From assembly GCA_039797095.1 (NCBI GenBank), contig JBDKIN010000202.1, forward strand, positions 2,729 through 66,728: a DNA stretch of 64,000 nt, written 5' to 3'. Source of the DNA: Verrucomicrobiota bacterium. GTDB lineage: Bacteria > Verrucomicrobiota > Verrucomicrobiia > Opitutales > UBA953. The notes beneath the pieces were generated by a model. That model was not told the origin of the DNA. It saw only the letters and a list, made by a program, of their open reading frames with translations, and made no database searches. The translations under genes were made by a program, and so were the position numbers. This document shows positions 1 to 64,000 of this stretch, piece by piece (position 1 is the first letter of the stretch; every line of letters begins with the position of its first letter).

Positions 1-1199
1 AGCGCGTCATCTTTGTCTTCTCGCCCAACGGCATCGTCCCGCCCGCCTTCTGGCCCGACGAGGAAGGCGCGGACTTCCAGCTCAAGGCGATCATGAAGCC
101 CTTCGAGCCGTTCAAGGACAAGCTGCTCACGCTCAAGGGCGTGAACAACCGCGTCCGCGGCGACGGCGATTCGCACATGCGCGGGATGAGTTGCCTGCTC
201 ACCGGCATCGAGCTCTTCCCTGGCAACATCATGGGCGGGGGCGGTGCTCCCGCCGGCTGGGCCAGCGGTCCTTCCATCGATCAGGCGCTGCGTACCTACC
301 TGCAGGCCAACCCTGCGACCAAGACGCGCCTCGGCTCCCTCGAGATCGGCGTCGCCGTCGGCAACCGCGCCGATCCTTGGACGCGCTGGAGCTATGCCGG
401 CGCCAATCAGCCCGTCGCGCCCATCTCCAGCCCTTACGAACTCTTCGACAAGCTCTACGGCTCGATGAAGGAAGGCGAGAACCTCGGCTCCGTGCTCGAC
501 GGCCTGAAGGACGACATCGCCAAGGTCTCGAAGGCGGTGGACCAAGGCGACCGCGCGTTGCTGGACCAGCATGCGACCGCGCTACGCGAGCTCGAGCGCG
601 GCCTCAAGGAAAGCCAGTCACAGGCCGCCCTCAAGGTGCCGCATCCGCCGGAGCCCGGCGTGCCGCTCGACAACGACCGCATCCCGCAGATCACGCGCCT
701 GCAGACCGAACTTCTCATCAGCGCCTTCCAGAACGACATGGCGCGCGTCTCGACGTTCCAGTTCACCAACTCCGTCGGCGGCGCCCGCATGAAGTGGATC
801 GGCATCGATGAAGGCCACCATGCGCTCTCGCACGACCCGGACCTCAACACTGGCTCGGTCGAGAAGCTCACCAAGATCAACACCTGGTTCGCCGAGCAGA
901 TCGCCCACCTCGCGAAGCGCCTCCAAGAGACCCCGGAGCCAGACGGCAAGGGCAACATGCTGGACAATACCACCATCGTCTGGACCAACGAGCTCGGGAA
1001 GGGTAACAGCCACACGCTCGAGGATATTCCCTGGGTGCTCATTGGCGGCGGCCTCGGCTTCAAGACCGGCCGCGCGGTGAAGTTCAAGAAGGAGCCGCAC
1101 AATCGCCTGCTCATGGCGATCGCCCAAGGCTTCGGTCATCCGATGAAGACGTTCGGTAACCCGAGCCTCTGCGAAGGCGGGGCGTTGAGGCTGAGCTGA
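1..1199 (+). CDS. DUF1552 domain-containing protein (5' partial, runs off window start)
   Basis: Frame open from nt 3 (RVIFVFSPNGIVPPAFWP...) into listed ORF 93..1199. Motifs GDSHMRGMSCLLTG, GIDEGHHALSHD and GKGNSHTLEDIPWVLIGG recall the Planctomycetes/Verrucomicrobia DUF1552 family. Confidence 0.65.
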   Translation, partial: RVIFVFSPNGIVPPAFWPDEEGADFQLKAIMKPFEPFKDKLLTLKGVNNRVRGDGDSHMRGMSCLLTGIELFPGNIMGGGGAPAGWASGPSIDQALRTYLQANPATKTRLGSLEIGVAVGNRADPWTRWSYAGANQPVAPISSPYELFDKLYGSMKEGENLGSVLDGLKDDIAKVSKAVDQGDRALLDQHATALRELERGLKESQSQAALKVPHPPEPGVPLDNDRIPQITRLQTELLISAFQNDMARVSTFQFTNSVGGARMKWIGIDEGHHALSHDPDLNTGSVEKLTKINTWFAEQIAHLAKRLQETPEPDGKGNMLDNTTIVWTNELGKGNSHTLEDIPWVLIGGGLGFKTGRAVKFKKEPHNRLLMAIAQGFGHPMKTFGNPSLCEGGALRLS

Positions 1200-1210
1200 G
1201 GGTAGGTGGA

Positions 1211-1231
1211 AGCGGTAAGCGGTTAGCGGTT
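1211..1231. repeat. 3 x 7-bp tandem repeat AGCGGTA/AGCGGTT/AGCGGTT
   Basis: Read directly from sequence, 12 nt after the DUF1552 stop codon. Confidence 0.8.
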
Positions 1232-1343
1232 GGGCTAACACATGAACTGGGAGGGTGACGGGGGATCGGAAAAAACGCCGGGGGTAATGCCCGCAGCAAA
1301 TATCCGGTCTCTGGTCTCCCTTTTGGTTTCAATCTAAGCGGGT

Positions 1344-1364
1344 GGATGCGATGTCATCGCATCC
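1344..1364. other. Perfect 9-bp stem / 3-nt loop hairpin (GGATGCGAT-GTC-ATCGCATCC)
   Basis: Read directly from sequence. Lies in a 468-bp non-coding gap. Confidence 0.8.
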
Positions 1365-1372
1365 CTGCCTGG

Positions 1373-1407
1373 CATCATCTGTCATCCGCCATCCGTCATC
1401 TGCCATC
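1373..1407. repeat. 5 x 7-bp tandem repeat (CATCATC TGTCATC CGCCATC CGTCATC TGCCATC; consensus YGYCATC)
   Basis: Read directly from sequence. Immediately 3' of the hairpin, whose loop and 3' arm (GTCATC, 1353-1358) also contain the repeat core. Confidence 0.8.
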
Positions 1408-1667
1408 TTTTCCGTAAAGGGTCCCCCACCTGTGCCGATTCCGATTGGAGCTCCACTTGTTCCTGGATTTAGGTGGGCGGTGCGTTGCCACGGCTCGGAC
1501 GAGGCCGGTCGGGTCGCACCTCCCGTATATTATGTTCGTAGGGAAGGGAGGCTGCCGCGGGTGTCGAACACCGCAGGGGACAGTCAATATGAAGAAAAAC
1601 TCTGCGAAAAGCAAGCGGGGGAGAGAAGAGGGTAGATTCGTCCCTCGGTATCCGTAAATAAGTACGC

Positions 1668-2963
1668 ATGCGATACCCCTGCGCGCTTCTGCTATTCTGT
1701 CTCGGCCTGGTCGGCTGCCAGCAAACTCAGCCCCGTCCGGAAATCGTTCCCGCCGAGTATGTCGGCCGCCTCGCGCCGAAGACGCCCGCCCCATTGCTTC
1801 AGAAGGGCGACCGCCTCGCGATCTGCGGCGACTCCATCACCGAGCAGAAGATGTACAGCCTGCTGATGGAGGCGTACATCATCGCCGCGCGCTCCGACCT
1901 GCATGTCACCGTCCGCCAGTACGGTTGGAACGGCGAGCAGGCCGGCGGCTTCCTCAAGCGCATGGACAATGATGTCCTGCGTTTCAAGCCGACCATCGCG
2001 ACCACCTGTTACGGCATGAACGATTTCCGCTATGTGCCGCAGGACGACGCCATCGCCGCGACCTATCGCGCGAACCAGACCGCCGTCGTGCGTAAGTTCA
2101 AGGAGGCCGGGGCGCGCGTCGTCCTAGGCTCTGCCGGCACGATCCACTCCGTCCCGCCGTGGGTGAAGACCGCCAAGGGCACCTGGCAGGAACTCAACCT
2201 CGCGCTGCTCAACTTCCGCGACATCAACATCGAGGTCGCCCAGTCCGAGCAGGTCGCGTTCGCCGACGTCTATTGGCCGATGCTCGTGAAGGGCCATGAG
2301 GCCCGGGCCAAGTACGGCGAAGGCTTCAAGCTCGAGGGTAATGACGGCGTGCACCCCGGCTGGGCCGGCCACGTCATGATGGCCACCGCGTTCCTCGAAG
2401 GCCTCGGCTTGCGTGGTGACGTCGGTCAGATCGACGTCGACCTGACGACCGGCCAGGCGAACGCCCGCTATGGCCAGAGGATCATGAAGGCCGAAGGCGG
2501 CGTGGTCTCCCTGCGCAGCTTCCGGATCCCCGCCTCGTTCGAACCTGGCGACGTCACCAAGGACGGCACCATCGCCGCCGGTGTGGCCTTGGCTGATTTC
2601 CAGAAGAAGCTGAACCGACTGACCCTGCGGGTCGCCGGGGCCAAGACCGCGCAGGTCAAGGTGACCTGGGGTGAGCACTCCCGGATCTTCACCGCCGCGC
2701 AGCTCACCAAGGGCGTCAACCTCGCGGCCGAGTTCCCGCAGAATCCCACCTCCCCGGCTTTCGCCAAGATCTGGAAGGCCGTCGCTGAGAAGCAGGCCTA
2801 CGAGACCAAGCAGATCAAGACGCTCTTCCGCAGTCCCGAAGCCAAGAAGGACATGGAAGCCGTCGTGAAGAGCTCGCAGGTCGAGTTCGATCGCCTGGCC
2901 GCCGTGGTGCAGGCGACACTCAAGCCTGTCGATTCGACTCTCAAGGTCGAAGAGGTGCGCTGA
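1668..2963 (+). CDS. SGNH/GDSL-family hydrolase with lipoprotein-like signal peptide and C-terminal accessory domain
   Basis: LLFCLGLVGC lipobox-like N-terminus. SGNH blocks: GDSITEQ (block I), GMNDF (block III), DGVHPG (block V). Confidence 0.75.
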   Translation: MRYPCALLLFCLGLVGCQQTQPRPEIVPAEYVGRLAPKTPAPLLQKGDRLAICGDSITEQKMYSLLMEAYIIAARSDLHVTVRQYGWNGEQAGGFLKRMDNDVLRFKPTIATTCYGMNDFRYVPQDDAIAATYRANQTAVVRKFKEAGARVVLGSAGTIHSVPPWVKTAKGTWQELNLALLNFRDINIEVAQSEQVAFADVYWPMLVKGHEARAKYGEGFKLEGNDGVHPGWAGHVMMATAFLEGLGLRGDVGQIDVDLTTGQANARYGQRIMKAEGGVVSLRSFRIPASFEPGDVTKDGTIAAGVALADFQKKLNRLTLRVAGAKTAQVKVTWGEHSRIFTAAQLTKGVNLAAEFPQNPTSPAFAKIWKAVAEKQAYETKQIKTLFRSPEAKKDMEAVVKSSQVEFDRLAAVVQATLKPVDSTLKVEEVR

Positions 2964-2982
2964 GCGGACTCCGTAAATGAAA

Positions 2983-3006
2983 CGGGCCGCACTTTCGTGC
3001 GGCCCG
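2983..3006. terminator. Hairpin between convergent SGNH hydrolase and recA (CGGGCCGCAC-TTTC-GTGCGGCCCG)
   Basis: 10-bp perfect stem with 4-nt loop. No strong T-run, so function as an intrinsic terminator is uncertain. Confidence 0.5.
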
Positions 3007-3032
3007 GGCTATGGCTAGCCAACAACGATTGA

Positions 3033-4115
3033 TTATTCGGCCGTGACGTTCTCGGCGACGCCGACGCCGAGGGTCATGCCGCCGACGACCTGGACCTTCT
3101 CCATGATGGTCTTCTGGAGTTCCTCCAGGACCTTCGGGTTCTTGATGAGGTAGTCCTTGGCGGCTTCGCGGCCCTGGCCGATGAGCTGTCCGTTATAGGC
3201 GATCCAGGCGCCCTTCTTCTCGAGGATCTTGTGTTCGATGCCGAGGTCGAGGACGGAGCCGGAGCGGGAGATGCCCTCGGTGTACATGATGTCGAACTCG
3301 CATTCCGTGAAAGGAGGGGCGACCTTATTCTTCACGACCTTCACCTTGGTGCGGTTGCCGATGACCTTGCCGGACGGCTCCTTGATCTGGCCGATACGAC
3401 GGATGTCGATGCGGACGGAGGAGAAGAACTTAAGGGCGCGACCACCGGGGGTGGTCTCGGGGCTACCGAACATCACGCCGATCTTCTCGCGGATCTGATT
3501 GGTGAAGATCACCACGCAATTCGTGCGGCTGATGGCGGCCGTGAGGCGGCGCATGGCCTGGCTCATCATACGGGCCTGGACGCCGACGGTGGAGTCGCCC
3601 ATCTGGCCGTCGAGTTCCTGCTTGGAGACGAGGGCGGCGACGGAGTCGATGACGATGACGTCGACCGCGCCGGAGCGGATGAGGGTCTCGGCGATGTTGA
3701 GGGCGTCTTCGCCGGATTCGGGCTGGGAGACCAGGAGGTTGTCGAGGTCGACGCCGACGACCTTGGAGTAGCGGGGGTCGAGGGCGTGTTCGACGTCGAC
3801 GAAGACGGCGTTGCCGCCTTGGCGCTGGATCTCGGCGATGATGGAGAGACAGAGGGTCGTCTTACCGGAGGATTCCGGGCCGAAGATCTCGACGATACGG
3901 CCACGGGGGAGGCCGCCGACGCCCAAGGCGAGGTCGATGGCGACCGAGCCGGTGGACACGGTCGAGACCTGCATCTTGGTCGCGTCTCCCATGCGCATCA
4001 GGGTGCCGTCGCCATACTGCTTGTTGATGGCGGAGAGAGCCAGATCGAGGGTCTTCTTCTCGGCTGCCTGGTTGGCAGATTTTTCCTTAGCGGTGGGTTC
4101 GGATTTGGCGGACAT
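3033..4115 (-). CDS. recA: Recombinase RecA
   Basis: Walker [10 protein letters not shown]. Canonical RecA blocks: [65 protein letters not shown]. Confidence 0.98.
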
Positions 4116-4171
4116 AACGTTGGGTATGCGGAATGGAATTTGCCGGGCACGGCGAACGTGGCAAGCAAAAT

Positions 4172-4183
4172 GAACAAATGTTC
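4172..4183. promoter_or_regulatory. Putative LexA (SOS) box GAACAAATGTTC upstream of recA
   Basis: Perfect GAAC-N4-GTTC palindrome 57-68 nt upstream of the recA start codon (4115, minus strand), in an AT-richer patch. Confidence 0.6.
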
Positions 4184-4215
4184 ACTACTTCTTTACACCC
4201 TGTCCTGGCTGGGGG

Positions 4216-5238
4216 TTAGAAGCTAAACAAATCCCCCAGCCAGTCCCAGAAACCGGGCTCTTCCTTGGGTTTTCCGGTGATCTTAGCGGCCGGCTTGAGC
4301 GCCGGGAGGCGGGGCTGGGCTTGGAGCTTGGCCATACCGGCCTTCATGAGGTCAGCGGCCAACTGATCGCGAAGCCGCTGCTCGGCCTTGGCGCCTAAGG
4401 GGCTCTGGCAACCCAGCACGACGGCGATGACCCGATGCTCGCCGGCTTTGGCGGTAGTAACGATCGAGGCGTCGGCGGCCTCGGTCCAGCCGGTCTTTAG
4501 GCCGTCGCAACCAGGGAAGGAATCCAGGAGGTAGTTATGATTCAGCACCTCCATCGGCTTCAGCGGCCTACGGAGGACATGACGTTTGGCCGACGTGAAT
4601 CGCAGGGCTTCGGGCATCCCGCAGAGCACGACGGAGAGCTTGGCGAGGTCGCGGGCGGTCGTCGTGTCATGGGGGCCCTTGCCGTAGGTCAGTCCGTTGG
4701 GGGTGACGAAGCGGGTGCGGGTCATGCCGAGTTCGGCGGCCCGGCGGTTCATGCGGGCGACGAAGGCCGCCGTGCTGCCCGCGCGGTCGACGGCCAGCGC
4801 CACTGCGACGTCGTTGGCCGACTTCAGCATCAGGGCGTAAAGCATGTCTTCCACCGAGAAGGTCTCCCCGACGGCCAGCCAGATCTGAGAGCCGCCGGTG
4901 CCGGCCGCTTCCTTGGTCACGCCGACCCGGCTGGGCAGCGTCGTCTTGCCGGCGCGGACGTCTTCGAGGACCAGCAGGAGCGTCATCAGCTTCGTCACGC
5001 TGGCGGGGCTGCCCGGATAGTCGGCCGTGGTCTGCGCGAGGACGGCCCCCGTCGCGGCGTCGACGCAGATCGTGCCATCCACCCGCATGCCTTGGGTCGA
5101 GTAACGCGTCTGGGCGGCCGTCTCCGCGGTGAGCGCGGCGCAGAGGAGGAGGGCGGTCGCGACGAAGCGCACGGGCGATTGGTTGACGGACCAGACGGCG
5201 GAGCAAGTCCGATTTGCATCGGCTCCGCCGAACGTCAC
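4216..5238 (-). CDS. D-alanyl-D-alanine carboxypeptidase (serine-type, PBP5/DacA-like)
   Basis: Signal/TM N-terminus. SxxK motif SVTKLMT, SxN motif SAND, KTG motif LKTGWT. Confidence 0.85.
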   Translation of the reverse strand: MTFGGADANRTCSAVWSVNQSPVRFVATALLLCAALTAETAAQTRYSTQGMRVDGTICVDAATGAVLAQTTADYPGSPASVTKLMTLLLVLEDVRAGKTTLPSRVGVTKEAAGTGGSQIWLAVGETFSVEDMLYALMLKSANDVAVALAVDRAGSTAAFVARMNRRAAELGMTRTRFVTPNGLTYGKGPHDTTTARDLAKLSVVLCGMPEALRFTSAKRHVLRRPLKPMEVLNHNYLLDSFPGCDGLKTGWTEAADASIVTTAKAGEHRVIAVVLGCQSPLGAKAEQRLRDQLAADLMKAGMAKLQAQPRLPALKPAAKITGKPKEEPGFWDWLGDLFSF

Positions 5239-5247
5239 TTTCTCGCC

Positions 5248-5736
5248 ATGCGACTTTACCTGCTACGCCATGCCGAAGCCGTCCCCGGGACGCCGGACGC
5301 TTCGCGCGACCTCACGGCCCACGGGCAGCGGCAGGTCGCCCTGCTGGCCCAGGGCGCGGGCTTCGTGCCTCTGGCGGAAGTCGACGCGATCGAACACAGC
5401 CCCCTGGTGCGCGCGGTCCGGACGGCCCAGCTGCTCCGGTTGGCGACCCGCTCCGCCTTGCCTTTGAAAGTGTTCGCGGGACTGGAGCCGGAGGCCGATC
5501 CGCGTAAGACCGCGGCGATCGTCGCCAAGGCCCGGCGCAGCCGCCTGCTCGTCGGCCATAACCCACATCTCGCGGAGCTGGCCGCGCTCCTGCTCGGTCT
5601 GCCCTCCGGGGGCGAAGGCATCCGTTTCCGCAAGGCCGGGCTGATGGCGTTGGAACGGCGGAGCAAGCCGGACCGGGCGAGGCCGTTCGGCGCCTGGAGC
5701 CTGCTCTGGATGGTGCCGCCCGACCTCACGAAATGA
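5248..5736 (+). CDS. sixA: Phosphohistidine phosphatase SixA
   Basis: Internal ATG at 5248 in ORF 4537..5736 gives MRLYLLRHAEA (RHG phosphatase motif) and a 162-aa product with HNPHL near the C-terminus. The upstream part of the long ORF is Arg/Gly-rich shadow of the opposite-strand gene. Confidence 0.8.
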   Translation: MRLYLLRHAEAVPGTPDASRDLTAHGQRQVALLAQGAGFVPLAEVDAIEHSPLVRAVRTAQLLRLATRSALPLKVFAGLEPEADPRKTAAIVAKARRSRLLVGHNPHLAELAALLLGLPSGGEGIRFRKAGLMALERRSKPDRARPFGAWSLLWMVPPDLTK

Positions 5737-5783
5737 CACGCCCCGTCCTTGACTGAACTCGCCGCCGAACCGACTCTACCTGC

Positions 5784-6410
5784 GTGTCCGAACGTCGTCG
5801 ACATCGCCTGATCTGGTCCGCGGTGGCCTGCGCCCACGCGATGGCCCTCGGCGCCGTCTGGGTCGGCGGACTGCGGGGCGTCGGCGAACCAGCCACGGAA
5901 GGCGGCCATATTCTCGTCACGTTGCTGCCGGAGCCGGTCGCTTTGCCCGGCGAGGCCAAGGAGGGCGCGGCCCTCGGCGCCGGTCTCACCTTGCCCGTGA
6001 CGCCGGCCTTCGTCCCCGTCCCCGCCGCCGCGCTCCCGCCGGTGACCGCCCCGGTGGTCGCTTTGCCCGCCGTCGTGGCCCCTGCGTCCGCCGAGCCCCG
6101 CGGCGTGGCGGTCGCCGCGCCCGCGCCGGTCGCGGAGGTCTTCGTACCGCCCGCCTTCCGCGCGCGGCAGGAGCCGGCCTACCCTGAGCGGGCGCGCCGC
6201 GCCGGCGTCGCCGGCGTCGTCGGCGTCCGCATCGCGCTCGCCGCCGACGGCACGGTGCGCGCGGTCGAGCTCACCGTCAGTTCGGGCAGCCGTCTACTCG
6301 ATGAGGCCGCGTTGGCGGCCGCCCGGGCGTCGACCTTCGAGCCGGCCACCCGCAACCACGCCCCCGTCGAGTCGGAGGCCGTCGCCAGCTATCGTTTCGA
6401 ACTACGCTGA
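5784..6410 (+). CDS. Energy transducer TonB-family protein
   Basis: GTG start, N-terminal TM helix and Pro/Ala/Val-rich linker. TonB C-terminal domain: YPERARRAGVAGVVGVRIALAADGTV...SSGSRLLDEAALAAA. Confidence 0.75.
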   Translation: MSERRRHRLIWSAVACAHAMALGAVWVGGLRGVGEPATEGGHILVTLLPEPVALPGEAKEGAALGAGLTLPVTPAFVPVPAAALPPVTAPVVALPAVVAPASAEPRGVAVAAPAPVAEVFVPPAFRARQEPAYPERARRAGVAGVVGVRIALAADGTVRAVELTVSSGSRLLDEAALAAARASTFEPATRNHAPVESEAVASYRFELR

Positions 6411-6413
6411 CCC

Positions 6414-7454
6414 ATGCGTGTTCTGGTCGCTTCCTCCAACCGCGGCGTGAACGGCGCGGCCGTCTACGCCCGCCGCGTCCTGTCGCTGCTCCGCGCCGCA
6501 GGGCACGACGCCGCCTTGGCCTGCGAGGAGGACTCGTGGGTCGGGCGCGACCTCCCGGCCGACGTCCCGGTGCTACGCACCGACTTCCAGCGCTGGCCGT
6601 TCGACGAGTGCGACCGCGTGGCCGCCTGGTGCCGGCGAGAGGGCGTGGAACTCATCCATTCCCATCTGACCCGCTCCGGTAATTTCGCCGCCCTCCTGCG
6701 TCAGCGGCACGGCCTCCGGAGCGTGGCGCACCTGCACGCGAACCATCCGCAGTTGCACACCGGTTTCCATGACCTGCTCGTCGCTGTCTCGGACGACGTC
6801 GCGCGCCGCCATCGGCTGCTTCCGTGGAACTGGATGACCGAAGTCGTCACCTTGCCCAACTTCGTCGACGCCGCCGATTTTCGTCCGGCGTCCGCCGGCT
6901 CCCCCGATCCGCTGCGCGCCGCGCTCGGCGTGGCGGCCGACGTCCCGGTCATCGCGGTCGTCGGCCTGATCTCGCTGCGCAAAGGTCAGGACCTCGCCGT
7001 CCGCGCCTTCGCCGAATTACGCCGGAAGCGGCCCGACGCCGTGCTCGCCGTGATCGGCGGCGGCGTCCTTCCGGCCGGCTTGCCGCTCGACGGCGTCCGC
7101 TTGCTCGGCCATCGCGACGATGTCGCGCGCCTGTTGCCGCCCGCTTCCGTGGTGGTCGTCCCTTCGCGCGAAGAGCCGTTCGGCCTGGCCGCCATCGAAG
7201 CCATGGCTTGCGAAGTCCCGGTGATCGCTTTCGCGGTCGGCGGCCTGGCGGAAGTGATCGGTGGCGGCGCCGGCGTCGCCGTGCCGCCGGGCGACTGCGC
7301 GGCCTTGGCCGCCGCGATGGACGGCCTGCTGTCGGATGAGGCCGCCCGTCGGGAGCAGGCGCGGGCAGGCCGGGCGAGCGCGCTCGCCCGTTACGGCAAG
7401 GAGGCGCATCTGGCGGCCTTGGTCAGCCAGTTCCGCCGCGTGCTCGCTCAGTAA
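6414..7454 (+). CDS. Glycosyltransferase family 4 (GT-B fold)
   Basis: MRVLVASSNRGVNGAAVY N-terminus. C-terminal GT1/GT4 motif VVVPSREEPFGLAAIEAMACEVPVIA. Confidence 0.8.
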   Translation: MRVLVASSNRGVNGAAVYARRVLSLLRAAGHDAALACEEDSWVGRDLPADVPVLRTDFQRWPFDECDRVAAWCRREGVELIHSHLTRSGNFAALLRQRHGLRSVAHLHANHPQLHTGFHDLLVAVSDDVARRHRLLPWNWMTEVVTLPNFVDAADFRPASAGSPDPLRAALGVAADVPVIAVVGLISLRKGQDLAVRAFAELRRKRPDAVLAVIGGGVLPAGLPLDGVRLLGHRDDVARLLPPASVVVVPSREEPFGLAAIEAMACEVPVIAFAVGGLAEVIGGGAGVAVPPGDCAALAAAMDGLLSDEAARREQARAGRASALARYGKEAHLAALVSQFRRVLAQ

Positions 7455-8347
7455 GGGCTGACGGGGTTGCCCTTGAAGCCCTTGAAGCGTCGGTGGACCC
7501 AGAGGTACTGCTCGGGCGCCGCGCGGACGGCTGCTTCCAGGGTCGCCGTCAGGCGCAAGGTGTCGGCTTCCGGGTCGGCGGAAGGGAAGTCGGCCAGCGC
7601 GGGGCTGATCGTGAGCACGTAGGTGCCGTCCGGCGCGCGCCGCGGGTAGAAGGTGAACACCGCCGCGCCGGACATCTTCGCCAAGCGCGACGTCGACAGG
7701 TTGGTGATGGCGGGCCGGCCGAAGAAGGGGAGCACCGCCGACTGCGGCGTCCACTTGCCTTGGTCGGGCGCGTACCAGACCGCTTCACCGTCGCGGAGGG
7801 CGCGCATGAGGCCGGACATGTCGCGCATCTCGATGGCGCGGCTCGCCCAGGCGGTGCGGTGCTTGCGGAGCAGGTCGGCCAGCACGGCATTGTTCGGGTC
7901 GCGGTAGAGGCAGCAGAGCGGCGTCCGCAGGGCGAGCATGCGACCGGCGATCTCAAGCGTCGTGAAGTGGCCGGAGACCACCAATACGCCGCGCCCGGCC
8001 GCCCGGGCTTTCTCCAGCGCTTCGACGCCTTCGATGCGGCAAGGAGGCAGGGCGGAGGGCGGCCGCCACCAGCAACGCGCGACTTCCAGGATGCCGAGGG
8101 CGAGGGACTGGTAGTGGCGTCGCGCCAACGAGCGGCGGGCGGACTCCGTCAGTTCCGGGAAGCATACGCGGAGGTTGACGAGCACTACGTGACGGCGGAT
8201 TCGCACGACATGGAAAGCGAAGGCGCCGAAAGCGGCGGCGAGGCCTCTTTGCCAGGACCAGGGCAGCCAGGCGACGAGCCAGAGGCAACCCAGGGCGACG
8301 CGGGTGAAGGCGGCGCCGGACAGTCGGGCGAGACGGGGGGCGGGCAT
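7448..8347 (-). CDS. Lipid A biosynthesis (LpxL/HtrB-type) lysophospholipid acyltransferase
   Basis: N-terminal TM helix. HX4E acyltransferase motif SGHFTTLE, later YAPDQ and FFGRPA blocks typical of late lipid A acyltransferases. Confidence 0.75.
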   Translation of the reverse strand: MPAPRLARLSGAAFTRVALGCLWLVAWLPWSWQRGLAAAFGAFAFHVVRIRRHVVLVNLRVCFPELTESARRSLARRHYQSLALGILEVARCWWRPPSALPPCRIEGVEALEKARAAGRGVLVVSGHFTTLEIAGRMLALRTPLCCLYRDPNNAVLADLLRKHRTAWASRAIEMRDMSGLMRALRDGEAVWYAPDQGKWTPQSAVLPFFGRPAITNLSTSRLAKMSGAAVFTFYPRRAPDGTYVLTISPALADFPSADPEADTLRLTATLEAAVRAAPEQYLWVHRRFKGFKGNPVSPY

Positions 8348-8364
8348 GGCGGTCAGGGGCGGGT

Positions 8365-9123
8365 TCAGCGGCTACGTTGCCAGGCCTTCACCCAATCGAC
8401 TTCAAAGGTGTTCTGCGAGGCAGACTTCAGGCCATACCCTTCCTTGGGGCGTTCGCCGTTCCAGCCTTTGATATTGGATTCGCTCGTGAGCAGGAGGAAC
8501 TGCGGCGCCTTCGAGCCGGGACATTTCGCGTCGGTCCAGACGACCTTGCCGTCGAAGCTGAAGCGGTAGCCCGATTCGTCCCACTCGACGCCGTAGTCGT
8601 GCCACTTCCCGCCGACGGACGCCGGATGTTGCGTCGAGCTGCTCTTCTTCTCCGTCGCATGCTTGTAAGGGCCCCAGTGGAGCACCGATTGGTAGCCGCC
8701 TTTCTTCAGGCCGGTCGTCTCGAGGATGTCCATCTCGACACCGTCGTTCGCCGCGCCGGCGGCCGTGCCGGATTTGCCGTAGGTCGGCGACTGCGACCAG
8801 AAGGCGATCTGCGTGCCGGGCTGGACGGAGAAGCGGCAACGCGCCTCGACCTTGCCTTGGACGAGGGCGAACTTCTTGCGCGTCGTGACGAAGCCGCAAT
8901 AGGTCGTCCCGTCGACGTCCGTCCAGGTCGTGATCTTCAGCACGCCGTCTTTCAGGTCGACCGCTTTGGGGGAGTTGAGCGAATCGCGACGCTTGCCGGT
9001 CTCGATGTTCCAGGTCTTCGCGTCGAGTTCCGCCCCGTCGAAGCCGTCGTCGAGCACGAGTTTGAGCGTCGGTTCGGCGGCGCAGGCGGAGGCACCGAGC
9101 AGCAGCAGGAGGAGGACGCGCAT
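8365..9123 (-). CDS. Glycoside hydrolase family 16 (beta-glucanase-like), secreted
   Basis: Start moved to internal ATG (9123), giving signal peptide MRVLLLLLLGASACAA. GH16 catalytic motif EMDILE. Confidence 0.85.
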   Translation of the reverse strand: MRVLLLLLLGASACAAEPTLKLVLDDGFDGAELDAKTWNIETGKRRDSLNSPKAVDLKDGVLKITTWTDVDGTTYCGFVTTRKKFALVQGKVEARCRFSVQPGTQIAFWSQSPTYGKSGTAAGAANDGVEMDILETTGLKKGGYQSVLHWGPYKHATEKKSSSTQHPASVGGKWHDYGVEWDESGYRFSFDGKVVWTDAKCPGSKAPQFLLLTSESNIKGWNGERPKEGYGLKSASQNTFEVDWVKAWQRSR

Positions 9124-9124
9124 G

Positions 9125-10156
9125 TTATTCGAGGTCGATGAAACGGGGTTCCGACCCCGAGAGCAAGGCGCCGAGTCGGCCCCAGTCGCCGTCCCGGAGA
9201 CTCCGGTCCATGACGAGCGTCGTGTCGGCGAGCGTGCCACCGGGAGCGCAACGCACGGACCACAGCGGGCGGCTGCTGGTCGGGAGCATCGCGAAGCGGA
9301 TGTCGCCGACGAGGATCGCGCCTTCGGCCTGGTCGTAGGTGTTCCAGCCGCCGGTGAAGCGGGAGAAATCGGCGATCAGGTGGGAGCCTTCGGAGAAGGG
9401 CGGGGGATTGCCGGGGGACGCCGGCGTCCAGGCCGCGCGGGTCTCGCCGACCGCGAGACGTGTCCGCGTGAACGGCACATTGCGCACCGCCGCGACGTGC
9501 CAGCGGCCTGCGTGCAGCCAGACCGCGCGCCAGACGATGAGGTTGGAGACCGTCGGCTTCACCGCCAGGCGTTCCGGCGTGATGGCCTGCGTCGCCAGCC
9601 AGGTCCGCAGGCTGCGTTCGGCGCGCGCCTGCTGGGTCAGGCCGAGCGCCGCGTAGGCGCCGAACCACAGCAGCGCGTAAGCCGCCAGCCGCGGCGAGTG
9701 CCGGCGCCAGGCGAGCACGGCGAACGTCAGCACGGGCAGGGTGACCGCGAGGTCGATGATGGGGAGGCAGTCCCAGGCGAAGCGCGCTTCCGTGAACGGC
9801 CACAGCAGCATCGTGCCGTAGCTCGTGCACCCGTCGCAGAGCAGGTGCGTGAGCGCGCCGGCGAGGCCGGGCAGGAACAGTTCGCGCCAGCCGACGTTGT
9901 GCCGCCGGCGGAAGAAGAGCGTCGTGAGCCAGGCGGCGGCCAGCGCCAGCACCGGCATGAACACGAAGCTGTGGGTGAAGTGTCGGTGCCAGCGGAAGGC
10001 GACGAGCGGGTCGTCGGCGGCCCGGATGAAGATATCGAGGTCAGGCGCCTCGGACGCGAGCAGGGCGGCCACCGCGGCGGCGGAGACCGAGCCGCCGCGC
10101 CGATGGACGGCGATCCCGGCGGCGATGCCGAGGGCGGCGTGCGTGAGGTTGTCCAT
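9125..10156 (-). CDS. Membrane-bound metal-dependent hydrolase (YdjM/YbcI, DUF457 family) with C-terminal extension
   Basis: MDNLTHAALG N-terminus, HRHFTHS and LTHLLCDGCTSYG His-rich motifs, several TM helices. Confidence 0.7.
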   Translation of the reverse strand: MDNLTHAALGIAAGIAVHRRGGSVSAAAVAALLASEAPDLDIFIRAADDPLVAFRWHRHFTHSFVFMPVLALAAAWLTTLFFRRRHNVGWRELFLPGLAGALTHLLCDGCTSYGTMLLWPFTEARFAWDCLPIIDLAVTLPVLTFAVLAWRRHSPRLAAYALLWFGAYAALGLTQQARAERSLRTWLATQAITPERLAVKPTVSNLIVWRAVWLHAGRWHVAAVRNVPFTRTRLAVGETRAAWTPASPGNPPPFSEGSHLIADFSRFTGGWNTYDQAEGAILVGDIRFAMLPTSSRPLWSVRCAPGGTLADTTLVMDRSLRDGDWGRLGALLSGSEPRFIDLE

Positions 10157-10269
10157 GCGTCGAACTTACGGGCCTCGGCTCCGGAAGGAAGGCGGACTTT
10201 CGATTTTCCGGCCCGAACCGCCAATTGGCTGGAACTTGCGGGCTTCCCCATCGTCTAATCCCGTACCCC

Positions 10270-11559
10270 ATGAGACTGCTCTTCTCCGCCTTGGCGCTGT
10301 GCGTCGCCGTCCTCGGCCAGGCCGCCGACAAGGATTACCCGCTCGTCGAAGCCCGGGAGGTCACGCCGCGCGGCGGGCTCCCGAATTTCTTCCGCAAGAC
10401 CCAGACGACCGGCGCGGAGATCAAGATCGGTTATCTCGGCGGCTCGATCACCGCCCAGAACGGCTGGCGCGTGCAGACCCTCGCCCATTTCAAGCAGGCG
10501 TGCCCGCAGGCCAGCTTCACCGAGATCAACGCCGCCATCGGCGGCACTGGTTCGGACCTTGGCGTGTTCCGCGTGCAGCAGGACGTCCTCTCGAAAGGGC
10601 CGGACCTCCTCTTCGTCGAGTTCGCCGTGAACGACGGCGGCGCCGATCCACAGCGCATCATCCGCGCGATGGAAGGCATCGTCCGCCAGACCTGGAAGGC
10701 CAACCCCAGCACCGACATCTGCTTCGTCTATACGATCACCGAAGCGCTTTCGCCGCCGATGCTCGAGGGCAAGCTGCAGCGTTCCGCGACCGCGATGGAG
10801 AAGGTCGCCGACCATTACGGCATCCCCTCGATCGCCCTCGGCATGGAGGTCGCCAAGCTCGCCAAGGCCGGCCAGCTCGCCTGGCGCGCGAAACTCCCGA
10901 AGACCGAAGCCGACAAGGCCGCCCTCGCCGGCAAGTTCGTCTTCGCGGCGGACGGCACGCATCCGCATGATTCGACCGGCCAGGTCCTCTATACGCAGGC
11001 CATCATCCGTTCGCTGCCGGCCCTCGCGATCGCCAACGCCACGCCGACTCCGCATGTGATCGGCCCCGCCCTCGATGCGGCGAACTGGGAGCGTGCGAAG
11101 CTTGTGCCGATCACCGAGGCCAAGCTCTCCGCCGGCCTCGCGTCGGCGGATCCGGCGACCGACGCCCACGCCAAGGTCTGGGCCAAGCGTCTGCCGGTCA
11201 TGGTCAAACTGACCCGGCCCGGACAGAGCATCGAGTTCCGTTTCCAGGGCACGCACTGCGCCGTCTACGACGTCGTCGGCCCGGCCGGCGGCATGGTCGC
11301 CGTCACTCTCGACGGCAAGGCGCAGAAGTCCGTCCAGCGGATCGACGCCTACTGCACGTACCCGCGCCTGAGCACCTTCGTCGTCGGGACCGACCTGCCC
11401 GAGGGCGAGCACACCGTGCGCCTCGAGCTCCTGGCCGACCCGATCGACAAGGCCGCCGTCCTGGCGAAGAACAAGAACAAGATCGATAAGCCCGAACGCT
11501 TCGCGCCGCTCGAATTCCACCCCGGCGGCCTGCTCCTCGTCGGCGAACTCGTCCCCTGA
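10270..11559 (+). CDS. SGNH/GDSL-family hydrolase, secreted
   Basis: Start at internal ATG 10270 gives signal peptide MRLLFSALALCVAVLGQAA. Motifs GGSITAQ, VEFAVNDG, DGTHPH. Confidence 0.75.
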   Translation: MRLLFSALALCVAVLGQAADKDYPLVEAREVTPRGGLPNFFRKTQTTGAEIKIGYLGGSITAQNGWRVQTLAHFKQACPQASFTEINAAIGGTGSDLGVFRVQQDVLSKGPDLLFVEFAVNDGGADPQRIIRAMEGIVRQTWKANPSTDICFVYTITEALSPPMLEGKLQRSATAMEKVADHYGIPSIALGMEVAKLAKAGQLAWRAKLPKTEADKAALAGKFVFAADGTHPHDSTGQVLYTQAIIRSLPALAIANATPTPHVIGPALDAANWERAKLVPITEAKLSAGLASADPATDAHAKVWAKRLPVMVKLTRPGQSIEFRFQGTHCAVYDVVGPAGGMVAVTLDGKAQKSVQRIDAYCTYPRLSTFVVGTDLPEGEHTVRLELLADPIDKAAVLAKNKNKIDKPERFAPLEFHPGGLLLVGELVP

Positions 11560-11639
11560 GGGCCCCCGACCCGTCGCCCAGCCTTGACCGCCCCCTGACC
11601 CCCTCTGAAACTCCGCACCTCACCCTCACCCACACTAAC

Positions 11640-12494
11640 ATGCGTTTCGGCCTCAATACGTTCCTCTACGCCTCTCCGTTCACCAACGAGAGCGTGCACC
11701 TCTTCAAGAAGCTCAAGAACTGGGGCTTCGATTCCGTCGAAATTCCGATCGAGGATCCTTCGCACGTCGACCCGAAGTTCCTCAAGGCCGCCGCCGCCAA
11801 GGCCGGCATCGCCATCGGCTCCATCTGCGCCGCCATGGGCCCGGGCCGTGACCTCCGCGGTTCCGCCAAGGACCAGGCCAACGGCCGCAAGTACATCATG
11901 GCCCTGATCGACCAGGCCGCCGAGATGGGCTGCCCGCGCCTCATCGGCCCGCTCTACTCCGTCGTCGGCCTCATCGGCGCCCATGACGACAAGACCAAGG
12001 CCAAGCATTTCAAGCTCGTCGTCAAGAACCTCAAGGTCCTCGGTAAGCACGCCCAGAAGAAGGGTGTCGAGCTCGACATCGAGCCGCTGAACCGCTTCGA
12101 GACCGACTTCCTCAACACCTGCGACCAAGGCCTGCGCCTCGTCAAGGCCATCAACCTTCCGAACGTGAAGCTCCACCTCGACACGTTCCACATGAACATC
12201 GAGGAGAAGAACCAGGCCGCCGCCATCCTCAAGGCCGGCAAGCACCTCGGTCACTTCCACGCCTGCGGCACCGACCGCGGCACCCCCGGCAACGACTCGC
12301 TCGACTGGAAGCCCATCGTCGCCGCCCTGAAGAAGATCGGTTACAAGCAGGAGGTCGTCATCGAATCCTTCACCACCGACGTCAAGGTCATCGCCCGCGC
12401 CGCCGCCATCTGGCGCGCCATGGAGCCCCGCCGCGACGACATCGCCGTGAAGGGCCTCAAGAACCTGCACCGCTTCTTCGGCCGCAAGAAGTAA
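11640..12494 (+). CDS. Sugar phosphate isomerase/epimerase (xylose isomerase-like TIM barrel)
   Basis: Typical family blocks: FDSVEIP, LDIEPLNRFETDFLNT, LHLDTFHMNIEE, HFHACGTDRG, VVIESF. Confidence 0.85.
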   Translation: MRFGLNTFLYASPFTNESVHLFKKLKNWGFDSVEIPIEDPSHVDPKFLKAAAAKAGIAIGSICAAMGPGRDLRGSAKDQANGRKYIMALIDQAAEMGCPRLIGPLYSVVGLIGAHDDKTKAKHFKLVVKNLKVLGKHAQKKGVELDIEPLNRFETDFLNTCDQGLRLVKAINLPNVKLHLDTFHMNIEEKNQAAAILKAGKHLGHFHACGTDRGTPGNDSLDWKPIVAALKKIGYKQEVVIESFTTDVKVIARAAAIWRAMEPRRDDIAVKGLKNLHRFFGRKK

Positions 12495-12513
12495 GCTCCC
12501 GCGCCCCCGCCTC

Positions 12514-13197
12514 ATGAAGCTGCTCACCCCCTTCTTCGCGCTCGCCGCGCTCTGCGCGTCGGTCTCCGCCGAGGACAAGAACCTCTTCAACGGCAAGGAC
12601 CTCACGGGCTGGAAAGGCCTGGATTTCTGGTCCGTCGAAGACGGCGTCATCACCGGCCGCACGACCAAGGAGAAGCCCACCAAGGGCAACACCTTCCTCG
12701 TGTGGGAAGGCGAAGTCGCCGATTTCGAGCTCACGTTCCAGTACAAGATCGTCGGCGGCAACTCCGGCGTCCAGTACCGCAGCAAGCTCGTCGACGCGAA
12801 GGGCTTCGTGATCTCCGGCTACCAGGGCGACTTCGAGGCGGGCAAGACCTACTCCGGCATCCTGTATGAGGAGAAGGGTCGCGGCATCCTCGCCAAGCGC
12901 GGCGAGAAGGTCGTCATCAAGGAAGGCGCCGACGCCAAGAAGCCGAAGATCGAAGTCACTGGTTCGCTCGGCAAGACCGAGGAGATCCAGGCCAAGATCA
13001 AGGCCGAGGCGTGGAACGAATACCGCGTCGTCGCGAAGGGCGGCCATCTGCAGCACTTCATCAACGGCGTCCAGACCGTCGACGTCACCGACGAGACCGC
13101 GGTCGGCGCCAAGCAGGGCCTGCTCGCCCTCCAGCTCCACGCCGGCCCGCCCATGGTCGTCCAGTTCAAGGACCTCGTCCTCAAGGAGATCAAATAA
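12514..13197 (+). CDS. DUF1080 (3-keto-disaccharide hydrolase-like) domain protein, secreted
   Basis: Signal peptide. Hallmarks LFNGKDLTGWKG...WSVEDGVITG, NSGVQYRS, ALQLHAGPPMVVQFKDL. Confidence 0.85.
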   Translation: MKLLTPFFALAALCASVSAEDKNLFNGKDLTGWKGLDFWSVEDGVITGRTTKEKPTKGNTFLVWEGEVADFELTFQYKIVGGNSGVQYRSKLVDAKGFVISGYQGDFEAGKTYSGILYEEKGRGILAKRGEKVVIKEGADAKKPKIEVTGSLGKTEEIQAKIKAEAWNEYRVVAKGGHLQHFINGVQTVDVTDETAVGAKQGLLALQLHAGPPMVVQFKDLVLKEIK

Positions 13198-13203
13198 CCC
13201 ATC

Positions 13204-14175
13204 ATGAAGAAATCTCTCCTCAGTTTCCTCCTGCTTTCGGCCGCGTTCGTCTCGGCCGCGGACAAGAAGAACGTCCTTCTCATCGCCGGACGTCCGAGCC
13301 ACCCGGCCGGCGAGCACGAGCACAACGCCGGCATACAGCTCCTGGCTTCCGGCCTGAAGCAGGGCGCCGCCGACCTCGTCGACGTCGACGTCTCCCTCAA
13401 CGGCGAATGGCCTTCTGACGAGCGCGTCGCCAAGGCCGACACGATCGTGATCTACTCCGATGGCGGCGGCGGCCACCCGGCCCTTCCGCACCTCGATCAG
13501 CTCGCCAAGAAGATGGCGGCCGGCACCGGTTTTGTCTGCCTGCACTACGCCGTCGAGCCCGCCTACGAGCGCGCCGGCTGGCTGAGCGCCGACGGCAAGC
13601 CTGTGAGTCCGCCGCCGGCCGGCCGTTCCTCCAAGGGCAAGGGCGCCCTCGAGTTCAAGGACTGGCTCGGCGGTTACTTCGAGCAGCACTGGTCCGTGAA
13701 CCCGCACTGGACCGCCGACTTCAAGGTGATCCCTGATCACCCGGCCAGCCGGGGCGTGAAGCCGTTCGGCTCCAATGACGAGTGGTATTTCAACATGCGC
13801 TTCCGTGACGGGATGGAAGGCGTCACCCCGCTCCTGTCCGCGGTCGCTCCGGCCGAGACCATGAGCCGCGGCGATGGACCGCACTCCGGTAACCCGGACG
13901 TGAAGAAGCTCGTCCTCGAGGAGAAGAAGCCGCAGGTCGTCGCCTGGGCCGTCGAGCGCAAGGACGGCGGTCGTGGCTTCGGCTTCACCGGCGGCCATTA
14001 CCACGCCGGCTGGGCTAACGACAGTCAGCGCACCCTCGTCCTCAACGCGATCGTCTGGACCGCGAAGGCGGAAGTCCCCGCTGCCGGCGTCGTCTCCAAG
14101 TTCACCGAGGAAGAACTCAAGGCGAACCAGGATAAGAAGGCCCCGCGCAAGCCCGCGGCCCCCAAGAAGAAGTAA
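13204..14175 (+). CDS. ThuA-domain protein (trehalose-utilisation-like), secreted, Lys-rich C-terminal tail
   Basis: Signal peptide. NVLLIAGRPSHPAGEHEH, DTIVIYSDGGG, FVCLHYA and FGFTGGHYH blocks resemble ThuA-like class I amidotransferase-fold proteins. Confidence 0.7.
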   Translation: MKKSLLSFLLLSAAFVSAADKKNVLLIAGRPSHPAGEHEHNAGIQLLASGLKQGAADLVDVDVSLNGEWPSDERVAKADTIVIYSDGGGGHPALPHLDQLAKKMAAGTGFVCLHYAVEPAYERAGWLSADGKPVSPPPAGRSSKGKGALEFKDWLGGYFEQHWSVNPHWTADFKVIPDHPASRGVKPFGSNDEWYFNMRFRDGMEGVTPLLSAVAPAETMSRGDGPHSGNPDVKKLVLEEKKPQVVAWAVERKDGGRGFGFTGGHYHAGWANDSQRTLVLNAIVWTAKAEVPAAGVVSKFTEEELKANQDKKAPRKPAAPKKK

Positions 14176-14199
14176 GCGGCCGCAAGGTCGTCCGCATCA

Positions 14200-14227
14200 G
14201 GCCGGAGGTTCGCCTCCGGCCTTTTTC
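14200..14227 (+). terminator. Rho-independent terminator after the ThuA-like gene
   Basis: GGCCGGAGG-TTCG-CCTCCGGCC followed by TTTTT. Confidence 0.8.
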
Positions 14228-14285
14228 GTACCCGGAAAAGACGTCGGTCATTTGACCCGGAAGGCAGGCCCGCAACCTTACGCTC

Positions 14286-14981
14286 ATGTCCAAGCACATC
14301 GCGATCATCGGCGGAACCTCCGGCATCGGCCGCGCGACCGTCGCGCAGCTCCAGTCCGACGGACATACGGTCCACGCCGCCTGCCGTTCGCCCGAGAAGC
14401 TCGCCGACCTCGGGATCGTCGCGCAACCGTTCGACGCCGCCGCTCCCGGCCCGCTCGCCTGGCCCGAGCGCCTCGACGGTTTCGTGTACTTCCCCGGCTC
14501 CATCTCGCTCAAGCCGTTCCATCGCCTCACGCCTGAAGACTTCCAGCGCGACCTCCAGGTGAACCTCTTCGGCGCCATCGCGGCGCTCCAGTCGGCGCTC
14601 CCCGCGCTCAAGGCCTCGGGCAATGCGTCCGTCGTGCTCTTCTCCACCGTCGCCGTCGCGCAGGGCATGCCGATGCACGCGAGCATCGCCGCCTCCAAAG
14701 GGGCGGTCGAAGCGCTGGCCCGGAGCCTTGCCGCCGAATGGGCGCCGACCATCCGCGTGAACGTCATCGCGCCGTCACTGACCGACACGCCGCTCGCCGG
14801 CGCGTTGCTCAACTCCGACCTCAAGAAGGAAGCCGCCGGGAAGCGTCACCCGCTCCAGCAGGTCGGCCGCTCCGAAGACATGGCCGCGCTCGTCGCGCAC
14901 CTGCTCTCCGGTCACAGCCGTTTCATGACCGGCCAGGTCCTGCACGTGGACGGCGGCCTGTCGTCGGTGCGCACGTTCTGA
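14286..14981 (+). CDS. SDR-family short-chain dehydrogenase/reductase
   Basis: Cofactor motif IIGGTSGIGRA. Catalytic region ASIAASKGAVEAL, IRVN.IAPS, HVDGG. Confidence 0.85.
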   Translation: MSKHIAIIGGTSGIGRATVAQLQSDGHTVHAACRSPEKLADLGIVAQPFDAAAPGPLAWPERLDGFVYFPGSISLKPFHRLTPEDFQRDLQVNLFGAIAALQSALPALKASGNASVVLFSTVAVAQGMPMHASIAASKGAVEALARSLAAEWAPTIRVNVIAPSLTDTPLAGALLNSDLKKEAAGKRHPLQQVGRSEDMAALVAHLLSGHSRFMTGQVLHVDGGLSSVRTF

Positions 14982-14989
14982 GCAGGCAC

Positions 14990-15021
14990 AAAAAACCCGG
15001 GCGCCTCGCGGGCCCGGGTTT
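14990..15021. terminator. Bidirectional terminator between convergent SDR and PDH E2 genes
   Basis: A-run, CCCGGGC...GCCCGGG stem, then T-run. Confidence 0.7.
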
Positions 15022-15041
15022 CGGAAGGGCTTTTCTTCCGC

Positions 15042-16325
15042 TCAGATCAGCATCAGCGCCGGTTCTTCGAGGAGCTGCTTGAGCGCCTGGAGGAACTGCG
15101 CGCCGTTGGCGCCGTCGACCACGCGGTGGTCGCCGGAGAGGCCGATCACCATGCGGTGGCCGATGACCAGGCGGTCCTGGGCGTCGACGACGGGCTTCTT
15201 GATGGTCGCGCCGACGGAGAGGATCGCGGCGTTGGGCACGTTGATGATGCCGAAGAAGCCGGTGACGCCGTACATGCCGAGGTTGGTGACCGTGAAGGTC
15301 GAGCCCGACATCTCGTTCGGCGTGAGCTTCTTCGAGCGGGCCTTTCCGATGAGGGACTTCGCCTCGACGGCGATGTCCTTCAGGGTCTTGGCGTGCGCGT
15401 CGCGGATGACCGGAGTGACCAGGCCGTCTTCGAGGGCGACGCCGAAGGAGAGGTGCACCGCGCCGTGGGTGCGGATGCTCGTGCCGGCCCAGGAGGCGTT
15501 GACCGCGGGGACGCGGCGGAGGGCTTCGGCGGAGGCCTTCAGGATGAAGTCGTTGACCGAGAGCTTGATCGCGTCGGCGCCGGCTTCGGCGAGGCGCTTG
15601 TTCAGCGATTCGCGCATCGCCATGAGCGGAGCGGCGTCGACTTCGACTTCGAGGTAGAAGTGCGGGACGGTGACCTTGGACTCCAGGAGTCGGCGGGCGA
15701 TCGTCTGGCGCATGCCGCCCACGGGGACGTCGGCGTCGGGCTGGATGCCCTTGCCGTCGGCAGGCGGAGCGACCGCGACGTTGAGCGGACCGGAAGGAGC
15801 GGCGACGGCCGGAGCCGAAGCGGCGGCGGCGACATCGCGTCCGACGACGCGGCCACCGGGGCCGGTGCCGGCAAGGGCGGCGACGTTGAGCGCGGCCTTC
15901 TCAGCCATGCGCTTCGCGTAAGGCGAGGCCTTGGCGCGGGAGGCGTCGGACTGCGGAGCGACGGAGCCGGAAGAAGAAGGAGCGGCCGGGATGCAGCTCA
16001 CGTCGGTCTTCTCAGGGATCGCCGGGACGGCGGTCGCGGGAGCGGCGGCCTTGGGGGCCGGAGCGGAAGGCTCAGGGGCGGCTTCGCCCTTCTTGCCGAT
16101 GGCGCAGATCGGCGCGCCGACGGGCAGCTGCGAGCCGGCGGGTGCGTAGATCTTGAGGATCGTACCCGGGACGGTGCACGAGAGCTCCATCGTGGCCTTG
16201 TCGGTCTCGACTTCGCCCAGGATGTCGCCGAAGGCCACGGTCTGGCCTTCCTTGATGTTCCATTTCACCAAAGTCCCCACCGACATCGTGTCGGAGAGCT
16301 TCGGCATATCGATAATTTCAGCCAT
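15042..16325 (-). CDS. pdhC: Pyruvate dehydrogenase complex E2 dihydrolipoamide acetyltransferase
   Basis: Single lipoyl domain (EVETDKATMEL), Ala/Pro linker, subunit-binding domain (SPYAKRMA). Catalytic domain ends with DHRVVDGA. Confidence 0.93.
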   Translation of the reverse strand: MAEIIDMPKLSDTMSVGTLVKWNIKEGQTVAFGDILGEVETDKATMELSCTVPGTILKIYAPAGSQLPVGAPICAIGKKGEAAPEPSAPAPKAAAPATAVPAIPEKTDVSCIPAAPSSSGSVAPQSDASRAKASPYAKRMAEKAALNVAALAGTGPGGRVVGRDVAAAASAPAVAAPSGPLNVAVAPPADGKGIQPDADVPVGGMRQTIARRLLESKVTVPHFYLEVEVDAAPLMAMRESLNKRLAEAGADAIKLSVNDFILKASAEALRRVPAVNASWAGTSIRTHGAVHLSFGVALEDGLVTPVIRDAHAKTLKDIAVEAKSLIGKARSKKLTPNEMSGSTFTVTNLGMYGVTGFFGIINVPNAAILSVGATIKKPVVDAQDRLVIGHRMVIGLSGDHRVVDGANGAQFLQALKQLLEEPALMLI

Positions 16326-16346
16326 CGGATTTGAGAGGGGAGGAGA

Positions 16347-17324
16347 TTAGGCGAGGACCTTGAGGGCTTCGCGGACGACGCGGTTCACGTCGGGGAGCTG
16401 CTGGTCTTCCATGCGCTTGCAGTAGATCTGCGGGGCGTCGATCGAGGACACGCGGTGGATCGGGGCGTCGAGCTCGTCGAACGCCTTCGACTGGATGAGG
16501 TAGGCCACCTGGGCGTCGACGCCGCAGAAGGGCTTGTTCTCTTCGACCAGCAGGGCGCGGTGCGTCTTGCGGACGGAGGCGAGGATGGTCTCCTCGTCGA
16601 GCGGCCGGATCGAGCGGAGGTCGACGACCTCGACGCTGACGCCGTGTTCCTTCTCGAGGATCTCGGCGGCCTTGAGGCTCGTGATGACGGCGCGGCCGTG
16701 GGCCACGATCGTGAGGTCGGTGCCTTCGCGTTTCACGTCGGCGACGCCGAGCGGCACGATGTAGTCTTCGTCCGGCACTTCGCCCTTGTCGTTGTAGAGG
16801 ATGGTGTTCTCCATCACGTAGACCGGGTCGTTGTCGCGGATGGCCGCCTTGAGGAGGCCCTTCGCGTCGTACGGGGTGGCCGGGCAGACGACCTTGATGC
16901 CCGGGTGGGAGGCGAGGATGGCCTCCGGCGTGTGGGAGTGGGTGGCGCCGACGTTGGTGCCGCCGTTGGCCGGACCGCGGATGACGATCGGGCAGTTGAT
17001 GAGGCCGCCGGACATGTAGCGGATATTGCCGGCGTTGTTCACGATCTGGTCGAAAGCGACGTACGAGAAGGACCAGAACATCAGTTCCATCACCGGGCGG
17101 ATGCCGAGCATCGAGGCGCCGATGCCGAGGCCGATGAAGCCCGCTTCGGAGATCGGGGTGTCGACGACGCGCTTCGGCCCGAACTCCTTCAGGAGGCCTT
17201 CGGTCACCTTGTAGGCGCCGTTGAACTGGGCGACTTCTTCGCCCATCAGGACGACCTTGTCGTCGCGCTTGAGTTCTTCGCGCATCGCGGCGCGGAGCGC
17301 TTCGCGGTAGGAAATGACAGCCAT
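16347..17324 (-). CDS. pdhB: Pyruvate dehydrogenase E1 component beta subunit
   Basis: Typical E1-beta sequence: YREALRAAMREE, VVDTPISEAGF, transketolase C-terminal domain. Confidence 0.93.
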   Translation of the reverse strand: MAVISYREALRAAMREELKRDDKVVLMGEEVAQFNGAYKVTEGLLKEFGPKRVVDTPISEAGFIGLGIGASMLGIRPVMELMFWSFSYVAFDQIVNNAGNIRYMSGGLINCPIVIRGPANGGTNVGATHSHTPEAILASHPGIKVVCPATPYDAKGLLKAAIRDNDPVYVMENTILYNDKGEVPDEDYIVPLGVADVKREGTDLTIVAHGRAVITSLKAAEILEKEHGVSVEVVDLRSIRPLDEETILASVRKTHRALLVEENKPFCGVDAQVAYLIQSKAFDELDAPIHRVSSIDAPQIYCKRMEDQQLPDVNRVVREALKVLA

Positions 17325-17345
17325 GACAGTAGGTGCGAAGAAGGA

Positions 17346-18452
17346 TTATTCGAAGATGATGGTGCCGCGGCTGGTCGTGTCCGGACCGCGGTTGTCCTCT
17401 TCCCAGTAGATGTGCTTGGTGATGTCGGCGACGGTGGGGTCCGGCGACTCGTCAGCGAAGACGGCGGCCTTGTCGGCCTCGGCCATCGCGGCGTCGTTGA
17501 TCTCCTGGGAAAGTTCGGGGGTGAGGACCTTCTCGCGCAGGAGTTCCTGTTCGAAGGCGAGGACCGGGTCCTTCTTCTCGCGGTATTCCTTGATCTCTTC
17601 CTTGTCGCGGTAGGTCTTGTCCGGGTCGGCCATGGAGTGGCCGAAGTAGCGGTAGGTGAAGATCTCGAGGACGGTCGGCTTGGACTCCTCGTGGGCGCGC
17701 TTGAGGGCGATGGCCGTCTTGGCGCGGACTTCGTAGACGTCGTGGCCGTTGATGACGTCCCAGGCCATGCCGTAGCCTTCGGCGCGCTTGGCGAGGCAGC
17801 CCGGGTGGGCGGTGGAGCGCTCCTGGGAGGTGCCCATGGAGTAGCCATTGTTCTCGATGACGAAGATCATCGGCAGGTCCCAGAGGGCCGCCAGGTTGTA
17901 GGCTTCGTGGACCGCGCCTTGGTTGACGGCGCCGTCGCCCATGTAGGCGAGGCAGCTGCCCTTCAGGCCCATGTACTTGACGGCGTAGGCGAGGCCCGTG
18001 CCGAGCGGGGCCTGGCCACCGACGATCCCGTGGCCGCCCCAATAGTTCTTATCAGGGGCGAAATAGTGCATCGAACCGCCTTTGCCCTGGGAGCAGCCGG
18101 TGACGCGGCCGGTCAGTTCGGCCATGCACTCGTTCATCCCCATGCCGACCATCAGGCCGTGGCCGTGGTCGCGGTAGCCCGTGATGATATGGTCGTGCTT
18201 GCCCAGCAGGGAGATCGTCCCGGCGGCGACGGCCTCTTGGCCGACGTAAAGGTGGAGGAAGCCCCCGATCTTGCCCTGCTGGTAGATACGGATGCAGCGC
18301 TGCTCGAAATGGCGGATACGGGCCATTTTCGTGTAAAGGGCGATTTTCTCGGCCTTGGACATCGAGGCGTTGACCGGATCCTTGGCGTATTCGGAAGGCC
18401 CGGCAGGGCGCTTCAGGGATTCGGGGTGGGTAAGGACAGCGGGCTTGGCCAC
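17346..18452 (-). CDS. pdhA: Pyruvate dehydrogenase E1 component alpha subunit
   Basis: TPP-binding block GDGAVNQGAVHEAYNLAALWDLPMIFVIENNGY. Adjacent to the E1-beta and E2 genes. Confidence 0.93.
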   Translation of the reverse strand: MAKPAVLTHPESLKRPAGPSEYAKDPVNASMSKAEKIALYTKMARIRHFEQRCIRIYQQGKIGGFLHLYVGQEAVAAGTISLLGKHDHIITGYRDHGHGLMVGMGMNECMAELTGRVTGCSQGKGGSMHYFAPDKNYWGGHGIVGGQAPLGTGLAYAVKYMGLKGSCLAYMGDGAVNQGAVHEAYNLAALWDLPMIFVIENNGYSMGTSQERSTAHPGCLAKRAEGYGMAWDVINGHDVYEVRAKTAIALKRAHEESKPTVLEIFTYRYFGHSMADPDKTYRDKEEIKEYREKKDPVLAFEQELLREKVLTPELSQEINDAAMAEADKAAVFADESPDPTVADITKHIYWEEDNRGPDTTSRGTIIFE

Positions 18453-18513
18453 GGTAGTTCGTTTGGTTGGATTGGAGGGGTCTGGCGAGGAAGGTCAAGC
18501 GTCCCCTCCCATC

Positions 18514-18533
18514 GGGTCAATTTGCCTTGACCC
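18514..18533. promoter_or_regulatory. Inverted repeat GGGTCAA-N6-TTGACCC in the pdhA/ptsH divergent intergenic region
   Basis: Perfect 7-bp arms read directly. A third TTGACC copy lies about 25 nt downstream. Confidence 0.35.
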
Positions 18534-18595
18534 GACTTGCGGGGGGCCTCCCCCTTGACCTATCCTGTGAGTCCTCTCCCAGGCCCTCTTTATCT

Positions 18596-18883
18596 ATGGA
18601 AGAAACCCACGAGGCTTCGGCCCGCGAATTCACCGTCCAGAACCGCATGGGTATCCACACCCGTCCGGCCGCTCAGATCGTCCGCCTGGCCAACCGGTAC
18701 CCGGACGTCGAGATCACCGTCTCCAAGGATGACGAGTCGGTGAACGGCAAGAGCATCATGGGCCTCATGATGCTGGCCGCCGGTCTGGGTTCGAAGCTAC
18801 GCTTCTCCGCCAAAGGCAAGGATTCCGCCGCTCTCCTGACCGAGATGGAAGCCCTCTTCGCCCGTAAATTCGACGAATCCTAA
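18596..18883 (+). CDS. ptsH: Phosphocarrier protein HPr
   Basis: Internal ATG 18596. Active-site His in GIHTRPA and regulatory Ser in NGKSIMGLM. 95 aa. Confidence 0.9.
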   Translation: MEETHEASAREFTVQNRMGIHTRPAAQIVRLANRYPDVEITVSKDDESVNGKSIMGLMMLAAGLGSKLRFSAKGKDSAALLTEMEALFARKFDES

Positions 18884-18888
18884 CCCCC

Positions 18889-20070
18889 ATGTTCGCGCTC
18901 CTCGCCTCCCTCCTGATGCTCGCCGCAGGCGAGCCGGTCGCCCCGCCCACCGTCACCGACGTGGAAGTCGTGCGTCAGCTGAAGCCGGCCGAGCTCGCCG
19001 AATGGCATAACGCCATGCGCATCACCACCTTAGGCCAGGCGCGCATCAAGCAGGGACAGAGCATCATGGACACCAGCATCGCGGCGGCCGCCGCGACCAA
19101 GGGCGCGAAGACCGGCGGACTCACCGAGACGCCGGAGCAGATCAAGGTCCGGGCCCAGAAGATCATCGATGAAGGCAACGCGCAGGTCAAGCAGGCCGCG
19201 CCTTCCCTGAATCGTCTCCGTCTGGCCGCGGCTCAGCGCGTGGCCGAGAAGATGAAGCCGGTCGATTTCACTTTCGAGATCACTGCCGCCGCGCCGCCCG
19301 CCGGCCTCGACGCCGCCGTCGGCCGTCTGCACAAGCAGGCCGTCGACCTCGGTTACCTCTCCGCCCACCTCATCGGCTCGTTGCGTGTCAGTGCCGCCGG
19401 CCTCGAACGTCCCGCCGAACTTACCTCCGACCTCCGCGCCGCCTGGTCGCGTCGCACCGGCGTCGCCTTGGCCGCCGTCCCGGCCGAAGGTTATGCTTAC
19501 GTGCCCGCCGTCGCGCCGGCCGCGCCCGCCTTGTCGAAGGGCCTCAAGCCCGCGACCGCGCCCAAGCAGCTCGCCGTGCTCTGGGCCGAGCAGTACGCCG
19601 TCGGCGCCGATGGCGCGCAGACCCTGCTTTTCCTACGCCTCGCTGACGCCCATTCCTTCCGTATCATCGCCTCCGAGCTTGTCCTGACCCACACGGGCGC
19701 CACGCCCGTCGTCGGCACCGTCGCCTTGCGCGATGAGCGCAGCTTCATCCCGCGCCTCACGCAGAGCGGCGAATGGACTTTCGGTTTCGAGCGCGACAGC
19801 CACCCCGTGGGCTCCGCGCTGCTGACCCATCTCTGCCTGACGCAGAGCAAGCTGTCCGTCGCGGGCGACCCCTACGTCGCGATCGTCGCCGGCGGCGGTC
19901 CGGCCGGTGGCGACGTCGGCGCCAAGTGGCGCGCGACCGCGGTCGAAGCGCCGGCCGCCGGTCCCAACGTGGTCGTCCTCGCTTTCAGCGTCCAAGGCAT
20001 CCCCGCCGGCGGCGCCGCGGTGGCCGTCGGTCCGCTGACGCTCCGCGTCGGTGCTCCCGGCGTGAAGTGA
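18889..20070 (+). CDS. Hypothetical secreted protein (393 aa)
   Basis: Starts 5 nt after the ptsH stop. Hydrophobic N-terminus MFALLASLLMLAAG. No family motif recognised. Confidence 0.5.
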   Translation: MFALLASLLMLAAGEPVAPPTVTDVEVVRQLKPAELAEWHNAMRITTLGQARIKQGQSIMDTSIAAAAATKGAKTGGLTETPEQIKVRAQKIIDEGNAQVKQAAPSLNRLRLAAAQRVAEKMKPVDFTFEITAAAPPAGLDAAVGRLHKQAVDLGYLSAHLIGSLRVSAAGLERPAELTSDLRAAWSRRTGVALAAVPAEGYAYVPAVAPAAPALSKGLKPATAPKQLAVLWAEQYAVGADGAQTLLFLRLADAHSFRIIASELVLTHTGATPVVGTVALRDERSFIPRLTQSGEWTFGFERDSHPVGSALLTHLCLTQSKLSVAGDPYVAIVAGGGPAGGDVGAKWRATAVEAPAAGPNVVVLAFSVQGIPAGGAAVAVGPLTLRVGAPGVK

Positions 20071-20649
20071 TCAGGCCTGCTTGCGCGCCGCCTTCATCTC
20101 GGCGGTCGTCGCGCGCTTGAGCTTCTTCACCTTCGCGGCGGTCAGCAGCTGGTGGGCGCGCGTCATCCGGTCGATGAAGAGCACGCCCTGGCAGTGGTCA
20201 TGTTCGTGCTGCACGCAGCGCGCGAGCAGGCCGGCGCACTCGAGGACATGGGGCGCGCCGTCGGCGTCGCGGTAGCGTACGATCGCCCGTTCCACGCGCT
20301 CGACGTCGCCCGTGATGCCCGGGAACGAAAGGCAGCCTTCGGTGTACGTATCCGGTTCGCCCGCTGGTACGGTCACCGTCGCGTTGGCCAGCAGCATCGG
20401 CATGATATCCTCGGGCCGGCGCTCCTTGCCGTCGAGTACGGGCGCGAAGTCCTCGTCATGCACGTCCATCACGAAGAGCTGCAAGGAAAGTCCCACCTGC
20501 GGGGCGGCCAGGCCGATGCCTTTGGCGGTCTTCATCGCGCGCAGCATCGCGTCGCCGAGGGTACGGAGGGGGGCGCCGAATTCGCGCACGGGCTCGCCCA
20601 CCGCCCGGAGGACCGGGTCGCCGTAGGGGCGGATGGTGAATTCGGCCAT
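20071..20649 (-). CDS. def: Peptide deformylase
   Basis: Motifs GIGLAAPQ, EGCLSFPG, HEHDH. Confidence 0.95.
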   Translation of the reverse strand: MAEFTIRPYGDPVLRAVGEPVREFGAPLRTLGDAMLRAMKTAKGIGLAAPQVGLSLQLFVMDVHDEDFAPVLDGKERRPEDIMPMLLANATVTVPAGEPDTYTEGCLSFPGITGDVERVERAIVRYRDADGAPHVLECAGLLARCVQHEHDHCQGVLFIDRMTRAHQLLTAAKVKKLKRATTAEMKAARKQA

Positions 20650-20693
20650 GGCTTCTGGTTACCTTTTCGCGGGGGCGGGGAAAGCGAAAACGC

Positions 20694-21209
20694 TCACTTG
20701 TCGGCCCCGTAGTCGCCTTTCTCGCAGCGGCGGACGAACGTCTCGGCGCGCTTGCGCAGTCCGTTCCACTTGGTGCGGAGGGCCTGCGTCTCGTCCGGCG
20801 TCACGCGTCGGTCGGCGATGGCGTCGGCCACGTCGGCGATGAGCAGGCCGAATTCGCGGACGAGCGTGTTGGCCGCCTGGTCGAGGGCGCCGGCGGCGGG
20901 TTCGGTCTCGACCGGCGTGAACTGCCCGCCGGCTTTCTCCGCCAGCCAGTCGAGGATGCGCGTGTCGCCGGTGAGCACGATGAGCTGGGCTGTGCGGTGG
21001 AGCGGGTTGGGCTGGCCGCTGCCTTGATCCGCCGGCTCGCGCCATTTGTACAGCATCGACGGCGAGACCCCGAGGGACTTCGCGACCTGTCCGTGGACCT
21101 GGGCCTGGTCGCCCGGTCGGCCTTCGCCGGCCTTACGCAAGGCGTCTTCTAGGACGTGGTGGGCTTCCTTGATCCGGCTACGGCGGGGGGCGGCGGGTTT
21201 CTTGGGCAT
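20694..21209 (-). CDS. Helix-turn-helix DNA-binding protein, weak resemblance to phage CII(CP76)-type regulators
   Basis: Start at internal ATG 21209 (MPKKPAAP). HTH-like VAKSLGVSPSMLYKWREP. The C-terminal helical region is not recognised. Confidence 0.4.
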   Translation of the reverse strand: MPKKPAAPRRSRIKEAHHVLEDALRKAGEGRPGDQAQVHGQVAKSLGVSPSMLYKWREPADQGSGQPNPLHRTAQLIVLTGDTRILDWLAEKAGGQFTPVETEPAAGALDQAANTLVREFGLLIADVADAIADRRVTPDETQALRTKWNGLRKRAETFVRRCEKGDYGADK

Positions 21210-21338
21210 GGGGCAGGCTAGGGCGGGCGGGTGCGGTTCCGCAAGCGAGACAGGGGGCCTTATAACCACGCCCCGTCTTTGTAGTCAGGGGTTTCGGAAA
21301 AGATTGGAAAGGCCGCCCGGCCGCGGCATCGTCACGGC

Positions 21339-21821
21339 ATGGATGAAGTCTCCCTTGTGTTGCCGGTCAGCCTGCTCGTCGCCGGCCTGCTCCTGATCGC
21401 CGCCGAATTCTTCCTGCCGACCGTGTTCCTCGGGTTTGTCGGCGCCGCCGTCTCGTTCGCCGGCATCTATCTCTCCGCCGCCGCGGGCGCGCTCACCTGC
21501 GCGCTCTTCTGCTTGGCTTTCCTCGTCGTCCTCGCCCTGGAGTTCTTCGCCTTCCGCCGGCTCCTGCCGCAGACCGGCATCGGCCGCGCGATGATCAACG
21601 TCAGCAGCAACGACGGCGCCGCCGTCCCCGCCGCCGCGGGGTTCGCGGTGTATGTCGGCAAGACCGGCAAGGCCGTGACCGTGTTGGCTCCTTCCGGCAC
21701 CGCTGAGGTCGACGGCGCGCTGCTCGAAGCCTTCTCGCTCGACGGCTTCGTCGAACGCGGCGCCCCCGTCGTCGTCGTCGAAGCCGGCGCCGGCCGCGTC
21801 ACCGTCCGCCGCGCGCGCTGA
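21339..21821 (+). CDS. NfeD-family membrane protein
   Basis: Three N-terminal TM helices plus a C-terminal OB-like segment ([20 protein letters not shown]...VVVVE). Immediately upstream of floA, which is the conserved NfeD-flotillin pairing. Confidence 0.7.
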
Positions 21822-21841
21822 ACCTTCCCCCGCTTACCACC

Positions 21842-22855
21842 ATGGATATCCCTAACGTCGTCATCTGGGTCGCCGCCGGAGCCTTGCTCCTGCTCGTCCT
21901 CTTCCTGCTCACCTTCCTGGCCGTCTGGGTCCGCGCCCGTCTCGCCGGCGCCGAGGTCGGCATCTTCGACCTCGTGGGCATGCGCCTGCGCGGCGTGCCT
22001 TACAGCGTGATCGTCGACGCCAAGATCGCCGCCACCAAGGCCGGCCTCTCGGTCGACGTCGAGAAGATCGACGCCCACTACCTCGCCGGCGGCAACATCG
22101 TGCAGACCGTGCAGGCGCTCATCGCCGCGCAGAAGGCCGGCCTGCACCTCGACTGGAACCGCGCCTGCGCGATCGACATCGCCACCCGCGGCACGAACAA
22201 GTCCGTGCTCGAAGCCGTCCTTACTTCCGTGAGCCCCAAGGTCATCGACTGCCCGAATCCTTCCAGCGGCCGCACCACCATCGACGCCGTGGCCAAGGAC
22301 GGGATCCAGGTGAAGGTGAAGGCCCGCGTGACCGTGCGCACCAACCTCGACCGCTTCGTCGGCGGCGCGCAGGAAGAGACCATCATCGCCCGCGTCGGCG
22401 AAGGCATCGTGACGACCATCGGCTCCTCCGAGAGCTACAAGTTCGTCCTCGAGAACCCCGACCGCATCTCCAAGACCGTGCTCGAGCGCGGCCTCGACGC
22501 CAACACGGCCTACGAGATCATGTCGATCGACATCGCCGACGTGGACGTCGGCGAGAACATCGGCGCCACCCTCCAGGAAGCGCAGGCCAACGCGAACAAG
22601 AACATGGCGCAGGCCCAGGCCGAGATCCGTCGCGCCGCCGCCGTGGCCCTCGAGCAGGAGATGCGCGCCCGCGTCGAAGAGATGCGGGCCCGCGTCGTCG
22701 AGGCCGAAGCCCAGATCCCGCAGGCCCTCGCCGAGGCCCTGCGTTCGGGCCGCATGGGCTACCTTGATTTCCAGCGCCTCGAGAACCTCCGCTCCGATAC
22801 CGAGATGCGCAAGGGCATCGCCGGTGACGGTCCCGCGCCCGGCACCAAGGCCTGA
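21842..22855 (+). CDS. floA: Flotillin-like protein FloA (UPF0365/YqfA family)
   Basis: N-terminal hairpin helix and the block [19 protein letters not shown]...[12 protein letters not shown]-like domain and C-terminal EA-rich coiled coil. Confidence 0.85.
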
Positions 22856-22857
22856 GC

Positions 22858-23226
22858 ATGGAAGGCGCGCTCATCTTGAAGGTGCTCCTGGCCGCCGGCG
22901 GTTTCGCCGTGTGGGCCTATCAGCAGCTGAAGGCGAAGGCCGAGCAGCCGGCGCCGACGGCCATGGCCGCGCCGCCGCCCATCCCGCGCCGCGTGCGCAA
23001 GCCGCGCGTCGCGACCAAGCCTGCCGCGAAAGCATCCGAAGAATCCGCCGAAGGTCCGGCGCGTCCGGCGGCCACGCCGCATCTCGACGCGTCGGACCTC
23101 GTGGTCACCCGTCCGGCCCGCGCGCTTTCCCGTTCGCAGTTCCGCGGCGCGGCCGCGCTGCGCCAGGCGATCGTCGCCCGCGAGGTGCTCGGTCCGCCCC
23201 TCTGCCTCCGCCCGCCGCGCTTCTGA
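22858..23226 (+). CDS. Hypothetical small membrane protein (third gene of nfeD-floA operon)
   Basis: Starts 2 nt after the floA stop. One N-terminal TM helix, then a Pro/Ala/Arg/Lys-rich low-complexity region. Coding status is moderately uncertain in this GC-rich context. Confidence 0.4.
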   Translation: MEGALILKVLLAAGGFAVWAYQQLKAKAEQPAPTAMAAPPPIPRRVRKPRVATKPAAKASEESAEGPARPAATPHLDASDLVVTRPARALSRSQFRGAAALRQAIVAREVLGPPLCLRPPRF

Positions 23227-24039
23227 TCAGCGGCGCGGCGCGAAAAGCCGGGCGGCCAGATAAGGCAGCGCGCAGCACAGCACGATGCCGGCGCCCGACG
23301 GCACCGCCGGCAGGTAATACGAAAGATACAGGCCGGCGACGCCGCCCGCGAGCGCGCAGCCGACGCCCCAGGCCATGACTTGCGGGACCGTGCGGCCGAG
23401 CAGGACGCCCGTCGCCGCCGGGATCACGAAGAGCGCCGTGGTCAGGAGCGCGCCGACGAGGCTCACGCAAGACACCGCGCCGAGCGCGACGAGCGCGAGC
23501 AGCACGACGCGCATGAGGCCGGGACGCGCGCCGAGCAGCGACGCGTATTCTTCGTCGAAGGAGGCCAGCTCCAGTTCCTTGTGCAGGACGCGCAGGCCGA
23601 AGAGCACCGCGACCGTGGTCGCCGCGATCACCTTGAGGTCGTCCGCGCCGACCGCTACCACGCTGCCGAACAGCAGCCCGGCGAAGTCGCGCCACGAGTT
23701 CGCCTGCTGCATGAGCGCGACGCCCGCCGCGAACATCACCGAAAGCATCACGCCGATGGCGCTGTCCTCGCTGGCGCCCTTGCGCGCCGCGAGCCAGGCC
23801 GCGCCGCCCGCCGTGAGCAGGGCGGCCGCAAGCGCGCCGAGGTAGGGCGAGAAGCCGAGCAGCAGGGCGCCGACCACGCCGGGCAGGATGGAGTGGGTGA
23901 GGGCGGTGCTGACGAACGCCATGCGGCGCAGCACCACGTAGGCGCCGAGGCAGGCGCATGTCACGCCGCCGAGGGCGACGGCGAGGAGCGCCCGCACGAA
24001 GAAGGGTTCCGACAGCGGCTCGAGCAGGAGATCAGGCAT
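23227..24039 (-). CDS. Metal (Zn/Mn-type) ABC transporter permease
   Basis: Start at internal ATG 24039 (MPDLLLEPLSEPFFVRALL). Multi-pass ZnuB/TroCD-like sequence. 8-nt overlap with the upstream ATPase gene. Confidence 0.85.
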   Translation of the reverse strand: MPDLLLEPLSEPFFVRALLAVALGGVTCACLGAYVVLRRMAFVSTALTHSILPGVVGALLLGFSPYLGALAAALLTAGGAAWLAARKGASEDSAIGVMLSVMFAAGVALMQQANSWRDFAGLLFGSVVAVGADDLKVIAATTVAVLFGLRVLHKELELASFDEEYASLLGARPGLMRVVLLALVALGAVSCVSLVGALLTTALFVIPAATGVLLGRTVPQVMAWGVGCALAGGVAGLYLSYYLPAVPSGAGIVLCCALPYLAARLFAPRR

Positions 24040-24817
24040 GGCGGTGGTCGTGGCCCGAGCAGGCGTGCTTCGTGCGCACGGCGCCGTCGCGCAGTTCGAG
24101 GATGCGGTCGAAGCGGGCGAGGTCGGCCGGGTCATGCGTGGCCATCAGGACCGTGAAGGCGTGGCCTTGGTCGAAGAGGAAGCGTTCGATGATCTCGCGG
24201 CTCGCGGCATCGAGCGCGGCGTACGGTTCGTCGAGCAGCAGCACCTCGGCGCCCTGCACGAAGGCGCGGGCGATGAGCGCGCGTTGCAGCTGGCCGCCGG
24301 AAAGCGCGTGCACCGGGCGGTCGGCCAGTTCCGTCAGGCCCAGCTGCGCGAGGGCCCGGTCGACGGCTGCCTCGCCGTGGCGGCATTCCTCGAACCAGCC
24401 GTGGTGGGCGTACGTGCCCATCTGCACCAGGCGGCGGAGCCTCAGGGGAAAGCCTTCCGTCAGTTGAGGGCGTTGCGAGAGATAGGCGATCCGGCTGCGA
24501 CCCAGCGCGGGCGGCGCGCCGGCGACGAGGACTTCGCCGGCTTGCGGCGGGACGAGTCCGGCCAGGACGCGGAGGAGGGTGGATTTGCCGGAGCCGTTGG
24601 GACCGATCAGGGCCGTGCGGCATCCGCAGGGGATGGAGAAATCGGCCTCACGGAATGCTGGCGGGCCATCGGCGCGGGCGCCGGCTGACAGGCCGCGGGC
24701 GACGACCGCTTCACCGGCGCAGTCCTGCTTGTCCGGGCGGGAGTAGGGGAGCGTGGGCAGGAACGCGAAGGCCGCGTCGCCGACCTGCTGGGTGAGCCGT
24801 CGCCAGAACGGGGTCAT
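24032..24817 (-). CDS. Metal ABC transporter ATP-binding protein
   Basis: Walker A GPNGSGKST, signature LSGGQLQR, Walker B LLLDEP. ATGA overlap with the SBP gene stop supports the listed start. Confidence 0.88.
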   Translation of the reverse strand: MTPFWRRLTQQVGDAAFAFLPTLPYSRPDKQDCAGEAVVARGLSAGARADGPPAFREADFSIPCGCRTALIGPNGSGKSTLLRVLAGLVPPQAGEVLVAGAPPALGRSRIAYLSQRPQLTEGFPLRLRRLVQMGTYAHHGWFEECRHGEAAVDRALAQLGLTELADRPVHALSGGQLQRALIARAFVQGAEVLLLDEPYAALDAASREIIERFLFDQGHAFTVLMATHDPADLARFDRILELRDGAVRTKHACSGHDHRHA

Positions 24818-25704
24818 CGGGTGGATAGGGCCTCATGGAGGCGGCGGCCATTAAGGAGCATCATGCCGGTCCAACTGTCACCCGGGCGGCCCGCTGCTTC
24901 AAGGTATTCGAAGGAAAGGCTCAGCGGGGGAGGGATTCCGGCGTCTTCGGCCAGGCGTCGGGCGAATATGTCGCTTTGTCCAGCGTCGGTGACGATGACC
25001 CGGATACCCTCGCGCCGGATAAGGGCCAGGAGTTCGGAGAAGTGGCGGGCCGAGGGGTCGGCCGATTCGGCGGAACTGCTCGCGAGGATCGTACGGGCGA
25101 TCCGCAGTCCATAGGTTTCGGCGAAGTGTCCGAGGTTGGCATGCTGGGTCACCAGACTGCGCCGATTCGTCGGTAAGGTCGCGAACAGCCGGCGGAGCTC
25201 CTGATCCACGCGCTCGACCTCTTTAACATACTGATTATAAGATATTTCTATTAATTCAGCTGAGCCGACGGTTCCGAGACGAGTCGCGAGGGCGCGGGTC
25301 ATTTTCGTTACCTCGGCCGGGTCCGTCCAGGCGTGAGGATCCGAGCCGTGGGCATGGCCTAGGTGGTCGCCCTTGCGGTCATCGAACAGCCAGAGCAAGC
25401 GAGGGGTACGGTCGTTGGCTTTGGCCCAGGCTTCCAGCCAAGGCTCAAGCGTGGGGCTCATGCCGACGATCAGGCTGGCCCGACGGAGGTCGCGGGCATT
25501 CCGGGCGCTCAGTTGGTAGCCGTGGGTTTCGCTATGGGAAGGGACAAGATTAACCTGCTCAAATTGTTTACCTCCAATGACTTGTACCCAGTCAGCGACG
25601 ATCGTGAAGCTGGTAACGACCAAAGGCTTGGCCGGCTCGGCGGCGTCGGCGAACGCCGCCGCCGATAGCAGCACGAAGCAAAGGATGAAGCGGAGGAGGC
25701 GCAC
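24814..25704 (-). CDS. Metal ABC transporter substrate-binding protein (ZnuA/TroA family; His-rich loop suggests zinc)
   Basis: Signal peptide. HSETHGY metal-ligand block and His-rich DHLGHAHGSDPHAW loop. Confidence 0.85.
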   Translation of the reverse strand: MRLLRFILCFVLLSAAAFADAAEPAKPLVVTSFTIVADWVQVIGGKQFEQVNLVPSHSETHGYQLSARNARDLRRASLIVGMSPTLEPWLEAWAKANDRTPRLLWLFDDRKGDHLGHAHGSDPHAWTDPAEVTKMTRALATRLGTVGSAELIEISYNQYVKEVERVDQELRRLFATLPTNRRSLVTQHANLGHFAETYGLRIARTILASSSAESADPSARHFSELLALIRREGIRVIVTDAGQSDIFARRLAEDAGIPPPLSLSFEYLEAAGRPGDSWTGMMLLNGRRLHEALSTR

Positions 25705-25755
25705 GCAAAAAACGATGCTTCAGGCTTAGGGTTTAGACGCAAGATTTTTGCATTA

Positions 25756-25765
25756 AACAATTGTT
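25756..25765. promoter_or_regulatory. AT-rich perfect palindrome AACAATTGTT flanked by two TTTTTGCAT direct repeats (25745-25753, 25779-25787)
   Basis: Read directly. Lies in the 122-bp divergent region between the metal-uptake operon (start 25704, minus) and the pilus-like operon (start 25827, plus). Confidence 0.4.
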
Positions 25766-25826
25766 CCCGATGTGCCTGTTTTTGCATTTGCCTCCCGCAT
25801 CGGCGAAAGACACATTGCCCCTTCCC

Positions 25827-26549
25827 ATGCCCCAAGTACGTGCTGTTTTTGCCAGCCTAATGGCGTTCTGCTTGCCCGTAGCCGGTCTCCTCGCCCAGGC
25901 GGGAAAGGCCGATGCCAACGCGGGCAAAAGCGCCGTCAACGTGCGTTCGGTCCACTTCGATCCGGTCAAACTCGGCGGTCAGCAGAATCCTTGGATCCGG
26001 ACGCAGGTCGAACTCCACGCGAATTTCAATCCGGATGCCAAGGCCGCTCCGGAGGCTGAAGCCGGCCCGAAGAAGCCCGTCAATAAGGGCTGGGTGGACA
26101 AGGTGAAGGTGACCCTGACCCTCATCTTCAAGCCGATCGGCACCACGACCGCCGAGGAGTTCGCTTATTATCGTTCCTCCGCGACGGTGCTGACCATGGA
26201 GGTGAACACCGATCGCTCCGTTTATTTCTACCTGCCGGGCGATATCATCAAGCGCGACCGCCTGAAGATGCAGCCCGACTACTACTACGTCCAAGTGGAG
26301 GTCGCCGGCAGCGAACAGCCTCTCTTCTCCGAGAACGGTCGCCCGGTCGCGGACATGGGCAATGCTTTGCACAAGTTTTTCCTCGATAAGAAGAACTTCG
26401 ACCTAGCCCGCCCCCAGGCTGACCGTGCCGTCTCCGCCACTTCCGGCATGCTTCGCCCCCATTACCTCGTCCCCGCCGCTTTCTACGACAGCCTGCCCCA
26501 AGGTTCGCCGCAGCCGGAATTCATCCGGGAAGACTCCGGGTCGCGCTAA
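25827..26549 (+). CDS. Pilus-like system protein, first gene of cluster (Amuc_1102-position), secreted
   Basis: Internal ATG 25827 gives signal peptide MPQVRAVFASLMAFCLPVAGLLAQAG. Assigned by position in the conserved five-gene arrangement. Confidence 0.55.
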   Translation: MPQVRAVFASLMAFCLPVAGLLAQAGKADANAGKSAVNVRSVHFDPVKLGGQQNPWIRTQVELHANFNPDAKAAPEAEAGPKKPVNKGWVDKVKVTLTLIFKPIGTTTAEEFAYYRSSATVLTMEVNTDRSVYFYLPGDIIKRDRLKMQPDYYYVQVEVAGSEQPLFSENGRPVADMGNALHKFFLDKKNFDLARPQADRAVSATSGMLRPHYLVPAAFYDSLPQGSPQPEFIREDSGSR

Positions 26550-26570
26550 TCCCTCCCCACTCTTTCCCGT

Positions 26571-28274
26571 ATGAGCCAGAAGAAGGCCACCATCGTCAAT
26601 CTCGCCGCGTCTAACGTCTCGGTCTCGCAGTTCTCCGCCGCCGCCGGCACGCTCGTCCTCGAGCAGTTCTACGTCGAAGAGATCGCCCCCGGCCTGACCG
26701 GCGACGAAGAGTGGTTGAACGCGGCTATCGCCGCGCTCGCCAACCTGGTCAACCAGCACGGACTCAAGGGCCGCGTCACCGTCATCGCCCCGGCTTTCCT
26801 GCTCCTCCAGAAGCCGCTCAAGGTCGCGCAGGTCGAGAAGGCCAAGCAGGCTCAGATCGTCGCCTTCGAGGCCCAGAACGCCATCCCCTATCCGCTCAAC
26901 GAAGTCATCTGGGACAGCCAGCTCATGGCTTCCGACGGCGTCGAAGCCGAAGTCCTGCTCTTCGCCCTGCGTACCGAAGTCGCCACGCGTATCGCGAACT
27001 TGGTGACGTCGACCGGCCTCCGGCCCATGTCGATCCAGGCGGCGCCTCTCCTCGACAGCCAGGCCTTCCGCCTCGGCGGCGGTTCGGCCGCCGAAGAAGT
27101 CCTCATCGTCAACGTCGGCGCCCGCTCCACCACGCTCAGCTTCGTCGGTCCGAGCGGCGTCAACATCCAGACCGCCACGAACATGGGCGGCAACCTGCTC
27201 ACGCAGGGCATCTCGGATAACACCGGCCAGCCTTTCGCCACCTCCGAGGCCATCAAGGTAGGTTACTTCTCCGGCGTCCTCCAGCTCGCCGAGTCCGACC
27301 CGCAGGTCGCCGTCCTGCAGGCCAACGCGCAGACCTTCATCCGTCGCCTGGCGCAGGACATCAATCGCCGCCTCATCAACGTCCGCCGCGGCGCCAACGG
27401 CCGTCAGCCGGCCCGCATCCTCATCACCGGCCGCGGTTCGCAGGTCCCCGGCCTCGCCGAACAGCTCTGCGAGACCCTCCGTCTCGGCGTCGAGCCTTTC
27501 GATCCTTCTTCCGTCATCACCCCGGGCGAAGGCATCACCGCCGACCAGCTCCAGCGCGCGAAGCATCAGATCACCGAGGTCATCGGCGAGGCCGCCCGCC
27601 TCGTGCTGCCTCAGCCCAGCGGCGTCAACCTCATCCCGCGCGACATCGCCGCCCAGCAGGCCTTCGACGCCCGCAAGCCGCGCCTGCTCGCCGCCGCCGC
27701 GCTCGCCGCCGCCGCTCCTTTCTGCGTCTGGCTGGCCCTTGCTTCCTCCGAAGGCTGGAACAAGCAGCAGATCGACGAAGTCCAGAAGCGCCAGACCGAG
27801 CTCGCCGGCCGCCGCTCCTCCATCGAAGAATCCCGGAAGCAGGCCGCTGACCTCGCCGCCAAGTGCAAGGAACTCGAGCACGTCATCCTCAACCGTTCCA
27901 ACTGGCCGGCCTTCCTCGGCGACCTCCAGGCCCGCGTCGGGACCTGCAAGAACACCTGGATCGAGGACCTCCACGTGAAGTATGAGACGCTCCCGTCGGC
28001 TCCGGCCACGGACGGGCAGCCGCCGGCTCCCCCTGTCGTCGTCACCAAGGTCGTCCTTTCCGTCCGCTTCCTGTTCACCGAGGTGCCGCTCGATGAGAAG
28101 CGTTATCGCTCCGCCCCCGAGAAGGTGCACATCTCCCGGCTGGTCGAGGCCCTGCGCAAGTCGCCTTACGTGACCAATATCCCCGAGAACGAGATCAGCG
28201 TCACGGACCAGAACACCATCCGGACCCCGAAGGCCACCCTCTCCCTCGTCATCCAAAAGGAAAAGGCCCTCTAA
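26571..28274 (+). CDS. PilM-like actin-fold ATPase fused to a TM helix and PilN/PilO-like periplasmic coiled-coil domain (Amuc_1101-type)
   Basis: N-terminal approx 340 aa resemble PilM/FtsA (VNLAASNVSV..., IVNVGARSTTLSF, ILITGRGSQVPGL). TM helix LLAAAALAAAAPFCVWLALA, followed by a coiled coil. Confidence 0.75.
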   Translation: MSQKKATIVNLAASNVSVSQFSAAAGTLVLEQFYVEEIAPGLTGDEEWLNAAIAALANLVNQHGLKGRVTVIAPAFLLLQKPLKVAQVEKAKQAQIVAFEAQNAIPYPLNEVIWDSQLMASDGVEAEVLLFALRTEVATRIANLVTSTGLRPMSIQAAPLLDSQAFRLGGGSAAEEVLIVNVGARSTTLSFVGPSGVNIQTATNMGGNLLTQGISDNTGQPFATSEAIKVGYFSGVLQLAESDPQVAVLQANAQTFIRRLAQDINRRLINVRRGANGRQPARILITGRGSQVPGLAEQLCETLRLGVEPFDPSSVITPGEGITADQLQRAKHQITEVIGEAARLVLPQPSGVNLIPRDIAAQQAFDARKPRLLAAAALAAAAPFCVWLALASSEGWNKQQIDEVQKRQTELAGRRSSIEESRKQAADLAAKCKELEHVILNRSNWPAFLGDLQARVGTCKNTWIEDLHVKYETLPSAPATDGQPPAPPVVVTKVVLSVRFLFTEVPLDEKRYRSAPEKVHISRLVEALRKSPYVTNIPENEISVTDQNTIRTPKATLSLVIQKEKAL

Positions 28275-28278
28275 GACC

Positions 28279-29385
28279 ATGAACGCTTTCAAGAAGAATC
28301 TTGGTTTCAACCTCGGACTCATCGTCCTCGGCGGGGCTTTCCTCGCCGGGCTCGTCATGGCTTACCTCGCTTACAGCGGTGGCGTCGAGACCTCCGAGTC
28401 CCTGCGTCGCAGCACCAACATCGAGGCGGCCCTCTTGGGCGGCCACTCCTTCGGTCCCGGCGAACCGGCGGTTTCCCTCAACGACGACAACGTCAAGGCC
28501 GCCCAGGCCGACGTCGCCGAGCTCACCAAGCACCGTGACAACCTCCGGGCCGCGATCGCGGGCAATCCTGACCTGGCCATTTCCGGCCGGCCGACCGCCA
28601 ATGGCACCGAGCTCAGCGCCTTGCTGCGCGAGTCGGTCGACGGCTGGCGCAAGCAGGCGGCCGACCAAGGCGTGAAGCTGGCGCCCAACGAGCCGACCAC
28701 CTTCGGCTTCCACCGCTATTACCAGAATCCCGGCACCGGACCTAAGCGCGATTTCCAGAAGGTCGACCAGCAGCGCCAGATCATCGATTTCCTCGTCCGT
28801 CAGCTCATCGAATCCCGTCCGGCCAGCTCGCCGCTGCTGATCGAGTCCGTCGACCGCGAACCCATCGAGACGTTCGTCCTCATCCCGGAAGGCCGCCCTG
28901 GCGCCGGCACCTATGGTCCGGACAGCGAAGTCACCCGCAACGAAGTCGATGAGTTCAAGCCGGTCCGCACCCTCGCCCGCCCGGGCCTCGTCGATGCCCT
29001 GTCGTTCCGCGTCCGCTTCGTCGGACACACCGCGACCCTGCGCACCTTCGTCAACAAGATCCGCAACTCCGGCCGTCCGGTCGCGGTGACTTCCATCGAC
29101 GTCGGTACCACGACCCCGGAGTTCGAGAAACTCATGGGTGCTCCCGCCGTGGCCGCCCCGGCCGCCGCTGCCGCCCCGGCCGCCGCCGGCGCCGCGACGC
29201 TCTCGTTCTTCGAACAGGCTCCCGCCGCTGCGGCCACTCCGGCCGCCGCCACCACCGCCTCTCCGGATGAGCGCCGTGTCACGGTCGTCCAGCGTAAGCT
29301 CTCGGCTTTCGTGGTCCAGATCGACTACCTCTCGCTCCCCGAGGAGAAGGCTCCCGCCGGCACCGAAGGCGAACCCAAGAAATAA
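28279..29385 (+). CDS. Amuc_1100-family pilus-like protein
   Basis: N-terminal TM helix, central domain, Ala/Pro-rich linker, C-terminal beta segment (VVQRKLSAFVVQIDYLSLPEEK). Same layout as my recollection of Akkermansia Amuc_1100. Confidence 0.7.
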   Translation: MNAFKKNLGFNLGLIVLGGAFLAGLVMAYLAYSGGVETSESLRRSTNIEAALLGGHSFGPGEPAVSLNDDNVKAAQADVAELTKHRDNLRAAIAGNPDLAISGRPTANGTELSALLRESVDGWRKQAADQGVKLAPNEPTTFGFHRYYQNPGTGPKRDFQKVDQQRQIIDFLVRQLIESRPASSPLLIESVDREPIETFVLIPEGRPGAGTYGPDSEVTRNEVDEFKPVRTLARPGLVDALSFRVRFVGHTATLRTFVNKIRNSGRPVAVTSIDVGTTTPEFEKLMGAPAVAAPAAAAAPAAAGAATLSFFEQAPAAAATPAAATTASPDERRVTVVQRKLSAFVVQIDYLSLPEEKAPAGTEGEPKK

Positions 29386-29397
29386 AGCACTCCGGTC

Positions 29398-30330
29398 ATG
29401 AATTCCCGCAAGGACATCCTTCTCGTCTCCCTCGGCGCGCTCTTGTTCGCCGCCGGTCTCGCCGTCTACCTCAATCCGGGACTGATCGCTCCGCCCGTGC
29501 CCGACGAGGACGGCAAGACCGCCATCCTCAACAATCTCCGCCAGGCTCCGCCCGCCGGAGGCGCCTACGCCGGCACCCCTCGCGCTTCGCTCGAAGATAA
29601 CGTCAAGGACTGGCTGAGCCCCGAAGAAGACGAAGACAACTGGGACTACGATCTTTTCACCGCCATCGACGTGGCCTGGGATCCTGCGACCAAGGAATAC
29701 GTCCCGCGCAGCCGCAAGGCGGACGTCCTGCCGCCGTTCGGCGTGGAACTCGTCTCCGTCGGCTACCCCACTTACACCTTCATGCTCAGTTCCTCCTCGC
29801 TGCCGCCGAGCCGCAAGGAAGAAGACCGTCTCTTCTCCCTGAAGAACGTTAAGACCAACCGTTACCTCGACGACTGTAAGTTGAATACCCCGATCCCCGA
29901 CGCCCCTTATCTTACCCTGAAGTCCTACCGGGTCGAGAAGGGCAAAGACGCCGACGGGTTCCCTTACGTCCGCAACATCCTGACGGTCGATGACCGGCAA
30001 TTTGGACAGATCGTCGAAATCGACGACGAGAAGCCCCTCGAGTTCAAGAAACGCGTCGACATCATCCTTCGCTCCACCGACGACCCCTCCTGGGCCCAGA
30101 ACCTCCATCAGGTTGGGGATAAGTTTGAGCTCAACGGAGCCACCTTCGTGGTCAAAGGCATTGACTTGCCGACCAAGAGCGTGACTTTTGAGAAGACCAT
30201 CGTCCTCAACCCCAAGAGGCCCAGTAAGAAGACTTTCGACCAGCAGACGCTGGTCGTCCCGGCGCCCCCGCCCCCCGTCCCTAAGACCAAGCCCGCCGCC
30301 CCTGCGTCGAGCGCTCCCACCACCAAATAA
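29398..30330 (+). CDS. Pilus-like system protein (Amuc_1099-position), bitopic
   Basis: N-terminal TM helix LLVSLGALLFAAGLAVYL and Pro-rich C-terminal tail. Assigned by position between the Amuc_1100-like gene and the secretin. Confidence 0.55.
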   Translation: MNSRKDILLVSLGALLFAAGLAVYLNPGLIAPPVPDEDGKTAILNNLRQAPPAGGAYAGTPRASLEDNVKDWLSPEEDEDNWDYDLFTAIDVAWDPATKEYVPRSRKADVLPPFGVELVSVGYPTYTFMLSSSSLPPSRKEEDRLFSLKNVKTNRYLDDCKLNTPIPDAPYLTLKSYRVEKGKDADGFPYVRNILTVDDRQFGQIVEIDDEKPLEFKKRVDIILRSTDDPSWAQNLHQVGDKFELNGATFVVKGIDLPTKSVTFEKTIVLNPKRPSKKTFDQQTLVVPAPPPPVPKTKPAAPASSAPTTK

Positions 30331-30349
30331 TTTTCAAAGCCCCCCACTC

Positions 30350-33337
30350 ATGAAAAAAATCCACCGTTCGCAGCTCGCTTGGGCCGCTTTCGCACTCGCG
30401 CTCGCCGCTGGCTCGCTCGTCGCCCAAGATGGCGATGCTTCCGCGCGCAAGCCGATGCTGCTCGCCGAGGCTCTCAAGGCTCGCGATGAAGGCAACCTCC
30501 AGACCGCCAAGGAGAAGTTCGAGGCGATCCTCGCGATCGACCCCAAGGACATGGGGGCCAACGAAGGCCTGACCTCCGTCAACGCGGCCCTCGCCGAGGC
30601 CGCCGCCGCCAAGCAGGCCGCCGACGCCAAGGCCGCCGCTCCGACGGCCGCCGCTCCGGCCCCCGCCGTTGCTCCGGCCGCGCCCAGCGCGCTCGACGAA
30701 GTCGCGACCGCCCACCAGAACCGATTCGACGAAGTCACCCGTGCCATCGATGCCGCCAAGGCCAAGATCGCCGCGGGCGACCTCAAGCGCGCCCAGGAAA
30801 TCCTCGACGGTGCCAGCGGCGCCCTCGCCACGATTCCGACCGCCGCCGCCCAGAAGCTCCGCGACGCCATCTCCCTCGCCAAGCAGGACCTCGCCGTACG
30901 TCGCGATGCCGGCGGTGCTTCCGCCGCCCAGGACGAGGTCAAGCGCCTCGCCAAGGAAAACTCCGCCTCCCTCGCCAAGCAGGACGATGCCATCGACGCG
31001 GCTGAAAAGCTGCTCCGCAAGGGCACCGCAGATTCCGTCGACAAGGCCATCTCCGACCTCGATGCGGCCGACCGCGCCCTCGGCGCCGAAAGCCTTTCCA
31101 ACAAGGATCTCAAGGAGCGCATCAAGGCGACCAAGGGCTCGGCCCTCGCCCGTCGCGCCCTCATCGCGATCGAAGCCCGCGACATGAATCGCGCCACCAC
31201 CCTTGTCGCCGAATACGCCAAGCTCAAGGGCGAGGAAGATCCGGCCGTCCTACGTCTCCAGAAGGAGCTCGCCGCCAAGCGCGATAATCCGACTTACCGC
31301 AACATCGACGAACTCTCCCCGGGCGTCCGTAACAAGGACGAAAAGGTCAACGAGCTGCTCGTCAAGGGCCGCGCCCGCTACCTCTACGGCGACTACCAGG
31401 GAGCCCTCGACGCCTACCGCGAAGTCCTCCAGTACCAGCCCAACAACTCCGAATCCAAGGCCTATCAGGTCCGCATCCGCCAGATGTTGTCCGAGAACTC
31501 CGGCCAGTGGAACCGCGGGGTGACCAAGGGCAAGCTGCTCGAGCTCCTCGATGAGACCTGGAAGCTCCCCGAAGTCTTCAACCGCGAGAACACCAAGACC
31601 GACCTCGGCAACGGCAATGACCCGGTGACCGAGAAGATGAAGACGATCCGTCTGCCCGAAGGCTTCATCGCCCGCGACGAACCGCTGGACCGCGCGCTCA
31701 CCAAGCTCTCGAGCCTCTCGCAGACCTACGACAAGGACCAGAAGGGCGTGAACATCGTGCCCGTCACCGACGGCGGCGAAAGCCCCACCGTCAACCTGCA
31801 GCTCCGCGACGTCACGGTCTTCCAGGCCCTCGACTACCTCTGCAAGCGCGTCGGCTACAGTTTCTCCGTCAGCCCCTCGGGTATCGTCGAAGTCCGCAAG
31901 GACGCCGGCGACAGCCTGCTCGACACCCAGTTCTTCGAACTGACCCAGGCCGCCGTCGTCAAGATGACCGGTCAGGGCCTCAACACCACCGCTCCCGGCG
32001 GCGGCGCCACCAATCCCTTCGGCGGCGCCACCGGCGCGGCTGGTCCGACCGACGGCAACCCGCAGGAAATGGCGATCAAGAGCTTCCTCATCCGCTCGGG
32101 CGTCCCGTTCGAGCCGCCGGCGACCCTCTCGTTCGACGGCACCCGTCTCATCGTCACGGGCAGCCCGAAGAACCTGGACCGCGTGAAGAACATCATCCGT
32201 CGCTACTCCGACATCAAGCAGGTCCACATCGAAGCCAAGTTCATCGAAGTCGAGCAGAAGGCGCTCAACGAACTCGGCGTCAACTGGTCGCTGACGCCCA
32301 CGGTCGAGGGTAACGGTGGCGTCACCGCCGGCACCAACCTGCGCTCGATCAACCGTGTGTTCGCGCAGAATAACACGGCTCCGAAGAACCTCACCATCAA
32401 CAGTCAGATCACGACCCAAGCGGGCGTCACCACCAACACCACCCAGACCTTCCCCAATGTCGCCCCGACCTTCCCGGGAGGCATGAATCTGGGCAGCATC
32501 GCGAACACCTACAGCGGCACCGTCAATATCCTCAGCCGCGAGACCCTCGCCCTGACCATCCGCGCGATCGAAGAAAGCGCCGGCAGCGACCTGATGTCGT
32601 CCCCGAGCCTGACCGTCCTCGACGGCAAGACGGCCGTCATCAAGGTGGCCCAGCTGCTCCGTTATCCGCAAGCCTACGGCGACATCCAGTCCAACGTCGG
32701 TAACGGCGGCGGCGGCGGCGGCGCCCAGTTCGGCGCAGCCAACACTTCCGTCGCGATCACGGCCGGTACCCCGCAGGACTTCACCGTCCAGGAAGTCGGC
32801 GTGACCCTCGAAGTCACCCCGACCGTCGCGGCCGATGACTCCATCGCCCTCAACCTCAAGCCGAAGGTGACCGAGTTCGAAGGTTTCGTGGAATACGGCG
32901 GCACCTCCGTCGCCTTGACCGGCGGCGTGACCGTCACCGTGCCTTCCGGCTTCTTCCAGCCGATCTTCAGCACCCGCGAAGTCACGACCGACGTCACCGT
33001 CTTCGACGGCGCCACCGTCGTCATCGGCGGTTTGACCCGCGAAGAAGTGAAGACCATCGACGACAAGGTCCCGGTCCTCGGTTCGCTGCCCCTCATCGGC
33101 GCCGCTTTCCGTTCGAGCGGCAAGAGTGTCTCCAAGCGGAGCCTCATGGTGTTCGTCACCGCGAACCTCGTCTCGCCGGGTGGCGCCACCCTGCGCAGCT
33201 CCCATCCGGGCATGCGCGCCGGGGCGACCTTCTCGAACCCCACGCTCATCTCCCCGGGCGGCGCCGTCTACCGCGAGCCGATCGAAGCCGCCACGCCGAC
33301 CGAGCCCGCGCCGGTCGCCACCGAGCCGGCCAAGTAA
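30350..33337 (+). CDS. Secretin (GspD/PilQ family; Amuc_1098-type outer-membrane channel) with approx 480-aa N-terminal helical/TPR-like extension
   Basis: Start at internal ATG 30350 gives signal peptide MKKIHRSQLAWAAFALALAAGSLVAQ. N0-like VFQALDYLCKRVGYSF and secretin core KQVHIEAKFIEV...VPVLGSLPLIGAAFRS...MVFVTANLV. Confidence 0.88.
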   Translation: MKKIHRSQLAWAAFALALAAGSLVAQDGDASARKPMLLAEALKARDEGNLQTAKEKFEAILAIDPKDMGANEGLTSVNAALAEAAAAKQAADAKAAAPTAAAPAPAVAPAAPSALDEVATAHQNRFDEVTRAIDAAKAKIAAGDLKRAQEILDGASGALATIPTAAAQKLRDAISLAKQDLAVRRDAGGASAAQDEVKRLAKENSASLAKQDDAIDAAEKLLRKGTADSVDKAISDLDAADRALGAESLSNKDLKERIKATKGSALARRALIAIEARDMNRATTLVAEYAKLKGEEDPAVLRLQKELAAKRDNPTYRNIDELSPGVRNKDEKVNELLVKGRARYLYGDYQGALDAYREVLQYQPNNSESKAYQVRIRQMLSENSGQWNRGVTKGKLLELLDETWKLPEVFNRENTKTDLGNGNDPVTEKMKTIRLPEGFIARDEPLDRALTKLSSLSQTYDKDQKGVNIVPVTDGGESPTVNLQLRDVTVFQALDYLCKRVGYSFSVSPSGIVEVRKDAGDSLLDTQFFELTQAAVVKMTGQGLNTTAPGGGATNPFGGATGAAGPTDGNPQEMAIKSFLIRSGVPFEPPATLSFDGTRLIVTGSPKNLDRVKNIIRRYSDIKQVHIEAKFIEVEQKALNELGVNWSLTPTVEGNGGVTAGTNLRSINRVFAQNNTAPKNLTINSQITTQAGVTTNTTQTFPNVAPTFPGGMNLGSIANTYSGTVNILSRETLALTIRAIEESAGSDLMSSPSLTVLDGKTAVIKVAQLLRYPQAYGDIQSNVGNGGGGGGAQFGAANTSVAITAGTPQDFTVQEVGVTLEVTPTVAADDSIALNLKPKVTEFEGFVEYGGTSVALTGGVTVTVPSGFFQPIFSTREVTTDVTVFDGATVVIGGLTREEVKTIDDKVPVLGSLPLIGAAFRSSGKSVSKRSLMVFVTANLVSPGGATLRSSHPGMRAGATFSNPTLISPGGAVYREPIEAATPTEPAPVATEPAK

Positions 33338-33361
33338 GCCAGGCAGCGATGCCCGGTCCGA

Positions 33362-33392
33362 CAGGCCCGCCGTTCGGCGGGCCTGCTTTTTT
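33362..33392 (+). terminator. Rho-independent terminator after the secretin gene
   Basis: CAGGCCCGCC-GTTC-GGCGGGCCTG followed by TTTTTT. Confidence 0.85.
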
Positions 33393-33428
33393 CTCGATGC
33401 GTTCCGCCGGCGGAGCGACACTGGTCGC

Positions 33429-34400
33429 ATGCGCTGGCTGCTCATCGACGGATTCAACCTGGTCTTCCGCAGCCACTTCGCGATGGAGCGTTCCAACCTC
33501 CGCCGCCAGTCCGATCAGTTCCCCACGGGCGCCCTGCACGGCTGGATGAAGTCGCTGCTGGACCTGCGCGAAGGGGAGCAGCCGGACCGGTGCGCCGTCT
33601 TCTTCGACCTTGGCGGCTCGGACCGGCACCTGGAGGTCCTGCCGGAATACAAGGCCCAGCGCGACGAGACGCCGGAAGACATCGTGCTCCAGCTGCCGGA
33701 GATCAAACGGCTGACCGGGCTCCTCGGCTTCCAGGTCTTCGAGCGCCGCGGCGTCGAGGCCGATGACCTGATCGCGACCGCCGTCCGGATCCTCTCCGCC
33801 GCCGGCGACAGCTGCGTGATCGTCAGCGCCGACAAGGACTTCGGACAGTGCGTCGGCGGGCCGGTGATCCAGCTCGCCCCGCCGCCCACCGCGAACCCCG
33901 CCCTCGGCTGGCGGCGGCTCGACCCCGCCGCCGTGACCGAGAAGTTCGGCGTGCCGCCGGCGCGGATCGCCGACTACCTCGCGCTCGTGGGCGATACCTC
34001 GGACAACATCCCGGGCCTCAAGGGCGTCGGACCGAAGACCGCGGTGAAGTGGCTGACGGAATACGGCGACCTGGAGGGCGTGCTGGCAGCGGCCGACACC
34101 CTCCAACCGGAACGTTTCCGCGAGCAGGTGAAGGCCGAAGCCGAGCGTATCCGCGGCAACCTCCGCCTCGTCACCTTCCGGACGGACTTCGCTTTCGAAC
34201 CCGGCGTGCCGGTCGCGGAGGACGTCGCCGCCGTCGAGGCCTTCCTCGCCGAGATGGAGATGCACTCGACCCTGCGCCGCTACCAGGCCAAGCACGGACG
34301 AGCGGCCTCGCCGTCGCCCGAGGCGCCGAAGGCCGAGCCTCCGGCCCTGAAGGCGAAAGCCAAGCCCGCGCCGGATGCCCAGCAGGGTGAGCTTTTCTAG
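33429..34400 (+). CDS. 5'-3' exonuclease / flap endonuclease (stand-alone Pol I N-terminal-domain homolog) with Lys/Ala/Pro-rich tail
   Basis: Internal ATG 33429: MRWLLIDGFNLVFRSHFA. Blocks YKAQRDETPED, EADDLIAT, SADKDF and LVGDTSDNIPGLKGVGPKTA (H3TH). No polymerase domain. Confidence 0.88.
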   Translation: MRWLLIDGFNLVFRSHFAMERSNLRRQSDQFPTGALHGWMKSLLDLREGEQPDRCAVFFDLGGSDRHLEVLPEYKAQRDETPEDIVLQLPEIKRLTGLLGFQVFERRGVEADDLIATAVRILSAAGDSCVIVSADKDFGQCVGGPVIQLAPPPTANPALGWRRLDPAAVTEKFGVPPARIADYLALVGDTSDNIPGLKGVGPKTAVKWLTEYGDLEGVLAAADTLQPERFREQVKAEAERIRGNLRLVTFRTDFAFEPGVPVAEDVAAVEAFLAEMEMHSTLRRYQAKHGRAASPSPEAPKAEPPALKAKAKPAPDAQQGELF

Positions 34401-34410
34401 CCAACAAAAA

Positions 34411-34432
34411 GGCCCGCCGGTGAGGGCGGGCC
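34411..34432. terminator. Bidirectional terminator hairpin between convergent genes
   Basis: A-run, then GGCCCGCC-GGTGAG-GGCGGGCC. Confidence 0.6.
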
Positions 34433-34457
34433 TGAGGGCGAAGGATAAGCGCGAGGC

Positions 34458-35303
34458 TTAGTTCTTCTTCTCGGCCTTCTTCTCGAGCTTCGGCGCTTCG
34501 ACGGCGGCGGGGGCCGCGGCGGCCTGCTGCTGGGCGTTGGCGATGAGGCCCTGGACCTGGTTCACTTCTTCCTGATTGAGCAGGATGACGAACTTCGACT
34601 CGAGGACTTCGACTTCGTAATTATGGGTGATCGAATAGCCGACGCTGTCGGCCATCTCCTTGTTGCCCTTGTTGAGGAGCTCCAAGGTCTGGTCGAGCTG
34701 GGTCTGGATGCGGGTCTTGTCCTCTTCCTTCTCGGCGCGCTTCAGGAGCTCGGTGAGCTGGATGACGGCGTCGCGTCGGGCCTGGAGGACCTTGGCGAAC
34801 TGGTCGAACTGGATGACGAGGTCGAGGCCGCGGATCTCGGCGGTCTGCAGGAGGCGACGGTCGCCGCGGACGACGAGCTGCTCTTCCTTGAAGTTCTTAT
34901 CGGCCTTGGCCTTGGCGGCTTCTTCTTCCGAGACGACGGCGAAGAGGCGGAGGGCGGTGTTGATGAAGGTCGCCTGGCGATTGGCCACGGCCGAGACGCT
35001 GAAGCCCCAGACCTTGACGAAGATGCCGTCCTTCTCGTTGAAGTCCTTCGCTTCGGCTTCGGCGACCTTGATCAGCGCGTCGCGCTCGACGGTGGTCAGC
35101 GCGACCTGGATGCGCTGCTGGAGCTGCTGGATGCGGCCGAGGTGCTGGCCGAGGGTCTGGAGTTCCTGCTGGAAGCGGGCGAGGGATCCCTGGTTGGAGA
35201 TCGTCAGGACGACGCGGGCCAGGTTCTGGCCGAGCGGGATGAGCTCGATGACCGGGCCCTTCGGGGTTTCGGCGGGAGCGGCGGGGGTTTCGGTGGCGGA
35301 CAT
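34458..35303 (-). CDS. Hypothetical coiled-coil protein, paralog A (no signal peptide)
   Basis: Aligns along most of its length with the adjacent upstream gene (FQxxxQxLGQ, ALTTxE, GFS, EExAK, KxFK). Lys-rich C-terminus. Confidence 0.6.
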   Translation of the reverse strand: MSATETPAAPAETPKGPVIELIPLGQNLARVVLTISNQGSLARFQQELQTLGQHLGRIQQLQQRIQVALTTVERDALIKVAEAEAKDFNEKDGIFVKVWGFSVSAVANRQATFINTALRLFAVVSEEEAAKAKADKNFKEEQLVVRGDRRLLQTAEIRGLDLVIQFDQFAKVLQARRDAVIQLTELLKRAEKEEDKTRIQTQLDQTLELLNKGNKEMADSVGYSITHNYEVEVLESKFVILLNQEEVNQVQGLIANAQQQAAAAPAAVEAPKLEKKAEKKN

Positions 35304-35336
35304 GTTAGGGTGGGGTGGGGTTAGGGGTAAGGGGAA

Positions 35337-36170
35337 TTACTTCTTCTCGGCGGCCGTCGGGGCCTTGGCTTCGATGGCCTTCTTCTCTTCCTCGGTGATC
35401 TGGATGGAGAGACGGGCTTCGGAGGGCAGGGTGATGGCTTCGGCGTTGAAGTCGAAACCGCGGGCCTTCTTGAACTCTTCGAGGCTCTGGGAGAGGTCGT
35501 CCTGGATTTCCTTGATGGCCTTCTCGACCTTCTTCTTGTCGTCGTCCTTGGTCAGCTTGGGCTGGAGGTCGATGAGCTGCTGGAGCTGGGCCTTGGCGTC
35601 GGTGATGCGCTTGAGGGCGAGGCCGAAGGTCTCGACTTCGACCTGACCGGAGACGGTGTCGCGGATCTGGAACTTCTTCTCGCCGGTGGAGATGATGGTG
35701 TCCGGCTTGAAGTCCTTGGCGGCCGAGATCTTGGCGAATTCTTCGTTGGAGATCGGGGTGGCGATCACGGCCTTGGTCGCGACGAACTGGTAGGGGCGCT
35801 CGATGCTGAAGCCGTTATAGAGCTTGGTCATCGACTCGTTGTCGCCCTTGAGCTTGGCGGTCTTGGCCGCGATGTCGTGGCCGCGGGCTTCCTTCTCGGG
35901 GGTGGTGAGGGCGTTATCGAGGAAGATCTGCAGGCGCTTAAGCTCTTCGACCTGCTGGCCCAGGACCTGGATGTTCTTCTGGAAGTTGAGGCACTCGGCG
36001 ATGTTCTTGCCGACCCAGACTTCGGCGAAGTAAGCCTTCGGCTCGGACTTGGCGCCACCGGAGAGCTTGACCTCAGGGGCCGGCGCGGCGGCCTTGGTGT
36101 CGGCCGGCTTCGCTTCCTGAGCATTCAGGGAGACGCAGAGAGCAGCCAGGAGGAGCGAGAACTTGTTCAT
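35337..36170 (-). CDS. Hypothetical coiled-coil protein, paralog B (signal peptide)
   Basis: Internal ATG 36170 gives MNKFSLLLAALCVSLNAQEA. Paralogous to 34458..35303. Confidence 0.6.
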   Translation of the reverse strand: MNKFSLLLAALCVSLNAQEAKPADTKAAAPAPEVKLSGGAKSEPKAYFAEVWVGKNIAECLNFQKNIQVLGQQVEELKRLQIFLDNALTTPEKEARGHDIAAKTAKLKGDNESMTKLYNGFSIERPYQFVATKAVIATPISNEEFAKISAAKDFKPDTIISTGEKKFQIRDTVSGQVEVETFGLALKRITDAKAQLQQLIDLQPKLTKDDDKKKVEKAIKEIQDDLSQSLEEFKKARGFDFNAEAITLPSEARLSIQITEEEKKAIEAKAPTAAEKK

Positions 36171-36238
36171 GGGAGTGGGGAGGGAGGTTCGAACATAGGC
36201 AAAGCCTAGGCATGGACTACCAAAAAATCGTCTGGACC

Positions 36239-37057
36239 TCACTTTTTCGGAGGCAGGAGGGCCCGATCGATCACTTTGGTCAGGTCCACCCTTTCGGCTT
36301 CCTTTTGGAGGACCTCGTCCGCCAGCACCGCCCGGACCTTTGGATGGTCAATAAAACCACTTAAGTCATTATTGTTCAACAACTCACGAACTTTTTTATC
36401 TTCCCAGGCCTGGTAAAGAGTGGGGTGGGCGGCTAGGGCCCGGATTTCGGGTTGAGCCATCAGACGTCGGCGTGCTTCGGGCTCGGCCATGAGCTGGCGG
36501 GTCTGCCGAATCAGGGTCCGTTGCTCGTCGGGGATGGGCGACCAGTCTTTGAGGTCTCGGGTCAGGGGCGTCGCGGCGAGCTCGTCGCGCACGGCGACCG
36601 TCCAGTGGCTGGCCGGGGCCCCGGGGCGGGCGAGCAGATCGTAGACCGAAGCGACTGCGGCGATGATGCCGACCAGCAGCAGGAAGTAGAGGGTGCCCGT
36701 CCAACAGCCGACGAGGGCTCCGAGCACGGGGTTCTCGGCTTCGTCCTGGCCCTCGGGGGTCCGTCCCAGGCGCCAGAGCAAGGCATAGCTGAGCAGGCCG
36801 GTCATGCAGGCGAGGCCCACCACGCCGGTGATGCCGCGGAGCATCCAAGGGTAGGAGGTGCCTTGCAGCAGGGCGTGGCCGAGTTCGCCGCCGAAGAGCC
36901 AGCCGCTGAGCTGTCCGATGGTGAGGGCCGCGGGGCCGGCGAGCTGGCGGAGCGGTCCGCGACGATAGCCGCGCCAGGCTCCCCGGATCATGAGCGCGGC
37001 GAGGATCCCGGTCGCGATCCAGAGCGTCGGCGAGAAGGCGGCGAGTTCGGTCGGCAT
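36239..37057 (-). CDS. CvpA-family membrane protein with C-terminal soluble domain
   Basis: Four TM helices with a CvpA-like N-terminus (IATGILAALMIRGAWRGYRRGPLRQL). ATGA-type overlap with the upstream kinase gene. Confidence 0.6.
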   Translation of the reverse strand: MPTELAAFSPTLWIATGILAALMIRGAWRGYRRGPLRQLAGPAALTIGQLSGWLFGGELGHALLQGTSYPWMLRGITGVVGLACMTGLLSYALLWRLGRTPEGQDEAENPVLGALVGCWTGTLYFLLLVGIIAAVASVYDLLARPGAPASHWTVAVRDELAATPLTRDLKDWSPIPDEQRTLIRQTRQLMAEPEARRRLMAQPEIRALAAHPTLYQAWEDKKVRELLNNNDLSGFIDHPKVRAVLADEVLQKEAERVDLTKVIDRALLPPKK

Positions 37058-38163
37058 CAGCGTTCGCCGAGCACCTTGCGGATGGCGGGTTCGCGGGCTT
37101 CGATGCTCTCGGCGAGTTTGAACTGCACCAGCGCGCGGCGCAGGTTGTGGCCGGGGTAGCGGACCTTGAAATAGACGTCGCCGGCGAGGTGGTCGGCCAG
37201 GAAGCGAAGCCCCAGCTCAAGCGGGATCAGGTGGATGCAGTCGAACAGGTGGCGGTGGTCGGCCGGGCTCAGGAAGTCCTGCGCATGGGCCTGATAACCC
37301 CTGTAAAACATGGTGAAAAGATCGAGGTCGAAGACCACCGAACCCAGCTCGGGCGCGTCTTCTCCGGCCGGGTTGCACACCGAGCGCGTGGCGTCGCCGA
37401 TGTCATAATGCACCAGCCCGGGCTGCACGGTATCGAGGTCGACGATGCACGTGCCGCGGCCGGTGGCCTCGTCGATCATGATGTTGCCGACCTTGGGGTC
37501 GCCGTGCGTCGTGCGCAGGGCGAGGTCGCCGCGGGCGCGGGCTTCTTCGAGCACCGCGCAGCGGGCGCGCCGGGCCTCGACGAAGCGCACGGCGCGTTTG
37601 GCTTCGACGGAGGCGTTCAGGCGCTCCTGTCCGCCGGGCGTGGCGAGGGCGGCGTCCATCTTCGCGAGGTAGCCCGGCGTGACGTGGAAGCCGGGCAGGG
37701 CGTAGCCGAGCTTCTCCGCGGGCAGGTCGCTGACCATGCGATGGAAGTGGCCGAGCACGATGCCCGCTTCGTGGGCGTGCTCCGGGTTGCGGACTTTCTC
37801 GTAGGCCTGCGCGCTGGCGATCTGCGAGATCGCTCGCCACAGGTCGCCGTCGGCGTCCGTCACCCAGTCTTCGCCCGACTTCGTCTGGATGATCTTGGGA
37901 AGCTGCCAGATGCGGTCCGCGCCTTCCGCTTCGTGCTCGAGCTTGGCGTGACAATGGTCGGTGAGCACGCGCATGTTCTGCATGATCACTTCCGGCTGCG
38001 GGAAGACCGCCTTGCGGATGCGCTGCACGATGAAGCGCTGTTCCGAGAAGGTCGTCCGGAAGATCGCGAGGTACGTGTCGTTGACGTTGCCCGAACCATA
38101 GGGTTCGACGGTCACGAGCCGTCCTTGGACGTCGAACTGGCGGGCGATCAGGGCGGCTCGCAT
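37057..38163 (-). CDS. Aminoglycoside-phosphotransferase-fold kinase (NahK / N-acetylhexosamine 1-kinase-like)
   Basis: Brenner-type catalytic motif HGDPKVGNIMID followed by IVDLDT. Size and layout fit the APH/NahK family. Confidence 0.65.
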   Translation of the reverse strand: MRAALIARQFDVQGRLVTVEPYGSGNVNDTYLAIFRTTFSEQRFIVQRIRKAVFPQPEVIMQNMRVLTDHCHAKLEHEAEGADRIWQLPKIIQTKSGEDWVTDADGDLWRAISQIASAQAYEKVRNPEHAHEAGIVLGHFHRMVSDLPAEKLGYALPGFHVTPGYLAKMDAALATPGGQERLNASVEAKRAVRFVEARRARCAVLEEARARGDLALRTTHGDPKVGNIMIDEATGRGTCIVDLDTVQPGLVHYDIGDATRSVCNPAGEDAPELGSVVFDLDLFTMFYRGYQAHAQDFLSPADHRHLFDCIHLIPLELGLRFLADHLAGDVYFKVRYPGHNLRRALVQFKLAESIEAREPAIRKVLGER

Positions 38164-38273
38164 GGGGCTAGACCCACCTTTGCCTTAATTTTCCCCGCTG
38201 GCGAGGGCATTTCCCCTGACGCCAAGGCTTGATTTCCGCCTCGGGCCGCCCATGTTCTTCCTTCCTCTGCGCC

Positions 38274-38349
38274 GCCACCTTAGCTCAGCTGGTAGAGCAT
38301 CTCATTCGTAATGAGAATGTCGCCGGTTCAAATCCGGCAGGTGGCTCCA
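38274..38349 (+). tRNA. tRNA-Thr (anticodon CGT)
   Basis: Manual cloverleaf: acceptor GCCACCT/AGGTGGC, D arm GCTC-AGCTGGTA-GAGC, anticodon arm TCTCA-TTCGTAA-TGAGA. T arm GCCGG-TTCAAAT-CCGGC, encoded CCA. Confidence 0.92.
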
Positions 38350-38411
38350 GCGCAGGGGGCTTTTTCGTCCGACCGTTTGCCCGTCCGGACTTTTCTTCCA
38401 CCCTCCACGTC

Positions 38412-39371
<960 letters not shown>

Positions 39372-39421
39372 TCGGCTGACGGCTTGCCTGCTCAGGGTGG
39401 CCGTCTTACGGTCACTTTCAC

Positions 39422-39499
39422 GAGGGGGTAGCTCAGTTGGATCAGAGCAGCAGCCTTCTAAGCTGCGGGTCGCGGGTTCGAGTCCCGCCCTCCTCACCA
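39422..39499 (+). tRNA. tRNA-Arg (anticodon TCT)
   Basis: Manual cloverleaf: acceptor GAGGGGG/CCTCCTC (one GU pair), D arm GCTC-AGTTGGATCA-GAGC, anticodon arm GCAGC-CTTCTAA-GCTGC. T arm GCGGG-TTCGAGT-CCCGC, encoded CCA. Confidence 0.9.
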
Positions 39500-39511
39500 C
39501 TTTTCGCCGTC

Positions 39512-40354
39512 ATGTCCGCCGCCCCTTACCATCTCGCGGATCGCGAGGTCGGCGTCGGCGTCCTGAGCGCACTGGAAGTCGAAGCGGGTCTAGCCACCGG
39601 GCGCCTCTCCGCGGCGACCCTCTCTTGGCGCGAAGGCGAGGCCGCCTGGATGCCGCTGGGCGCGCGTCCGGAATTCGCGTCCGCGGTCGGGGCCTTCCGC
39701 ACGCTCGTGCCTCCGCCGGCGCTCGCTTTCGACGCATCATCCGAGCCGTGGCCAGGTTGGGTGGCTTGGGCGCAGACCATGCGTGCGATTTGGCGCGCGC
39801 CGCGCAGCGTTTTCCGACCTACGACGGAAACTGCCGGCCTAGGGCGATCCGTCGAGTGGTTGGCCATCTCCGCATTCCTGGTCGCCCCGTTCCTTTACGC
39901 GCAGCTGGCTTACACGGGCGGAGTGGCGTCAGAAATCCTCCTCTGGTCGGCCTCGGATAATCCCGTTGTTCCGCCCACTCGGCTGGACCTCGGACGCTTC
40001 GCCGCGTTCCTCGTGGGATTCCCTCTCGTCATGCCCGCCGCGGCCTTCGGAGGCGCGTGCCTCATGCATGCCGTGCTCGTCATGTTCGGCGGAGGCAAGG
40101 CAGGCCTGCGCGTGACCTTCCGCCTCGTGGCCTACGTCGGAGGCGCGATGCTGATGCCGGCGATCGTCCCATGCGGCTGGTTGCTCTCGCCTTTGCTGAC
40201 CGTCGCCTACTTGTCGGTGGCTCTGCCGACGGCCCACCGCGAATCCGCTTGGAAACCCATCCTGGCCTTGGCGGTCGCGGGCTTCGGCGCTGGCTGCGTG
40301 GCCGTGGCCTTCATGGCCCTGGCGATCTGGCCCTTCTTCCGGCCGATGGGCTGA
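39512..40354 (+). CDS. GYF_2 (DUF4339)-like N-terminal domain + Yip1-like multi-pass membrane protein, paralog 1
   Basis: Internal ATG 39512, 13 nt after tRNA-Arg. N-terminus ...LSWREGEAAWMPLGARPEF matches the GYF_2 pattern. About 5 TM helices. Confidence 0.6.
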   Translation: MSAAPYHLADREVGVGVLSALEVEAGLATGRLSAATLSWREGEAAWMPLGARPEFASAVGAFRTLVPPPALAFDASSEPWPGWVAWAQTMRAIWRAPRSVFRPTTETAGLGRSVEWLAISAFLVAPFLYAQLAYTGGVASEILLWSASDNPVVPPTRLDLGRFAAFLVGFPLVMPAAAFGGACLMHAVLVMFGGGKAGLRVTFRLVAYVGGAMLMPAIVPCGWLLSPLLTVAYLSVALPTAHRESAWKPILALAVAGFGAGCVAVAFMALAIWPFFRPMG

Positions 40355-40400
40355 GCGGGGCTAGGCTTGCGAGGGAGGTCGCTCCGCCTATCAAAGACCT

Positions 40401-40571
40401 ATGCAGATTCACGTCGCCCGTCACCAACAGCAGCTCGGGGTCTTCGCCGCCGCGGACATCCTCGCCGGCTTGTCTTCCGGCCGCTTCCTTCCCTCCGACC
40501 TCGCCTGGCGCGAGGGCATGGCCGTGTGGACGCCCCTCGGCGACTGGGCCGAGTTCCGCGGCGCCGGCGTA
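40401..40571 (+). repeat. Approx 171-nt direct repeat copy 1 (second copy 41256..41426), the GYF-domain-coding 5' ends of paralogs 2 and 3
   Basis: Nucleotide-level similarity is visible by eye across the first 57 codons of both genes. Confidence 0.75.
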
Positions 40572-41249
40572 CCGCCTTCTCCTTCCGGTCTTGCGCAGCC
40601 TGCGGACGCCCCTGCCATGCCGTCCTGGGAGCGTGGTGCCTCGTTGGGCAACTTCATCGCGACCATCAAGGAGGTCGCCCTCGATCCGGTACGGACCTTC
40701 GCGAACCTGCGCGACGGTGGCTACGCCCGCCCGATCTCCTTTACCTATTGGTCGCTGCTGCCGGCCTGGCTCTGCGGCAGCCTGCTCTACGGCGCGCTCT
40801 TCGGCTTCATGGCGACGGTGGGCGCCGCCGCTTTGCCCCGCGCCGACGATCCTTTTTCGACTTGGATCGCCGGCGTCGGTCCGCTCGTGGCCGCCTTGGC
40901 GATCTCCGCTTTCCTGGGCGTATTCTTCCTTTTCGTGCCTCTCTTCAATTTCGTCGGCGCCGGCATCACCTACCTGCTGCTGCTGCCTTGGGGTCCCTCC
41001 GGCGGCTACGCGCAGACCTATCGCGCCAATGCTTACGCCTATGGGGCGTTCATGCCCTTCGCCTTCATCCCTTGCCTCAATTACGTCGCCATGCCGTGGC
41101 AGCTGGTGGCGGCCATCATCGCCCATTCGCAGGTCCACCGGATCGCTTGGTGGAAGGTCACGATCTCGCTCGTCGTGATCCCTTGCCTTTGCGTCTGCGG
41201 AATCTATGCGATGTTGTTCGCGGTCGTCGCCAAGAACTTCGCGGGCTGA
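40401..41249 (+). CDS. GYF_2 (DUF4339)-like + Yip1-like membrane protein, paralog 2
   Basis: MQIHVARHQQQLGVF...LAWREGMAVWTPLGDWAEFRGAG, followed by a multi-pass membrane domain. Confidence 0.65.
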   Translation: MQIHVARHQQQLGVFAAADILAGLSSGRFLPSDLAWREGMAVWTPLGDWAEFRGAGVPPSPSGLAQPADAPAMPSWERGASLGNFIATIKEVALDPVRTFANLRDGGYARPISFTYWSLLPAWLCGSLLYGALFGFMATVGAAALPRADDPFSTWIAGVGPLVAALAISAFLGVFFLFVPLFNFVGAGITYLLLLPWGPSGGYAQTYRANAYAYGAFMPFAFIPCLNYVAMPWQLVAAIIAHSQVHRIAWWKVTISLVVIPCLCVCGIYAMLFAVVAKNFAG

Positions 41250-41255
41250 TTTTCC

Positions 41256-42140
41256 ATGCAGATCCACGTCGCCCGCAATTCCGCCCAGCTCGGAGTCTTC
41301 TCCTCGGAAGAGGTCGGCGCCGGCCTCTCCTCCGGCCGCTTCCTCGCCTCCGACCTCGCTTGGCGCGACGGCATGGCCGCATGGACGCCGCTCGGCGACT
41401 GGCCGGAGTTCCGCGGTGCGGGCGTGACGTCTTCGCCGGGAGAGATTTCCGCGCCTGCGTCGGCCGCTTCGCCGATCCCTTGGGAGCAGGGCAAATCCCT
41501 GGGAGCTTTCTTCGCGACGATCAAGCATGTGGTCTCAAGCCCGTCTTCGCTCGCCTCCGGCCGATTCGCCTTCGGGGATTGGCTGACCTTCTGCTACGTC
41601 GGCATCCTGTTTTCCTTGCCGTTCCAGTTGTTCGCCCTGCTGGCCTACGGCGACAAGAACGTCCAGGTCGGCCAGTTCCTCGAGCGCCTGAATATCCCGG
41701 GGCTGAACGAGGTCGCCCAGCAGATGATCCAAGCTCCGCCCGCGCCGGTCGCCTTCACGCTCATCGGCGCGGTCATCGGCCTCGCCTTCGCGCCGCTCAT
41801 CTACGCTTTCATGGGCGTCCTCCATTGGCTGGGTCAGCGTGTCTTCCGCTATCAGGTGCCGCTCGAGCGGACGGTGGCCATCTCCCTGCTGACGACTGCC
41901 GCGGTCGTCGTGCTGACGGCCCCGCTCCAGTTCCTCGGCTTCAGCCTCGTCACGCAGATGAGCGTCACCTTCGTGACCTTCGTGCCTGTGTGCGTGATCT
42001 ATTTCCGCGCCCTCGGCGCCGCCACGGGCATCAATCCATGGGCCCAGTTCGGCATCTCCTGCTTCGTGTGGTCCGTGGTGTGCGGTTGTTGCTGCTTCCT
42101 TCCGGGCATCCTTCTCTGGGCTGCGGCGGTCACGCGCTGA
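41256..42140 (+). CDS. GYF_2 (DUF4339)-like + Yip1-like membrane protein, paralog 3
   Basis: MQIHVARNSAQLGVF...LAWRDGMAAWTPLGDWPEFRGAG, then a multi-pass membrane domain and a Cys-rich C-terminus (CGCCCF). Confidence 0.65.
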   Translation: MQIHVARNSAQLGVFSSEEVGAGLSSGRFLASDLAWRDGMAAWTPLGDWPEFRGAGVTSSPGEISAPASAASPIPWEQGKSLGAFFATIKHVVSSPSSLASGRFAFGDWLTFCYVGILFSLPFQLFALLAYGDKNVQVGQFLERLNIPGLNEVAQQMIQAPPAPVAFTLIGAVIGLAFAPLIYAFMGVLHWLGQRVFRYQVPLERTVAISLLTTAAVVVLTAPLQFLGFSLVTQMSVTFVTFVPVCVIYFRALGAATGINPWAQFGISCFVWSVVCGCCCFLPGILLWAAAVTR

Positions 42141-42143
42141 TCG

Positions 42144-42566
42144 GTGTTCCGGCTGATCCGCAGACCTGCCTATCCGGGCGAGCTCAACCACGAGCTCGTC
42201 TGGCCGGCCGTGTTCCTGTCCGGCGCGGTCTTCGCCTGGGGTTGGTTCCTGTCCGGGTTGCAGCTGCCGCAATGCTTCTTCATCCGCCTGACCGGGCTGC
42301 CTTGCCTGGGCTGCGGCGGCACGCGCTGCGCCCGCAATCTGGTGAACCTGGATTTCGGCCAGGCCTTCCTCTATCACCCCGGCTTCTTCTTGGTCGTCCT
42401 GCTGGCGTCCTTGTGGACGATCTACGCCGGACTCTTCTGGATTCGCCGAGATACGCTGCGGCTCCGCTTCTTCGTCGAGCCGACGCAGGTCCGCCGGTTC
42501 CGGGTGATGCTCATCCTCCTGCTTGCGGCCCACTGGGCCTGGCAGTGCTATTACCTGACGCGCTGA
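42144..42566 (+). CDS. DUF2752 domain-containing membrane protein
   Basis: GTG start 3 nt after the upstream stop. Hallmark LTGLPCLGCGGTRC motif, followed by TM helices. Confidence 0.8.
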   Translation: MFRLIRRPAYPGELNHELVWPAVFLSGAVFAWGWFLSGLQLPQCFFIRLTGLPCLGCGGTRCARNLVNLDFGQAFLYHPGFFLVVLLASLWTIYAGLFWIRRDTLRLRFFVEPTQVRRFRVMLILLLAAHWAWQCYYLTR

Positions 42567-42567
42567 G

Positions 42568-43515
42568 ATGATCCGCAACCTGCTCCGCTTCCTCGGCTGG
42601 GTCTGCCTGCTTGTCCTGCTCGCGTCGGGCATCCTCGCGCTGGTCTACTTCCTCTCGGAGCGTCCGCAGAAGGTCGCCATCGAGCAACGCGTGCTCGACG
42701 CCGTGGATACGGTGCGCGAGGACGGCACGACCCCGCGCAAGGTCGTCGATGTGCTGGATCGCTTCGCCGACCAGACCGTGGCCGTACGTGGCGACGTCGT
42801 CCTGGCGCCGCCGCCGGACTTGGCGGCCACCGCGCCCTACGGCGAGCCGACCGACCGATTCGGCCTGAAGCGCCTGCCGAATCGCGGCTACACGGTCGGT
42901 TACGATGACGGCCTACCGGCGCCGCGCTGGTCTTCCTATCGCGTCTTCCCCTTCAAGGACGTCCATCTCGAGCGGCCTTCCTCTTTCAAGTCCGACGTGC
43001 GCACCGCGGCACGTGTCACGACCTCGGAATACGTCCGTTCGGGCTTCGACCGCGGACATCTCGCGCCGAACTACGCGATCTCGGTCTGCTATGGCGAAGA
43101 GGCGCAGAAGGAGACTTTCCTCCTCAGCAATATCGTCCCGCAGCTGCACGCGCTCAACGCCGGCCTCTGGAAGGACATGGAGCAGCGCATCATGAAGCGG
43201 TATGTCGAGCGCTACGGCACCGTCTGGGTGCAGGTCGGGCCCGTCTTCGCCTCGCCCGCCGCGCAGAAGGTCGGCCGAGTCCCGGTGCCGACGTCTTTCT
43301 GGATGGTGATCTCCGATTACGACGAAGCCGTGGGCGGGATCCGCGCCATCGCCTATCTCGTCCCGCACGAGGAGAAGTGGCGCGATGCCGAGCTCACGCG
43401 CTATGTCGTCAGCATCCGCCGCGTGGAGGAGCTCACCGGCCTGGACTTCTTCCCGAAGCTGCCGCGGCCCGCGCAGGATCGTCTTGAATCAACGCCCGCG
43501 CCGCGCGCCTGGTGA
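42568..43515 (+). CDS. DNA/RNA non-specific endonuclease (NucA/EndoG beta-beta-alpha-Me family), membrane-anchored or exported
   Basis: N-terminal TM/signal helix. Catalytic DRGHLAPN motif and a downstream Asn (LSNIVPQ). Confidence 0.88.
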   Translation: MIRNLLRFLGWVCLLVLLASGILALVYFLSERPQKVAIEQRVLDAVDTVREDGTTPRKVVDVLDRFADQTVAVRGDVVLAPPPDLAATAPYGEPTDRFGLKRLPNRGYTVGYDDGLPAPRWSSYRVFPFKDVHLERPSSFKSDVRTAARVTTSEYVRSGFDRGHLAPNYAISVCYGEEAQKETFLLSNIVPQLHALNAGLWKDMEQRIMKRYVERYGTVWVQVGPVFASPAAQKVGRVPVPTSFWMVISDYDEAVGGIRAIAYLVPHEEKWRDAELTRYVVSIRRVEELTGLDFFPKLPRPAQDRLESTPAPRAW

Positions 43516-44439
43516 CGGCAGTTCGCGGCGGAGGTCCGCGGCGTGGATCAGGCAGACGCAGTCGGAACCGTCGGCCGTGGGCAGCCACATGATCGGCAGC
43601 TTGGGCCACGCCTGATGCATCGCCTTCTGCAAGCCCCCGACCTCGATGACGAGGATACCGTGCGGCTTCAGGGCTTCGCGCGCCTGGGTGAGCAGCTTGC
43701 GGATGACGTCGAGCCCGTCCTTGCCGGAGACCAGCGAGCCTTTCGGCTCCTTCTTGAATTCGGCGGGCAGGCGGCGGTAGATGCCTTCGGGTTCGTAAGG
43801 CGGGTTGCTGAGGATCAGGTCGAACTTCGGCCCCTTGGTGAGCGTCGTCATCGTGTCCGTCTCGTGCAGGGTGATCCGCTTGACGAGCCGGTGGTCGGCG
43901 ACGTTCAAGGCCGCGACCTCGAGGGCCTGCGCCGAAAGGTCGGTGGCGTGCACATGGGCCTTCGGGAAGCGCTTGGCGAGCAGGATGGCGAGGCAGCCCG
44001 AGCCCGTGCAGACGTCGGCGACGTCGGTCACCTGCGCGACGGGGGGCAGCCACTGCGGGATGGCTTCGGGGATGAGCTCGACAAAATACGAGCGCGGGAT
44101 GATCACGCGTTCGTCGACGCGGAAGCGGAGGCCGCCGAGCCACGTCTCGCCGACGAGGTAGCCGGTGGGCACGCGGTCAAAGACGCGGCGCTCGACGAGC
44201 GCGAGGAACGCGGCCTTCTCCTTGGCCGTCAGGGGGCGTTCGAAGCACGAGGGCAGCTGCTCCCAGGCCAGGCCCGTGGCGTGGCCCATGAGGGTGAGGG
44301 ATTCCTCCTCGGCGTTGACGAAGCCTTGGCCGTGCGCGACGCCGGCCGACTTGAAGAGCCGGTTGGCATGGCGTAAACAATCACCGCCCGTTCTGAGGCG
44401 GGCGGTGGCGGCGGGAGTCGGGCGCGGCGGGGCGCTCAT
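43489..44439 (-). CDS. prmB: HemK-family protein-(glutamine-N5) methyltransferase, PrmB (ribosomal protein L3)-like
   Basis: SAM motif DVCTGSGCLAI, NPPY motif LSNPPYEP, and FRVDERVIIPRSYFVELI typical of PrmB. 3' end overlaps the convergent nuclease gene by 27 nt. Confidence 0.65.
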   Translation of the reverse strand: MSAPPRPTPAATARLRTGGDCLRHANRLFKSAGVAHGQGFVNAEEESLTLMGHATGLAWEQLPSCFERPLTAKEKAAFLALVERRVFDRVPTGYLVGETWLGGLRFRVDERVIIPRSYFVELIPEAIPQWLPPVAQVTDVADVCTGSGCLAILLAKRFPKAHVHATDLSAQALEVAALNVADHRLVKRITLHETDTMTTLTKGPKFDLILSNPPYEPEGIYRRLPAEFKKEPKGSLVSGKDGLDVIRKLLTQAREALKPHGILVIEVGGLQKAMHQAWPKLPIMWLPTADGSDCVCLIHAADLRRELPSPGARRGR

Positions 44440-44457
44440 CGTCGGCGGCGAGGCCGC

Positions 44458-45834
<1,377 letters not shown>

Positions 45835-45850
45835 GCTCGGAAGTCGGTGC

Positions 45851-46324
45851 TCAGCTGACCTTCACGCGGAAGAGCGGCTGGCCGAATTCGACCGAGGTGC
45901 CGTTGGCGACCAGGCACTCGACCACCGTGCCGGAGATTTCCGACTGGATCTCGTTCATCACCTTCATGGCTTCGATGATGCAGACGACGGAGTCGGCCTT
46001 GATCGGGGAGCCTACGGTGACGAAGGGCGGGTTCTCAGGGGAAGGGGTGGCGTAATAGGTGCCGACCATCGGGGAGGTGACCAGCTTGATGCTGGGGTCC
46101 GCGGCGGCGGGGGCGGCCGGGGCAGGCGCCGCGGCCGCAGGGGCCGGGGTCGCCGCTACGGGGGCGGGGGCGGCCGCCACAGGGGCGGCCGGGGCGGCAA
46201 TCGGGGCGCGACCGGGGAGGTCACGCTTGATGCGCAGCTTGAAGTCCTGGTCCTGGATTTCGAACTCGGAAAGGTCCGACTTCTTCATCAAATCCACGAC
46301 TTGTTTAATCTTAATTAGGTCCAA
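45851..46324 (-). CDS. accB: Acetyl-CoA carboxylase biotin carboxyl carrier protein
   Basis: Ala/Pro linker and biotinylation motif EAMKVMNEI. Confidence 0.93.
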
Positions 46325-46388
46325 GGTAATGTCCTCCGTGAGGGGGTGCGCCTCTCTGATACAGGGTATCAGGGGGGCAAATCAACCC

Positions 46389-49106
46389 TCATTCCAGAAT
46401 GCCGGTGGGTATCTTACCTAAGTCATTATCTTTGTTAGTCTTAACTAAATCTTTGAGCGTCGGAATAGCCTGAGTTTCGGGCTTCGCCAAGGGACCTTTC
46501 AGCTTGATTTTGGTGAGGCTGACCAAGGCCCGGTTCAAATTTATGATGTCGAGTGGGTTAAAACCTTGTTTCCGGGGCAAGGAAAAGTCCCCGACGAAGT
46601 TCAGGGTCATCCCCCGGAGGTCGACTTCCCCGGCCAGGTCCAGCCTGGCCTGGGGGCCGGTGATGGTCATGTCCGGGAAGAAGGCCCTCCCCCCGACGCA
46701 GCCGAATGTGCCGGTTGCCCGGTCCAGTTCGTAGGTGGTGGCCCCGACGCCGACGGCTTCGAGTACGCCCGAGATTCCCCCGAGCAGACGGACTTTCTTC
46801 AGCTCGGGGTCGTTTAAAGTGTAGGTGCCCAGTCCGCGGAGTTCGCGCGGTGCCGCGAGGTCGATCCGGCCTTTGAGGTCGAGGTCCAGTCGGCCCCGTC
46901 CTTCCGCTTCCTTCGTCGGCGCCACCGAAGCTTCGCCGAGGTCTTGCATGATCCGCCCGACCTGGGCCGGATCACAGTTCTTCAAAGAGAGCACGAAGTC
47001 CGGCGCTTGCAAGGGGTCGCCGTTCAGGCGCAGTTCGGCTTCGCCGTCGGCCAGACCGAGGCGGGCGTCGATCCGCATGCCGCCGGCTTGGCTCAGCGTC
47101 GTGACCTTCAGCCCGCGGCCGGCGATGCCCCACGCCTTGAAGGCGCCGTCGCTCTCGATCGTCGTCCGGATGTCGAGGCCTCGCTCGAGCGGCGTGAGTT
47201 CGAGCGCGAAGCGTCGGCCCGCCGGCAGCACGAGTCCTTGGAGCGCGTCGCCGAAACTCTTGCCGGCGCAACGCGCGGCGATCCACGGCTGGAGATCGCC
47301 GGCGGCTTTCACCACCGGGCCGGCCAGCACGCCGGGCTTCGACCAATCCCAGGTCGCACTGCCCTCGACTTCGCCGTCGGCGGCGCTCGTGCCGCCTTGC
47401 AGGCGGTGCAGGCCGATGAGCGTGTGCCGTTCGTCGGCATCGACGCTCACCTCCACGCGACGGAAGGGCGCGCCCATGAAGTCGAAGTTCCGCATCAGCA
47501 CGCGTCCGCGGGTGCGGCTCGTCAGCGCGCCCCAATGTCCTTGGACTTCGATGAACGCATGAGGATTTTCCCGCACGAGGAAGGTGCGCCAAAGGTCGAT
47601 CCACCAATTCCCGAGGACCCGATCGAGGCTGCCGGGCGCGAGTTCGCCGTGGAGCGTCAGGCGGAAGGCGCCGCCTTCGGCGACGGCGCAGTCCGCTTCG
47701 CCGACGACCGAGGCGAGACGCAGGTCGCGCAGTCGCAAGGGCTGTTCGACGCGGCCGGGCAGGAAGTCGAAACGGGTGCGCAGCGGCAGGTCGACGCCCG
47801 GGCTGATCGCCTCGGCGGAAAGTCCGAGTCCGCGGAAACCGGAGAGCCCCGCTTCGCCGCGGGCGCCGAGGAGACGTCCTTCGGGCGTGACGGTGACTTC
47901 GGCTTCGCGCAGGAGCAGGTCGCCCCGCAGGTCGATGCCGGCCGCGAGCAGGACCGGCGCGACCGCCGGGTGCGTCGAGATCTCCCGCCCGGAGATCAGG
48001 GCATGGTCGATGCGCAGCCGTCGGGTGCCGTCCGCAAGGCTCTCTAGCGAACCGCCCCCGACCGAGGCGGCGGTATGCGCACGGAAGCCGAGCGTCCAGG
48101 GTTGCTCCGCGGACCGACGCGCGGCCCGCAGGTTCATCTGCTGGCAGAGGATTTCGCCGATCCGGACATCAGTCAGCTCGGCGTCGGCGACGATCTCGCC
48201 GCGCAGGCCGGCGCCGCGTACGCGCAAGGCGGCGCGGGCGGCCGTCACGGTCGTGCCCTCCCGCCAGGCGGTGGTCTCGGCTTCGCCGGCGAGGCGCCAG
48301 TCCCGGAGAGCTCCGTCGGCCGCGAGCCGGGCCTCGGCGCCCAGCCGGAGGCCGCGTAGACTGATGCGACCGAGCTGTTCGCCGGTCTCTTCGCCCAGGA
48401 GGGCTTGCGCGGAGAGTTCCGCCGTGCCGTCGCTCCGGCCGGAACAACGGATTGTCACCGTCGCGCCGCCCGAGCCCTCTGCGGCGGCGAGCGCGGTGTC
48501 GAGCGCGCCGAGGAAGCCGGCAAGGCGGCGCGGGAGCGGTGCGGCTTCGGTCGTCGCCGGGCCGGCGCGCAGGAGGCCGGCGGGTAGTTCGCCGCTGACA
48601 TGGCAGGTGATCTTGCCTGCGCGCACCTGCGCGATACGGAGGCTGACCCAGCGGCCTTCCTGGGCGACGTCGAGCGTAAGCTCGTCGATGAGGCTGCGTC
48701 GCCTTCCGTCCTGCGCGACGGAAGCCGGGCACCACAGGCGGCCACCGTTCAGGCGTAGGCGGGTCGGCACGATCTCGCCGGCGAGGAGACGGGCCGGATG
48801 CAGCGCGACCTCCGCGCGGGCGGCGGCGAAGATGTCGCCGGTGAGTCCGTCGAAGGCGACCGTGACGTCGTCGGCCGCGAGCGTGAGGTCAGGCAGGACC
48901 CACAGCGCGCGCGCGCGGAAGTCGACGCCTTGGGCGGCGAGCCGTTCGGTGACGGCTTCGGTGACGAAGTCCGGCAACCGCACGGGCCCGTCATGGTCGG
49001 CGAGCCAGGCCAGACCGAGCTGGGCCGGAAGCAGGAGCAATAGGCAGGTGTTCGTCAGCCCGCGCAGGAAGCGACGCAACGGTGAGCTGCCGGGCTGCGC
49101 TTTCAT
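46389..49106 (-). CDS. Large N-terminally anchored envelope protein, AsmA/TamB/YhdP-like (tentative)
   Basis: N-terminal TM helix, approx 850 aa of repetitive beta-rich sequence. C-terminal IKLKGPLAKPETQ resembles the 'G-x-L-x-x-P' end motif of AsmA-like proteins. ATGA overlap with the upstream DUF4340 gene. Confidence 0.45.
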   Translation of the reverse strand: MKAQPGSSPLRRFLRGLTNTCLLLLLPAQLGLAWLADHDGPVRLPDFVTEAVTERLAAQGVDFRARALWVLPDLTLAADDVTVAFDGLTGDIFAAARAEVALHPARLLAGEIVPTRLRLNGGRLWCPASVAQDGRRRSLIDELTLDVAQEGRWVSLRIAQVRAGKITCHVSGELPAGLLRAGPATTEAAPLPRRLAGFLGALDTALAAAEGSGGATVTIRCSGRSDGTAELSAQALLGEETGEQLGRISLRGLRLGAEARLAADGALRDWRLAGEAETTAWREGTTVTAARAALRVRGAGLRGEIVADAELTDVRIGEILCQQMNLRAARRSAEQPWTLGFRAHTAASVGGGSLESLADGTRRLRIDHALISGREISTHPAVAPVLLAAGIDLRGDLLLREAEVTVTPEGRLLGARGEAGLSGFRGLGLSAEAISPGVDLPLRTRFDFLPGRVEQPLRLRDLRLASVVGEADCAVAEGGAFRLTLHGELAPGSLDRVLGNWWIDLWRTFLVRENPHAFIEVQGHWGALTSRTRGRVLMRNFDFMGAPFRRVEVSVDADERHTLIGLHRLQGGTSAADGEVEGSATWDWSKPGVLAGPVVKAAGDLQPWIAARCAGKSFGDALQGLVLPAGRRFALELTPLERGLDIRTTIESDGAFKAWGIAGRGLKVTTLSQAGGMRIDARLGLADGEAELRLNGDPLQAPDFVLSLKNCDPAQVGRIMQDLGEASVAPTKEAEGRGRLDLDLKGRIDLAAPRELRGLGTYTLNDPELKKVRLLGGISGVLEAVGVGATTYELDRATGTFGCVGGRAFFPDMTITGPQARLDLAGEVDLRGMTLNFVGDFSLPRKQGFNPLDIINLNRALVSLTKIKLKGPLAKPETQAIPTLKDLVKTNKDNDLGKIPTGILE

Positions 49107-50938
49107 CTCCCGGCTTCGGTCAGCAGCGGAGCAAGGAGGGCGGCGAGCGTCGGTTCCAGGATGAAGTCGTCATCATCCGTCTCGTCGCGCAGGAGCAGCG
49201 AACGGTCGTTGAGCGGGGCGGAACAGAGGTAGGTCCGGATCGTCTCGCTCGCGGCGCCGGCGCCGGTCGCCGCTTGGTCCGTCACCCGCAGTTCGTAGCT
49301 CCAGCCGCCGGCGCCGACGTCGCGTCCGGGGAAGGCGGTCGCGCGGACTTCGGCGAGCCCCAGGGCGAGCCGGCGCGCGCTGGTCGGATCGAGCCGCCCG
49401 GTGCCGGCCCAGTTGCCGTCCGGCCCGAGGCGGGCCTCGCCGACCACTTTGCCGTCGGCGCGCGCGGTGAGGCGTAGTCCGCTGACACGCGCGCCTTGCG
49501 GCAGGGCGGCCACGGTGCGGCGACGCCACGCGGAGGGTTCGACGTTCTGGTGTCCGCCGTCGAGGAACGTGACGTCACAGGTCGCCGCCAGCGGCGAACC
49601 TTTGGCGTGGACGAGGCGGGTGCCCGCCCCGTTGTCGGGATCGTCGGTGAAGCCGAGTACGATGCGTTCCGCTCCGAATTCGAGTTCGACGGTCTGGCCC
49701 GTCGCGCCGGCGAGCGGCTCGCGGACGGCGGGCAAGGTCAGTCCGCCGTCGACGGCGGGCGCGCGGCGCGTGGCCCGCAGCTGGGAGAGTCCGGCGAGGA
49801 AGCGACCCACGAGCCGCGCATCGGCTTCGCGGCGCTTGGTGGCCGTGGAGCCGGGCGCGACCGGAATCTCCCAGCGCGCGTCTTCGCCGAGTCCGTCGAG
49901 CCGGTGCAGCGTGATGCTGCGGCCGCCGGCGGAGACCGTGAAGCCCGTCACGAGAGACGGATCGAAATCGGCGGGCCGCGTGTCGGCGAGCGTCGCGCGC
50001 GGAGCCATCCATTCCCGCAGCTCGCGCGCCTCGATCAGGAAGACGGCGGCGTTGTCTTCCAGCTTCGCGCAGAGGAGTTGCGGCTGGCCCGGCGCGGGGC
50101 GGCCGACGAGCAGCATCTGACGGCGGGCGTTGCCTTCGAGCGCCAGGCGCAGGGCGGGTGCGCCCAGGCCGGTCGCTTCTTCGGGGAGGTCGGCGAACTT
50201 GGCGACGCGCAGGTTGGCGAGCGCGGTCACGGCGCGGGCGGTGGCGTCGGGATCGGCCGGGGCGTCGTAAGGGGCTTCGAAGCGCCACTCGGGCAGCTGC
50301 ACGCGTCGGCCGACGCGCGGGCGTGCTTCGGCGACGAGCGCCGTGACGGTCTCGACGTCCTTCTCGCGCTGCCGCACCGAGACCGCACGGGCCTCGAAGT
50401 CGGCGATCTCGAAGATACGGTCGACCCGGTAGCTCTCGGCGCTCACGCCCAAGGCCGCGGCCATCGCGTCCGGGAGCGGCACGATGCGCCGGCCGTCTTC
50501 GGTGAGCAGGAAGTGCCGGCGGGTCGAGGGTTGGACGCCGACCTTGACCTCGACGGCGGCGCCGGCGTCACCGGTGACCTTCACGGTCCAGCGCGCCGGA
50601 TCGAGGCCGTAGTCCTTGAGGCTGGCGCCGTTGGCCGTCACCTCGGCGACGTCGAAGCCGCTTTCCGGACTGATGAAGCGGAGTTCGTCGATCAGTCGCT
50701 GCACGGACCAGACGTTGGCCGGCCACTCGAACGGTTCGAGCACGCGCCAACCGGCCGGTCTTTTCTCCAAAAGGACCCGGGTCGGGCCTTCGGCGAGGGC
50801 GATGCGCGCCGGGTTGGCGGGGAAGAGCTGGGTCTGACTGACCGCGGCCGTGGTCTGTCCGGACATGGCGCGCCACACGAGACCGAAGGCGATCAGGTTG
50901 GCGAGCAGGAGGACGACGGTGGTGCGGGAGATCCGCAT
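49103..50938 (-). CDS. DUF4340 domain-containing protein
   Basis: Internal ATG 50938 (MRISRTTVVLLLANLIAFGLV). Position directly after a GldG-like gene is the usual DUF4340 context. Confidence 0.6.
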   Translation of the reverse strand: MRISRTTVVLLLANLIAFGLVWRAMSGQTTAAVSQTQLFPANPARIALAEGPTRVLLEKRPAGWRVLEPFEWPANVWSVQRLIDELRFISPESGFDVAEVTANGASLKDYGLDPARWTVKVTGDAGAAVEVKVGVQPSTRRHFLLTEDGRRIVPLPDAMAAALGVSAESYRVDRIFEIADFEARAVSVRQREKDVETVTALVAEARPRVGRRVQLPEWRFEAPYDAPADPDATARAVTALANLRVAKFADLPEEATGLGAPALRLALEGNARRQMLLVGRPAPGQPQLLCAKLEDNAAVFLIEARELREWMAPRATLADTRPADFDPSLVTGFTVSAGGRSITLHRLDGLGEDARWEIPVAPGSTATKRREADARLVGRFLAGLSQLRATRRAPAVDGGLTLPAVREPLAGATGQTVELEFGAERIVLGFTDDPDNGAGTRLVHAKGSPLAATCDVTFLDGGHQNVEPSAWRRRTVAALPQGARVSGLRLTARADGKVVGEARLGPDGNWAGTGRLDPTSARRLALGLAEVRATAFPGRDVGAGGWSYELRVTDQAATGAGAASETIRTYLCSAPLNDRSLLLRDETDDDDFILEPTLAALLAPLLTEAGR

Positions 50939-50945
50939 GGGCACG

Positions 50946-52454
50946 TCAACTCCTGCGACGCCACACGGAAACCGCAAGCCCGACTGCGAGCACGCCGAGC
51001 GGAATGAGGGCGAAACGCAGGGCCAAGGCCCAGAAGTCGGCGGCGGTCGCGGTCAGCTGATGTTCGCCCCCGGTCCGGGCAGGCAGCGAGACGGCGCGTT
51101 CGCGGTCGCTGAGCCAGGCGGCGGCCTGCGTCAGGAACGCGCGGTTGCCGCCGCGGTCGAGGCGGCTGTTCGCCGCGATCTCGGAGGTGCCGACGACGAC
51201 CAGTCGGCCGCCGGCGCCGCCGACGCCTTGCCGGATGCCGGTCGCGCGTTCCGCCGCGGCGACGACGCAGACCGGGCCGGGCTGGTCGCGCTCCGGGTCG
51301 AAGCGCAGCGGCCGACGGGCGGGGTCCGTCTCGCCCCAGGCGGCGTCCGACGAGAAGACGAGCTGCCACACGCCGAGCGTGCTGTCCGGCGCGCTGCCTT
51401 CGTCGAAGCGGGCGGGGCGGAGCCGGGCGGCGACCAGCGGGAGGTTCTGTTCGCGGAGCGGCTTGGTGAGCGGGTGTTCCTTCGCTTCGAGGCGGAGCAG
51501 GCCGATGTCTCCGTCGGTGGTGCGCCGCGCGGGATCCGGCTCCTGCAACTCCGCGTCGGGAGTGAAGATCGCCCACTCGGAGAGCACCGGCTCGAGGCCG
51601 TGGTCGCGTCCCGGGTCGAGCATGACGAGCACCCGGCCGTTACGTTCCTGCAGGTACTTGCGGAGACGGTCGTTTTCCGCGGCGGAGAAAGGCGTCACCG
51701 GACCCGGCACGAACACCATCGAGGCGTCGCGGGGGACTTCGCTCACCGTGGCGAGGTCGAGCGGCCGGACCTCGAAGTTGCGGTTGCGGAGCTGACGGGA
51801 GAGGAGCGACATCCCGCGCACGGGCGAGGCATCCTCGACGCCGAGTTCGCCGTGTCCCTTGGTCACGTAGCACACGGCGGGCTTGTCTTCGGTGACTTCG
51901 ATCAGGGCGGAGGTCACCGCTTCTTCGCCGCGGAAGGCGCCCTCCTTGGTCACGAAGTCCCGGTAGCTGAGGTATTTCGCCCGCCCGCCGCAGGCGAGCA
52001 CGAGCACGACCGTGGCGTCCGGCGCGCCGTGACGGCCGGCGAGTTCGGAGAGGAGGGGCGCGTTGCGACCGTCGCCGGCCTGCTCGACGGCGAGCCAGCT
52101 GCCGCCTTGGCGGCCGGTCTCGACGACGTAAGCGTCGAGCAGCTTGTTCAGGCGGGCGCGCAGGTAACGGGCTTCATCGGCCTGCTCGCTCGTCAGCACG
52201 ACGGCGCGGACCCAGCCGCGGGCGCGGCCGGCGCCCACGGGGCTGCGTCGGCCCGCGGCGCGTACGGTCTCGACCGATTCCGGGGCGAGCGAGTGGCGGC
52301 GGTCGGCGGAGATGTCGCGGCGGAGGCGGAATTCGGGCAGCGAGGCCAGCGTGTTCACGGCCACCGCGAGGGCGATCGCCAGCAGCGCCTGCGTGAGGCG
52401 GTTCAGCCGGCGGATGGGCCGGACGGAGCCGAAGTCGTCGCGCGGGGGGCTCAT
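50946..52454 (-). CDS. GldG-like ABC-transport auxiliary component (ABC_transp_aux family)
   Basis: N- and C-terminal TM helices and a VCYVTKGHGE block. Position after the ABC-2 permease. Confidence 0.7.
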   Translation of the reverse strand: MSPPRDDFGSVRPIRRLNRLTQALLAIALAVAVNTLASLPEFRLRRDISADRRHSLAPESVETVRAAGRRSPVGAGRARGWVRAVVLTSEQADEARYLRARLNKLLDAYVVETGRQGGSWLAVEQAGDGRNAPLLSELAGRHGAPDATVVLVLACGGRAKYLSYRDFVTKEGAFRGEEAVTSALIEVTEDKPAVCYVTKGHGELGVEDASPVRGMSLLSRQLRNRNFEVRPLDLATVSEVPRDASMVFVPGPVTPFSAAENDRLRKYLQERNGRVLVMLDPGRDHGLEPVLSEWAIFTPDAELQEPDPARRTTDGDIGLLRLEAKEHPLTKPLREQNLPLVAARLRPARFDEGSAPDSTLGVWQLVFSSDAAWGETDPARRPLRFDPERDQPGPVCVVAAAERATGIRQGVGGAGGRLVVVGTSEIAANSRLDRGGNRAFLTQAAAWLSDRERAVSLPARTGGEHQLTATAADFWALALRFALIPLGVLAVGLAVSVWRRRS

Positions 52455-52455
52455 G

Positions 52456-53217
52456 TCATTCCTGGCCCTCCACGGTGAGCACCGCCAAGCCGAGGCAGAG
52501 CAGGGTGCCGGTGCCGTACAGCACGAGCGGACGCGCGTCGAGGACGCCGTCGGTGAAATCCTGCAGGTGGCCGAACGTCCGCAGGTGCGCCGCCGGTTCG
52601 CGCAGCCAGCCGAGCCATTCCCAGCTTTCGATCGGCAACGTCTCGAGCGCGCCGCCCGCGGCCGTCAGCGCCAGCAGGCTGATGAAGGCGAGCAACGCCG
52701 CCAGCGCCGCGGAACGCGTCACGCAGCTGCAGAGGATCCCGATCGCGACATGCAGGAGGCCGCTCACCGCGATGAAGCAGAGGCCGCCCCATAGCGCGGA
52801 GGCTTCGCCGAGCGCGCGGGCGTTCGCGCCGTCCAGCCGCTGCGCGGCGAGGAACGGGAAGGCGGCGAAGGCCAGCCAGAACAGCGCCCAGACGATCCAG
52901 ACCGCGAGGAACTTCGCCCAGACCACGGCGGCGGGGCTCGCCGGCGTGGTGAGCAGCGCCGCGAGCGTGCCCGAGCGGCGTTCCTCGGCGAACGTCCGCA
53001 TCGTCAGCAGCGGCAGCACGCAGAGCAGCGGCAGCCAGAAGAACCAGAGCGTCGCCTCCACGGGCGACCGCGGGGCCGGCGCGCGCGCGGCGTCGACGAG
53101 CGCGAAGAAATGGATGCCGCCCATCAGCGCGAGGAAGAGGCCGGCGGCCGCCCAGGTGTTCCAGGAGAGCGCCGCGCTGCGCAGCTCGTGCGCAAGGAGC
53201 GTGCGGAAGTGTCGCAT
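52456..53217 (-). CDS. ABC-2 family transporter permease (GldF-like)
   Basis: Six predicted TM helices. 1-nt start/stop overlap (TGATG) with the ATPase gene. Confidence 0.75.
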   Translation of the reverse strand: MRHFRTLLAHELRSAALSWNTWAAAGLFLALMGGIHFFALVDAARAPAPRSPVEATLWFFWLPLLCVLPLLTMRTFAEERRSGTLAALLTTPASPAAVVWAKFLAVWIVWALFWLAFAAFPFLAAQRLDGANARALGEASALWGGLCFIAVSGLLHVAIGILCSCVTRSAALAALLAFISLLALTAAGGALETLPIESWEWLGWLREPAAHLRTFGHLQDFTDGVLDARPLVLYGTGTLLCLGLAVLTVEGQE

Positions 53218-54203
53218 CAGGAGCGGCGGCCCTCCCCGGGGGCGCGGCGCGTGGCGGCGAGGAAGATGTCCTCGAGTCCGAACCGTTCTTCGGCGATCTC
53301 GCGCAGCGCGAGCCCCGCGCCGATGAGCGCGCCGGCGAGCGTCTCGCGCGCGGGCGAGCCGACGGGCAAGGTGACGCGGAAGGTGTTCCAGCCGTCGGCG
53401 GAAGCGGCGGCGACGACGGCGGCCGCGGGTTCGGCGGCGCGGCAGGCGGCGAGCAGCGTGGCCTCGTCGGCGCGCGTCACGACGGTGAATGCGGCCTCCG
53501 GCAGCAGTTCGCGGCGCAGGTCTTCGGTGCGGCCTTGGGCCACCAGCCGGCCGCGGTTGATGATGACGACCTTGTCGCAGACCTGTTCGACCTCATGCAG
53601 GATGTGGCTCGAGATGAGCACGGCCATCTTGCCGCGGAGCGAGCGGATCAGCTCGCGGATGCCGAGGATCTGGTGCGGGTCGAGCCCGATGGTCGGTTCG
53701 TCCAGGATGACGACGCGCGGCTCCGCAAGGAGGGCGTCCGCGATGCCGACGCGCTGGCGGAAACCTTTCGAGAGCTGGCCGATGAGCCGGCCCGACGCGC
53801 GGCGCGTGAGGTCGCAGTCTTCCATCACGCGGCGCACGCGTTCGGCGACCCGGTCCGGCGCGACGTCCTTGAGGCGCGCGCGCAGGGTGAGGTATTCCTC
53901 CACGCGGAGGTCCTCCGGCAGCGGATTATTCTCCGGCATGTACGCGAGGTGACGTTTCGCGCCGGCGGGATCGAGCGCGACGGAGACGCCCCAGATGGCC
54001 GCGCGGCCCGAGGTGCCGGACATCGTGCCGGCCAGGATGCGCATGGTGGTCGACTTGCCGGCGCCGTTCGGGCCGAGGAAGCCGACGATCTCGCCCGGCG
54101 CCACGGAGAAGCTCAGGTCCTCGACCGCGGTCAGGGAGCCATAGCGCTTGGTCAGCCTTTCTGCCACGACGGCGGCTTCCGGCAGAGGCGCGGCTTCGTT
54201 CAT
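53217..54203 (-). CDS. ABC transporter ATP-binding protein (GldA/CcmA-like)
   Basis: Walker A GPNGAGKST, signature LSKGFRQR, Walker B VILDEP, H-loop SSHIL. C-terminal accessory domain. Confidence 0.9.
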   Translation of the reverse strand: MNEAAPLPEAAVVAERLTKRYGSLTAVEDLSFSVAPGEIVGFLGPNGAGKSTTMRILAGTMSGTSGRAAIWGVSVALDPAGAKRHLAYMPENNPLPEDLRVEEYLTLRARLKDVAPDRVAERVRRVMEDCDLTRRASGRLIGQLSKGFRQRVGIADALLAEPRVVILDEPTIGLDPHQILGIRELIRSLRGKMAVLISSHILHEVEQVCDKVVIINRGRLVAQGRTEDLRRELLPEAAFTVVTRADEATLLAACRAAEPAAAVVAAASADGWNTFRVTLPVGSPARETLAGALIGAGLALREIAEERFGLEDIFLAATRRAPGEGRRS

Positions 54204-54338
54204 GGGTTGGGCTCCGGAGGGAAGGGTGACGGCCTCGTCGGCTCCGTGCCGACGGGTGTCCAGAAGACACGCCTAACGGCCTTTATTGGCAAGGTTATTA
54301 GGGGCTCGGCCGGAGCCGGAGGCCGCCGGACCGAAGCC

Positions 54339-55061
54339 TTACTTGCCGGCCGGGGCGACGGGAGCGATCAGCGAAGGCTCGGAGCGGACCAGCATCTCCT
54401 TGTCGGCTTTCCAGACGTGGTTGGCCCGAAGTTTCTTGTCCATCGCGTTGAGCCACTTGGTGGCTTCGGCGGTGTCACCCTTGGCGACGGCGACGTTGGC
54501 CAGGGTGAGCATGGCGAAACCGCGCAGGGTCTCGGCGGCGGAGACGTCATCGGCGACCTCGGCAAGGGCCTTGGTCGCGCCGGCGTCACCGGTTTCCAGA
54601 CGGCACAGGGCAGAGTAAAGGCGGGCGCGGGCGGCGAGGGCGGAGACCGCCGGGGTGTTGCCGGCGAGGCTGGCCAGGCGACGGGCTTCGTCGTAGGCCT
54701 TGGCGGCGTCGGCGAACTTGCCGGCTCGCTTGAGATCATCGGCGACGTCGGTCAGGGCGACGGCGGCGAGAGGTTCACCGGCATGGCGACCAGCGAAGGC
54801 CCGGCGGGCGGCTTCGTCCTGGCAGGCGGTGAATTCTTCGCCGAGGGCTTCGCGCTGGCTTTCGTTCCAGAAGAAAAAGGCGAGGTAGCCGAGGATGCCG
54901 ACCACGACGGCCACGGTGGCCTTGACGATCACGCCCTGGTTGCGCTCCCAGAAGAGCCAGAGACGGTCTTCGGCGTCCGCATTGACGAAATCCTCGTCGA
55001 CGACCACGAGGTTGCGGTCATCGCCGGCCGGGGGCTGCTTGCTGGAACGGTCTTCGGGCAT
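54339..55061 (-). CDS. Bitopic TPR-like protein (YfgM-like)
   Basis: Cytoplasmic N-terminus, one TM helix (VAVVVGILGYLAFFFW), then an Ala-rich helical-repeat periplasmic domain. Confidence 0.45.
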   Translation of the reverse strand: MPEDRSSKQPPAGDDRNLVVVDEDFVNADAEDRLWLFWERNQGVIVKATVAVVVGILGYLAFFFWNESQREALGEEFTACQDEAARRAFAGRHAGEPLAAVALTDVADDLKRAGKFADAAKAYDEARRLASLAGNTPAVSALAARARLYSALCRLETGDAGATKALAEVADDVSAAETLRGFAMLTLANVAVAKGDTAEATKWLNAMDKKLRANHVWKADKEMLVRSEPSLIAPVAPAGK

Positions 55062-55159
55062 GGGGGGTCAACCCTTGGGAAAGGACCGTTTGTGTCAACC
55101 CCCGCCTCCCCCGCCTACGGGCTTGTCCCCGCCCCCGGGGAGGCAAGTATGGGGGACAC

Positions 55160-57088
55160 ATGAGCGCCGCCGCCGCCGTCCTTTCGCTCCTCCAAGCCGC
55201 CCAGCAGAAGGGCCAACTTTCCGCCGCCAGCCTCGCCAACGCCGGGGATTGGCTCCGCTCGGGGGCGCTTCCTGCCGAGGCCGTGGCCTCCCTCCGTGAC
55301 CTCTGCGACCGCGGGGCCTGGGCCGAACTCGAAGACCGTTTCTATAAGGGGATCGCTTTCGGCACCGGGGGGATGCGCGGCCGGACGGTCGGCCGGGTCT
55401 CCGCCGCCAACGAGGTCGACGCCCAAGGGTTGCCGGTCCGCGCCGCGATCGGCTCGGCCTGCCTCAATGACGTCAATGTCCTCCGGGCCGTCATCGGCCT
55501 CTGGAAGCATGTCTCGGCCGCCCAGCCCGGCGCCCGCCTGGTCGTCGCCCATGACGTCCGCCACTTCTCCCGTCATTTCGCCGAGCTGATCGCCGGCGCC
55601 TGGACGGAGCTCGGTGGCGAGGCCTACCTCTTCGCCGGCGCCCGCTCGACTCCGCAGCTCAGCTTCACGGTCCGGCACCTCGGCGCCCATGCCGGCGTCG
55701 TCATCACGGCCAGCCACAATCCGGCGCACGACAACGGCTTCAAGTGCTGCCTCGGTGACGGCGGCCAGGTGCTGCCTCCGCATGACGCCGCCATCGTCGC
55801 CGAAGTCGGCAAGCTCGGGCCGGCCGACGTCGCGCCTTATCTCGAGAAGGACCTCGCCCGCGTGCTCACGGTCCCGGCCACGGCCGAGGACGCCTACCTC
55901 GCCCGCCTCGCCGGCGTGGTGCTCGATCCGGAGATCATCGCGCGGCACACGCCCAAGGTCGTCTTCACCAACGTGCACGGGACGGGCGACGTCATGGTCG
56001 TGCCCGCCCTGCGTCGCGTCGGCATCGACCCGCATCTGGTGGAGGAGCAGCGCGAGCACGACGGCCGCTTCCCGACCGTCGCCTCCCCGAATCCGGAGAA
56101 CGCCAGCACCTTCGCCCTCGCGCTGAAGCTCGCCACGGAGATCGACGCCGACCTCATCCTCGCGACCGACCCCGACTCCGACCGCGTCGGCGTGGCTTGC
56201 CCGCTGCCCGCCGGCGGGCATCGCCTGCTCAACGGCAACGAGGTCGCCGCCCTGCTGACCGAGTTCCGGATCTCGTCCCTCAAGGACGCCGGCATCCTGC
56301 CCGAAGGCGGCTCGCCGAACGCCGCGGTGGTCAAGTCTCTCGTGACCACGCCGCTCGTCGCCGCCATCTGCGCCCGCCACGGCGTGCGCTGCGTCGAGAC
56401 GCTGGTCGGCTTCAAATGGATCGCCCGCAAGCTCGAGAACTGGCACCGCCGCCTCGTCGAAGGCGCCGGCCCCGACGCCCCCGCGCTCCCCCTCCGTCGC
56501 CGCGCTCCGCTCGCGCTGCGTCACTCGACCCTCTTCCTGCTCGGCGCCGAGGAGAGCTACGGTTACCTCGCCGATGACGCGGTCCGCGACAAGGACGCCA
56601 ACGCGACGGTGGTCATGCTCTGCGAGTTCGCCGCTTTGCTGCGCTCCCGCGGCCGCACGCTGCTCGACGCGCTCGACGTGCTCCATCTGAGCTACGGCGC
56701 CCATCACGAGGACCTGCTGAACCTCGCGTTCGAAGGCGCCGAGGGCGCCGTGTGCATCCGTCGTATCGTCGCCTCCTGGCGCAAGTCACCGCCCGCCGTC
56801 ATCGACGGCTCCAAGGTCCTCCGCGTCATCGATTACGAGCGCGACAAGGTGCTCGACGCCGAGGGCGATCGCGTGCCGCCCGAGGAGTTCATCCTCGCCG
56901 AGCTGGCCGACGGCCGCCGCCTCGCGGTCCGCGCTTCCGGCACCGAGCCGAAGGCGAAGTTCTATTCCTTCGCCAAGGCCGAAGTCGCCGACGCCGACGA
57001 CCTGCCGGCCGCCCGCGAACGCGCCCGTCGCTCGGCCCTCGCTCTCCGCGCCTGGCTCGAAGCCGACGCCAAGGTGCGCGCGAAATAA
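55160..57088 (+). CDS. Phospho-sugar mutase (phosphoglucomutase/phosphomannomutase family)
   Basis: Active-site TASHNPAHDNGFK, metal loop ATDPDSDR, sugar loop GAEESYGY. Confidence 0.9.
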   Translation: MSAAAAVLSLLQAAQQKGQLSAASLANAGDWLRSGALPAEAVASLRDLCDRGAWAELEDRFYKGIAFGTGGMRGRTVGRVSAANEVDAQGLPVRAAIGSACLNDVNVLRAVIGLWKHVSAAQPGARLVVAHDVRHFSRHFAELIAGAWTELGGEAYLFAGARSTPQLSFTVRHLGAHAGVVITASHNPAHDNGFKCCLGDGGQVLPPHDAAIVAEVGKLGPADVAPYLEKDLARVLTVPATAEDAYLARLAGVVLDPEIIARHTPKVVFTNVHGTGDVMVVPALRRVGIDPHLVEEQREHDGRFPTVASPNPENASTFALALKLATEIDADLILATDPDSDRVGVACPLPAGGHRLLNGNEVAALLTEFRISSLKDAGILPEGGSPNAAVVKSLVTTPLVAAICARHGVRCVETLVGFKWIARKLENWHRRLVEGAGPDAPALPLRRRAPLALRHSTLFLLGAEESYGYLADDAVRDKDANATVVMLCEFAALLRSRGRTLLDALDVLHLSYGAHHEDLLNLAFEGAEGAVCIRRIVASWRKSPPAVIDGSKVLRVIDYERDKVLDAEGDRVPPEEFILAELADGRRLAVRASGTEPKAKFYSFAKAEVADADDLPAARERARRSALALRAWLEADAKVRAK

Positions 57089-57092
57089 TCTC

Positions 57093-57323
57093 ATGAAGAC
57101 CACGTTCCTCCTGCCCCTCCTGCTCCTCGCCGGCTGCGCCAGCCCGGTCGGCGACCGTTCCTTCGCGCCCGAGAAGACGCCGGCCGCGGCCGCCTTGTCC
57201 GGTCAGCCCGCCGCCGAAGGCTCGCTGAAGGAACGCGTCCGCGAGGCCAACGAGAAGAACGACGACCGTCTGCTCAAGCGCGACTGGCGCGCGGCCAAGC
57301 CGGCCGTGGGCCCGCAGCCGTAA
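57093..57323 (+). CDS. Small lipoprotein (76 aa)
   Basis: Lipobox LLLAGC. Starts 4 nt after the mutase stop. Confidence 0.5.
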   Translation: MKTTFLLPLLLLAGCASPVGDRSFAPEKTPAAAALSGQPAAEGSLKERVREANEKNDDRLLKRDWRAAKPAVGPQP

Positions 57324-57326
57324 GGC

Positions 57327-58229
57327 TTATCTGGCCTTGGGCTTCAGCGGCAGCTTGAGGCCCATCTGCGCGTCGAGGTAGGCCGCAAGCTGCTCGACGA
57401 GCGCCGCCGCGAACTTGCGTCGGCTGGCGTCGTTGTCGCGCACGCCCTTCGAGTTGCTCTCGATCTGCAGGCCTGCGAAGCCGGTGCCGGGCGCGGTGTG
57501 GGTCCGTACGTTGTAGCCGCCGTTGAAATAAGGTTCGCCGGGGACGGGCTTGCCGAGGCTCGGCGTGGCCGGGAACCCGGCCTGCTCCATCAGCGCGCCG
57601 AAACTCTTCGGGCCGCGCAGGAGCGCGGGGTAGGCCGCCGGGTCCTTCAGCGCGAATAATTGCAGCGTGCCTTTCCTGATGAACTCCGGCCTGGCCAATT
57701 CGGCGTCCGGCAGGCCGAACTCCCGGCGATCGTGCGCATAGCCCAGCTCGAGGCGGGCGTCGGCGTGGCCATGTCCGTGCAGGTCGACGTAGAAGCCTCG
57801 GCCATGCTTCGCGACGACCGCCTGCTGGGCGGTCCGGATGAAGCCTTGGAAGTCGTTCCAGGACTGTTCGGTCAGCGGGTTCCCCGCCGCGCCTTCGACG
57901 ATCTCGCGGTTGCAGTCGATCTTGCGACGCGAGACGCGGCAGATGACCACATGCGGGTGCTGTCCGGTGCGAGCGACGAACTCGTCGTCGATGGCGCGGG
58001 CTAGTTCCTGGGTGTTGGTGTCGAAAGCGAAGGTGCCCTTCTCGCGGTCCGGAAGTTCGGCGGGCTTGTCGCGTCCGCCGTGCGGAGCCGACAGGACGAA
58101 GGGCAGGCTGCCGGCGATATATTCGACGTACTGATTGCGACCGAAATAGGTCTGGCCGGGTGCCGGCGTCTCAGCGGCCCGCAGGATCGCGGAGGCTGCC
58201 AGCAGGCAGGCGCAGAGGAGGCGGGGCAT
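57327..58229 (-). CDS. Secreted N-formylglutamate amidohydrolase-family-like hydrolase (tentative)
   Basis: Signal peptide. SAPHGG and DLHGHGH metal-ligand-like motifs resemble the FGase/zinc-hydrolase fold. Assignment is weak. Confidence 0.35.
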   Translation of the reverse strand: MPRLLCACLLAASAILRAAETPAPGQTYFGRNQYVEYIAGSLPFVLSAPHGGRDKPAELPDREKGTFAFDTNTQELARAIDDEFVARTGQHPHVVICRVSRRKIDCNREIVEGAAGNPLTEQSWNDFQGFIRTAQQAVVAKHGRGFYVDLHGHGHADARLELGYAHDRREFGLPDAELARPEFIRKGTLQLFALKDPAAYPALLRGPKSFGALMEQAGFPATPSLGKPVPGEPYFNGGYNVRTHTAPGTGFAGLQIESNSKGVRDNDASRRKFAAALVEQLAAYLDAQMGLKLPLKPKAR

Positions 58230-58273
58230 GACGTATCCAACACGCTCTGACGGCCCGGGTCAAGCGGACGGCC

Positions 58274-59371
58274 TCAGCGGACGGCGCCGCCGGCGAGCAA
58301 GGCGCGGACCGCGGCTTCTTCAGGCACGTCGTCCGCGGTGCTGGCCGCGCCGACGCCTTCCTGCAGGACGAAGCGCAGCTTGCCGCCGCGGACTTTCTTG
58401 TCGCGACGCATCGCGGCGAGCATCGGATCGAGCTTGAGCGGCGCCCGCAGGGCGGTCGGCAGGGCGTGGGATTTCAATACGGCCTCGACCTGTTCGGCCT
58501 GGGCGGCGGTGCAGTGCCTCAGCTCGGCGGAAAGGCGGGCGGCCATCACGAGGCCGATGGCGACCGCTTCGCCGTGCAGGTAGGCGCCGTAACCGGCGGT
58601 CGCTTCGATCGCGTGGCCGAAGGTGTGGCCGAGATTCAGGAGCGCGCGTCCGCCCTGGGCGCTGGTCTCCCGTTCGTCGCCGGCGACGACGGCGGCCTTG
58701 ATCTCGACGCAGCGGCGGATGACGCGCGGCAGGAGCGGATGGTTCCAGGCGAGCGGTGAATTCTGTTCGAGCAGTCCGAAGAGGTCGGCGTCGGCGATGA
58801 TGCCGTGCTTGATGACCTCGGCCATGCCGGCGGCGAACTCGCGCGGCGGCAGGGTAGCCAGCAGGTCGGTGTCGGCGAAGACCGCCGTGGGCTGGTGGAA
58901 GTTGCCGACGAGGTTCTTGCCGGCGGAAAGGTTGATGCCCGTCTTGCCGCCGACGGAGCTGTCGACCATCGCGAGCAGGGTGGTCGGGAGCTGGTAGAAA
59001 TCGACGCCGCGCTGATACGAGGCGGCCGCGAAGCCGGCGAGGTCGCCCACGACGCCGCCGCCGAGCGCGAAGACCGCGCCGTCGCGGGCCACGCCGTTGG
59101 CGGCGAGGAAATCCCAGACGCGGGCCAGTTCGGCGGCCGACTTGGCCGTCTCGCCGTCCGCGGCGGTGGCCAGCACGGGCATCAGGCGCGCGAGTTCGGC
59201 GGCGAAACCCGACTGCGCGGCGGCGACGCCGGGCGACGTGATCGCGACGCACTTCTGGCCGGCGGCCAGACGACGTTCGGCGGCGGCCAAGGCTTCGCGG
59301 CGCATCCCGGCCCCGATGCGGACGGGGTAGGAGCGCGAGCCTAGTTCGACGGTGACGGTCTCGGCCGACAT
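58274..59371 (-). CDS. aroB: 3-dehydroquinate synthase
   Basis: GGGVVGDLAGFAAASYQRGVDFYQLPTTLLAMVDSSVGGKTGIN and HTFGHAIE blocks. Confidence 0.95.
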   Translation of the reverse strand: MSAETVTVELGSRSYPVRIGAGMRREALAAAERRLAAGQKCVAITSPGVAAAQSGFAAELARLMPVLATAADGETAKSAAELARVWDFLAANGVARDGAVFALGGGVVGDLAGFAAASYQRGVDFYQLPTTLLAMVDSSVGGKTGINLSAGKNLVGNFHQPTAVFADTDLLATLPPREFAAGMAEVIKHGIIADADLFGLLEQNSPLAWNHPLLPRVIRRCVEIKAAVVAGDERETSAQGGRALLNLGHTFGHAIEATAGYGAYLHGEAVAIGLVMAARLSAELRHCTAAQAEQVEAVLKSHALPTALRAPLKLDPMLAAMRRDKKVRGGKLRFVLQEGVGAASTADDVPEEAAVRALLAGGAVR

Positions 59372-59413
59372 GAGGTCACGCTGGGGCGAGGGGCCCCCGC
59401 TGGCAAGACAACC

Positions 59414-60316
59414 TCACTCGGCCAGGCCGACGACCGAGCGGGCGTAAGCGCGCGCGTCGAAGGGCTGGAGGTCGGCCGGCTGCTCGCCGACGCCGATGAA
59501 GCGGACCGGCACGCCGAGCTCGCGGACCACCGCGACGAGCGCGCCGCCGCGGGCGGTGCCGTCGAGCTTGGTCACGATCAGGCCGGTGAGGCCGACGGCT
59601 TCGTGGAAGATGCGGGCCTGTTCGATGGAGTTGGCGCCGAGCGAGCCGTCGAGGACGAGCCACTTCTCGTGCGGCGCGCCGGCGTGGGCCTTCGTCGTGA
59701 CGCGGACGACCTTGCGCAGCTCTTCGAGGAGGTGCGCCTTGGTGTGCAGCCGGCCGGCGGTGTCGAGGATGACGAGGTCCGCGCCGCGCGCGACGCCCGC
59801 CTTGACGGCATCGAAGGCCACCGCGGCAGGGTCCGCGCCGGCGGCGCCGCCGACGACTTCGACGCCGAGCCGGCCGGCCCAGGCGGAAAGCTGTTCTCCG
59901 GCCGCAGCCCGGAAGGTGTCACACGCGCCGAGCAGGCAGGTCTTGCCTTCCTCGCGCCAGCGCCAGGCGAGCTTCGCGGCGGTGGTCGTCTTGCCGGCCC
60001 CGTTGACGCCGAGGAGCATGATCACGTGCGGCTTCGTAAGGGCGGGCGCCGCGGCGGTCTCGCCGCCCAGCGCGCGCACGATGCTTTCGGCCGCGGCTTC
60101 GGCGGGCGAGGTCTTGCGGAGCGCGGCTTCGGTCTTCCAAGCGGCGCGGGCCGCTTCGACGACCTCGTCGGCGGTGGCGGGGCCGAAGTCGGCGGCGATC
60201 AGCCGCTCGCGCAGCTGCTCGGCGGACGCGGCGTCCATCGGTCGCGCCAAGAGATTGGCGACGGCCTCGGCCGTGCGGCTCAGGCCGGACTTCAGTCGCT
60301 CGAAGAAGCCCGCCAT
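59414..60316 (-). CDS. ftsY: Signal recognition particle receptor FtsY (short form, NG domain only)
   Basis: GVNGAGKTTT, DTAGRLH, TKLDGTARGG motifs. Confidence 0.95.
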   Translation of the reverse strand: MAGFFERLKSGLSRTAEAVANLLARPMDAASAEQLRERLIAADFGPATADEVVEAARAAWKTEAALRKTSPAEAAAESIVRALGGETAAAPALTKPHVIMLLGVNGAGKTTTAAKLAWRWREEGKTCLLGACDTFRAAAGEQLSAWAGRLGVEVVGGAAGADPAAVAFDAVKAGVARGADLVILDTAGRLHTKAHLLEELRKVVRVTTKAHAGAPHEKWLVLDGSLGANSIEQARIFHEAVGLTGLIVTKLDGTARGGALVAVVRELGVPVRFIGVGEQPADLQPFDARAYARSVVGLAE

Positions 60317-60319
60317 GGT

Positions 60320-61102
60320 TCAGCCGCCCTCGGCCTTACGCGGGTCGCGCCCGAGTTCTTCCTTGTAGCTGTCGAGGATGCCGTTCACGAAGCGCTTGGA
60401 CTCCTCGGTCGAGAACTCCTTGGCGATGTCGACGGCCTCGTTGATGCTCACGACCGGCGGGATGTCCGTGCGGCGCATGAGTTCGAAGATGGCGACGCGC
60501 AGGATGGCGAGGTCGACGCGGGCGATGCGGCCGAAGGCCCAGTTCTTGGCGTACTTGCCGATGATCTCGTCGATGAGGGCGAGGTCGCGGATGACGCCCT
60601 GGATGAGTTCCTCGGCGAAGGCGTAGTATTCGCGCGGCTGCGGGCGCTCGGAGAAGAAGTCGAAGAGGGCCGTGACCATGTCGGCGTGGCGCTGGACTTC
60701 CCACGAGCAGAGGAACTGCATCGCGACGACGCGGCTGTCGTGGCGGCGGTTGCGCTTGGCGGGCGGCGCGGCGGGGTCCGGGACGACCGGCTCTTCCGGG
60801 GCGACGATGGCGATCTCGACGCCGGCGGGGACGTTATGGCGGCGGAACGCGTCGACGGTCTTCTGGTTGGAGCCGATGATCTCGATCAGGCGACGATGGC
60901 TGCGGATCTCCTCGCGGAGCGCCGTGCGCGGTTCCTCGACCTGGGAGGGCAGCGGGAAGGGGCCGGAGATGCGGGCGCCGGAGCCGACGACGCTGGCGAT
61001 GATGTCGGCCGCGGTCTGGTCCGCCATGCGGTAGTCGACGCCTTTGATCCGGATGCGGATCTTGGCGCGCGCGGAGGCGGAAATGGGCGAGTCGTTGTCC
61101 AT
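60320..61102 (-). CDS. nusB: Fusion protein: ribosomal protein S10 (NusE)-like domain + transcription antitermination factor NusB
   Basis: Residues approx 13-103 align with S10 ([21 protein letters not shown]...GPFPLPS...[11 protein letters not shown]...KTVDAF...AGVEIAIV). Residues approx 120-250 are NusB ([12 protein letters not shown]..., [31 protein letters not shown]...FVNGILD). ribH lies directly upstream, as in the classical ribH-nusB pair. Confidence 0.85.
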   Translation of the reverse strand: [260 protein letters not shown]

Positions 61103-61105
61103 CGG

Positions 61106-61642
61106 TCAGTTCTGGGCGAAAGGTTCCTGGCCGCCGCGCTTGCGTTCCTCTTCCTCGACCTGGTCCAGACGGGCGCCGAGCGAGATGCGGTGGCGGGCCA
61201 TCGTCAGGGCGGCGTGGGCGAACTCGGTGCCCCGGTCCAGCGAGCCCTGGCAGCGGGCGACGGCCTGCTCGCGGGTGTTCGTCACGACGATGCCGTTGAT
61301 CATCGGGACTTCGGAGCGGATGGCCGCGTCCTGGAGGGCCTGGGCCGTCGAGTGGGCGATGATCTCGTGGTGCGGGGTGTCGCCGGCGACGACGACGCCC
61401 AAGGCGATGACGCAGTCGTAATCGCCGGTCATGGCCGACATGTAGGCCGCGAAGGGAATCTCCCCGGAGCCGGGGACGGCGACCTCGACGATCGAGTCGG
61501 CGGGTACGCCGGCGGTCCGCAGTCCTTTGACGACGTTCTTCTTCAGGGCCTGGACCAGCTCGCCGTTGTAGCCCGCGGTGACGAGGGCGAAGCGGAGTTC
61601 GGCGCCATCGATGGCGTCAGGGGTGGGCTTGTCTAGGCTCAT
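61106..61642 (-). CDS. ribH: 6,7-dimethyl-8-ribityllumazine synthase
   Basis: RFALVTAGYN, VPGSGEIP, GVVVAGDTPHHE blocks. Approx 20-aa acidic/basic C-terminal extension. Confidence 0.92.
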   Translation of the reverse strand: MSLDKPTPDAIDGAELRFALVTAGYNGELVQALKKNVVKGLRTAGVPADSIVEVAVPGSGEIPFAAYMSAMTGDYDCVIALGVVVAGDTPHHEIIAHSTAQALQDAAIRSEVPMINGIVVTNTREQAVARCQGSLDRGTEFAHAALTMARHRISLGARLDQVEEEERKRGGQEPFAQN

Positions 61643-61710
61643 GGCAGAAGAACGGATTGCCGATGGAGTCGCTTAAGAACCCGCCTGCAAGCGGAAACGG
61701 CCGAAAACCC

Positions 61711-62787
61711 TTAGAACGGAACCTGCTCGACGATCTCCAGGCCGTAACCGCCGAGGCCCACGACCTTGCGCGGGTTGTTCGTGATGAGGCGGATGCGGCG
61801 GAGGCCGAGGTGCGAGAGGATCTGGGCGCCGATGCCGTAGTCGCGCGCATCCATCTGGCCGAGACGCACGCCGTCCTGGTCGGCCTGCATGCCGCCGTAA
61901 GGCTGGGCGACGTGGACGATGACGCCGCGGCCGGCCTTGGCGACGGCTTCGAAGCTGGAGGCGAGCGAGGCGCCCGCGCCGAAGGCGCTGCCACGGAAGA
62001 GGTCGCCGAGCATGTTCTCGCGCTGGACGCGCACGAGCGTGGGCGTCTCGTCCGGCTGGCCGAGGGTGAAGACGAGGTGTTGGCGGCCGTCCGGCAACGA
62101 GCGGTAGACGCGCAGGGTGAACTCGCCCCACGCGGACTTGAAGGGGCTTTCCGCGACGAGCTCGACGAGGCGTTCGCGGCGGTGACGGAACTCGATGAGC
62201 TGCGCGATCGAGATCATGTGCAGCCCGAACTTGCGCTTGAGTTCGACGAGCTCAGGCAGGCGGGCCATCGAGCCGTCCTCGTTGAGGATCTCGCAGATGA
62301 CGCCGCTCGGGTGCAGGCCGGCGAGCGAGGCGAGGTCGACCGCGGCTTCGGTATGGCCGGCGCGCTGGAGCACGCCGCCGGGACGGGCGAGGAGCGGGAA
62401 GATGTGGCCGGGCTGCACGAGCGCCTCGGGCTTGGCATGCGGGTCGGCGAGGATCGCGATGGTCTTCGCGCGGTCGTAAGCGGAGATGCCGGTGGAGATT
62501 CCTTCGGCGGCGTCGACGGACACCGCGAAGGCGGTGCGCTGCGACTCGCGGTTCTCGGGCACCATCTGAGAGATGCCCAGGCGACGCAGCTGATGCTCGA
62601 CGGTCGGCACGCAGATGAGTCCGCGCGCATGGCGGATCATCATGTTGACCGTCTCAGGGGTGGCCTTGGAAGCCGCCATGACGAGGTCGCCCTCGTTCTC
62701 GCGGTTCTCGTCGTCGGTCACGATGACGAGCTTCCCGGCGGCGATGTCCGCCAGGGCTTCCTCGATGGTGTCGAAGGGCTCGTTCAT
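61711..62787 (-). CDS. ribBA: 3,4-dihydroxy-2-butanone-4-phosphate synthase fused to a degenerate GTP cyclohydrolase II-like domain (RibBA/RibBX-type)
   Basis: DHBPS blocks DDENRENEGDLVMAA and GHTEAAVDLA are intact. The C-terminal domain keeps LITNNPRKV but has QRENMLGD...AFGAG where HSECLTGD...RCDCG is expected. Confidence 0.85.
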   Translation of the reverse strand: MNEPFDTIEEALADIAAGKLVIVTDDENRENEGDLVMAASKATPETVNMMIRHARGLICVPTVEHQLRRLGISQMVPENRESQRTAFAVSVDAAEGISTGISAYDRAKTIAILADPHAKPEALVQPGHIFPLLARPGGVLQRAGHTEAAVDLASLAGLHPSGVICEILNEDGSMARLPELVELKRKFGLHMISIAQLIEFRHRRERLVELVAESPFKSAWGEFTLRVYRSLPDGRQHLVFTLGQPDETPTLVRVQRENMLGDLFRGSAFGAGASLASSFEAVAKAGRGVIVHVAQPYGGMQADQDGVRLGQMDARDYGIGAQILSHLGLRRIRLITNNPRKVVGLGGYGLEIVEQVPF

Positions 62788-62791
62788 GAAA

Positions 62792-62824
62792 GTGGGAGGT
62801 CCGAACTTGGTCGTAACCTCCCAC
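62792..62824 (-). promoter_or_regulatory. 5'-UTR hairpin immediately upstream of ribBA (GUGGGAGGU-15 nt-ACCUCCCAC, 4 nt before AUG)
   Basis: 9-bp perfect stem read directly. An SD-like GGGAGG is paired with an anti-SD-like CCUCCC. Confidence 0.5.
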
Positions 62825-62873
62825 GGTGCAAGCGGGGAGATGAGTCCCCGCCGGCGAAAACGAACCGGATGGC

Positions 62874-63623
62874 TTATTTGGCGGCCTTAGCCTTGCCCTT
62901 GCCTTTGGCGGCACCCTTGCCCTTGGCGGCGGGCGCGGCGGGCTTCGGCGCGGCGGCCATGGCTTCGGCGATCTGCGCGCTGGCTTCCTTCCAGGAGGCC
63001 TTGGGCTCGGCCTTGGCGCTCCAGATCACGAGATTACGGAAAGTGGCCGACTGTCCGCCGCAGGTGAAGCCCGGGTTGGCTTTCTCGGCCTTGAAGAGTT
63101 CGTCGCGCCCGAAGCCGCTGATCTTGCCGTCGATCGTCGCGACCATCGTGTCGCCGACCATCTCGAGCACGACGCGGTGCCAGGTGCCGGCTTCGAACGC
63201 CTGCGCCTGGTTCAGGAAGATGACGGACTTGTCCGGACCATCGTGGTCATGGTCGTCCTTCTGGATGCGCAGGGAGGTCGGCGTGATGAGGACGCGGGCG
63301 ACGTGTTCCTTGGCGTCATTGATGCTCAGGGAGACGGACTTGGCGCCATCGAGGCGGAACTCGAAGGCGGCGACGAAGTCCTGGAGCTTCATGTTCACGC
63401 GGCCGGCGGCGCCATGCATGTCGGCAGGGAGTTCTTCGACGCGGATGCCGTCGGCGGTTCGCTCCCACTTGCCTTTGGCGATCTTCCACTGGGCGGCGGT
63501 CGCTTCCTTGGTCAGGGCGTCGGCGACGAGCTCCTTGTCCGGCTGCGCGAGCAGGGTGGCCGGGGCTTCGGCGGCGCTGAGCGGGGAGAAGAAGGCGAGC
63601 AGGGCGAGGAGACGGAGCGACAT
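62874..63623 (-). CDS. Secreted DUF1080-like (concanavalin-fold) protein with Lys/Ala/Gly-rich C-terminal tail
   Basis: Signal peptide MSLRLLALLAFFSPLSAAEA. WKIAKGKWERTADG and FRNLVIW blocks resemble DUF1080. Tail AAKGKGAAKGKGKAKAAK. Confidence 0.5.
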   Translation of the reverse strand: MSLRLLALLAFFSPLSAAEAPATLLAQPDKELVADALTKEATAAQWKIAKGKWERTADGIRVEELPADMHGAAGRVNMKLQDFVAAFEFRLDGAKSVSLSINDAKEHVARVLITPTSLRIQKDDHDHDGPDKSVIFLNQAQAFEAGTWHRVVLEMVGDTMVATIDGKISGFGRDELFKAEKANPGFTCGGQSATFRNLVIWSAKAEPKASWKEASAQIAEAMAAAPKPAAPAAKGKGAAKGKGKAKAAK

Positions 63624-63672
63624 GGGAGGAGGGGTGTGAGGATATAACCGCGGAAACGGACGAGGGTTCCGA

Positions 63673-64000
63673 TTATTCGTAGGTCAGTTGTGCGGATAGG
63701 ACGCCGTCCTCGTCGGAGACGAAGCGGACCCAGTAGGCGTTCAGCCAGGATTCGAAGGCATGCGTGACTTCCGCGCCGGCCGCGACCTCGATGGTGCGAT
63801 AAGCAGAGGTGCGTCCGTCGCCGGCGACGTCGAGCAGCACCGACACCCGCACGGGCTTGGCGCCGTGATTCGTCAGTTTGAGGGTCTTCTTGTCGTACCC
63901 GGTCATGAGATAGGGGTCGGAGGGCGTGCCTTTCTGGACGGCGGTATTCTTCCAGGGGCCGCCGTGGCCGCGCGGCTTGCCGAGCTTCCAGAGGTCGTCG
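63673..64000 (-). CDS. Hypothetical protein (5' partial, runs off window end)
   Basis: Frame stays open upstream of the listed Met (…PYLMTGYDKK…) to the window edge. No family recognised. Confidence 0.4.
   Translation of the reverse strand, partial: DDLWKLGKPRGHGGPWKNTAVQKGTPSDPYLMTGYDKKTLKLTNHGAKPVRVSVLLDVAGDGRTSAYRTIEVAAGAEVTHAFESWLNAYWVRFVSDEDGVLSAQLTYE

Follow-up and report, generated by a model that had tools for sequence, protein, structure and literature searches.

Five adjacent genes in a member of the Opitutales appear, by sequence comparison, to be a diverged freshwater orthologue of the Amuc_1102-1098 (MUL2) cluster of Akkermansia. They lie within a 64-kb window, by which we mean the whole stretch of DNA analyzed (64,000 nucleotides), and the Opitutales-like host proposed in an initial annotation of this DNA is indeed an Opitutales member. 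We consider it probable (roughly 0.6) that this orthologue of the MUL2 module encodes the envelope-spanning scaffold of a type IV filament machine, with a motor supplied in trans and a role in glycan capture. According to two reports, both citing Davey 2023 (bioRxiv 10.64898/2025.12.30.696933; PMC13174399), the Akkermansia cluster is the MUL2 locus and is important for mucin acquisition, making the earlier statement that nothing is known of its function beyond host signalling by Amuc_1100 outdated.

Operon structure and conservation

The five ORFs (g1 to g5) are all on the plus strand, span positions 25827-33337 and are separated, in order, by 21, 4, 12 and 19 bp. The features of the locus are as follows.

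25705..25826, no strand assigned: presumed promoter region of the operon, in the divergent intergenic region between znuA (minus strand) and g1
25827..26549, plus strand: g1, secreted Ig-like beta-sandwich protein, 240 aa (signal peptide, AF2 fold, reciprocal HMM ranking)
26571..28274, plus strand: g2, PilM-PilN fusion of the Amuc_1101 superfamily, 567 aa (PilM_2, Amuc_1101_fam and PilN profile match)
28279..29385, plus strand: g3, bitopic Amuc_1100-superfamily protein in the PilO position, 368 aa (NCBIfam, Pfam match of a relative, hhalign)
29398..30330, plus strand: g4, bitopic protein, positional counterpart of Amuc_1099 in the PilP/GspC position, 310 aa (topology, weak remote signal)
30350..33337, plus strand: g5, outer-membrane secretin of the Amuc_1098 superfamily, 995 aa (Pfam Secretin and TPR, Amuc_1098_fam)
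33362..33395, plus strand: intrinsic terminator closing the operon (hairpin at 33362-33385, then CTTTTTTCTC)

The terminator hairpin, whose 10-bp stem includes 9 G-C pairs and whose loop is 4 nt long (GTTC), is the sole strong plus-strand terminator of the region. Because the gaps are short and there is a single terminator, g1-g5 constitute one operon; the spacing, shared direction and strong terminator described in the initial annotation were all recovered. The presumed promoter region is relatively A+T-rich, and a consensus scan of its plus strand found no sigma-70 consensus.

Across 80 Opitutales species-representative genomes, each locus of sufficient length carries these five genes in unchanged order and between the same flanks. 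The operon is vertically conserved and core in the Opitutales, and since both order and flanks recur among these 80 species, the five-gene cluster is not a product of chance. A mobile or defence island was considered separately and ruled out on the conserved synteny of the housekeeping flanks.

Correspondence with the Akkermansia MUL2 locus

The comparison with Akkermansia was made through environmental loci (hereafter canonical loci), the tested members of which pass NCBIfam Amuc_* cutoffs, and through PDB entries 7DSZ and 6KNY; a single Akkermansiaceae-like representative used as a query retrieved no metagenome locus. The canonical-locus representatives that were tested pass all of the Amuc_* cutoffs tried, and the g1-g5 layout matches that of 80 canonical loci. 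As in MUL2, a secreted Ig-fold protein, a PilM-like protein of ~570-620 aa, an Amuc_1100-type protein, a second bitopic protein and a TPR-secretin are encoded co-directionally in the same order, and the cluster stands alone, with no accompanying pilin or ATPase genes. The two differ in host class (Opitutia here, Verrucomicrobiia for MUL2) and in flanking genes: znuA and a 5'-3' exonuclease flank the present operon, whereas a dephospho-CoA kinase gene lies 3' of the secretin in the one canonical locus tested and a gene of ~200 aa occupies that place in many others. Also, all five proteins fall under the NCBIfam equivalog cutoffs, with g1 and g4 undetected. The initial description of the cluster as Amuc_1102..1098-type therefore stands for g2, g3 and g5, which are clear NCBIfam homologues in the same order, while g1 and g4 miss the NCBIfam models and show remote homology only.

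The first ~345 residues of g2 form an actin-like cytoplasmic PilM domain (Pfam PilM_2, 1e-18, 67.9 bits vs. a cutoff of 27), which identifies the protein as PilM-like, although the score against TIGR01175 (81 bits) is under the cutoff of 133. The match to the NCBIfam Amuc_1101_fam model NF045709 (E 5.6e-77, 260 bits) is likewise under the equivalog cutoff of 650, a model against which canonical-locus representatives score 662-703 bits; g2 can nevertheless be regarded as a clear Amuc_1101 homologue. The remainder of the protein carries the signature motif of PilN, VNLIP (aa 352-356, nt 27624-27638), a single TM segment (residues 370-393, nt 27678-27749; Kyte-Doolittle) and, C-terminal to it, a periplasmic coiled coil and an alpha/beta domain. 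A profile of the C-terminal segment matches Myxococcus xanthus PilN (3JC8; E 1.8e-5) from PilN residue 3 onward (IRINLLP), and the xNLxP motif is invariant in the family of this segment. The C-terminal half of g2 thus has the INLLP-type motif, one TM and periplasmic domain by which PilN is recognized, and g2 is a natural fusion of PilM and PilN with an inner-membrane anchor, as had been proposed from its domain layout. The g2 family has 280 cluster representatives at E≤1e-30, and most of the matches listed are 540-620 aa long.

The secretin, g5, consists of a signal peptide, a helical Ala-rich/TPR region (~aa 27-440), N-domains and a secretin domain (aa 740-941). It matches Pfam Secretin at 4.9e-34 (117.8 bits vs. 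a cutoff of 27.5) in addition to a TPR repeat, and matches the NCBIfam Amuc_1098_fam model NF042912 over residues 187-949 (E 6.8e-102, 342 bits; cutoff 750), a model that one canonical locus hits with 1063 bits. We regard g5 as a clear Amuc_1098 homologue, with ~170 extra N-terminal residues relative to the MUL2 secretin, which in Akkermansia is the dominant outer-membrane protein. GspD, PilQ and MshL, the general models for secretins, all score under their cutoffs, the best being GspD (141 bits, cutoff 351); PilQ (TIGR02515; cutoff 284) reaches 124 bits, which places g5 outside the PilQ subfamily. No AMIN domain was found in g5, whose N-terminus is TPR/helical. Assignment as a Tad or T3SS secretin was rejected on much lower scores.

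In g3, the third protein, a TM anchor (residues 7-34) precedes a coiled coil and a globular domain, after which an Ala/Pro linker leads to a short beta segment at the C-terminus. The match of g3 to the NCBIfam Amuc_1100_fam model NF038287 (E 4e-11, 43 bits) is under the cutoff of 180, a single-sequence PDB search returned nothing relevant, and the g3 orthologue of a close relative carries a match to Pfam PF28028 (Amuc_1100). Profile comparison is stronger: hhalign aligns the g3 family with the position-3 family of the canonical loci at 99% (P 5.8e-18), and the latter matches the Amuc_1100 structures 6KNY, 6LAD and 6LAF at 1e-42. Homology of g3 to Amuc_1100 is secure, and the resemblance noted initially from architecture holds up as superfamily membership. 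Amuc_1100 is said to resemble PilO/PilN (bioRxiv 10.64898/2025.12.30.696933); an hhalign comparison of the Amuc_1100 family with the PilN-like C-terminal profile of g2 gave only 5.8%, i.e., no PilN/PilO paralogy signal. An inner-membrane PilO role for Amuc_1100 fits poorly because the protein has been localized at the Akkermansia cell surface (PMC5332112).

The evidence for g1 is of a different kind. The protein has a predicted signal peptide (MPQVRAVFASLMAFCLPVAGLLAQA, then cleavage before G; Kyte-Doolittle scan), and its N-terminus (R/K-A followed by a hydrophobic stretch) is conserved across the g1 family. Searches with g1 gave no match to Pfam or any NCBIfam model, nothing at E≤0.1 against the Amuc_1102 model NF042424 (cutoff 55 bits), and nothing relevant in PDB with the single sequence or with a profile of the Opitutales-only family. 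When an AF2 model (pLDDT 68) was compared by Foldseek with 350,542 PDB chains, the top three matches were chains of 7DSZ, the structure of Amuc_1102 (E 1e-3, prob 1.0, TMt 0.42-0.44). The HMM of the canonical Amuc_1102 family, searched against 5,807 ORFs, had g1-position ORFs as 18 of its 20 top hits (best E 2e-4); such position-matched reciprocal hits, here and for g4, are rank evidence only, and hypergeometric P values overstate their significance because family members are related. The hhalign probability between g1 and the Amuc_1102 family is weak (22-40%). Based on fold, rank and position, we regard g1, with moderate confidence, as remotely homologous to Amuc_1102 (MUL2A) and as its counterpart by position.

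For g4, a TM anchor (residues 5-32) is followed by a disordered acidic linker of ~80 aa, two beta-rich domains and a Pro/Lys tail. There is no lipobox, and no Pfam or NCBIfam model matched even at E≤1, including Amuc_1099 (NF042425, cutoff 50 bits). Foldseek with an AF2 model (pLDDT 70) returned only meaningless beta-propeller matches and no PilP or GspC; a PDB profile search with the Opitutales-only family likewise gave no PilP or GspC match, and a single-sequence PDB search gave nothing relevant. We therefore do not assign g4 to PilP, a lipoprotein with a secretin-binding beta-sandwich. Against the Amuc_1099 family, hhalign gave 70% (P 3.9e-5) with a large family and 1.9% (P 0.026) with a smaller alignment. 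Eleven of the 20 top hits of the Amuc_1099-family HMM were g4-position ORFs, all at E≥0.24 and always with HMM positions 159-270 aligned to residues ~113-234. When the canonical Amuc_1099 family was used as a profile against PDB, the sole match was to an EF-hand-like loop; this DxDxDG loop is a conserved feature of canonical Amuc_1099 proteins and is degenerate in g4. Homology of g4 to Amuc_1099 would thus be weak, and the signal for it is inconsistent.

Relationship to type IV pili and type II secretion

A search of all six frames of the 64-kb window found no class-III pilin signal (G-F-T-L-x-E), and no T2SSE-type Walker A motif (GPTGSGK[ST]T) occurs in it; among its ~55 predicted genes, none matches Pfam T2SSE, T2SSF, Peptidase_A24 or N_methyl. 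Nor was a pilin or ATPase motif detected in 164 related loci (~2.1 Mb). These scans confirm that no pilin, ATPase, platform protein or prepilin peptidase is encoded in cis. The initial annotation had gone on to posit a machine without known motor or fibre, for which absence in cis is insufficient: pilMNOPQ operons share this gene order, PilM-PilN-(PilO-like)-(PilP position)-secretin. In model bacteria with type IVa pili (T4aP), pilMNOPQ operons are unlinked to pilA, pilBCD and pilT, and this arrangement is the usual one. Because the present operon is built in the same way, the lack of adjacent pilin and motor genes is probably normal rather than strange, and a PilM ring in the cytoplasm points to a motor whose genes lie elsewhere.

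The resemblance to T4aP raises the alternative that the operon is simply the basal body of an ordinary type IVa pilus, the host's pilMNOPQ, which would work with pilins and motors from elsewhere in the genome in adhesion, twitching or the uptake of DNA and would not be specially connected to glycan acquisition. As in P. aeruginosa, M. xanthus and T. thermophilus, there is an actin-like PilM domain, a PilN part with INLLP-type motif, TM and periplasmic domain (as in M. xanthus 3JC8), and then bitopic partners in the PilO and PilP positions and a secretin, in an operon unlinked to pilins and motors; PilM_2 and Secretin both exceed their Pfam cutoffs. Pilus components including PilT are encoded in 4/4 genomes of cultivated root-associated Verrucomicrobia (PMC7251102). 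However, PilM and PilN are fused here. In the PilP position, g4 has a TM anchor where PilP has a lipobox, and no PilP fold was detected in it; in the secretin, which scores under the PilQ cutoff, TPR repeats take the place of AMIN domains. An additional upstream gene for a secreted protein, g1, accompanies the others in every case, and the Akkermansia orthologue of the locus is tied to mucin acquisition rather than motility. We judge an ordinary pilus unlikely, though it is the strongest of the alternatives.

Somewhat less likely still is a self-contained complex of secretin and alignment proteins with neither filament nor ATPase, i.e., a large gated channel of the outer membrane with an inner-membrane anchor, through which, for example, polymers might pass passively or in a PMF-linked manner. 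The 0/164 loci with a linked pilin or ATPase gene and the extra secreted protein g1, which is foreign to pilMNOPQ, are in keeping with such a channel. Against it, T4aP pilMNOPQ operons are as a rule unlinked, and the conserved cytoplasmic PilM domain is not known to have a role besides engaging PilB/PilT/PilC. Pilins and PilT are also encoded elsewhere in the genomes of other Verrucomicrobia, including Akkermansia (bioRxiv 10.64898/2025.12.30.696933; PMC7251102).

A further reading, to which we give slightly less credence, is that the module, across Verrucomicrobiota, is an import gate rather than a pilus exporter, in which a PilMN/Amuc_1100/Amuc_1099 scaffold keeps a very abundant TPR-secretin open or closed, g1 acts as a non-canonical fibre or plug subunit assembled without a class-III signal, and polymeric glycans are pulled into the periplasm. 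The absence of a linked pilin or ATPase, the constant presence of g1 and its conserved N-terminus are compatible with such a gate.

An exporter of the type II secretion (T2SS) kind, with g2 as GspL, g3 as GspM, g4 as GspC and g5 as GspD, secreting glycoside hydrolases or other exoproteins and with g1 as a substrate or pseudopilus-tip analogue, is very improbable: g4 is bitopic as GspC is, g5 scores higher with GspD than with any other general secretin model, g2 residues 371-456 weakly match GspM (E 0.019) and g2 parallels GspL, in which an actin-like domain in the cytoplasm is likewise joined to a TM and a periplasmic domain resembling PilN, but every Gsp score is far under its cutoff, the cytoplasmic domain of g2 is PilM_2 and not GspL-type, the PDB search matched its C-terminus to PilN, and GspE, GspF and pseudopilin genes, which in T2SS usually share one operon with the rest, are absent from the operon and the window.

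Proposed mechanism

As the scaffold of a type IV filament machine, the operon would operate as follows. The PilM ring of g2 would dock an assembly ATPase and a platform protein encoded elsewhere, as for pilMNOPQ operons. The C-terminal part of g2 and g3 may form a periplasmic alignment ring, which g4 would connect to the secretin. The machine could then extend and retract a short fibre, or gate the secretin, such that polymeric glycans are captured and brought to or through the outer membrane, with g1 serving either as cargo or as an accessory in the periplasm or at the surface. In freshwater, such capture would correspond to the MUL2-dependent acquisition of mucin by Akkermansia. Dependence on motor and pilin parts in trans is an assumption, since no pilin, PilB/T, PilC or PilD gene was seen in the window or the 164 related loci; the pilus components, PilT among them, in all four genomes of PMC7251102 speak for a motor in trans. 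The glycan-uptake function is extrapolated from another class of Verrucomicrobiota and from papers that cite Davey 2023.

Significance

The MUL2 module is present in aquatic Akkermansiaceae, where it is conserved and has a proposed role in attachment and substrate concentration, as well as in other Verrucomicrobiales and in Chthoniobacterales; Opitutales are not mentioned as carriers in that work (PMC13174399). The initial annotation had drawn on the non-gut host to argue for an envelope function unrelated to the gut. Such a role is plausible and the Opitutales host is as proposed, but occurrence outside the gut had already been published for the groups just named (PMC13174399). The present operon extends the Amuc_1102-1098/MUL2 module from Akkermansia and other Verrucomicrobiales to a second class, in freshwater Opitutales, where the operon belongs to the core and is inherited vertically. 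This core status supports a general envelope function in polysaccharide degraders rather than a gut-specific one, and the host-signalling protein Amuc_1100 belongs to an ancient machine. The recognition of g2 as a PilM-PilN fusion within a pilMNOPQ-like operon provides a concrete structural model for that machine.

Operon layout and topology

Five co-directional genes (g1-g5), separated by gaps of 21, 4, 12 and 19 bp, are followed by the sole strong plus-strand terminator of the region:

25827-26549, +, g1, ORF of 240 aa
26571-28274, +, g2, ORF of 567 aa
28279-29385, +, g3, ORF of 368 aa
29398-30330, +, g4, ORF of 310 aa
30350-33337, +, g5, ORF of 995 aa
33362-33395, +, intrinsic terminator, 10-bp stem (9 G-C pairs) and T-run

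The divergently oriented znuA-znuC-znuB operon lies 5' of these genes and a gene for a 5'-3' exonuclease lies 3'. Hydropathy analysis places a signal peptide on g1 and one internal TM segment at aa 370-393 of g2; g3 and g4 are each anchored by a TM segment at the N-terminus, and g5 opens with a typical signal peptide. The layout, topology and absences observed in the initial annotation, which had described what looked like a secretin and alignment subcomplex with no known motor or fibre, were borne out in every detail by ORFs, spacing, terminator, hydropathy and motif/Pfam scans.

Related loci

Scanning genomes with an alignment of g2 recovered 293 relatives. The best 80 of the 293, which we analyzed, show 50-100% identity (one is 100% identical to the g2 of the window) and come from Opitutales/Opitutia freshwater MAGs, as judged by record titles and shared synteny. 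Since the g1-g5 order, the upstream znuA and the downstream exonuclease are kept in every sufficiently long locus among these 80, g1-g5 is a vertically inherited core operon, and an island is ruled out. Median identity to the window is 65% for g2, 56% for g5, 52% for g1 and g3, and 50% for g4. Five contigs with a g2 homologue (L006, L021, L066, L073 and L074; 53-98% identity) have records titled Polynucleobacter meluiroseus, uncultured Klebsiella sp., Sphingomonadaceae or uncultured Enterobacteriaceae. They probably belong to MAGs that were mis-binned or mislabelled; apart from L066 (1.2 kb), each also carries the operon and flanks seen in Opitutales.

Scanning metagenomes with aligned Amuc_1101-equivalog-like proteins added 80 further loci sharing one layout: an upstream protein (~190-240 aa), a PilM-like protein (~580-620 aa), proteins of ~300-360 and ~315-355 aa, and a secretin (~870-990 aa). 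Their upstream-gene family matches Amuc_1102 (7DSZ, 2.4e-37), their position-3 family matches Amuc_1100 (6KNY, 6LAD and 6LAF, 1e-42), and representative members exceed the NCBIfam cutoffs for Amuc_1102_rel, Amuc_1100_fam, Amuc_1099_fam and Amuc_1098_fam. These are canonical Amuc_1102-1098 clusters, and they served as our reference set.

Assignment of the five proteins

The PilM_2 domain of g2 scores 67.9 bits (Pfam cutoff 27), and the protein matches NCBIfam Amuc_1101_fam at 5.6e-77. The PilM domain is followed directly by GVNLIP and, ~15 residues later, by one TM segment, which leads into a coiled coil and an alpha/beta domain. In a C-terminal alignment drawn from both Opitutales loci and canonical Amuc_1101-family loci, the L and P of the xNLxP motif are invariant, and the resulting profile matches Myxococcus xanthus PilN (PDB 3JC8, E 1.8e-5) from PilN residue 3 (IRINLLP). 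Because of the PilM_2 domain, the VNLIP-TM architecture and this profile match, g2 is, on sequence grounds, assigned as a natural PilM-PilN fusion. This architecture is found widely, with 280 cluster representatives (50% identity) at E<=1e-30, most of those listed being 540-620 aa long.

In g5, Pfam detects a TPR repeat and a Secretin domain scoring 117.8 bits; the protein matches Amuc_1098_fam (6.8e-102, residues 187-949) with a score above those of the GspD, PilQ and MshL models. For g3, the match to Amuc_1100_fam is 4e-11, and its orthologue in a close relative matches Pfam PF28028 (Amuc_1100); the g3 family aligns with the canonical position-3 family (hhalign, 99% probability, P 5.8e-18), with reciprocal HMM matches down to 1e-17.

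Neither g1 nor g4 matches Pfam or NCBIfam. The AlphaFold model of g1 (pLDDT 68) is a beta-sandwich whose best three matches among 350,542 PDB chains are the three Amuc_1102 chains (E ~1e-3, prob 1.0, TM 0.42-0.44). Among 5,807 ORFs searched with the canonical Amuc_1102 HMM, g1-position ORFs make up 18 of the top 20 matches (best E 2e-4); hhalign to the canonical family gives 22-40% probability, covering only the first conserved W-x-x-VE hairpin. With moderate confidence, we regard g1 as homologous to Amuc_1102, though diverged. In the g4 model (pLDDT 70), a TM helix is joined through a disordered acidic linker to two beta domains; it has no match in the PDB. Against the Amuc_1099 family, hhalign gives 70% (P 3.9e-5) with a large family and 1.9% with a smaller alignment; g4-position ORFs are 11 of the top 20 Amuc_1099 HMM matches, in a constant region (HMM 159-270 vs residues ~113-234), but every E is at least 0.24. 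Homology of g4 to Amuc_1099 is plausible but weak, and the equivalence rests mainly on position and architecture. Canonical Amuc_1099-family proteins carry a near-invariant EF-hand-like loop (DPDGDGFxNLDE) with weak matches to calcium-binding proteins; the corresponding stretch of g4 (29398-30330) is EDEDNWDYDLFT, so Opitutales have a degenerate form of this putative Ca-binding loop.

Other features of the window

20694-21269, -, Phage_CP76 (CII-like) / HTH domain protein, between peptide deformylase and nfeD-floA
34458-35303 and 35337-36242, -, coiled-coil protein pair just downstream of the operon, no Pfam match
39437-42140, +, three tandem genes, each beginning with a GYF_2 domain
46389-54203, -, ABC ATPase, ABC_transp_aux (GldG-like), DUF4340 protein and a 905-aa protein without Pfam match
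60320-61102, -, candidate NusE-like/NusB fusion, 260 aa (Ribosomal_S10-like aa 16-99, E 2e-11; NusB aa 122-246, E 3e-32)

A recent prophage remnant is ruled out for the Phage_CP76 gene, since a close relative has a like-placed counterpart (L003 1281-1796). The coiled-coil proteins are adjacent paralogues (27% identity, E 9e-12), with a similarly positioned pair in the same relative (L003 15064-16770). One of the three GYF_2 genes also encodes a Yip1 membrane domain, and the ABC block lies within raised G+C (0.72-0.735 vs ~0.65-0.67 nearby). Because S10 (NusE) and NusB pair as a heterodimer in antitermination, the 60320-61102 protein looks like a natural fusion of the two; a literature search found no description of one.

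Identity and probable function

All frames of the 64-kb window lack a class-III pilin signal, the window has no T2SSE Walker A motif, and whole-window Pfam scans (~55 predicted genes) gave solely housekeeping and unrelated functions. The 164 related loci (~2.1 Mb) are all free of both pilin signals and T2SSE Walker motifs; the module thus always stands alone. Model T4aP bacteria keep pilMNOPQ in an operon apart from pilA, pilBCD and pilT, so the absence of pilin and motor genes in cis is expected. Conservation of the cytoplasmic PilM domain argues for a motor, encoded elsewhere, that would interact with it.

The operon resembles pilMNOPQ in presenting PilM-PilN, PilO-position, PilP-position and secretin genes in like order, but differs by one extra secreted protein, the Amuc_1102-like g1; apart from this addition, g1-g5 corresponds to an alignment subcomplex and secretin of the pilMNOPQ type. 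The most likely reading (probability about 0.6) is that the operon would supply the scaffold for a type-IV-filament machine; this machine would rely on pilins and ATPases encoded in trans and may serve polymer (glycan) capture or uptake. Its identity part is near-certain; its functional part we infer. An ordinary T4aP serving in adhesion, twitching or DNA uptake, for which the pilMNOPQ-like gene order speaks, is unlikely. A motor-less gated channel is somewhat less likely still, and a T2SS-like exporter is very improbable.

The Akkermansia cluster was presented as a pili-like cluster abundant in envelope fractions (PMC5332112); PMC4960237 reports a TPR region at the N-terminus of its secretin and notes conservation of this protein in other Verrucomicrobia. 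The initial view that host signalling is all that is known of the cluster is outdated: a preprint describes it, now MUL2, as 'important for mucin acquisition' (bioRxiv 10.64898/2025.12.30.696933). The preprint also terms Amuc_1100 PilO/PilN-like and places the Akkermansia pilins elsewhere in the genome; pilus components including PilT are encoded in all four cultivated root-associated Verrucomicrobia genomes (PMC7251102). According to a 2026 ISME J paper (PMC13174399), conservation of MUL2 extends over aquatic Akkermansiaceae and other Verrucomicrobiales and is lower in Chthoniobacterales, while Methylacidiphilales lack the locus; the paper proposes a role in attachment and substrate concentration and makes no mention of Opitutales. 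The gut-independent role suggested initially is plausible, and as an idea it is already in print for neighbouring lineages.

The locus is a strongly diverged member of a known cluster type. New here are the Opitutales distribution of the Amuc_1102-1098 type cluster, the explicit assignment of g2 as a PilM-PilN fusion, and the divergence of two of the five components past curated family models.

Follow-up and report, generated by a model that had tools for sequence, protein, structure and literature searches.

Tandem genes for GYF-headed membrane proteins followed by DUF2752 and nuclease genes in a freshwater Opitutales genome

Gene organization of the locus

The locus was found in the MAG of a freshwater Opitutales bacterium (87% complete) and was analysed within a window of 64,000 nucleotides, i.e., the whole stretch of DNA under study, whose positions are used throughout. 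A tRNA-Arg(TCT) gene on the plus strand (39422–39499), identified with ARAGORN and by reading the sequence, ends 12 nt before the first ATG of five genes that all lie on the plus strand and are arranged head to tail. The first three encode GYF paralogs, designated paralog 1 or type A (39512–40354, 280 aa), paralog 2 or type B (40401–41249, 282 aa), and paralog 3 or type C (41256–42140, 294 aa), in each of which a GYF_2 head is joined through a Pro-rich linker to a Yip1-like polytopic membrane domain, diverged in paralog 3. The fourth gene, with a GTG start, encodes a DUF2752 protein of 140 aa (42144–42566), and the fifth encodes a membrane-anchored beta-beta-alpha-Me nuclease of the Endonuclease_NS family of 315 aa (42568–43515), both recognised by Pfam. 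The intergenic gaps derived from the ORF calls were 46, 6, 3, and 1 nt. Downstream, the convergent prmB gene (43489–44439 by ORF coordinates, minus strand), encoding the L3 glutamine methyltransferase (NCBIfam TIGR03533, 298 bits), overlaps the nuclease gene with its 3′ end by 27 nt, and this overlap marks the downstream limit of the five-gene cluster.

An earlier note on this DNA had described one tight operon of five co-directional genes with these same gaps directly 3′ of tRNA-Arg; the ORF calls and ARAGORN bore out the arrangement, and the operon-like layout holds at the level of ORF coordinates. The 12-nt gap between the tRNA gene and paralog 1 leaves no space for a separate promoter. A promoter and terminator scan of positions 38200–43800 was of little help, with no promoter-like sites and with terminator-like sites at chance level. 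Close spacing in itself is weak evidence, since 14 of the 35 co-directional gene pairs in the 64-kb window are separated by 10 nt or less. The locus is not an island: it is fixed in core synteny, with folE2 and tRNA-Arg on one side and prmB and accC on the other, its GC content is flat (0.64–0.68), and no mobility genes are present at it.

Features of the encoded proteins

Domain assignments are given relative to the Pfam gathering cut-offs, namely 25.8 bits for GYF_2 (PF14237, DUF4339), 28.6 bits for Yip1 (PF04893), 27 bits for DUF2752 (PF10825), and 23 bits for Endonuclease_NS (PF01223). The three paralogs align over their full length, with 22–32% identity to paralog 1, and their membrane domains all match one purpose-built family HMM (E 4e-15 to 1e-45; 1.9e-23 for paralog 1 and 4e-15 for paralog 3), in agreement with the earlier claim of three tandem paralogs. 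The same claim gave each of them a GYF_2-type head, which stands for paralogs 2 and 3 (33.9 and 38.0 bits) and is marginal for paralog 1, with 23.2 bits on its own, 25.7 bits in a whole-genome scan, and 25.9 bits with its neighbours in frame. The AF2 model of paralog 2 (pLDDT 78) consists of an N-terminal beta/alpha domain (residues 1–55, pLDDT 85–91), a disordered linker (residues 58–67), and 5–6 long helices. A Foldseek search of the PDB with this model supported a GYF-type fold, the best match being the GYF domain of GltJ (7z3c, probability 1.0), followed by the eukaryotic GYF domains of GIGYF2 and Smy2, while the membrane domain gave no meaningful structural match in the PDB. The Yip1-like label that the note had attached to the membrane part fared less well: only paralog 2 matched the Yip1 profile, near but below the cut-off (27.0 bits, profile positions 3–170 of 173), and paralogs 1 and 3 had no Pfam match to Yip1 at E ≤ 0.01. 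Many close homologues of the paralogs carry a precomputed PF04893 match, and the relatives of paralog 2 form 226 clusters at 50% identity (E ≤ 1e-10); Yip1 kinship of the window's own paralogs appears plausible, though borderline. Like the Yip1 family, which comprises the eukaryotic Yip1/YIPF Golgi proteins and bacterial homologs, the membrane domains are polytopic and in the range of 170–200 aa, but nothing points to Rab or vesicle biology.

The survey by Attia et al. 2024 (PMC11135422; PDB 7z3c) describes bacterial proteins that combine an N-terminal GYF domain with a membrane module, and reports that the GYF domain of GltJ, from the gliding machinery of Myxococcus xanthus, binds a proline-rich ligand. 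Judging from the model, the paralogs would resemble GltJ in having a cytoplasmic N-terminal GYF-type domain, a flexible linker, and a membrane module. In contrast to GltJ, they bear no Zn-ribbon and no TonB-like or periplasmic part, they are not accompanied by Glt/Agl, MglA, or AglZ genes, and the NCBIfam GltJ model matches only their GYF segment (17.9 bits versus a cut-off of 450).

Species of the genus differ in the number of GYF paralogs, which ranges from 1 to 5. In the window, a direct repeat of 152 nt on the plus strand is situated in the GYF-coding 5′ parts of paralog 2 (40431–40582) and paralog 3 (41286–41437), the two copies being 82% identical. The tree of the GYF heads is discordant with that of the membrane domains (AU test, p = 0.0003): type A stands apart as its own clade in each, and a type C clade was seen in the membrane-domain tree. 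These sequence patterns indicate that the GYF heads have been homogenised by gene conversion, the repeat being its footprint. Such homogenisation speaks for one cytoplasmic ligand that every copy has to dock. Copy-number change and gene conversion among the paralogs are newly described details of this locus.

Regarding the fourth gene, the DUF2752 assignment (49.8 bits) and the CG-x-TR motif after TM1 were both confirmed. The motif belongs to a Cys triad (C44-x9-C54-x2-C57-G-x-T-R), of which C44, C54, and C57, together with G56, G58, and R61, are invariant in 68 DUF2752 sequences from many phyla. In the AF2 model (pLDDT 77.9), three long TM helices were observed, with the Cys triad in the TM1–TM2 loop, and the K+R distribution would place this loop on the periplasmic side according to the positive-inside rule. 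With this predicted location, the loop and the nuclease domain would share one side of the membrane, which runs against a separation of the two functions. No PDB entry matched the model in Foldseek. In this genus, DUF2752 carries an additional N-terminal segment (RRPAYPGE...), which is missing from other DUF2752 proteins. Of 201 Verrucomicrobiota genomes sampled, 86 contained the domain; a literature search found no paper mentioning it. The idea that DUF2752 acts on intramembrane Cys-Cys pairs of its partners, like the palmitoylation sites of IFITM, was dropped as a general explanation because CC is missing from TM2- and DUF4234-type partners and from many of the GYF type; of 50 upstream membrane proteins, 21 had the Cys pair, and these were mostly CD225 and DUF4190.

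The nuclease scored 134.3 bits for Endonuclease_NS and is the sole copy of this family in the genome. When aligned to EXOG, EndoG, Anabaena NucA, and Serratia nuclease, it retains the DRGH His, the metal-binding Asn of SNIVPQ, and the downstream N..W...E residues, its DRGHLAP aligning with SRGHMAP of EXOG and LSNIVPQ being identical in both; the earlier description of a TM-anchored beta-beta-alpha-Me nuclease with a DRGHLAPN motif was therefore correct. The protein has one N-terminal hydrophobic anchor, a tethering that resembles EndA and EXOG, and a linker of approximately 65 aa between anchor and catalytic domain, which distinguishes it from this nuclease group. In contrast to Serratia nuclease, the mature part has a single Cys by sequence reading and hence no Serratia-type disulfides. 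Anabaena NucA has the inhibitor NuiA, whereas no match to NuiA (PF07924) was found in this 87%-complete genome, nor in any of the control genomes.

Distribution of the membrane gene pair and of the nuclease gene

The note had pictured an uncharacterised envelope module of membrane proteins and nuclease, and the gene-neighbourhood analysis that it had named as a refuting test divides this picture: the pair of GYF-membrane protein and DUF2752 recurs across phyla, while the nuclease has no recurrent linkage with either partner outside one genus. The broad sample comprised 80 DUF2752 loci from at least 10 phyla, was drawn with a 5-sequence DUF2752 alignment, and is biased towards the CPGCG[GNS][TA][RH] motif; neighbours were tallied at 78 loci from heuristic ORF calls in unannotated contigs. 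The gene upstream of DUF2752 was co-directional in 67 of these 78 loci, the downstream gene in 42. A small membrane protein was encoded directly upstream in 44 loci, compared to 13–23 at other neighbouring positions. According to Pfam, the upstream gene corresponded to CD225 (17 loci), Zn_Ribbon_1 (17), GYF_2 (12), TM2 (7), DUF4190 (5), or RDD (3). GYF-headed genes were located on the same strand in approximately 20 of the 80 loci, in most of them directly upstream of DUF2752, and tandem GYF arrays near DUF2752 were found in Bifidobacteriaceae, Acidobacteria, and Verrucomicrobia. The window fits this order of head-plus-membrane protein and DUF2752 genes, with 3 nt between paralog 3 and DUF2752. 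The conserved unit across phyla therefore consists of a small membrane protein with a GYF or Zn-ribbon head and, encoded directly after it, DUF2752, and the GYF-membrane/DUF2752 pair is a real, uncharacterised membrane module. A literature search found no bacterial papers on DUF4339/PF14237 or on the CD225, DUF4190, and TM2 combination.

The partner, however, varies. Loci pairing CD225 (bacterial dispanin/IFITM-like) or a GYF-X protein with DUF2752 resemble the window in that a head-plus-membrane gene, often in tandem, is followed by a co-directional DUF2752 gene in last place; for example, two CD225 genes precede DUF2752 in the sister genus (G233). The window differs from the CD225 and DUF4190 pairs in having a Yip1-like polytopic domain of approximately 200 aa instead of a 2-TM domain, and a nuclease gene appended downstream. 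When phmmer and the family HMM were used to look for the Yip1-like membrane domain of the window in the 80 broad loci and in 30 DUF2752 loci of the phylum, no match outside the genus was obtained. Searching for the GYF plus Yip1-like protein itself, which was the only way these pairs were found, revealed a full-length copy directly before DUF2752 at four of eight out-of-genus loci, namely in G044, G087, G337, and G118, which are Verrucomicrobiota of other families or classes, three families in all.

Within the genus, the order folE2, 1 to 5 GYF paralogs, DUF2752, nuclease, and prmB was found in every contig long enough, and synteny is kept while nuclease identity falls to 62%, although genomes of one genus are non-independent samples. 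In approximately 12 species, the junction between DUF2752 and nuclease genes measures 0–4 nt or overlaps, and both proteins diverge to 51–62% identity; this persistence is compatible with selection for co-expression, which runs against treating the two as separate parts. Outside the genus, Endonuclease_NS was found at 0 of the 80 broad DUF2752 loci and was missing from the downstream families as well, a nuclease accompanied 0 of the 8 GYF plus Yip1-like loci, and 0 of 4 nuclease orthologs (36–42% identity, also N-terminally anchored) had GYF or DUF2752 neighbours, unrelated genes adjoining them instead. Likewise, G035 (98% complete) and G038 (95%) bear the nuclease with no detectable DUF2752, G044, G087, and G337 (98–100% complete) bear the GYF–DUF2752 pair with no Endonuclease_NS, and in the sister-genus genome G233 the DUF2752 pair and Endonuclease_NS are located on different contigs. 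Adjacency of the nuclease to the pair is thus limited to this genus in the genomes sampled, and the two occur independently of each other. The suggestion that the upstream genes serve nuclease export, regulation, or immunity finds no support in these counts; a shared function looks unlikely, and the linkage is lineage-specific and probably incidental.

Interpretation of the gene cluster

The explanation that we consider best, and hold with some confidence, is that the cluster is a composite of two mutually independent parts, genes 1–4 and the nuclease gene. Genes 1–4 would represent a local tandem expansion of a widespread two-gene membrane module with DUF2752 as its last gene, in which the heads, GYF_2 here and Zn-ribbon or none elsewhere, would provide cytoplasmic docking. 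Their products may form one inner-membrane complex, gene order being the sole basis for including DUF2752 as a partner. By analogy with the GYF domain of GltJ, which binds the proline-rich segment of AglZ, the GYF heads could bind either a cytoplasmic partner rich in proline or the Pro-rich linkers of one another, and DUF2752 would be the constant membrane partner, exposing its Cys-triad loop to the periplasm. The nuclease gene would have arrived behind DUF2752 in the ancestor of the genus and is probably co-transcribed with it. Its product is predicted to be a non-specific DNA/RNA endonuclease tethered to the inner membrane and, from its presumed topology, facing the periplasm, where it would most likely degrade incoming nucleic acids, allowing a freshwater bacterium with a small genome to salvage nucleotides and phosphate. 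Since export would accompany its synthesis, we propose that an inhibitor in the cytoplasm is not required.

Alternatively, and in line with the note, the GYF paralogs and DUF2752 could constitute an apparatus devoted to the nuclease, serving to insert it, keep it inactive, position it, or regulate it, which would make the five genes one functional envelope module in this genus. The conserved gene order and junction within the genus, the lack of a NuiA-type inhibitor match here (shared by the control genomes), the putative periplasmic location of the Cys loop, and the genus-specific extension of DUF2752 all favour such an apparatus; but anchored nuclease orthologs are found without these neighbours, even where the genome yields no DUF2752 match, the pair occurs in genomes that lack Endonuclease_NS, none of the 80 broad loci joins the two, close spacing is usual in this compact genome, and an exported nuclease needs no inhibitor, so that we regard it as unlikely. 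Slightly less probable still is that the module was recruited within the genus to control a periplasm-facing nuclease, e.g., with the Cys loop of DUF2752 docking or gating the enzyme and the GYF heads relaying a cytoplasmic signal; if true, DUF2752 and the GYF-headed membrane proteins of bacteria would thereby gain their first link to a function.

EndA from Streptococcus pneumoniae has the same design of an Endonuclease_NS enzyme tethered to the membrane, and the nuclease could likewise act in natural transformation, where it would process DNA for ComEC as it arrives at the inner membrane, with the membrane module as an accessory. The genome does encode ComEC, but this protein is near-universal (matched in 10 of 14 control genomes), comEC and comEA are located on another contig with nothing tying the nuclease to either, and no competence regulator was seen, which makes this role quite improbable. 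An anti-phage or inter-bacterial competition system, with the membrane proteins as sensors and the nuclease as effector, would accord with a nuclease adjoining membrane proteins whose copy number differs between species, but is very improbable given that no PADLOC-DB v2 model matched any of the five proteins (E ≤ 0.01), that the locus sits in core synteny with flat GC and no mobility genes, and that the nuclease domain is predicted to face outwards rather than the cytoplasm.

With the two-part composite as the preferred reading, the main result is one of caution about an eye-catching nuclease linkage, and the genus in which the nuclease is co-located offers a cheap test case for a functional link. 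DUF2752, together with an upstream partner of the GYF, Zn-ribbon, or CD225 type, makes up one of the more widespread uncharacterised membrane gene pairs, and this locus shows that the partner of DUF2752 can be a Yip1-like polytopic protein.

The five-gene cluster and its surroundings

The source genome of the window is a 1.88-Mb, 87%-complete MAG, in which five plus-strand ORFs at 39512-43515, separated by gaps of 46, 6, 3 and 1 nt in the ORF calls, encode three GYF paralogs, a DUF2752 protein and a nuclease. Related proteins in the databases carry the label Opitutales. The earlier note had described this cluster correctly with regard to its ORFs, gaps, domains and paralogy. Upstream lie an APH-type kinase gene (minus strand) and folE2, which is flanked on the same strand by tRNA-Thr(CGT) and tRNA-Arg(TCT) (38274-39499). 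Since tRNA-Arg (39422-39499, plus strand) ends only 12 nt before the first ATG of the cluster, the folE2/tRNA promoter may also drive transcription of the GYF operon, with release by tRNA processing. Downstream, prmB, accC and accB are located, and the nuclease gene, the last of the cluster, overlaps the 3′ end of the convergent prmB by 27 nt. GC content is flat across the locus (0.64-0.68) and thus gives no sign of an island. Tight spacing is weak evidence of linkage in this genome, because gaps of 10 nt or less separate 14 of the 35 co-directional gene pairs in the window (median gap 20 nt, crude gene calls).

The Pfam families named in the earlier note were recovered for DUF2752 (49.8 bits), Endonuclease_NS (134 bits) and GYF_2 in paralogs 2 and 3 (33.9 and 38.0 bits), but paralog 1 reached 23.2 bits against a GYF_2 cut-off of 25.8 bits. 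The Yip1 profile (cut-off 28.6 bits) matched paralog 2 only, with a score of 27.0 bits, so the Yip1 label is sub-threshold for the window proteins. Many of their close homologs have a precomputed PF04893 (Yip1) match, and the membrane domains of all three match a family HMM built from 117 full-length relatives. Alignment identified the three proteins as true paralogs across their full length, and the family of full-length GYF+Yip1-like proteins is a large one, comprising 226 clusters at 50% identity (E≤1e-10). In the AlphaFold2 model of paralog 2 (mean pLDDT 78), an N-terminal beta/alpha domain predicted with confidence is joined by a disordered, Pro-rich linker (residues 58-67) to 5-6 long helices. 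Foldseek ranked the GYF domain of Myxococcus GltJ (7z3c) first and eukaryotic GYF domains next, with no meaningful match for the membrane part. The GltJ GYF domain binds a proline-rich segment of AglZ via its beta-sheet, and a signalling role across the membrane has been proposed (Attia et al. 2024, PMC11135422). The GYF plus membrane architecture of that work covers genes 1-3 but does not extend by name to DUF2752 or the nuclease. The window genome encodes a fourth GYF_2 protein (contig C31, L003:3-635, minus strand), which is truncated at the contig end; its C-terminal region looks soluble, and its gene has no adjacent DUF2752.

The DUF2752 gene pair across phyla

A broad sample of 80 DUF2752 loci covered Lentisphaerae, Planctomycetes, Verrucomicrobia, Acidobacteria, Firmicutes, Actinobacteria, Bacteroidetes, Proteobacteria, Nitrospirae and Ignavibacteria. 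The upstream neighbour was co-directional in 67/78 cases versus 42/78 for the downstream one, and a small membrane protein lay directly upstream in 44/78 (13-23 at other positions). The Pfam families found upstream were CD225 (17), Zn_Ribbon_1 (17), DZR (13), GYF_2 (12), TM2 (7), DUF4190 (5), RDD (3), DUF2510 (2) and DUF4234 (2). With a custom GYF HMM, same-strand GYF-headed ORFs were detected in about 20 of the 80 loci, most directly before DUF2752, their membrane parts being DUF4190, DUF4234 or unassigned. Tandem arrays of such ORFs occurred in Acidobacteria, Verrucomicrobia and a MAG of the Bifidobacteriaceae. The array of this actinobacterium, three GYF-headed membrane genes in tandem ahead of DUF2752 (L115:500-3048), repeats the design seen in the window in a distant phylum.

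Closer to the window, 86 of the 201 genomes sampled from the phylum have DUF2752, which is rare elsewhere in the order. In the sister genus (G233, L081:5270-6396), two tandem CD225 (IFITM-like) genes, a partner family differing from that of the window, precede DUF2752 and then prfB; in another family of the order, a GYF_2+CD225-like gene is followed by DUF2752 and an ArnT-like gene. Outside the genus, DUF2752 is immediately downstream of the GYF+Yip1-like gene in four of the eight members found in the phylum (G044, G087, G337, G118). The broad tallies, the near relatives and these four genomes therefore identify the GYF-membrane gene followed by DUF2752 as a real, recurrent, cross-phylum pair. 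The remaining four members have no DUF2752 immediately downstream and include two reduced 0.9-Mb genomes of the same class (L171 in G128; L172 in G152). Both retain a full-length GYF+Yip1-like gene, with no DUF2752 within 1.5 kb of it or detected genome-wide, so the GYF+Yip1-like protein may be important by itself.

Paralog variation and the DUF2752 protein

Between species of the genus, the number of GYF paralogs before DUF2752 ranges from one (loci L038, L039, L040) through two (L037, L042, L043, L049) and three (window, L036, L083) to five (L044:1254-5876). The membrane-domain tree resolved three well-supported ortholog types: type A always heads the array, and types B and C correspond to paralogs 2 and 3 of the window. 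Where a single paralog remains, it may be either B or C. In the GYF-domain tree, unlike the membrane-domain tree, B and C heads group by genome: p2-p5 of L044 cluster together (support 99/98), as do p1/p2 of L049 (95/86), and p2/p3 of L036 cluster with p2 of the window. Monophyly of type C, as set by the membrane domains, was rejected by the GYF data (AU p=0.0003). A 152-nt repeat with 82% DNA identity is shared by the heads of paralogs 2 and 3 (40431-40582 and 41286-41437). This repeat and the discordance between trees argue that gene conversion homogenises the 5′ GYF-coding segments within genomes, whereas the membrane domains diverge.

In DUF2752, for which no mention was found in the literature searched, residues C44, C54, G56, C57, G58 and R61 are invariant among 68 sequences from many phyla. 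Its model (pLDDT 77.9) is built of three long TM helices plus short helices that surround the Cys triad, and had no counterpart in a structure search of the PDB. Because Lys and Arg residues are dense at the N-terminus and between TM2 and TM3 but sparse in the Cys loop, we infer that the Cys loop is periplasmic. DUF2752 proteins of the genus carry a conserved N-terminal extension, M-x-R-x-x-RRP-x-[YF]-x-GE (window 42144-42200, residues 1-17; also L039 and L042), which those of other lineages lack. This cytoplasmic extension might serve the GYF heads as a docking peptide.

The nuclease and its relation to the pair

The only Endonuclease_NS member of the window genome aligns with EXOG, EndoG, NucA and the Serratia nuclease, keeps the DRGH and SNIVPQ motifs intact and has a single N-terminal hydrophobic anchor; judging from these features, we take it to be an active enzyme that is exported and tethered to the membrane. 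NuiA had no match in the 87%-complete window genome, and control genomes were likewise silent. The nuclease was recovered from 22 of the genus's 24 other genomes at species level, where the order folE2, GYF paralogs, DUF2752, nuclease, prmB, accC is found on every contig long enough, and the DUF2752 and nuclease genes always either overlap or are separated by 0-4 nt. A real, genus-specific functional link between the nuclease and the membrane genes is nevertheless unlikely. Endonuclease_NS was absent among the families downstream of DUF2752 in the broad sample, and phmmer with the window nuclease found no match in those 80 loci, nor in any of the eight GYF+Yip1-like loci from outside the genus. 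Four out-of-genus orthologs (36-42% identity, N-terminal anchor included) adjoin unrelated genes such as those for a UvrD-like helicase or lipoamide dehydrogenase. The nuclease occurs with DUF2752 undetected in G035 (98% complete, two contigs) and G038 (95%), and the pair occurs with Endonuclease_NS absent in three genomes that are 98-100% complete (G044, G087 and G337). In G029 and G030 the nuclease and DUF2752 are on different contigs, as are the nuclease and the pair in the sister genus. The nuclease thus lies outside the pair, being adjacent only in this genus and phyletically independent.

The single envelope module proposed earlier thus divides into two parts: genes 1-4, which fit the recurrent pair, and the nuclease, whose linkage to such a pair was seen in 0/80 loci. 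An EndA-like uptake role for the nuclease is a doubtful alternative. A defence system is highly improbable, as PADLOC defence models matched none of the five cluster proteins. The juxtaposition of nuclease and pair is probably incidental or a matter of co-expression, and the nuclease probably acts in the salvage of nucleic acids. Gene 5 encodes an ordinary periplasmic nuclease with a membrane tether, whereas genes 1-4 represent a widespread but uncharacterised pair of membrane genes in a Yip1-like form expanded in tandem.

What the first reader, a model, noticed from the sequence alone, without database searches (positions are those of the whole stretch)
46389..54203. Translationally coupled ABC ATPase / ABC-2 permease / GldG-like / DUF4340 / AsmA-like giant protein operon feeding into accB-accC
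Five minus-strand genes are joined by a 1-nt overlap (TGATG), a 1-nt gap, a 7-nt gap and an ATGA overlap. The first four form the widespread but functionally unassigned 'GldA/F/G-like ABC + DUF4340' set. Here a 905-aa N-terminally anchored, beta-rich protein is translationally coupled to them. Its C-terminus (IKLKGPLAKPETQ) resembles the termini of AsmA/TamB/YhdP-type bridge-like lipid transport proteins. Only 64 bp further downstream on the same strand lie accB-accC, the first committed step of fatty-acid synthesis. An inner-membrane ABC exporter with periplasmic accessory proteins, hard-wired to an AsmA-like bridge and next to lipid synthesis genes, suggests a complete envelope-spanning lipid or glycolipid export route. 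I am not aware that such a route has been described.
Basis: inference. Interest (0 to 1): 0.6.

Follow-up and report, generated by a model that had tools for sequence, protein, structure and literature searches.

The report
ABC transporter operon with AsmA-like protein
A freshwater Opitutales bacterium packs an ATP-driven ABC-2 transporter, two anchored periplasmic helper proteins and a distant relative of the AsmA/YhdP "lipid bridge" proteins into one tight five-gene block that is kept across much of the phylum Verrucomicrobiota. This makes the transporter a testable candidate partner for a class of bridges with no known motor, but so far only gene linkage supports the idea.

Summary
Five minus-strand genes (54203 to 46389) are joined exactly as described (TGATG, 1-nt gap, 7-nt gap, ATGA), and accB-accC follow after 64 nt.

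Genes 1-4 are a GldA/GldF/GldG-like ABC-2 module plus DUF4340. Gene 5 (905 aa) is a divergent AsmA/YhdP-like protein:
- it has an N-terminal membrane helix followed by about 50 beta strands (AF2 pLDDT 80);
- its family profile aligns to the E. coli YhdP C-terminus (hhalign 77%, E 2e-5) and the AsmA N-terminus;
- 18 of 27 relatives hit Pfam YhdP.

The groove itself could not be inspected.

The DUF4340-to-AsmA-like linkage is not private to this genome. It holds in 57 of 63 Opitutales genomes and 48 of about 71 other resolvable Verrucomicrobiota genomes, often with overlapping stop and start codons.

Three results temper the "single conduit" idea:
- The four-gene module occurs without an AsmA-like gene in many phyla, including monoderm lineages.
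- Two 0.9-Mb symbiont genomes keep the AsmA-like gene but no ABC accessory genes.
- The accBC adjacency is limited to some Opitutales lineages, and a strongly conserved 64-nt accB leader suggests separate control.

The scan has flagged this operon type before on at least 34 other genomes, with the same verdict. Physical or energetic coupling remains inference.

The parts
53217..54203 (-). ABC ATPase (328 aa), GldA/DrrA-like nucleotide-binding subunit with a C-terminal extension
   Evidence: PF00005 1e-26; TIGR03522 GldA 252 bits, below the 402.6 cut-off. Orthologues 45-79% identical in related loci.
52456..53217 (-). ABC-2 type permease (253 aa, about 6 hydrophobic segments), GldF-like
   Evidence: PF12698/PF12730/PF12679 about 1e-10; TIGR03518 GldF 60 bits, below the 288.5 cut-off. 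Hydrophobic segments. Start overlaps the ATPase stop (TGATG).
50946..52454 (-). GldG-like ABC auxiliary protein (502 aa): N- and C-terminal membrane helices flank a large periplasmic GIFT-type domain
   Evidence: PF09822 1.6e-14, PF23355 IFT52_GIFT 1.7e-5. Hydrophobic segments 20-42 and 471-499. Weak PDB hit to IFT52.
49103..50938 (-). DUF4340 protein (611 aa from the ATG at 50938): N-terminal membrane helix followed by four alpha/beta repeat modules
   Evidence: PF14238 1.1e-21, two stretches. AF2 model pLDDT 87, pTM 0.76, helix 3-33 then repeated E-E-E-E-H units. One module matches PDB 4q0y with prob 1.0; no other informative fold match.
46389..49106 (-). Divergent AsmA/YhdP-like protein (905 aa): N-terminal anchor helix, about 50 beta strands, AsmA-like C-terminal region
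   Evidence: AF2 pLDDT 80. hhalign of the family profile against E. coli YhdP 1132-1256: prob 77%, E 2e-5; against AsmA 28-113: E 2e-4. 18/27 relatives hit PF13116. Relatives are named 'AsmA-like C-terminal region-containing protein' by NCBI. ATGA overlap with DUF4340.
46325..46388 (-). 64-nt spacer before accB: a strongly conserved non-coding element (TTGATTT...TGTATCAGAGAGG...GGAGGA)
   Evidence: Nearly invariant in 5 lineages whose AsmA-like proteins are 42-83% identical. No terminator; no covariation, and the hairpin is not conserved.
44458..46324 (-). accB (45851-46324) and accC (44458-45834): neighbours, not part of the conserved five-gene unit
   Evidence: Pfam Biotin_lipoyl, Biotin_carb_N/CPSase_L_D2/Biotin_carb_C. 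Adjacency is seen only in some Opitutales lineages.

Best explanation
The block is a conserved five-gene operon of the Verrucomicrobiota cell envelope. An ABC-2 (type V-like) exporter, made of an ATPase and a 6-TM permease, works with two inner-membrane-anchored periplasmic accessory proteins: GldG-like, and DUF4340 with four repeat modules. In this phylum a fifth partner has been added: a divergent AsmA/YhdP-like protein anchored in the inner membrane by one helix and built from a long run of amphipathic beta strands. The most likely working model is as follows. The AsmA-like protein is a lipid-conducting bridge or groove reaching toward the outer membrane. The ABC module acts in the same lipid or glycolipid trafficking step, most simply by using ATP to extract cargo from the inner membrane and hand it to the groove, as LptB2FGC does for the Lpt bridge, with GldG-like and DUF4340 as periplasmic scaffold. 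Shown: gene content, junctions, AsmA-like homology and architecture, and deep conservation of the linkage. Inferred: physical contact, cargo, direction and ATP coupling. accBC is a lineage-specific neighbour with its own conserved leader, not part of the machine.
For: - Tight junctions.
- Family assignments.
- AsmA-like identity.
- Strand amphipathicity is 2.83 against 1.69 +/- 0.2 when shuffled.
- The best fold matches are the lipid-wrapping beta-belt of ApoB100 (prob 0.92-0.98) and LptD.
- The AsmA-like gene starts within about 0.6 kb downstream of DUF4340, on the same strand, in 57 of 63 Opitutales genomes and 48 of about 71 other resolvable Verrucomicrobiota genomes from at least 16 further families.
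- The gap is 50 nt or less in 22 of 31 loci, with 4-nt overlaps in 8.
- The genome has separate Mla/MCE genes, and relatives have separate Lpt genes (no LptD_N match in the 87%-complete G000), so this is a distinct system.
- A DUF4340 gene has an essential region in V. spinosum Tn-seq (PMC12283558).
- What drives AsmA-like transport, and with which inner-membrane partners, is an acknowledged open question (PMC10345924).
Against: - Only gene order links the parts; no interaction, expression or phenotype data exist.
- The four-gene module occurs without an AsmA-like gene in Acidobacteriota, Planctomycetota, Desulfobacterota, Bacteroidales, Chloroflexota and Clostridia/Eubacteriales. Downstream genes there are unrelated (alaS, uvrA, helicase, sulfatase). 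Its core job therefore does not need such a bridge or even an outer membrane.
- Several Verrucomicrobiota families have both genes unlinked.
- Two closed 0.9-Mb symbiont genomes keep the AsmA-like gene but no DUF4340 or GldG-like gene.
- No conserved outer-membrane partner lies next to the block.
- P0001 itself is far below Pfam's YhdP cut-off (11 vs 46 bits).
- No TamB or VPS13 structure appeared among the top 50 Foldseek hits.
Confidence: 0.4

Rival explanations
1. Same process, not one machine. The ABC module and the AsmA-like protein both act in outer-membrane lipid homeostasis and are co-expressed for balance, but they work separately or even in opposite directions. This is as proposed for MlaEFD (retrograde) and TamB (anterograde), which share an operon in Veillonella parvula.
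For: Precedent in PMC10665443. The AsmA-like gene persists without the ABC accessory genes in reduced symbiont genomes. The genes are unlinked in several Verrucomicrobiota families. Current models see AsmA-like proteins as passive, diffusive bridges (PMC10345924).
Against: The genome already has Mla/MCE systems. The translational coupling (ATGA or similar) of DUF4340 to the AsmA-like gene is unusually tight and is kept across classes, which is more typical of subunits made in fixed ratio.
Confidence: 0.27
2. The ABC-2/GldG/DUF4340 module exports a non-lipid or lipid-linked surface polymer, as ABC-2 exporters such as Wzm-Wzt or TarGH do (my own knowledge). The AsmA-like protein is an envelope-assembly factor that merely shares regulation with it.
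For: The module is present in monoderm lineages (Clostridia/Eubacteriales, Chloroflexota), so its cargo cannot be an outer-membrane lipid in general. Its closest named relatives are the gliding-motility GldAFG proteins. The GldG periplasmic domain is GIFT-like.
Against: It does not explain why an AsmA-like gene, rather than any other envelope gene, has stayed translationally coupled to DUF4340 across at least 24 families.
Confidence: 0.2
3. One reading: the operon is transcribed through accBC, so that lipid export is hard-wired to the first committed step of fatty-acid synthesis.
For: Same strand, 64-nt gap, and no terminator-like site in the spacer. accBC follows the block in several Opitutales families (L031, L042, L045, L046, L048, L054, L059, L060, L134-L136). 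Coordination with lipid synthesis is listed as an open question for AsmA-like proteins.
Against: accBC is not adjacent in the two largest Opitutales families sampled nor in any non-Opitutales locus; downstream genes there vary (histidine kinases, BacA, ThiL-like, subtilase). The spacer is nearly invariant while the upstream gene diverged to 42% identity. Its conserved blocks are separated by variable spacers, which fits an accB-specific promoter or operator.
Confidence: 0.1

Closest known systems
E. coli AsmA-like proteins (YhdP, YdbH, AsmA, TamB; Pfam clan CL0401, repeating beta-groove lipid bridges)
   Same: Single N-terminal membrane anchor and a long beta-rich periplasmic body. The N-terminal region is homologous to AsmA, and the C-terminal region to YhdP, including the terminal G-P-L-x-x-P motif. 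[quoted passage not shown]
   Different: Very divergent: below Pfam's cut-off, and no PDB sequence hit. It is encoded as the last gene of an ABC transporter operon. No inner-membrane ABC partner is known for the E. coli proteins (PMC10345924).
Lpt pathway (LptB2FGC ABC transporter feeding the LptC-LptA-LptD bridge)
   Same: The concept is the same: an inner-membrane ABC transporter that would load a periplasmic hydrophobic groove made of beta sheet. The ATPase gives a sub-threshold LptB match (141 vs 240 bits).
   Different: The permease is ABC-2 type, not LptF/G. No beta-jellyroll (LptD_N/OstA) domains lie in the block. Relatives carry separate Lpt genes; no LptD_N match was found in the 87%-complete G000. 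The bridge would be one AsmA-like polypeptide rather than stacked jellyrolls.
mlaEFD-tolC-tamB operon of Veillonella parvula and other Negativicutes (PMC10665443)
   Same: An ABC transporter for envelope lipids and an AsmA-like protein are encoded in one conserved operon.
   Different: That ABC system is Mla-type with an MCE protein, and genetics indicate antagonistic roles. Here the ABC is ABC-2 type with GldG-like and DUF4340 partners, no MCE domain is present, and the roles are unknown.
GldA/GldF/GldG gliding-motility ABC transporter of Flavobacterium johnsoniae
   Same: Same three protein families in the same order.
   Different: Scores are far below the equivalog cut-offs. Verrucomicrobiota are not known gliders with this machinery. 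The DUF4340 and AsmA-like genes are additional.

Membership tests
AsmA-like clan (AsmA/YhdP/TamB/YdbH) | Single N-terminal transmembrane anchor | tested here: met
   AF2 helix 9-37. Hydrophobic stretch 17-36 (KD 1.5-2.0) is conserved as a hydrophobic segment in all 27 family members checked.
AsmA-like clan (AsmA/YhdP/TamB/YdbH) | Sequence homology to the AsmA N-terminal and AsmA-like C-terminal regions | tested here: met
   hhalign of family profile A1 against E. coli YhdP 1132-1256: prob 77%, E 2e-5; against AsmA 28-113: prob 45%, E 2e-4. 18/27 members hit PF13116 at E<=0.01, best 2.3e-8. Profile A3 hits AsmA/YhdP/DUF748 proteins at E 7e-12 to 5e-4.
AsmA-like clan (AsmA/YhdP/TamB/YdbH) | The protein itself passes a curated family threshold | tested here: not met
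   P0001 against PF13116: 11 bits, cut-off 46, E 0.094. No AsmA, TamB or AsmA_2 hit. Membership rests on profile and transitive evidence.
AsmA-like clan (AsmA/YhdP/TamB/YdbH) | Continuous open beta-sheet (beta-taco) with a hydrophobic groove long enough to bridge the periplasm | tested here: inconclusive
   AF2 pLDDT 80 with about 50 long strands (450 of 905 residues) and interspersed helices. Strands are amphipathic: 2.83 vs 1.69 shuffled. Foldseek's best hits are the ApoB100 beta-belt and LptD; no TamB or VPS13 in the top 50.
AsmA-like clan (AsmA/YhdP/TamB/YdbH) | Lipid binding or transfer between membranes | not testable with these tools
   Needs biochemistry or genetics.
GldA/GldF/GldG gliding-motility ABC transporter (TIGR03522/03518/03521 equivalogs) | Scores above the equivalog cut-offs | tested here: not met
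   252 vs 402.6, 60 vs 288.5 and 24 vs 389.85 bits. Homologous families, but not the gliding equivalogs.
ABC-2 + ABC_transp_aux + DUF4340 four-gene module (uncharacterised, widespread) | Same four families in the same order as a tight cluster | tested here: met
   Pfam hits above cut-offs for all four. The same order occurs in dozens of loci from at least 10 phylum-level groups.
Lpt (LptB2FGC-A-DE) | LptF/G permeases and OstA/LptD_N beta-jellyroll domains | tested here: not met
   The permease is ABC-2 type. LptB equivalog: 141 vs 240 bits. LptD_N matches in relatives lie at other loci; none was found in G000.
Mla/MCE systems | MCE (MlaD) domain protein with MlaE permease | tested here: not met
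   No MCE domain in the five proteins. MlaD-domain genes lie on other contigs of the genome.

The most novel reading that the evidence does not exclude
This is the first energised AsmA-like system. An ABC-2 exporter, with GldG-like and DUF4340 scaffolds, physically docks on an AsmA/YhdP-like groove and uses ATP to push phospholipid or another envelope lipid toward the outer membrane. That would give a directional, Lpt-like version of a bridge class otherwise thought to be passive.
Probability: 0.25. Interest if true: 0.85.

Novelty: new variant of a known kind. Interest (0 to 1): 0.55.

Why it matters
AsmA-like proteins (YhdP, TamB, YdbH) are the leading candidates for bulk phospholipid supply to the Gram-negative outer membrane. 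The field's own review lists as open what drives the transport and which inner-membrane partners exist (PMC10345924).

A phylum in which an AsmA-like gene is translationally coupled to an ABC transporter operon offers a concrete, testable candidate for such a partner. It would also give a first functional handle on the very widespread but uncharacterised ABC-2/GldG/DUF4340 module.

If the two only share regulation, the locus is still a useful marker of envelope-lipid homeostasis genes in Verrucomicrobiota.

Tried and rejected
- The search for related loci with AsmA-like alignments A1 and A2 failed because no stretch was conserved enough. I used the ATPase alignment with 10-kb flanks instead.
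- The second and third word-index searches added almost no diversity.
- PDB sequence searches gave nothing for the AsmA-like family or DUF4340, and only a marginal IFT52 hit for GldG-like.
- Foldseek of the full AsmA-like model gave only low-TM matches (ApoB100 belt, LptD, barrels) and no TamB or VPS13 in the top 50. I therefore do not claim a beta-taco from fold search.
- Foldseek of DUF4340 gave only one domain-level match, 4q0y.
- The promoter/terminator scan found nothing useful on the minus strand.
- I considered the small hairpin in the accB spacer as a terminator or attenuator and rejected it. It has no T-run, is broken in 2 of 5 relatives without compensation, and shows no covariation.
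- I looked for a conserved sixth gene (an outer-membrane partner) downstream and found none.
- The upstream TPR gene is not conserved next to the block.
- The supplement of the V. spinosum Tn-seq paper did not let me see whether the neighbours of the DUF4340 gene are essential.
Full report
**Observation.** The window comes from a roughly 67% GC Verrucomicrobiota genome. It is an Opitutales MAG (G000, 1.88 Mb, 87% complete).

Five minus-strand ORFs occupy 54203-46389. I read each junction directly:
- ATPase/permease: cTGATGc, a 1-nt overlap.
- Permease/GldG-like: TGAcATG.
- GldG-like/DUF4340: TGAcgtgcccATG. The DUF4340 gene most likely starts at the ATG at 50938, not at the upstream TTG that the ORF listing reports.
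- DUF4340/905-aa gene: gATGAa.
- accB starts with TTG 64 nt after the 905-aa gene, and accC and prmC follow.

**What the five proteins are.**
- Gene 1 is an ABC ATPase. Its best NCBIfam hit is GldA (252 bits, cut-off 402.6).
- Gene 2 is a 6-segment ABC-2 permease, GldF-like (60 bits vs 288.5).
- Gene 3 carries ABC_transp_aux (GldG-like, with a GIFT/IFT52-like core) between N- and C-terminal hydrophobic helices.
- Gene 4 is a DUF4340 protein (PF14238, 1e-21).
- These four are homologues of the gliding-motility Gld proteins, not their equivalogs.
- An AF2 model of the DUF4340 protein, built from 38 diverse sequences, is confident (pLDDT 87, pTM 0.76). It shows a membrane helix (3-33) followed by four similar alpha/beta modules.
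- Only one small structural-genomics domain (4q0y) matches a DUF4340 module. The fold therefore gives no functional clue beyond "elongated, anchored, periplasmic".

**Is gene 5 AsmA-like?** On its own, P0001 is almost invisible to libraries: PF13116 YhdP at E 0.094, and a Leptospira-type GspN model at E 4.5e-4 over residues 51-177. The family context settles it:
- phmmer against 1.84 billion representatives finds 424 relatives, mostly 850-1050 aa.
- 18 of 27 diverse relatives hit Pfam YhdP at E<=0.01 (best 2.3e-8), with one each hitting TamB and AsmA.
- Two relatives are named "AsmA-like C-terminal region-containing protein" by NCBI.
- A profile of the distant members retrieves bona fide AsmA/YhdP/DUF748 proteins at E 7e-12 to 5e-4.
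- Against E. coli proteins fetched from K-12, the family profile aligns to the last 125 residues of YhdP (prob 77%, E 2e-5).
- The profile also aligns to residues 28-113 of AsmA, just after its anchor (E 2e-4).
- The AF2 model (37 sequences, pLDDT 80, pTM 0.59) has a helix at 9-37 followed by about 50 long strands with occasional helices.
- The strands are clearly amphipathic: the even/odd hydropathy difference is 2.83, against 1.69 +/- 0.2 for shuffles.
- Foldseek against the PDB gives only low-TM matches. The best are the lipid-wrapping beta-belt of ApoB100 (prob 0.92-0.98) and LptD. No TamB or VPS13 fragment appears in the top 50.

My conclusion is that the protein is a divergent member of the AsmA-like superfamily by homology of both ends and by architecture (about 0.85). 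The groove is inferred.

**Is the linkage private to this genome?** No.
- I took 14-kb stretches from 20 genomes and searched them with tblastn. This showed ATPase-permease-GldG-DUF4340-AsmA-like in 15 of 18 Opitutales genomes (16 counting one cut by a contig start) drawn from seven families.
- Three searches of the same 301 Verrucomicrobiota genomes followed: the single protein, the DUF4340 profile and the AsmA-like profile.
- I compared their coordinates by hand. The AsmA-like ORF begins within about 0.6 kb downstream of DUF4340, on the same strand, in 57 of 63 Opitutales genomes.
- The same holds in 48 of about 71 other genomes where both places were listed. Those 48 come from at least 16 further families.
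- In about eight families both genes exist but lie on different contigs or far apart. This count is an upper bound, because only the best DUF4340 match per genome was listed.
- Named loci from GenBank MAGs confirm the fifth gene in Opitutales, Puniceicoccales-type, 'Verrucomicrobiia' and Limisphaerales records. They show it missing after DUF4340 in Chthoniobacter and Terrimicrobiaceae-type records, where alaS or uvrA follows.
- The DUF4340/AsmA-like junction is 50 nt or less in 22 of 31 loci and a 4-nt overlap in 8.

Conservation of order and of translational coupling over this depth is strong evidence of a functional unit.

**What tempers the "single conduit" reading.**
1. The four-gene module is far more widespread than the fifth gene. 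It is found in Acidobacteriota, Rokubacteria/Methylomirabilota, Planctomycetota, Desulfobacterota, Omnitrophota and Bacteroidales. It also occurs in Chloroflexota and Clostridia/Eubacteriales MAGs, which are generally single-membraned. Unrelated genes lie downstream in these groups. The module's basic job therefore needs neither an AsmA-like bridge nor an outer membrane.
2. Two closed 0.9-Mb symbiont genomes in the same class keep an orthologue of the AsmA-like protein (809 aa, E 1e-31). They have no DUF4340 and no GldG-like gene. The AsmA-like protein can evidently do something useful alone.
3. No outer-membrane protein gene is conserved next to the block. Downstream genes include histidine kinases, BacA, a ThiL-like gene and a subtilase.
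4. The genome has Mla/MCE genes elsewhere, and relatives have Lpt genes elsewhere (no LptD_N match in the 87%-complete G000). G000 also has a second AsmA-family ORF (1239 aa) and a second GldG-like gene.
5. In the one published case of an ABC transporter sharing an operon with an AsmA-like protein (mlaEFD-tolC-tamB in Veillonella), genetics indicate opposite, not joint, transport (PMC10665443).

**accBC.**
- accB-accC directly follow the block in the close relatives of this genome and in several other Opitutales lineages (L042, L045, L046, L048, L054, L059, L060).
- They do not follow it in the two largest families sampled, nor in any non-Opitutales locus.
- The 64-nt spacer is nearly invariant in five lineages whose AsmA-like proteins have diverged to 42-83% identity.
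- Its conserved blocks are GGGTTGATTT.CCCCCC, CCCTGTATCAGAGAGG and CCCCTCACGGAGGA. They are separated by short variable stretches.
- The small hairpin in the spacer is broken in two lineages without compensation, and no pair covaries.
- This pattern fits a sequence-specific element, either a promoter (TTGATT, 18 nt, TATCAG) or an operator, plus the accB Shine-Dalgarno sequence. It suggests accBC has its own control.
- It does not exclude read-through.
- I rate the "hard-wired to fatty-acid synthesis" idea as weak.

**Mechanism and rivals.**
- Best-supported model (0.4): a conserved envelope operon in which the ABC-2 exporter and its two anchored periplasmic partners act together with an AsmA-like groove in lipid or glycolipid traffic. 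The simplest version has the ABC module as ATP-driven loader, by analogy with LptB2FGC.
- Rival 1 (0.27): the same process but separate or antagonistic machines.
- Rival 2 (0.2): a non-lipid cargo for the ABC module with mere co-regulation.
- Rival 3 (0.1): the accBC-coupled version.

Only steps shown by sequence are firm: composition, topology, homology and conserved linkage. Contact, cargo, direction and energy coupling are inference.

**Novelty.**
- Full-text searches for DUF4340, for GldG with AsmA-like, and for AsmA-like with Verrucomicrobia found no description of this pairing.
- The only paper touching the module in this phylum notes an essential region in a DUF4340 gene of V. spinosum (PMC12283558).
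- The review of AsmA-like proteins lists the driving force and inner-membrane partners as open questions.
- The parts are known kinds and the combination is new, so I class this as a new variant of a known kind.
- After forming this reading I found that the scan holds 36 earlier notes on the same operon type in at least 34 other genomes, with follow-ups reaching the same verdict. My results agree.
- This report adds four things: the symbiont genomes that keep the AsmA-like gene alone; the monoderm distribution of the core module; the DUF4340 model; and the conserved accB leader.

Noticed in passing
window 46325-46388 (minus strand): The 64-nt spacer before accB is almost invariant in five lineages whose upstream AsmA-like proteins are only 42-83% identical. 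Its conserved blocks TTGATTT / TGTATCAGAGAGG / GGAGGA are separated by variable stretches. It is probably an accBC promoter or operator plus the Shine-Dalgarno sequence; there is no covariation to suggest an RNA structure.
   Followed up: partly
window 46389-46460 (minus strand): The last ~25 codons of the AsmA-like gene are AT-rich and use codons that are rare for a 67% GC genome (tta, ata, gtt, act, ggt). The encoded K/N/D-rich tail ('DNDLGKIP..LxE') is conserved among relatives down to about 31% identity.
   Followed up: partly
G090 and G114 (closed 0.9-Mb genomes, same class); e.g. G114:C1:708076-709233: Reduced symbiont-sized genomes keep an orthologue of the AsmA-like protein (809-aa ORF). 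No DUF4340 or GldG-like (PF09822) gene was found in them.
   Followed up: partly
L091, L104, L108 (Clostridia/Eubacteriales MAGs); L101, L115, L117-L120 (Anaerolineae/Chloroflexota MAGs): The ATPase-permease-GldG-DUF4340 module also occurs in lineages generally regarded as single-membraned, with shorter DUF4340 proteins.
   Followed up: no
G000:C197:24734-25153 and G000:C131:8406-9380: The same genome has a second AsmA-family ORF (1239 aa; PF05170, E 6e-7) and a second, better-scoring GldG-like gene (625-aa ORF; PF09822, E 1e-37) on other contigs.
   Followed up: no
L132/L133 (E. coli K-12 NC_000913.3, 3392458-3407266): In E. coli K-12, yhdP lies about 9 kb from accB-accC on the opposite strand, with rng, yhdE, mreBCD, csrD and yhdH between them. 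This is probably coincidence but echoes the adjacency seen here.
   Followed up: no
window 49103-50938 (DUF4340 protein): The AF2 model shows four tandem alpha/beta modules after the anchor helix. One module matches PDB 4q0y ('thioesterase-like protein' CLOSPO_01618) with Foldseek probability 1.0, and the repeat arrangement weakly recalls sliding clamps.
   Followed up: partly
PMC12283558 (Verrucomicrobium spinosum Tn-seq): A DUF4340-containing gene (VSP_RS39600) is scored as having an essential region. The essentiality of its neighbours could not be read from the stored supplements.
   Followed up: partly
L057:7970-8977: In one Puniceicoccaceae MAG, the gene right after the AsmA-like gene is bacA/uppP (undecaprenyl-diphosphate phosphatase). 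This is a lone case of a lipid-carrier gene next to the block.
   Followed up: no
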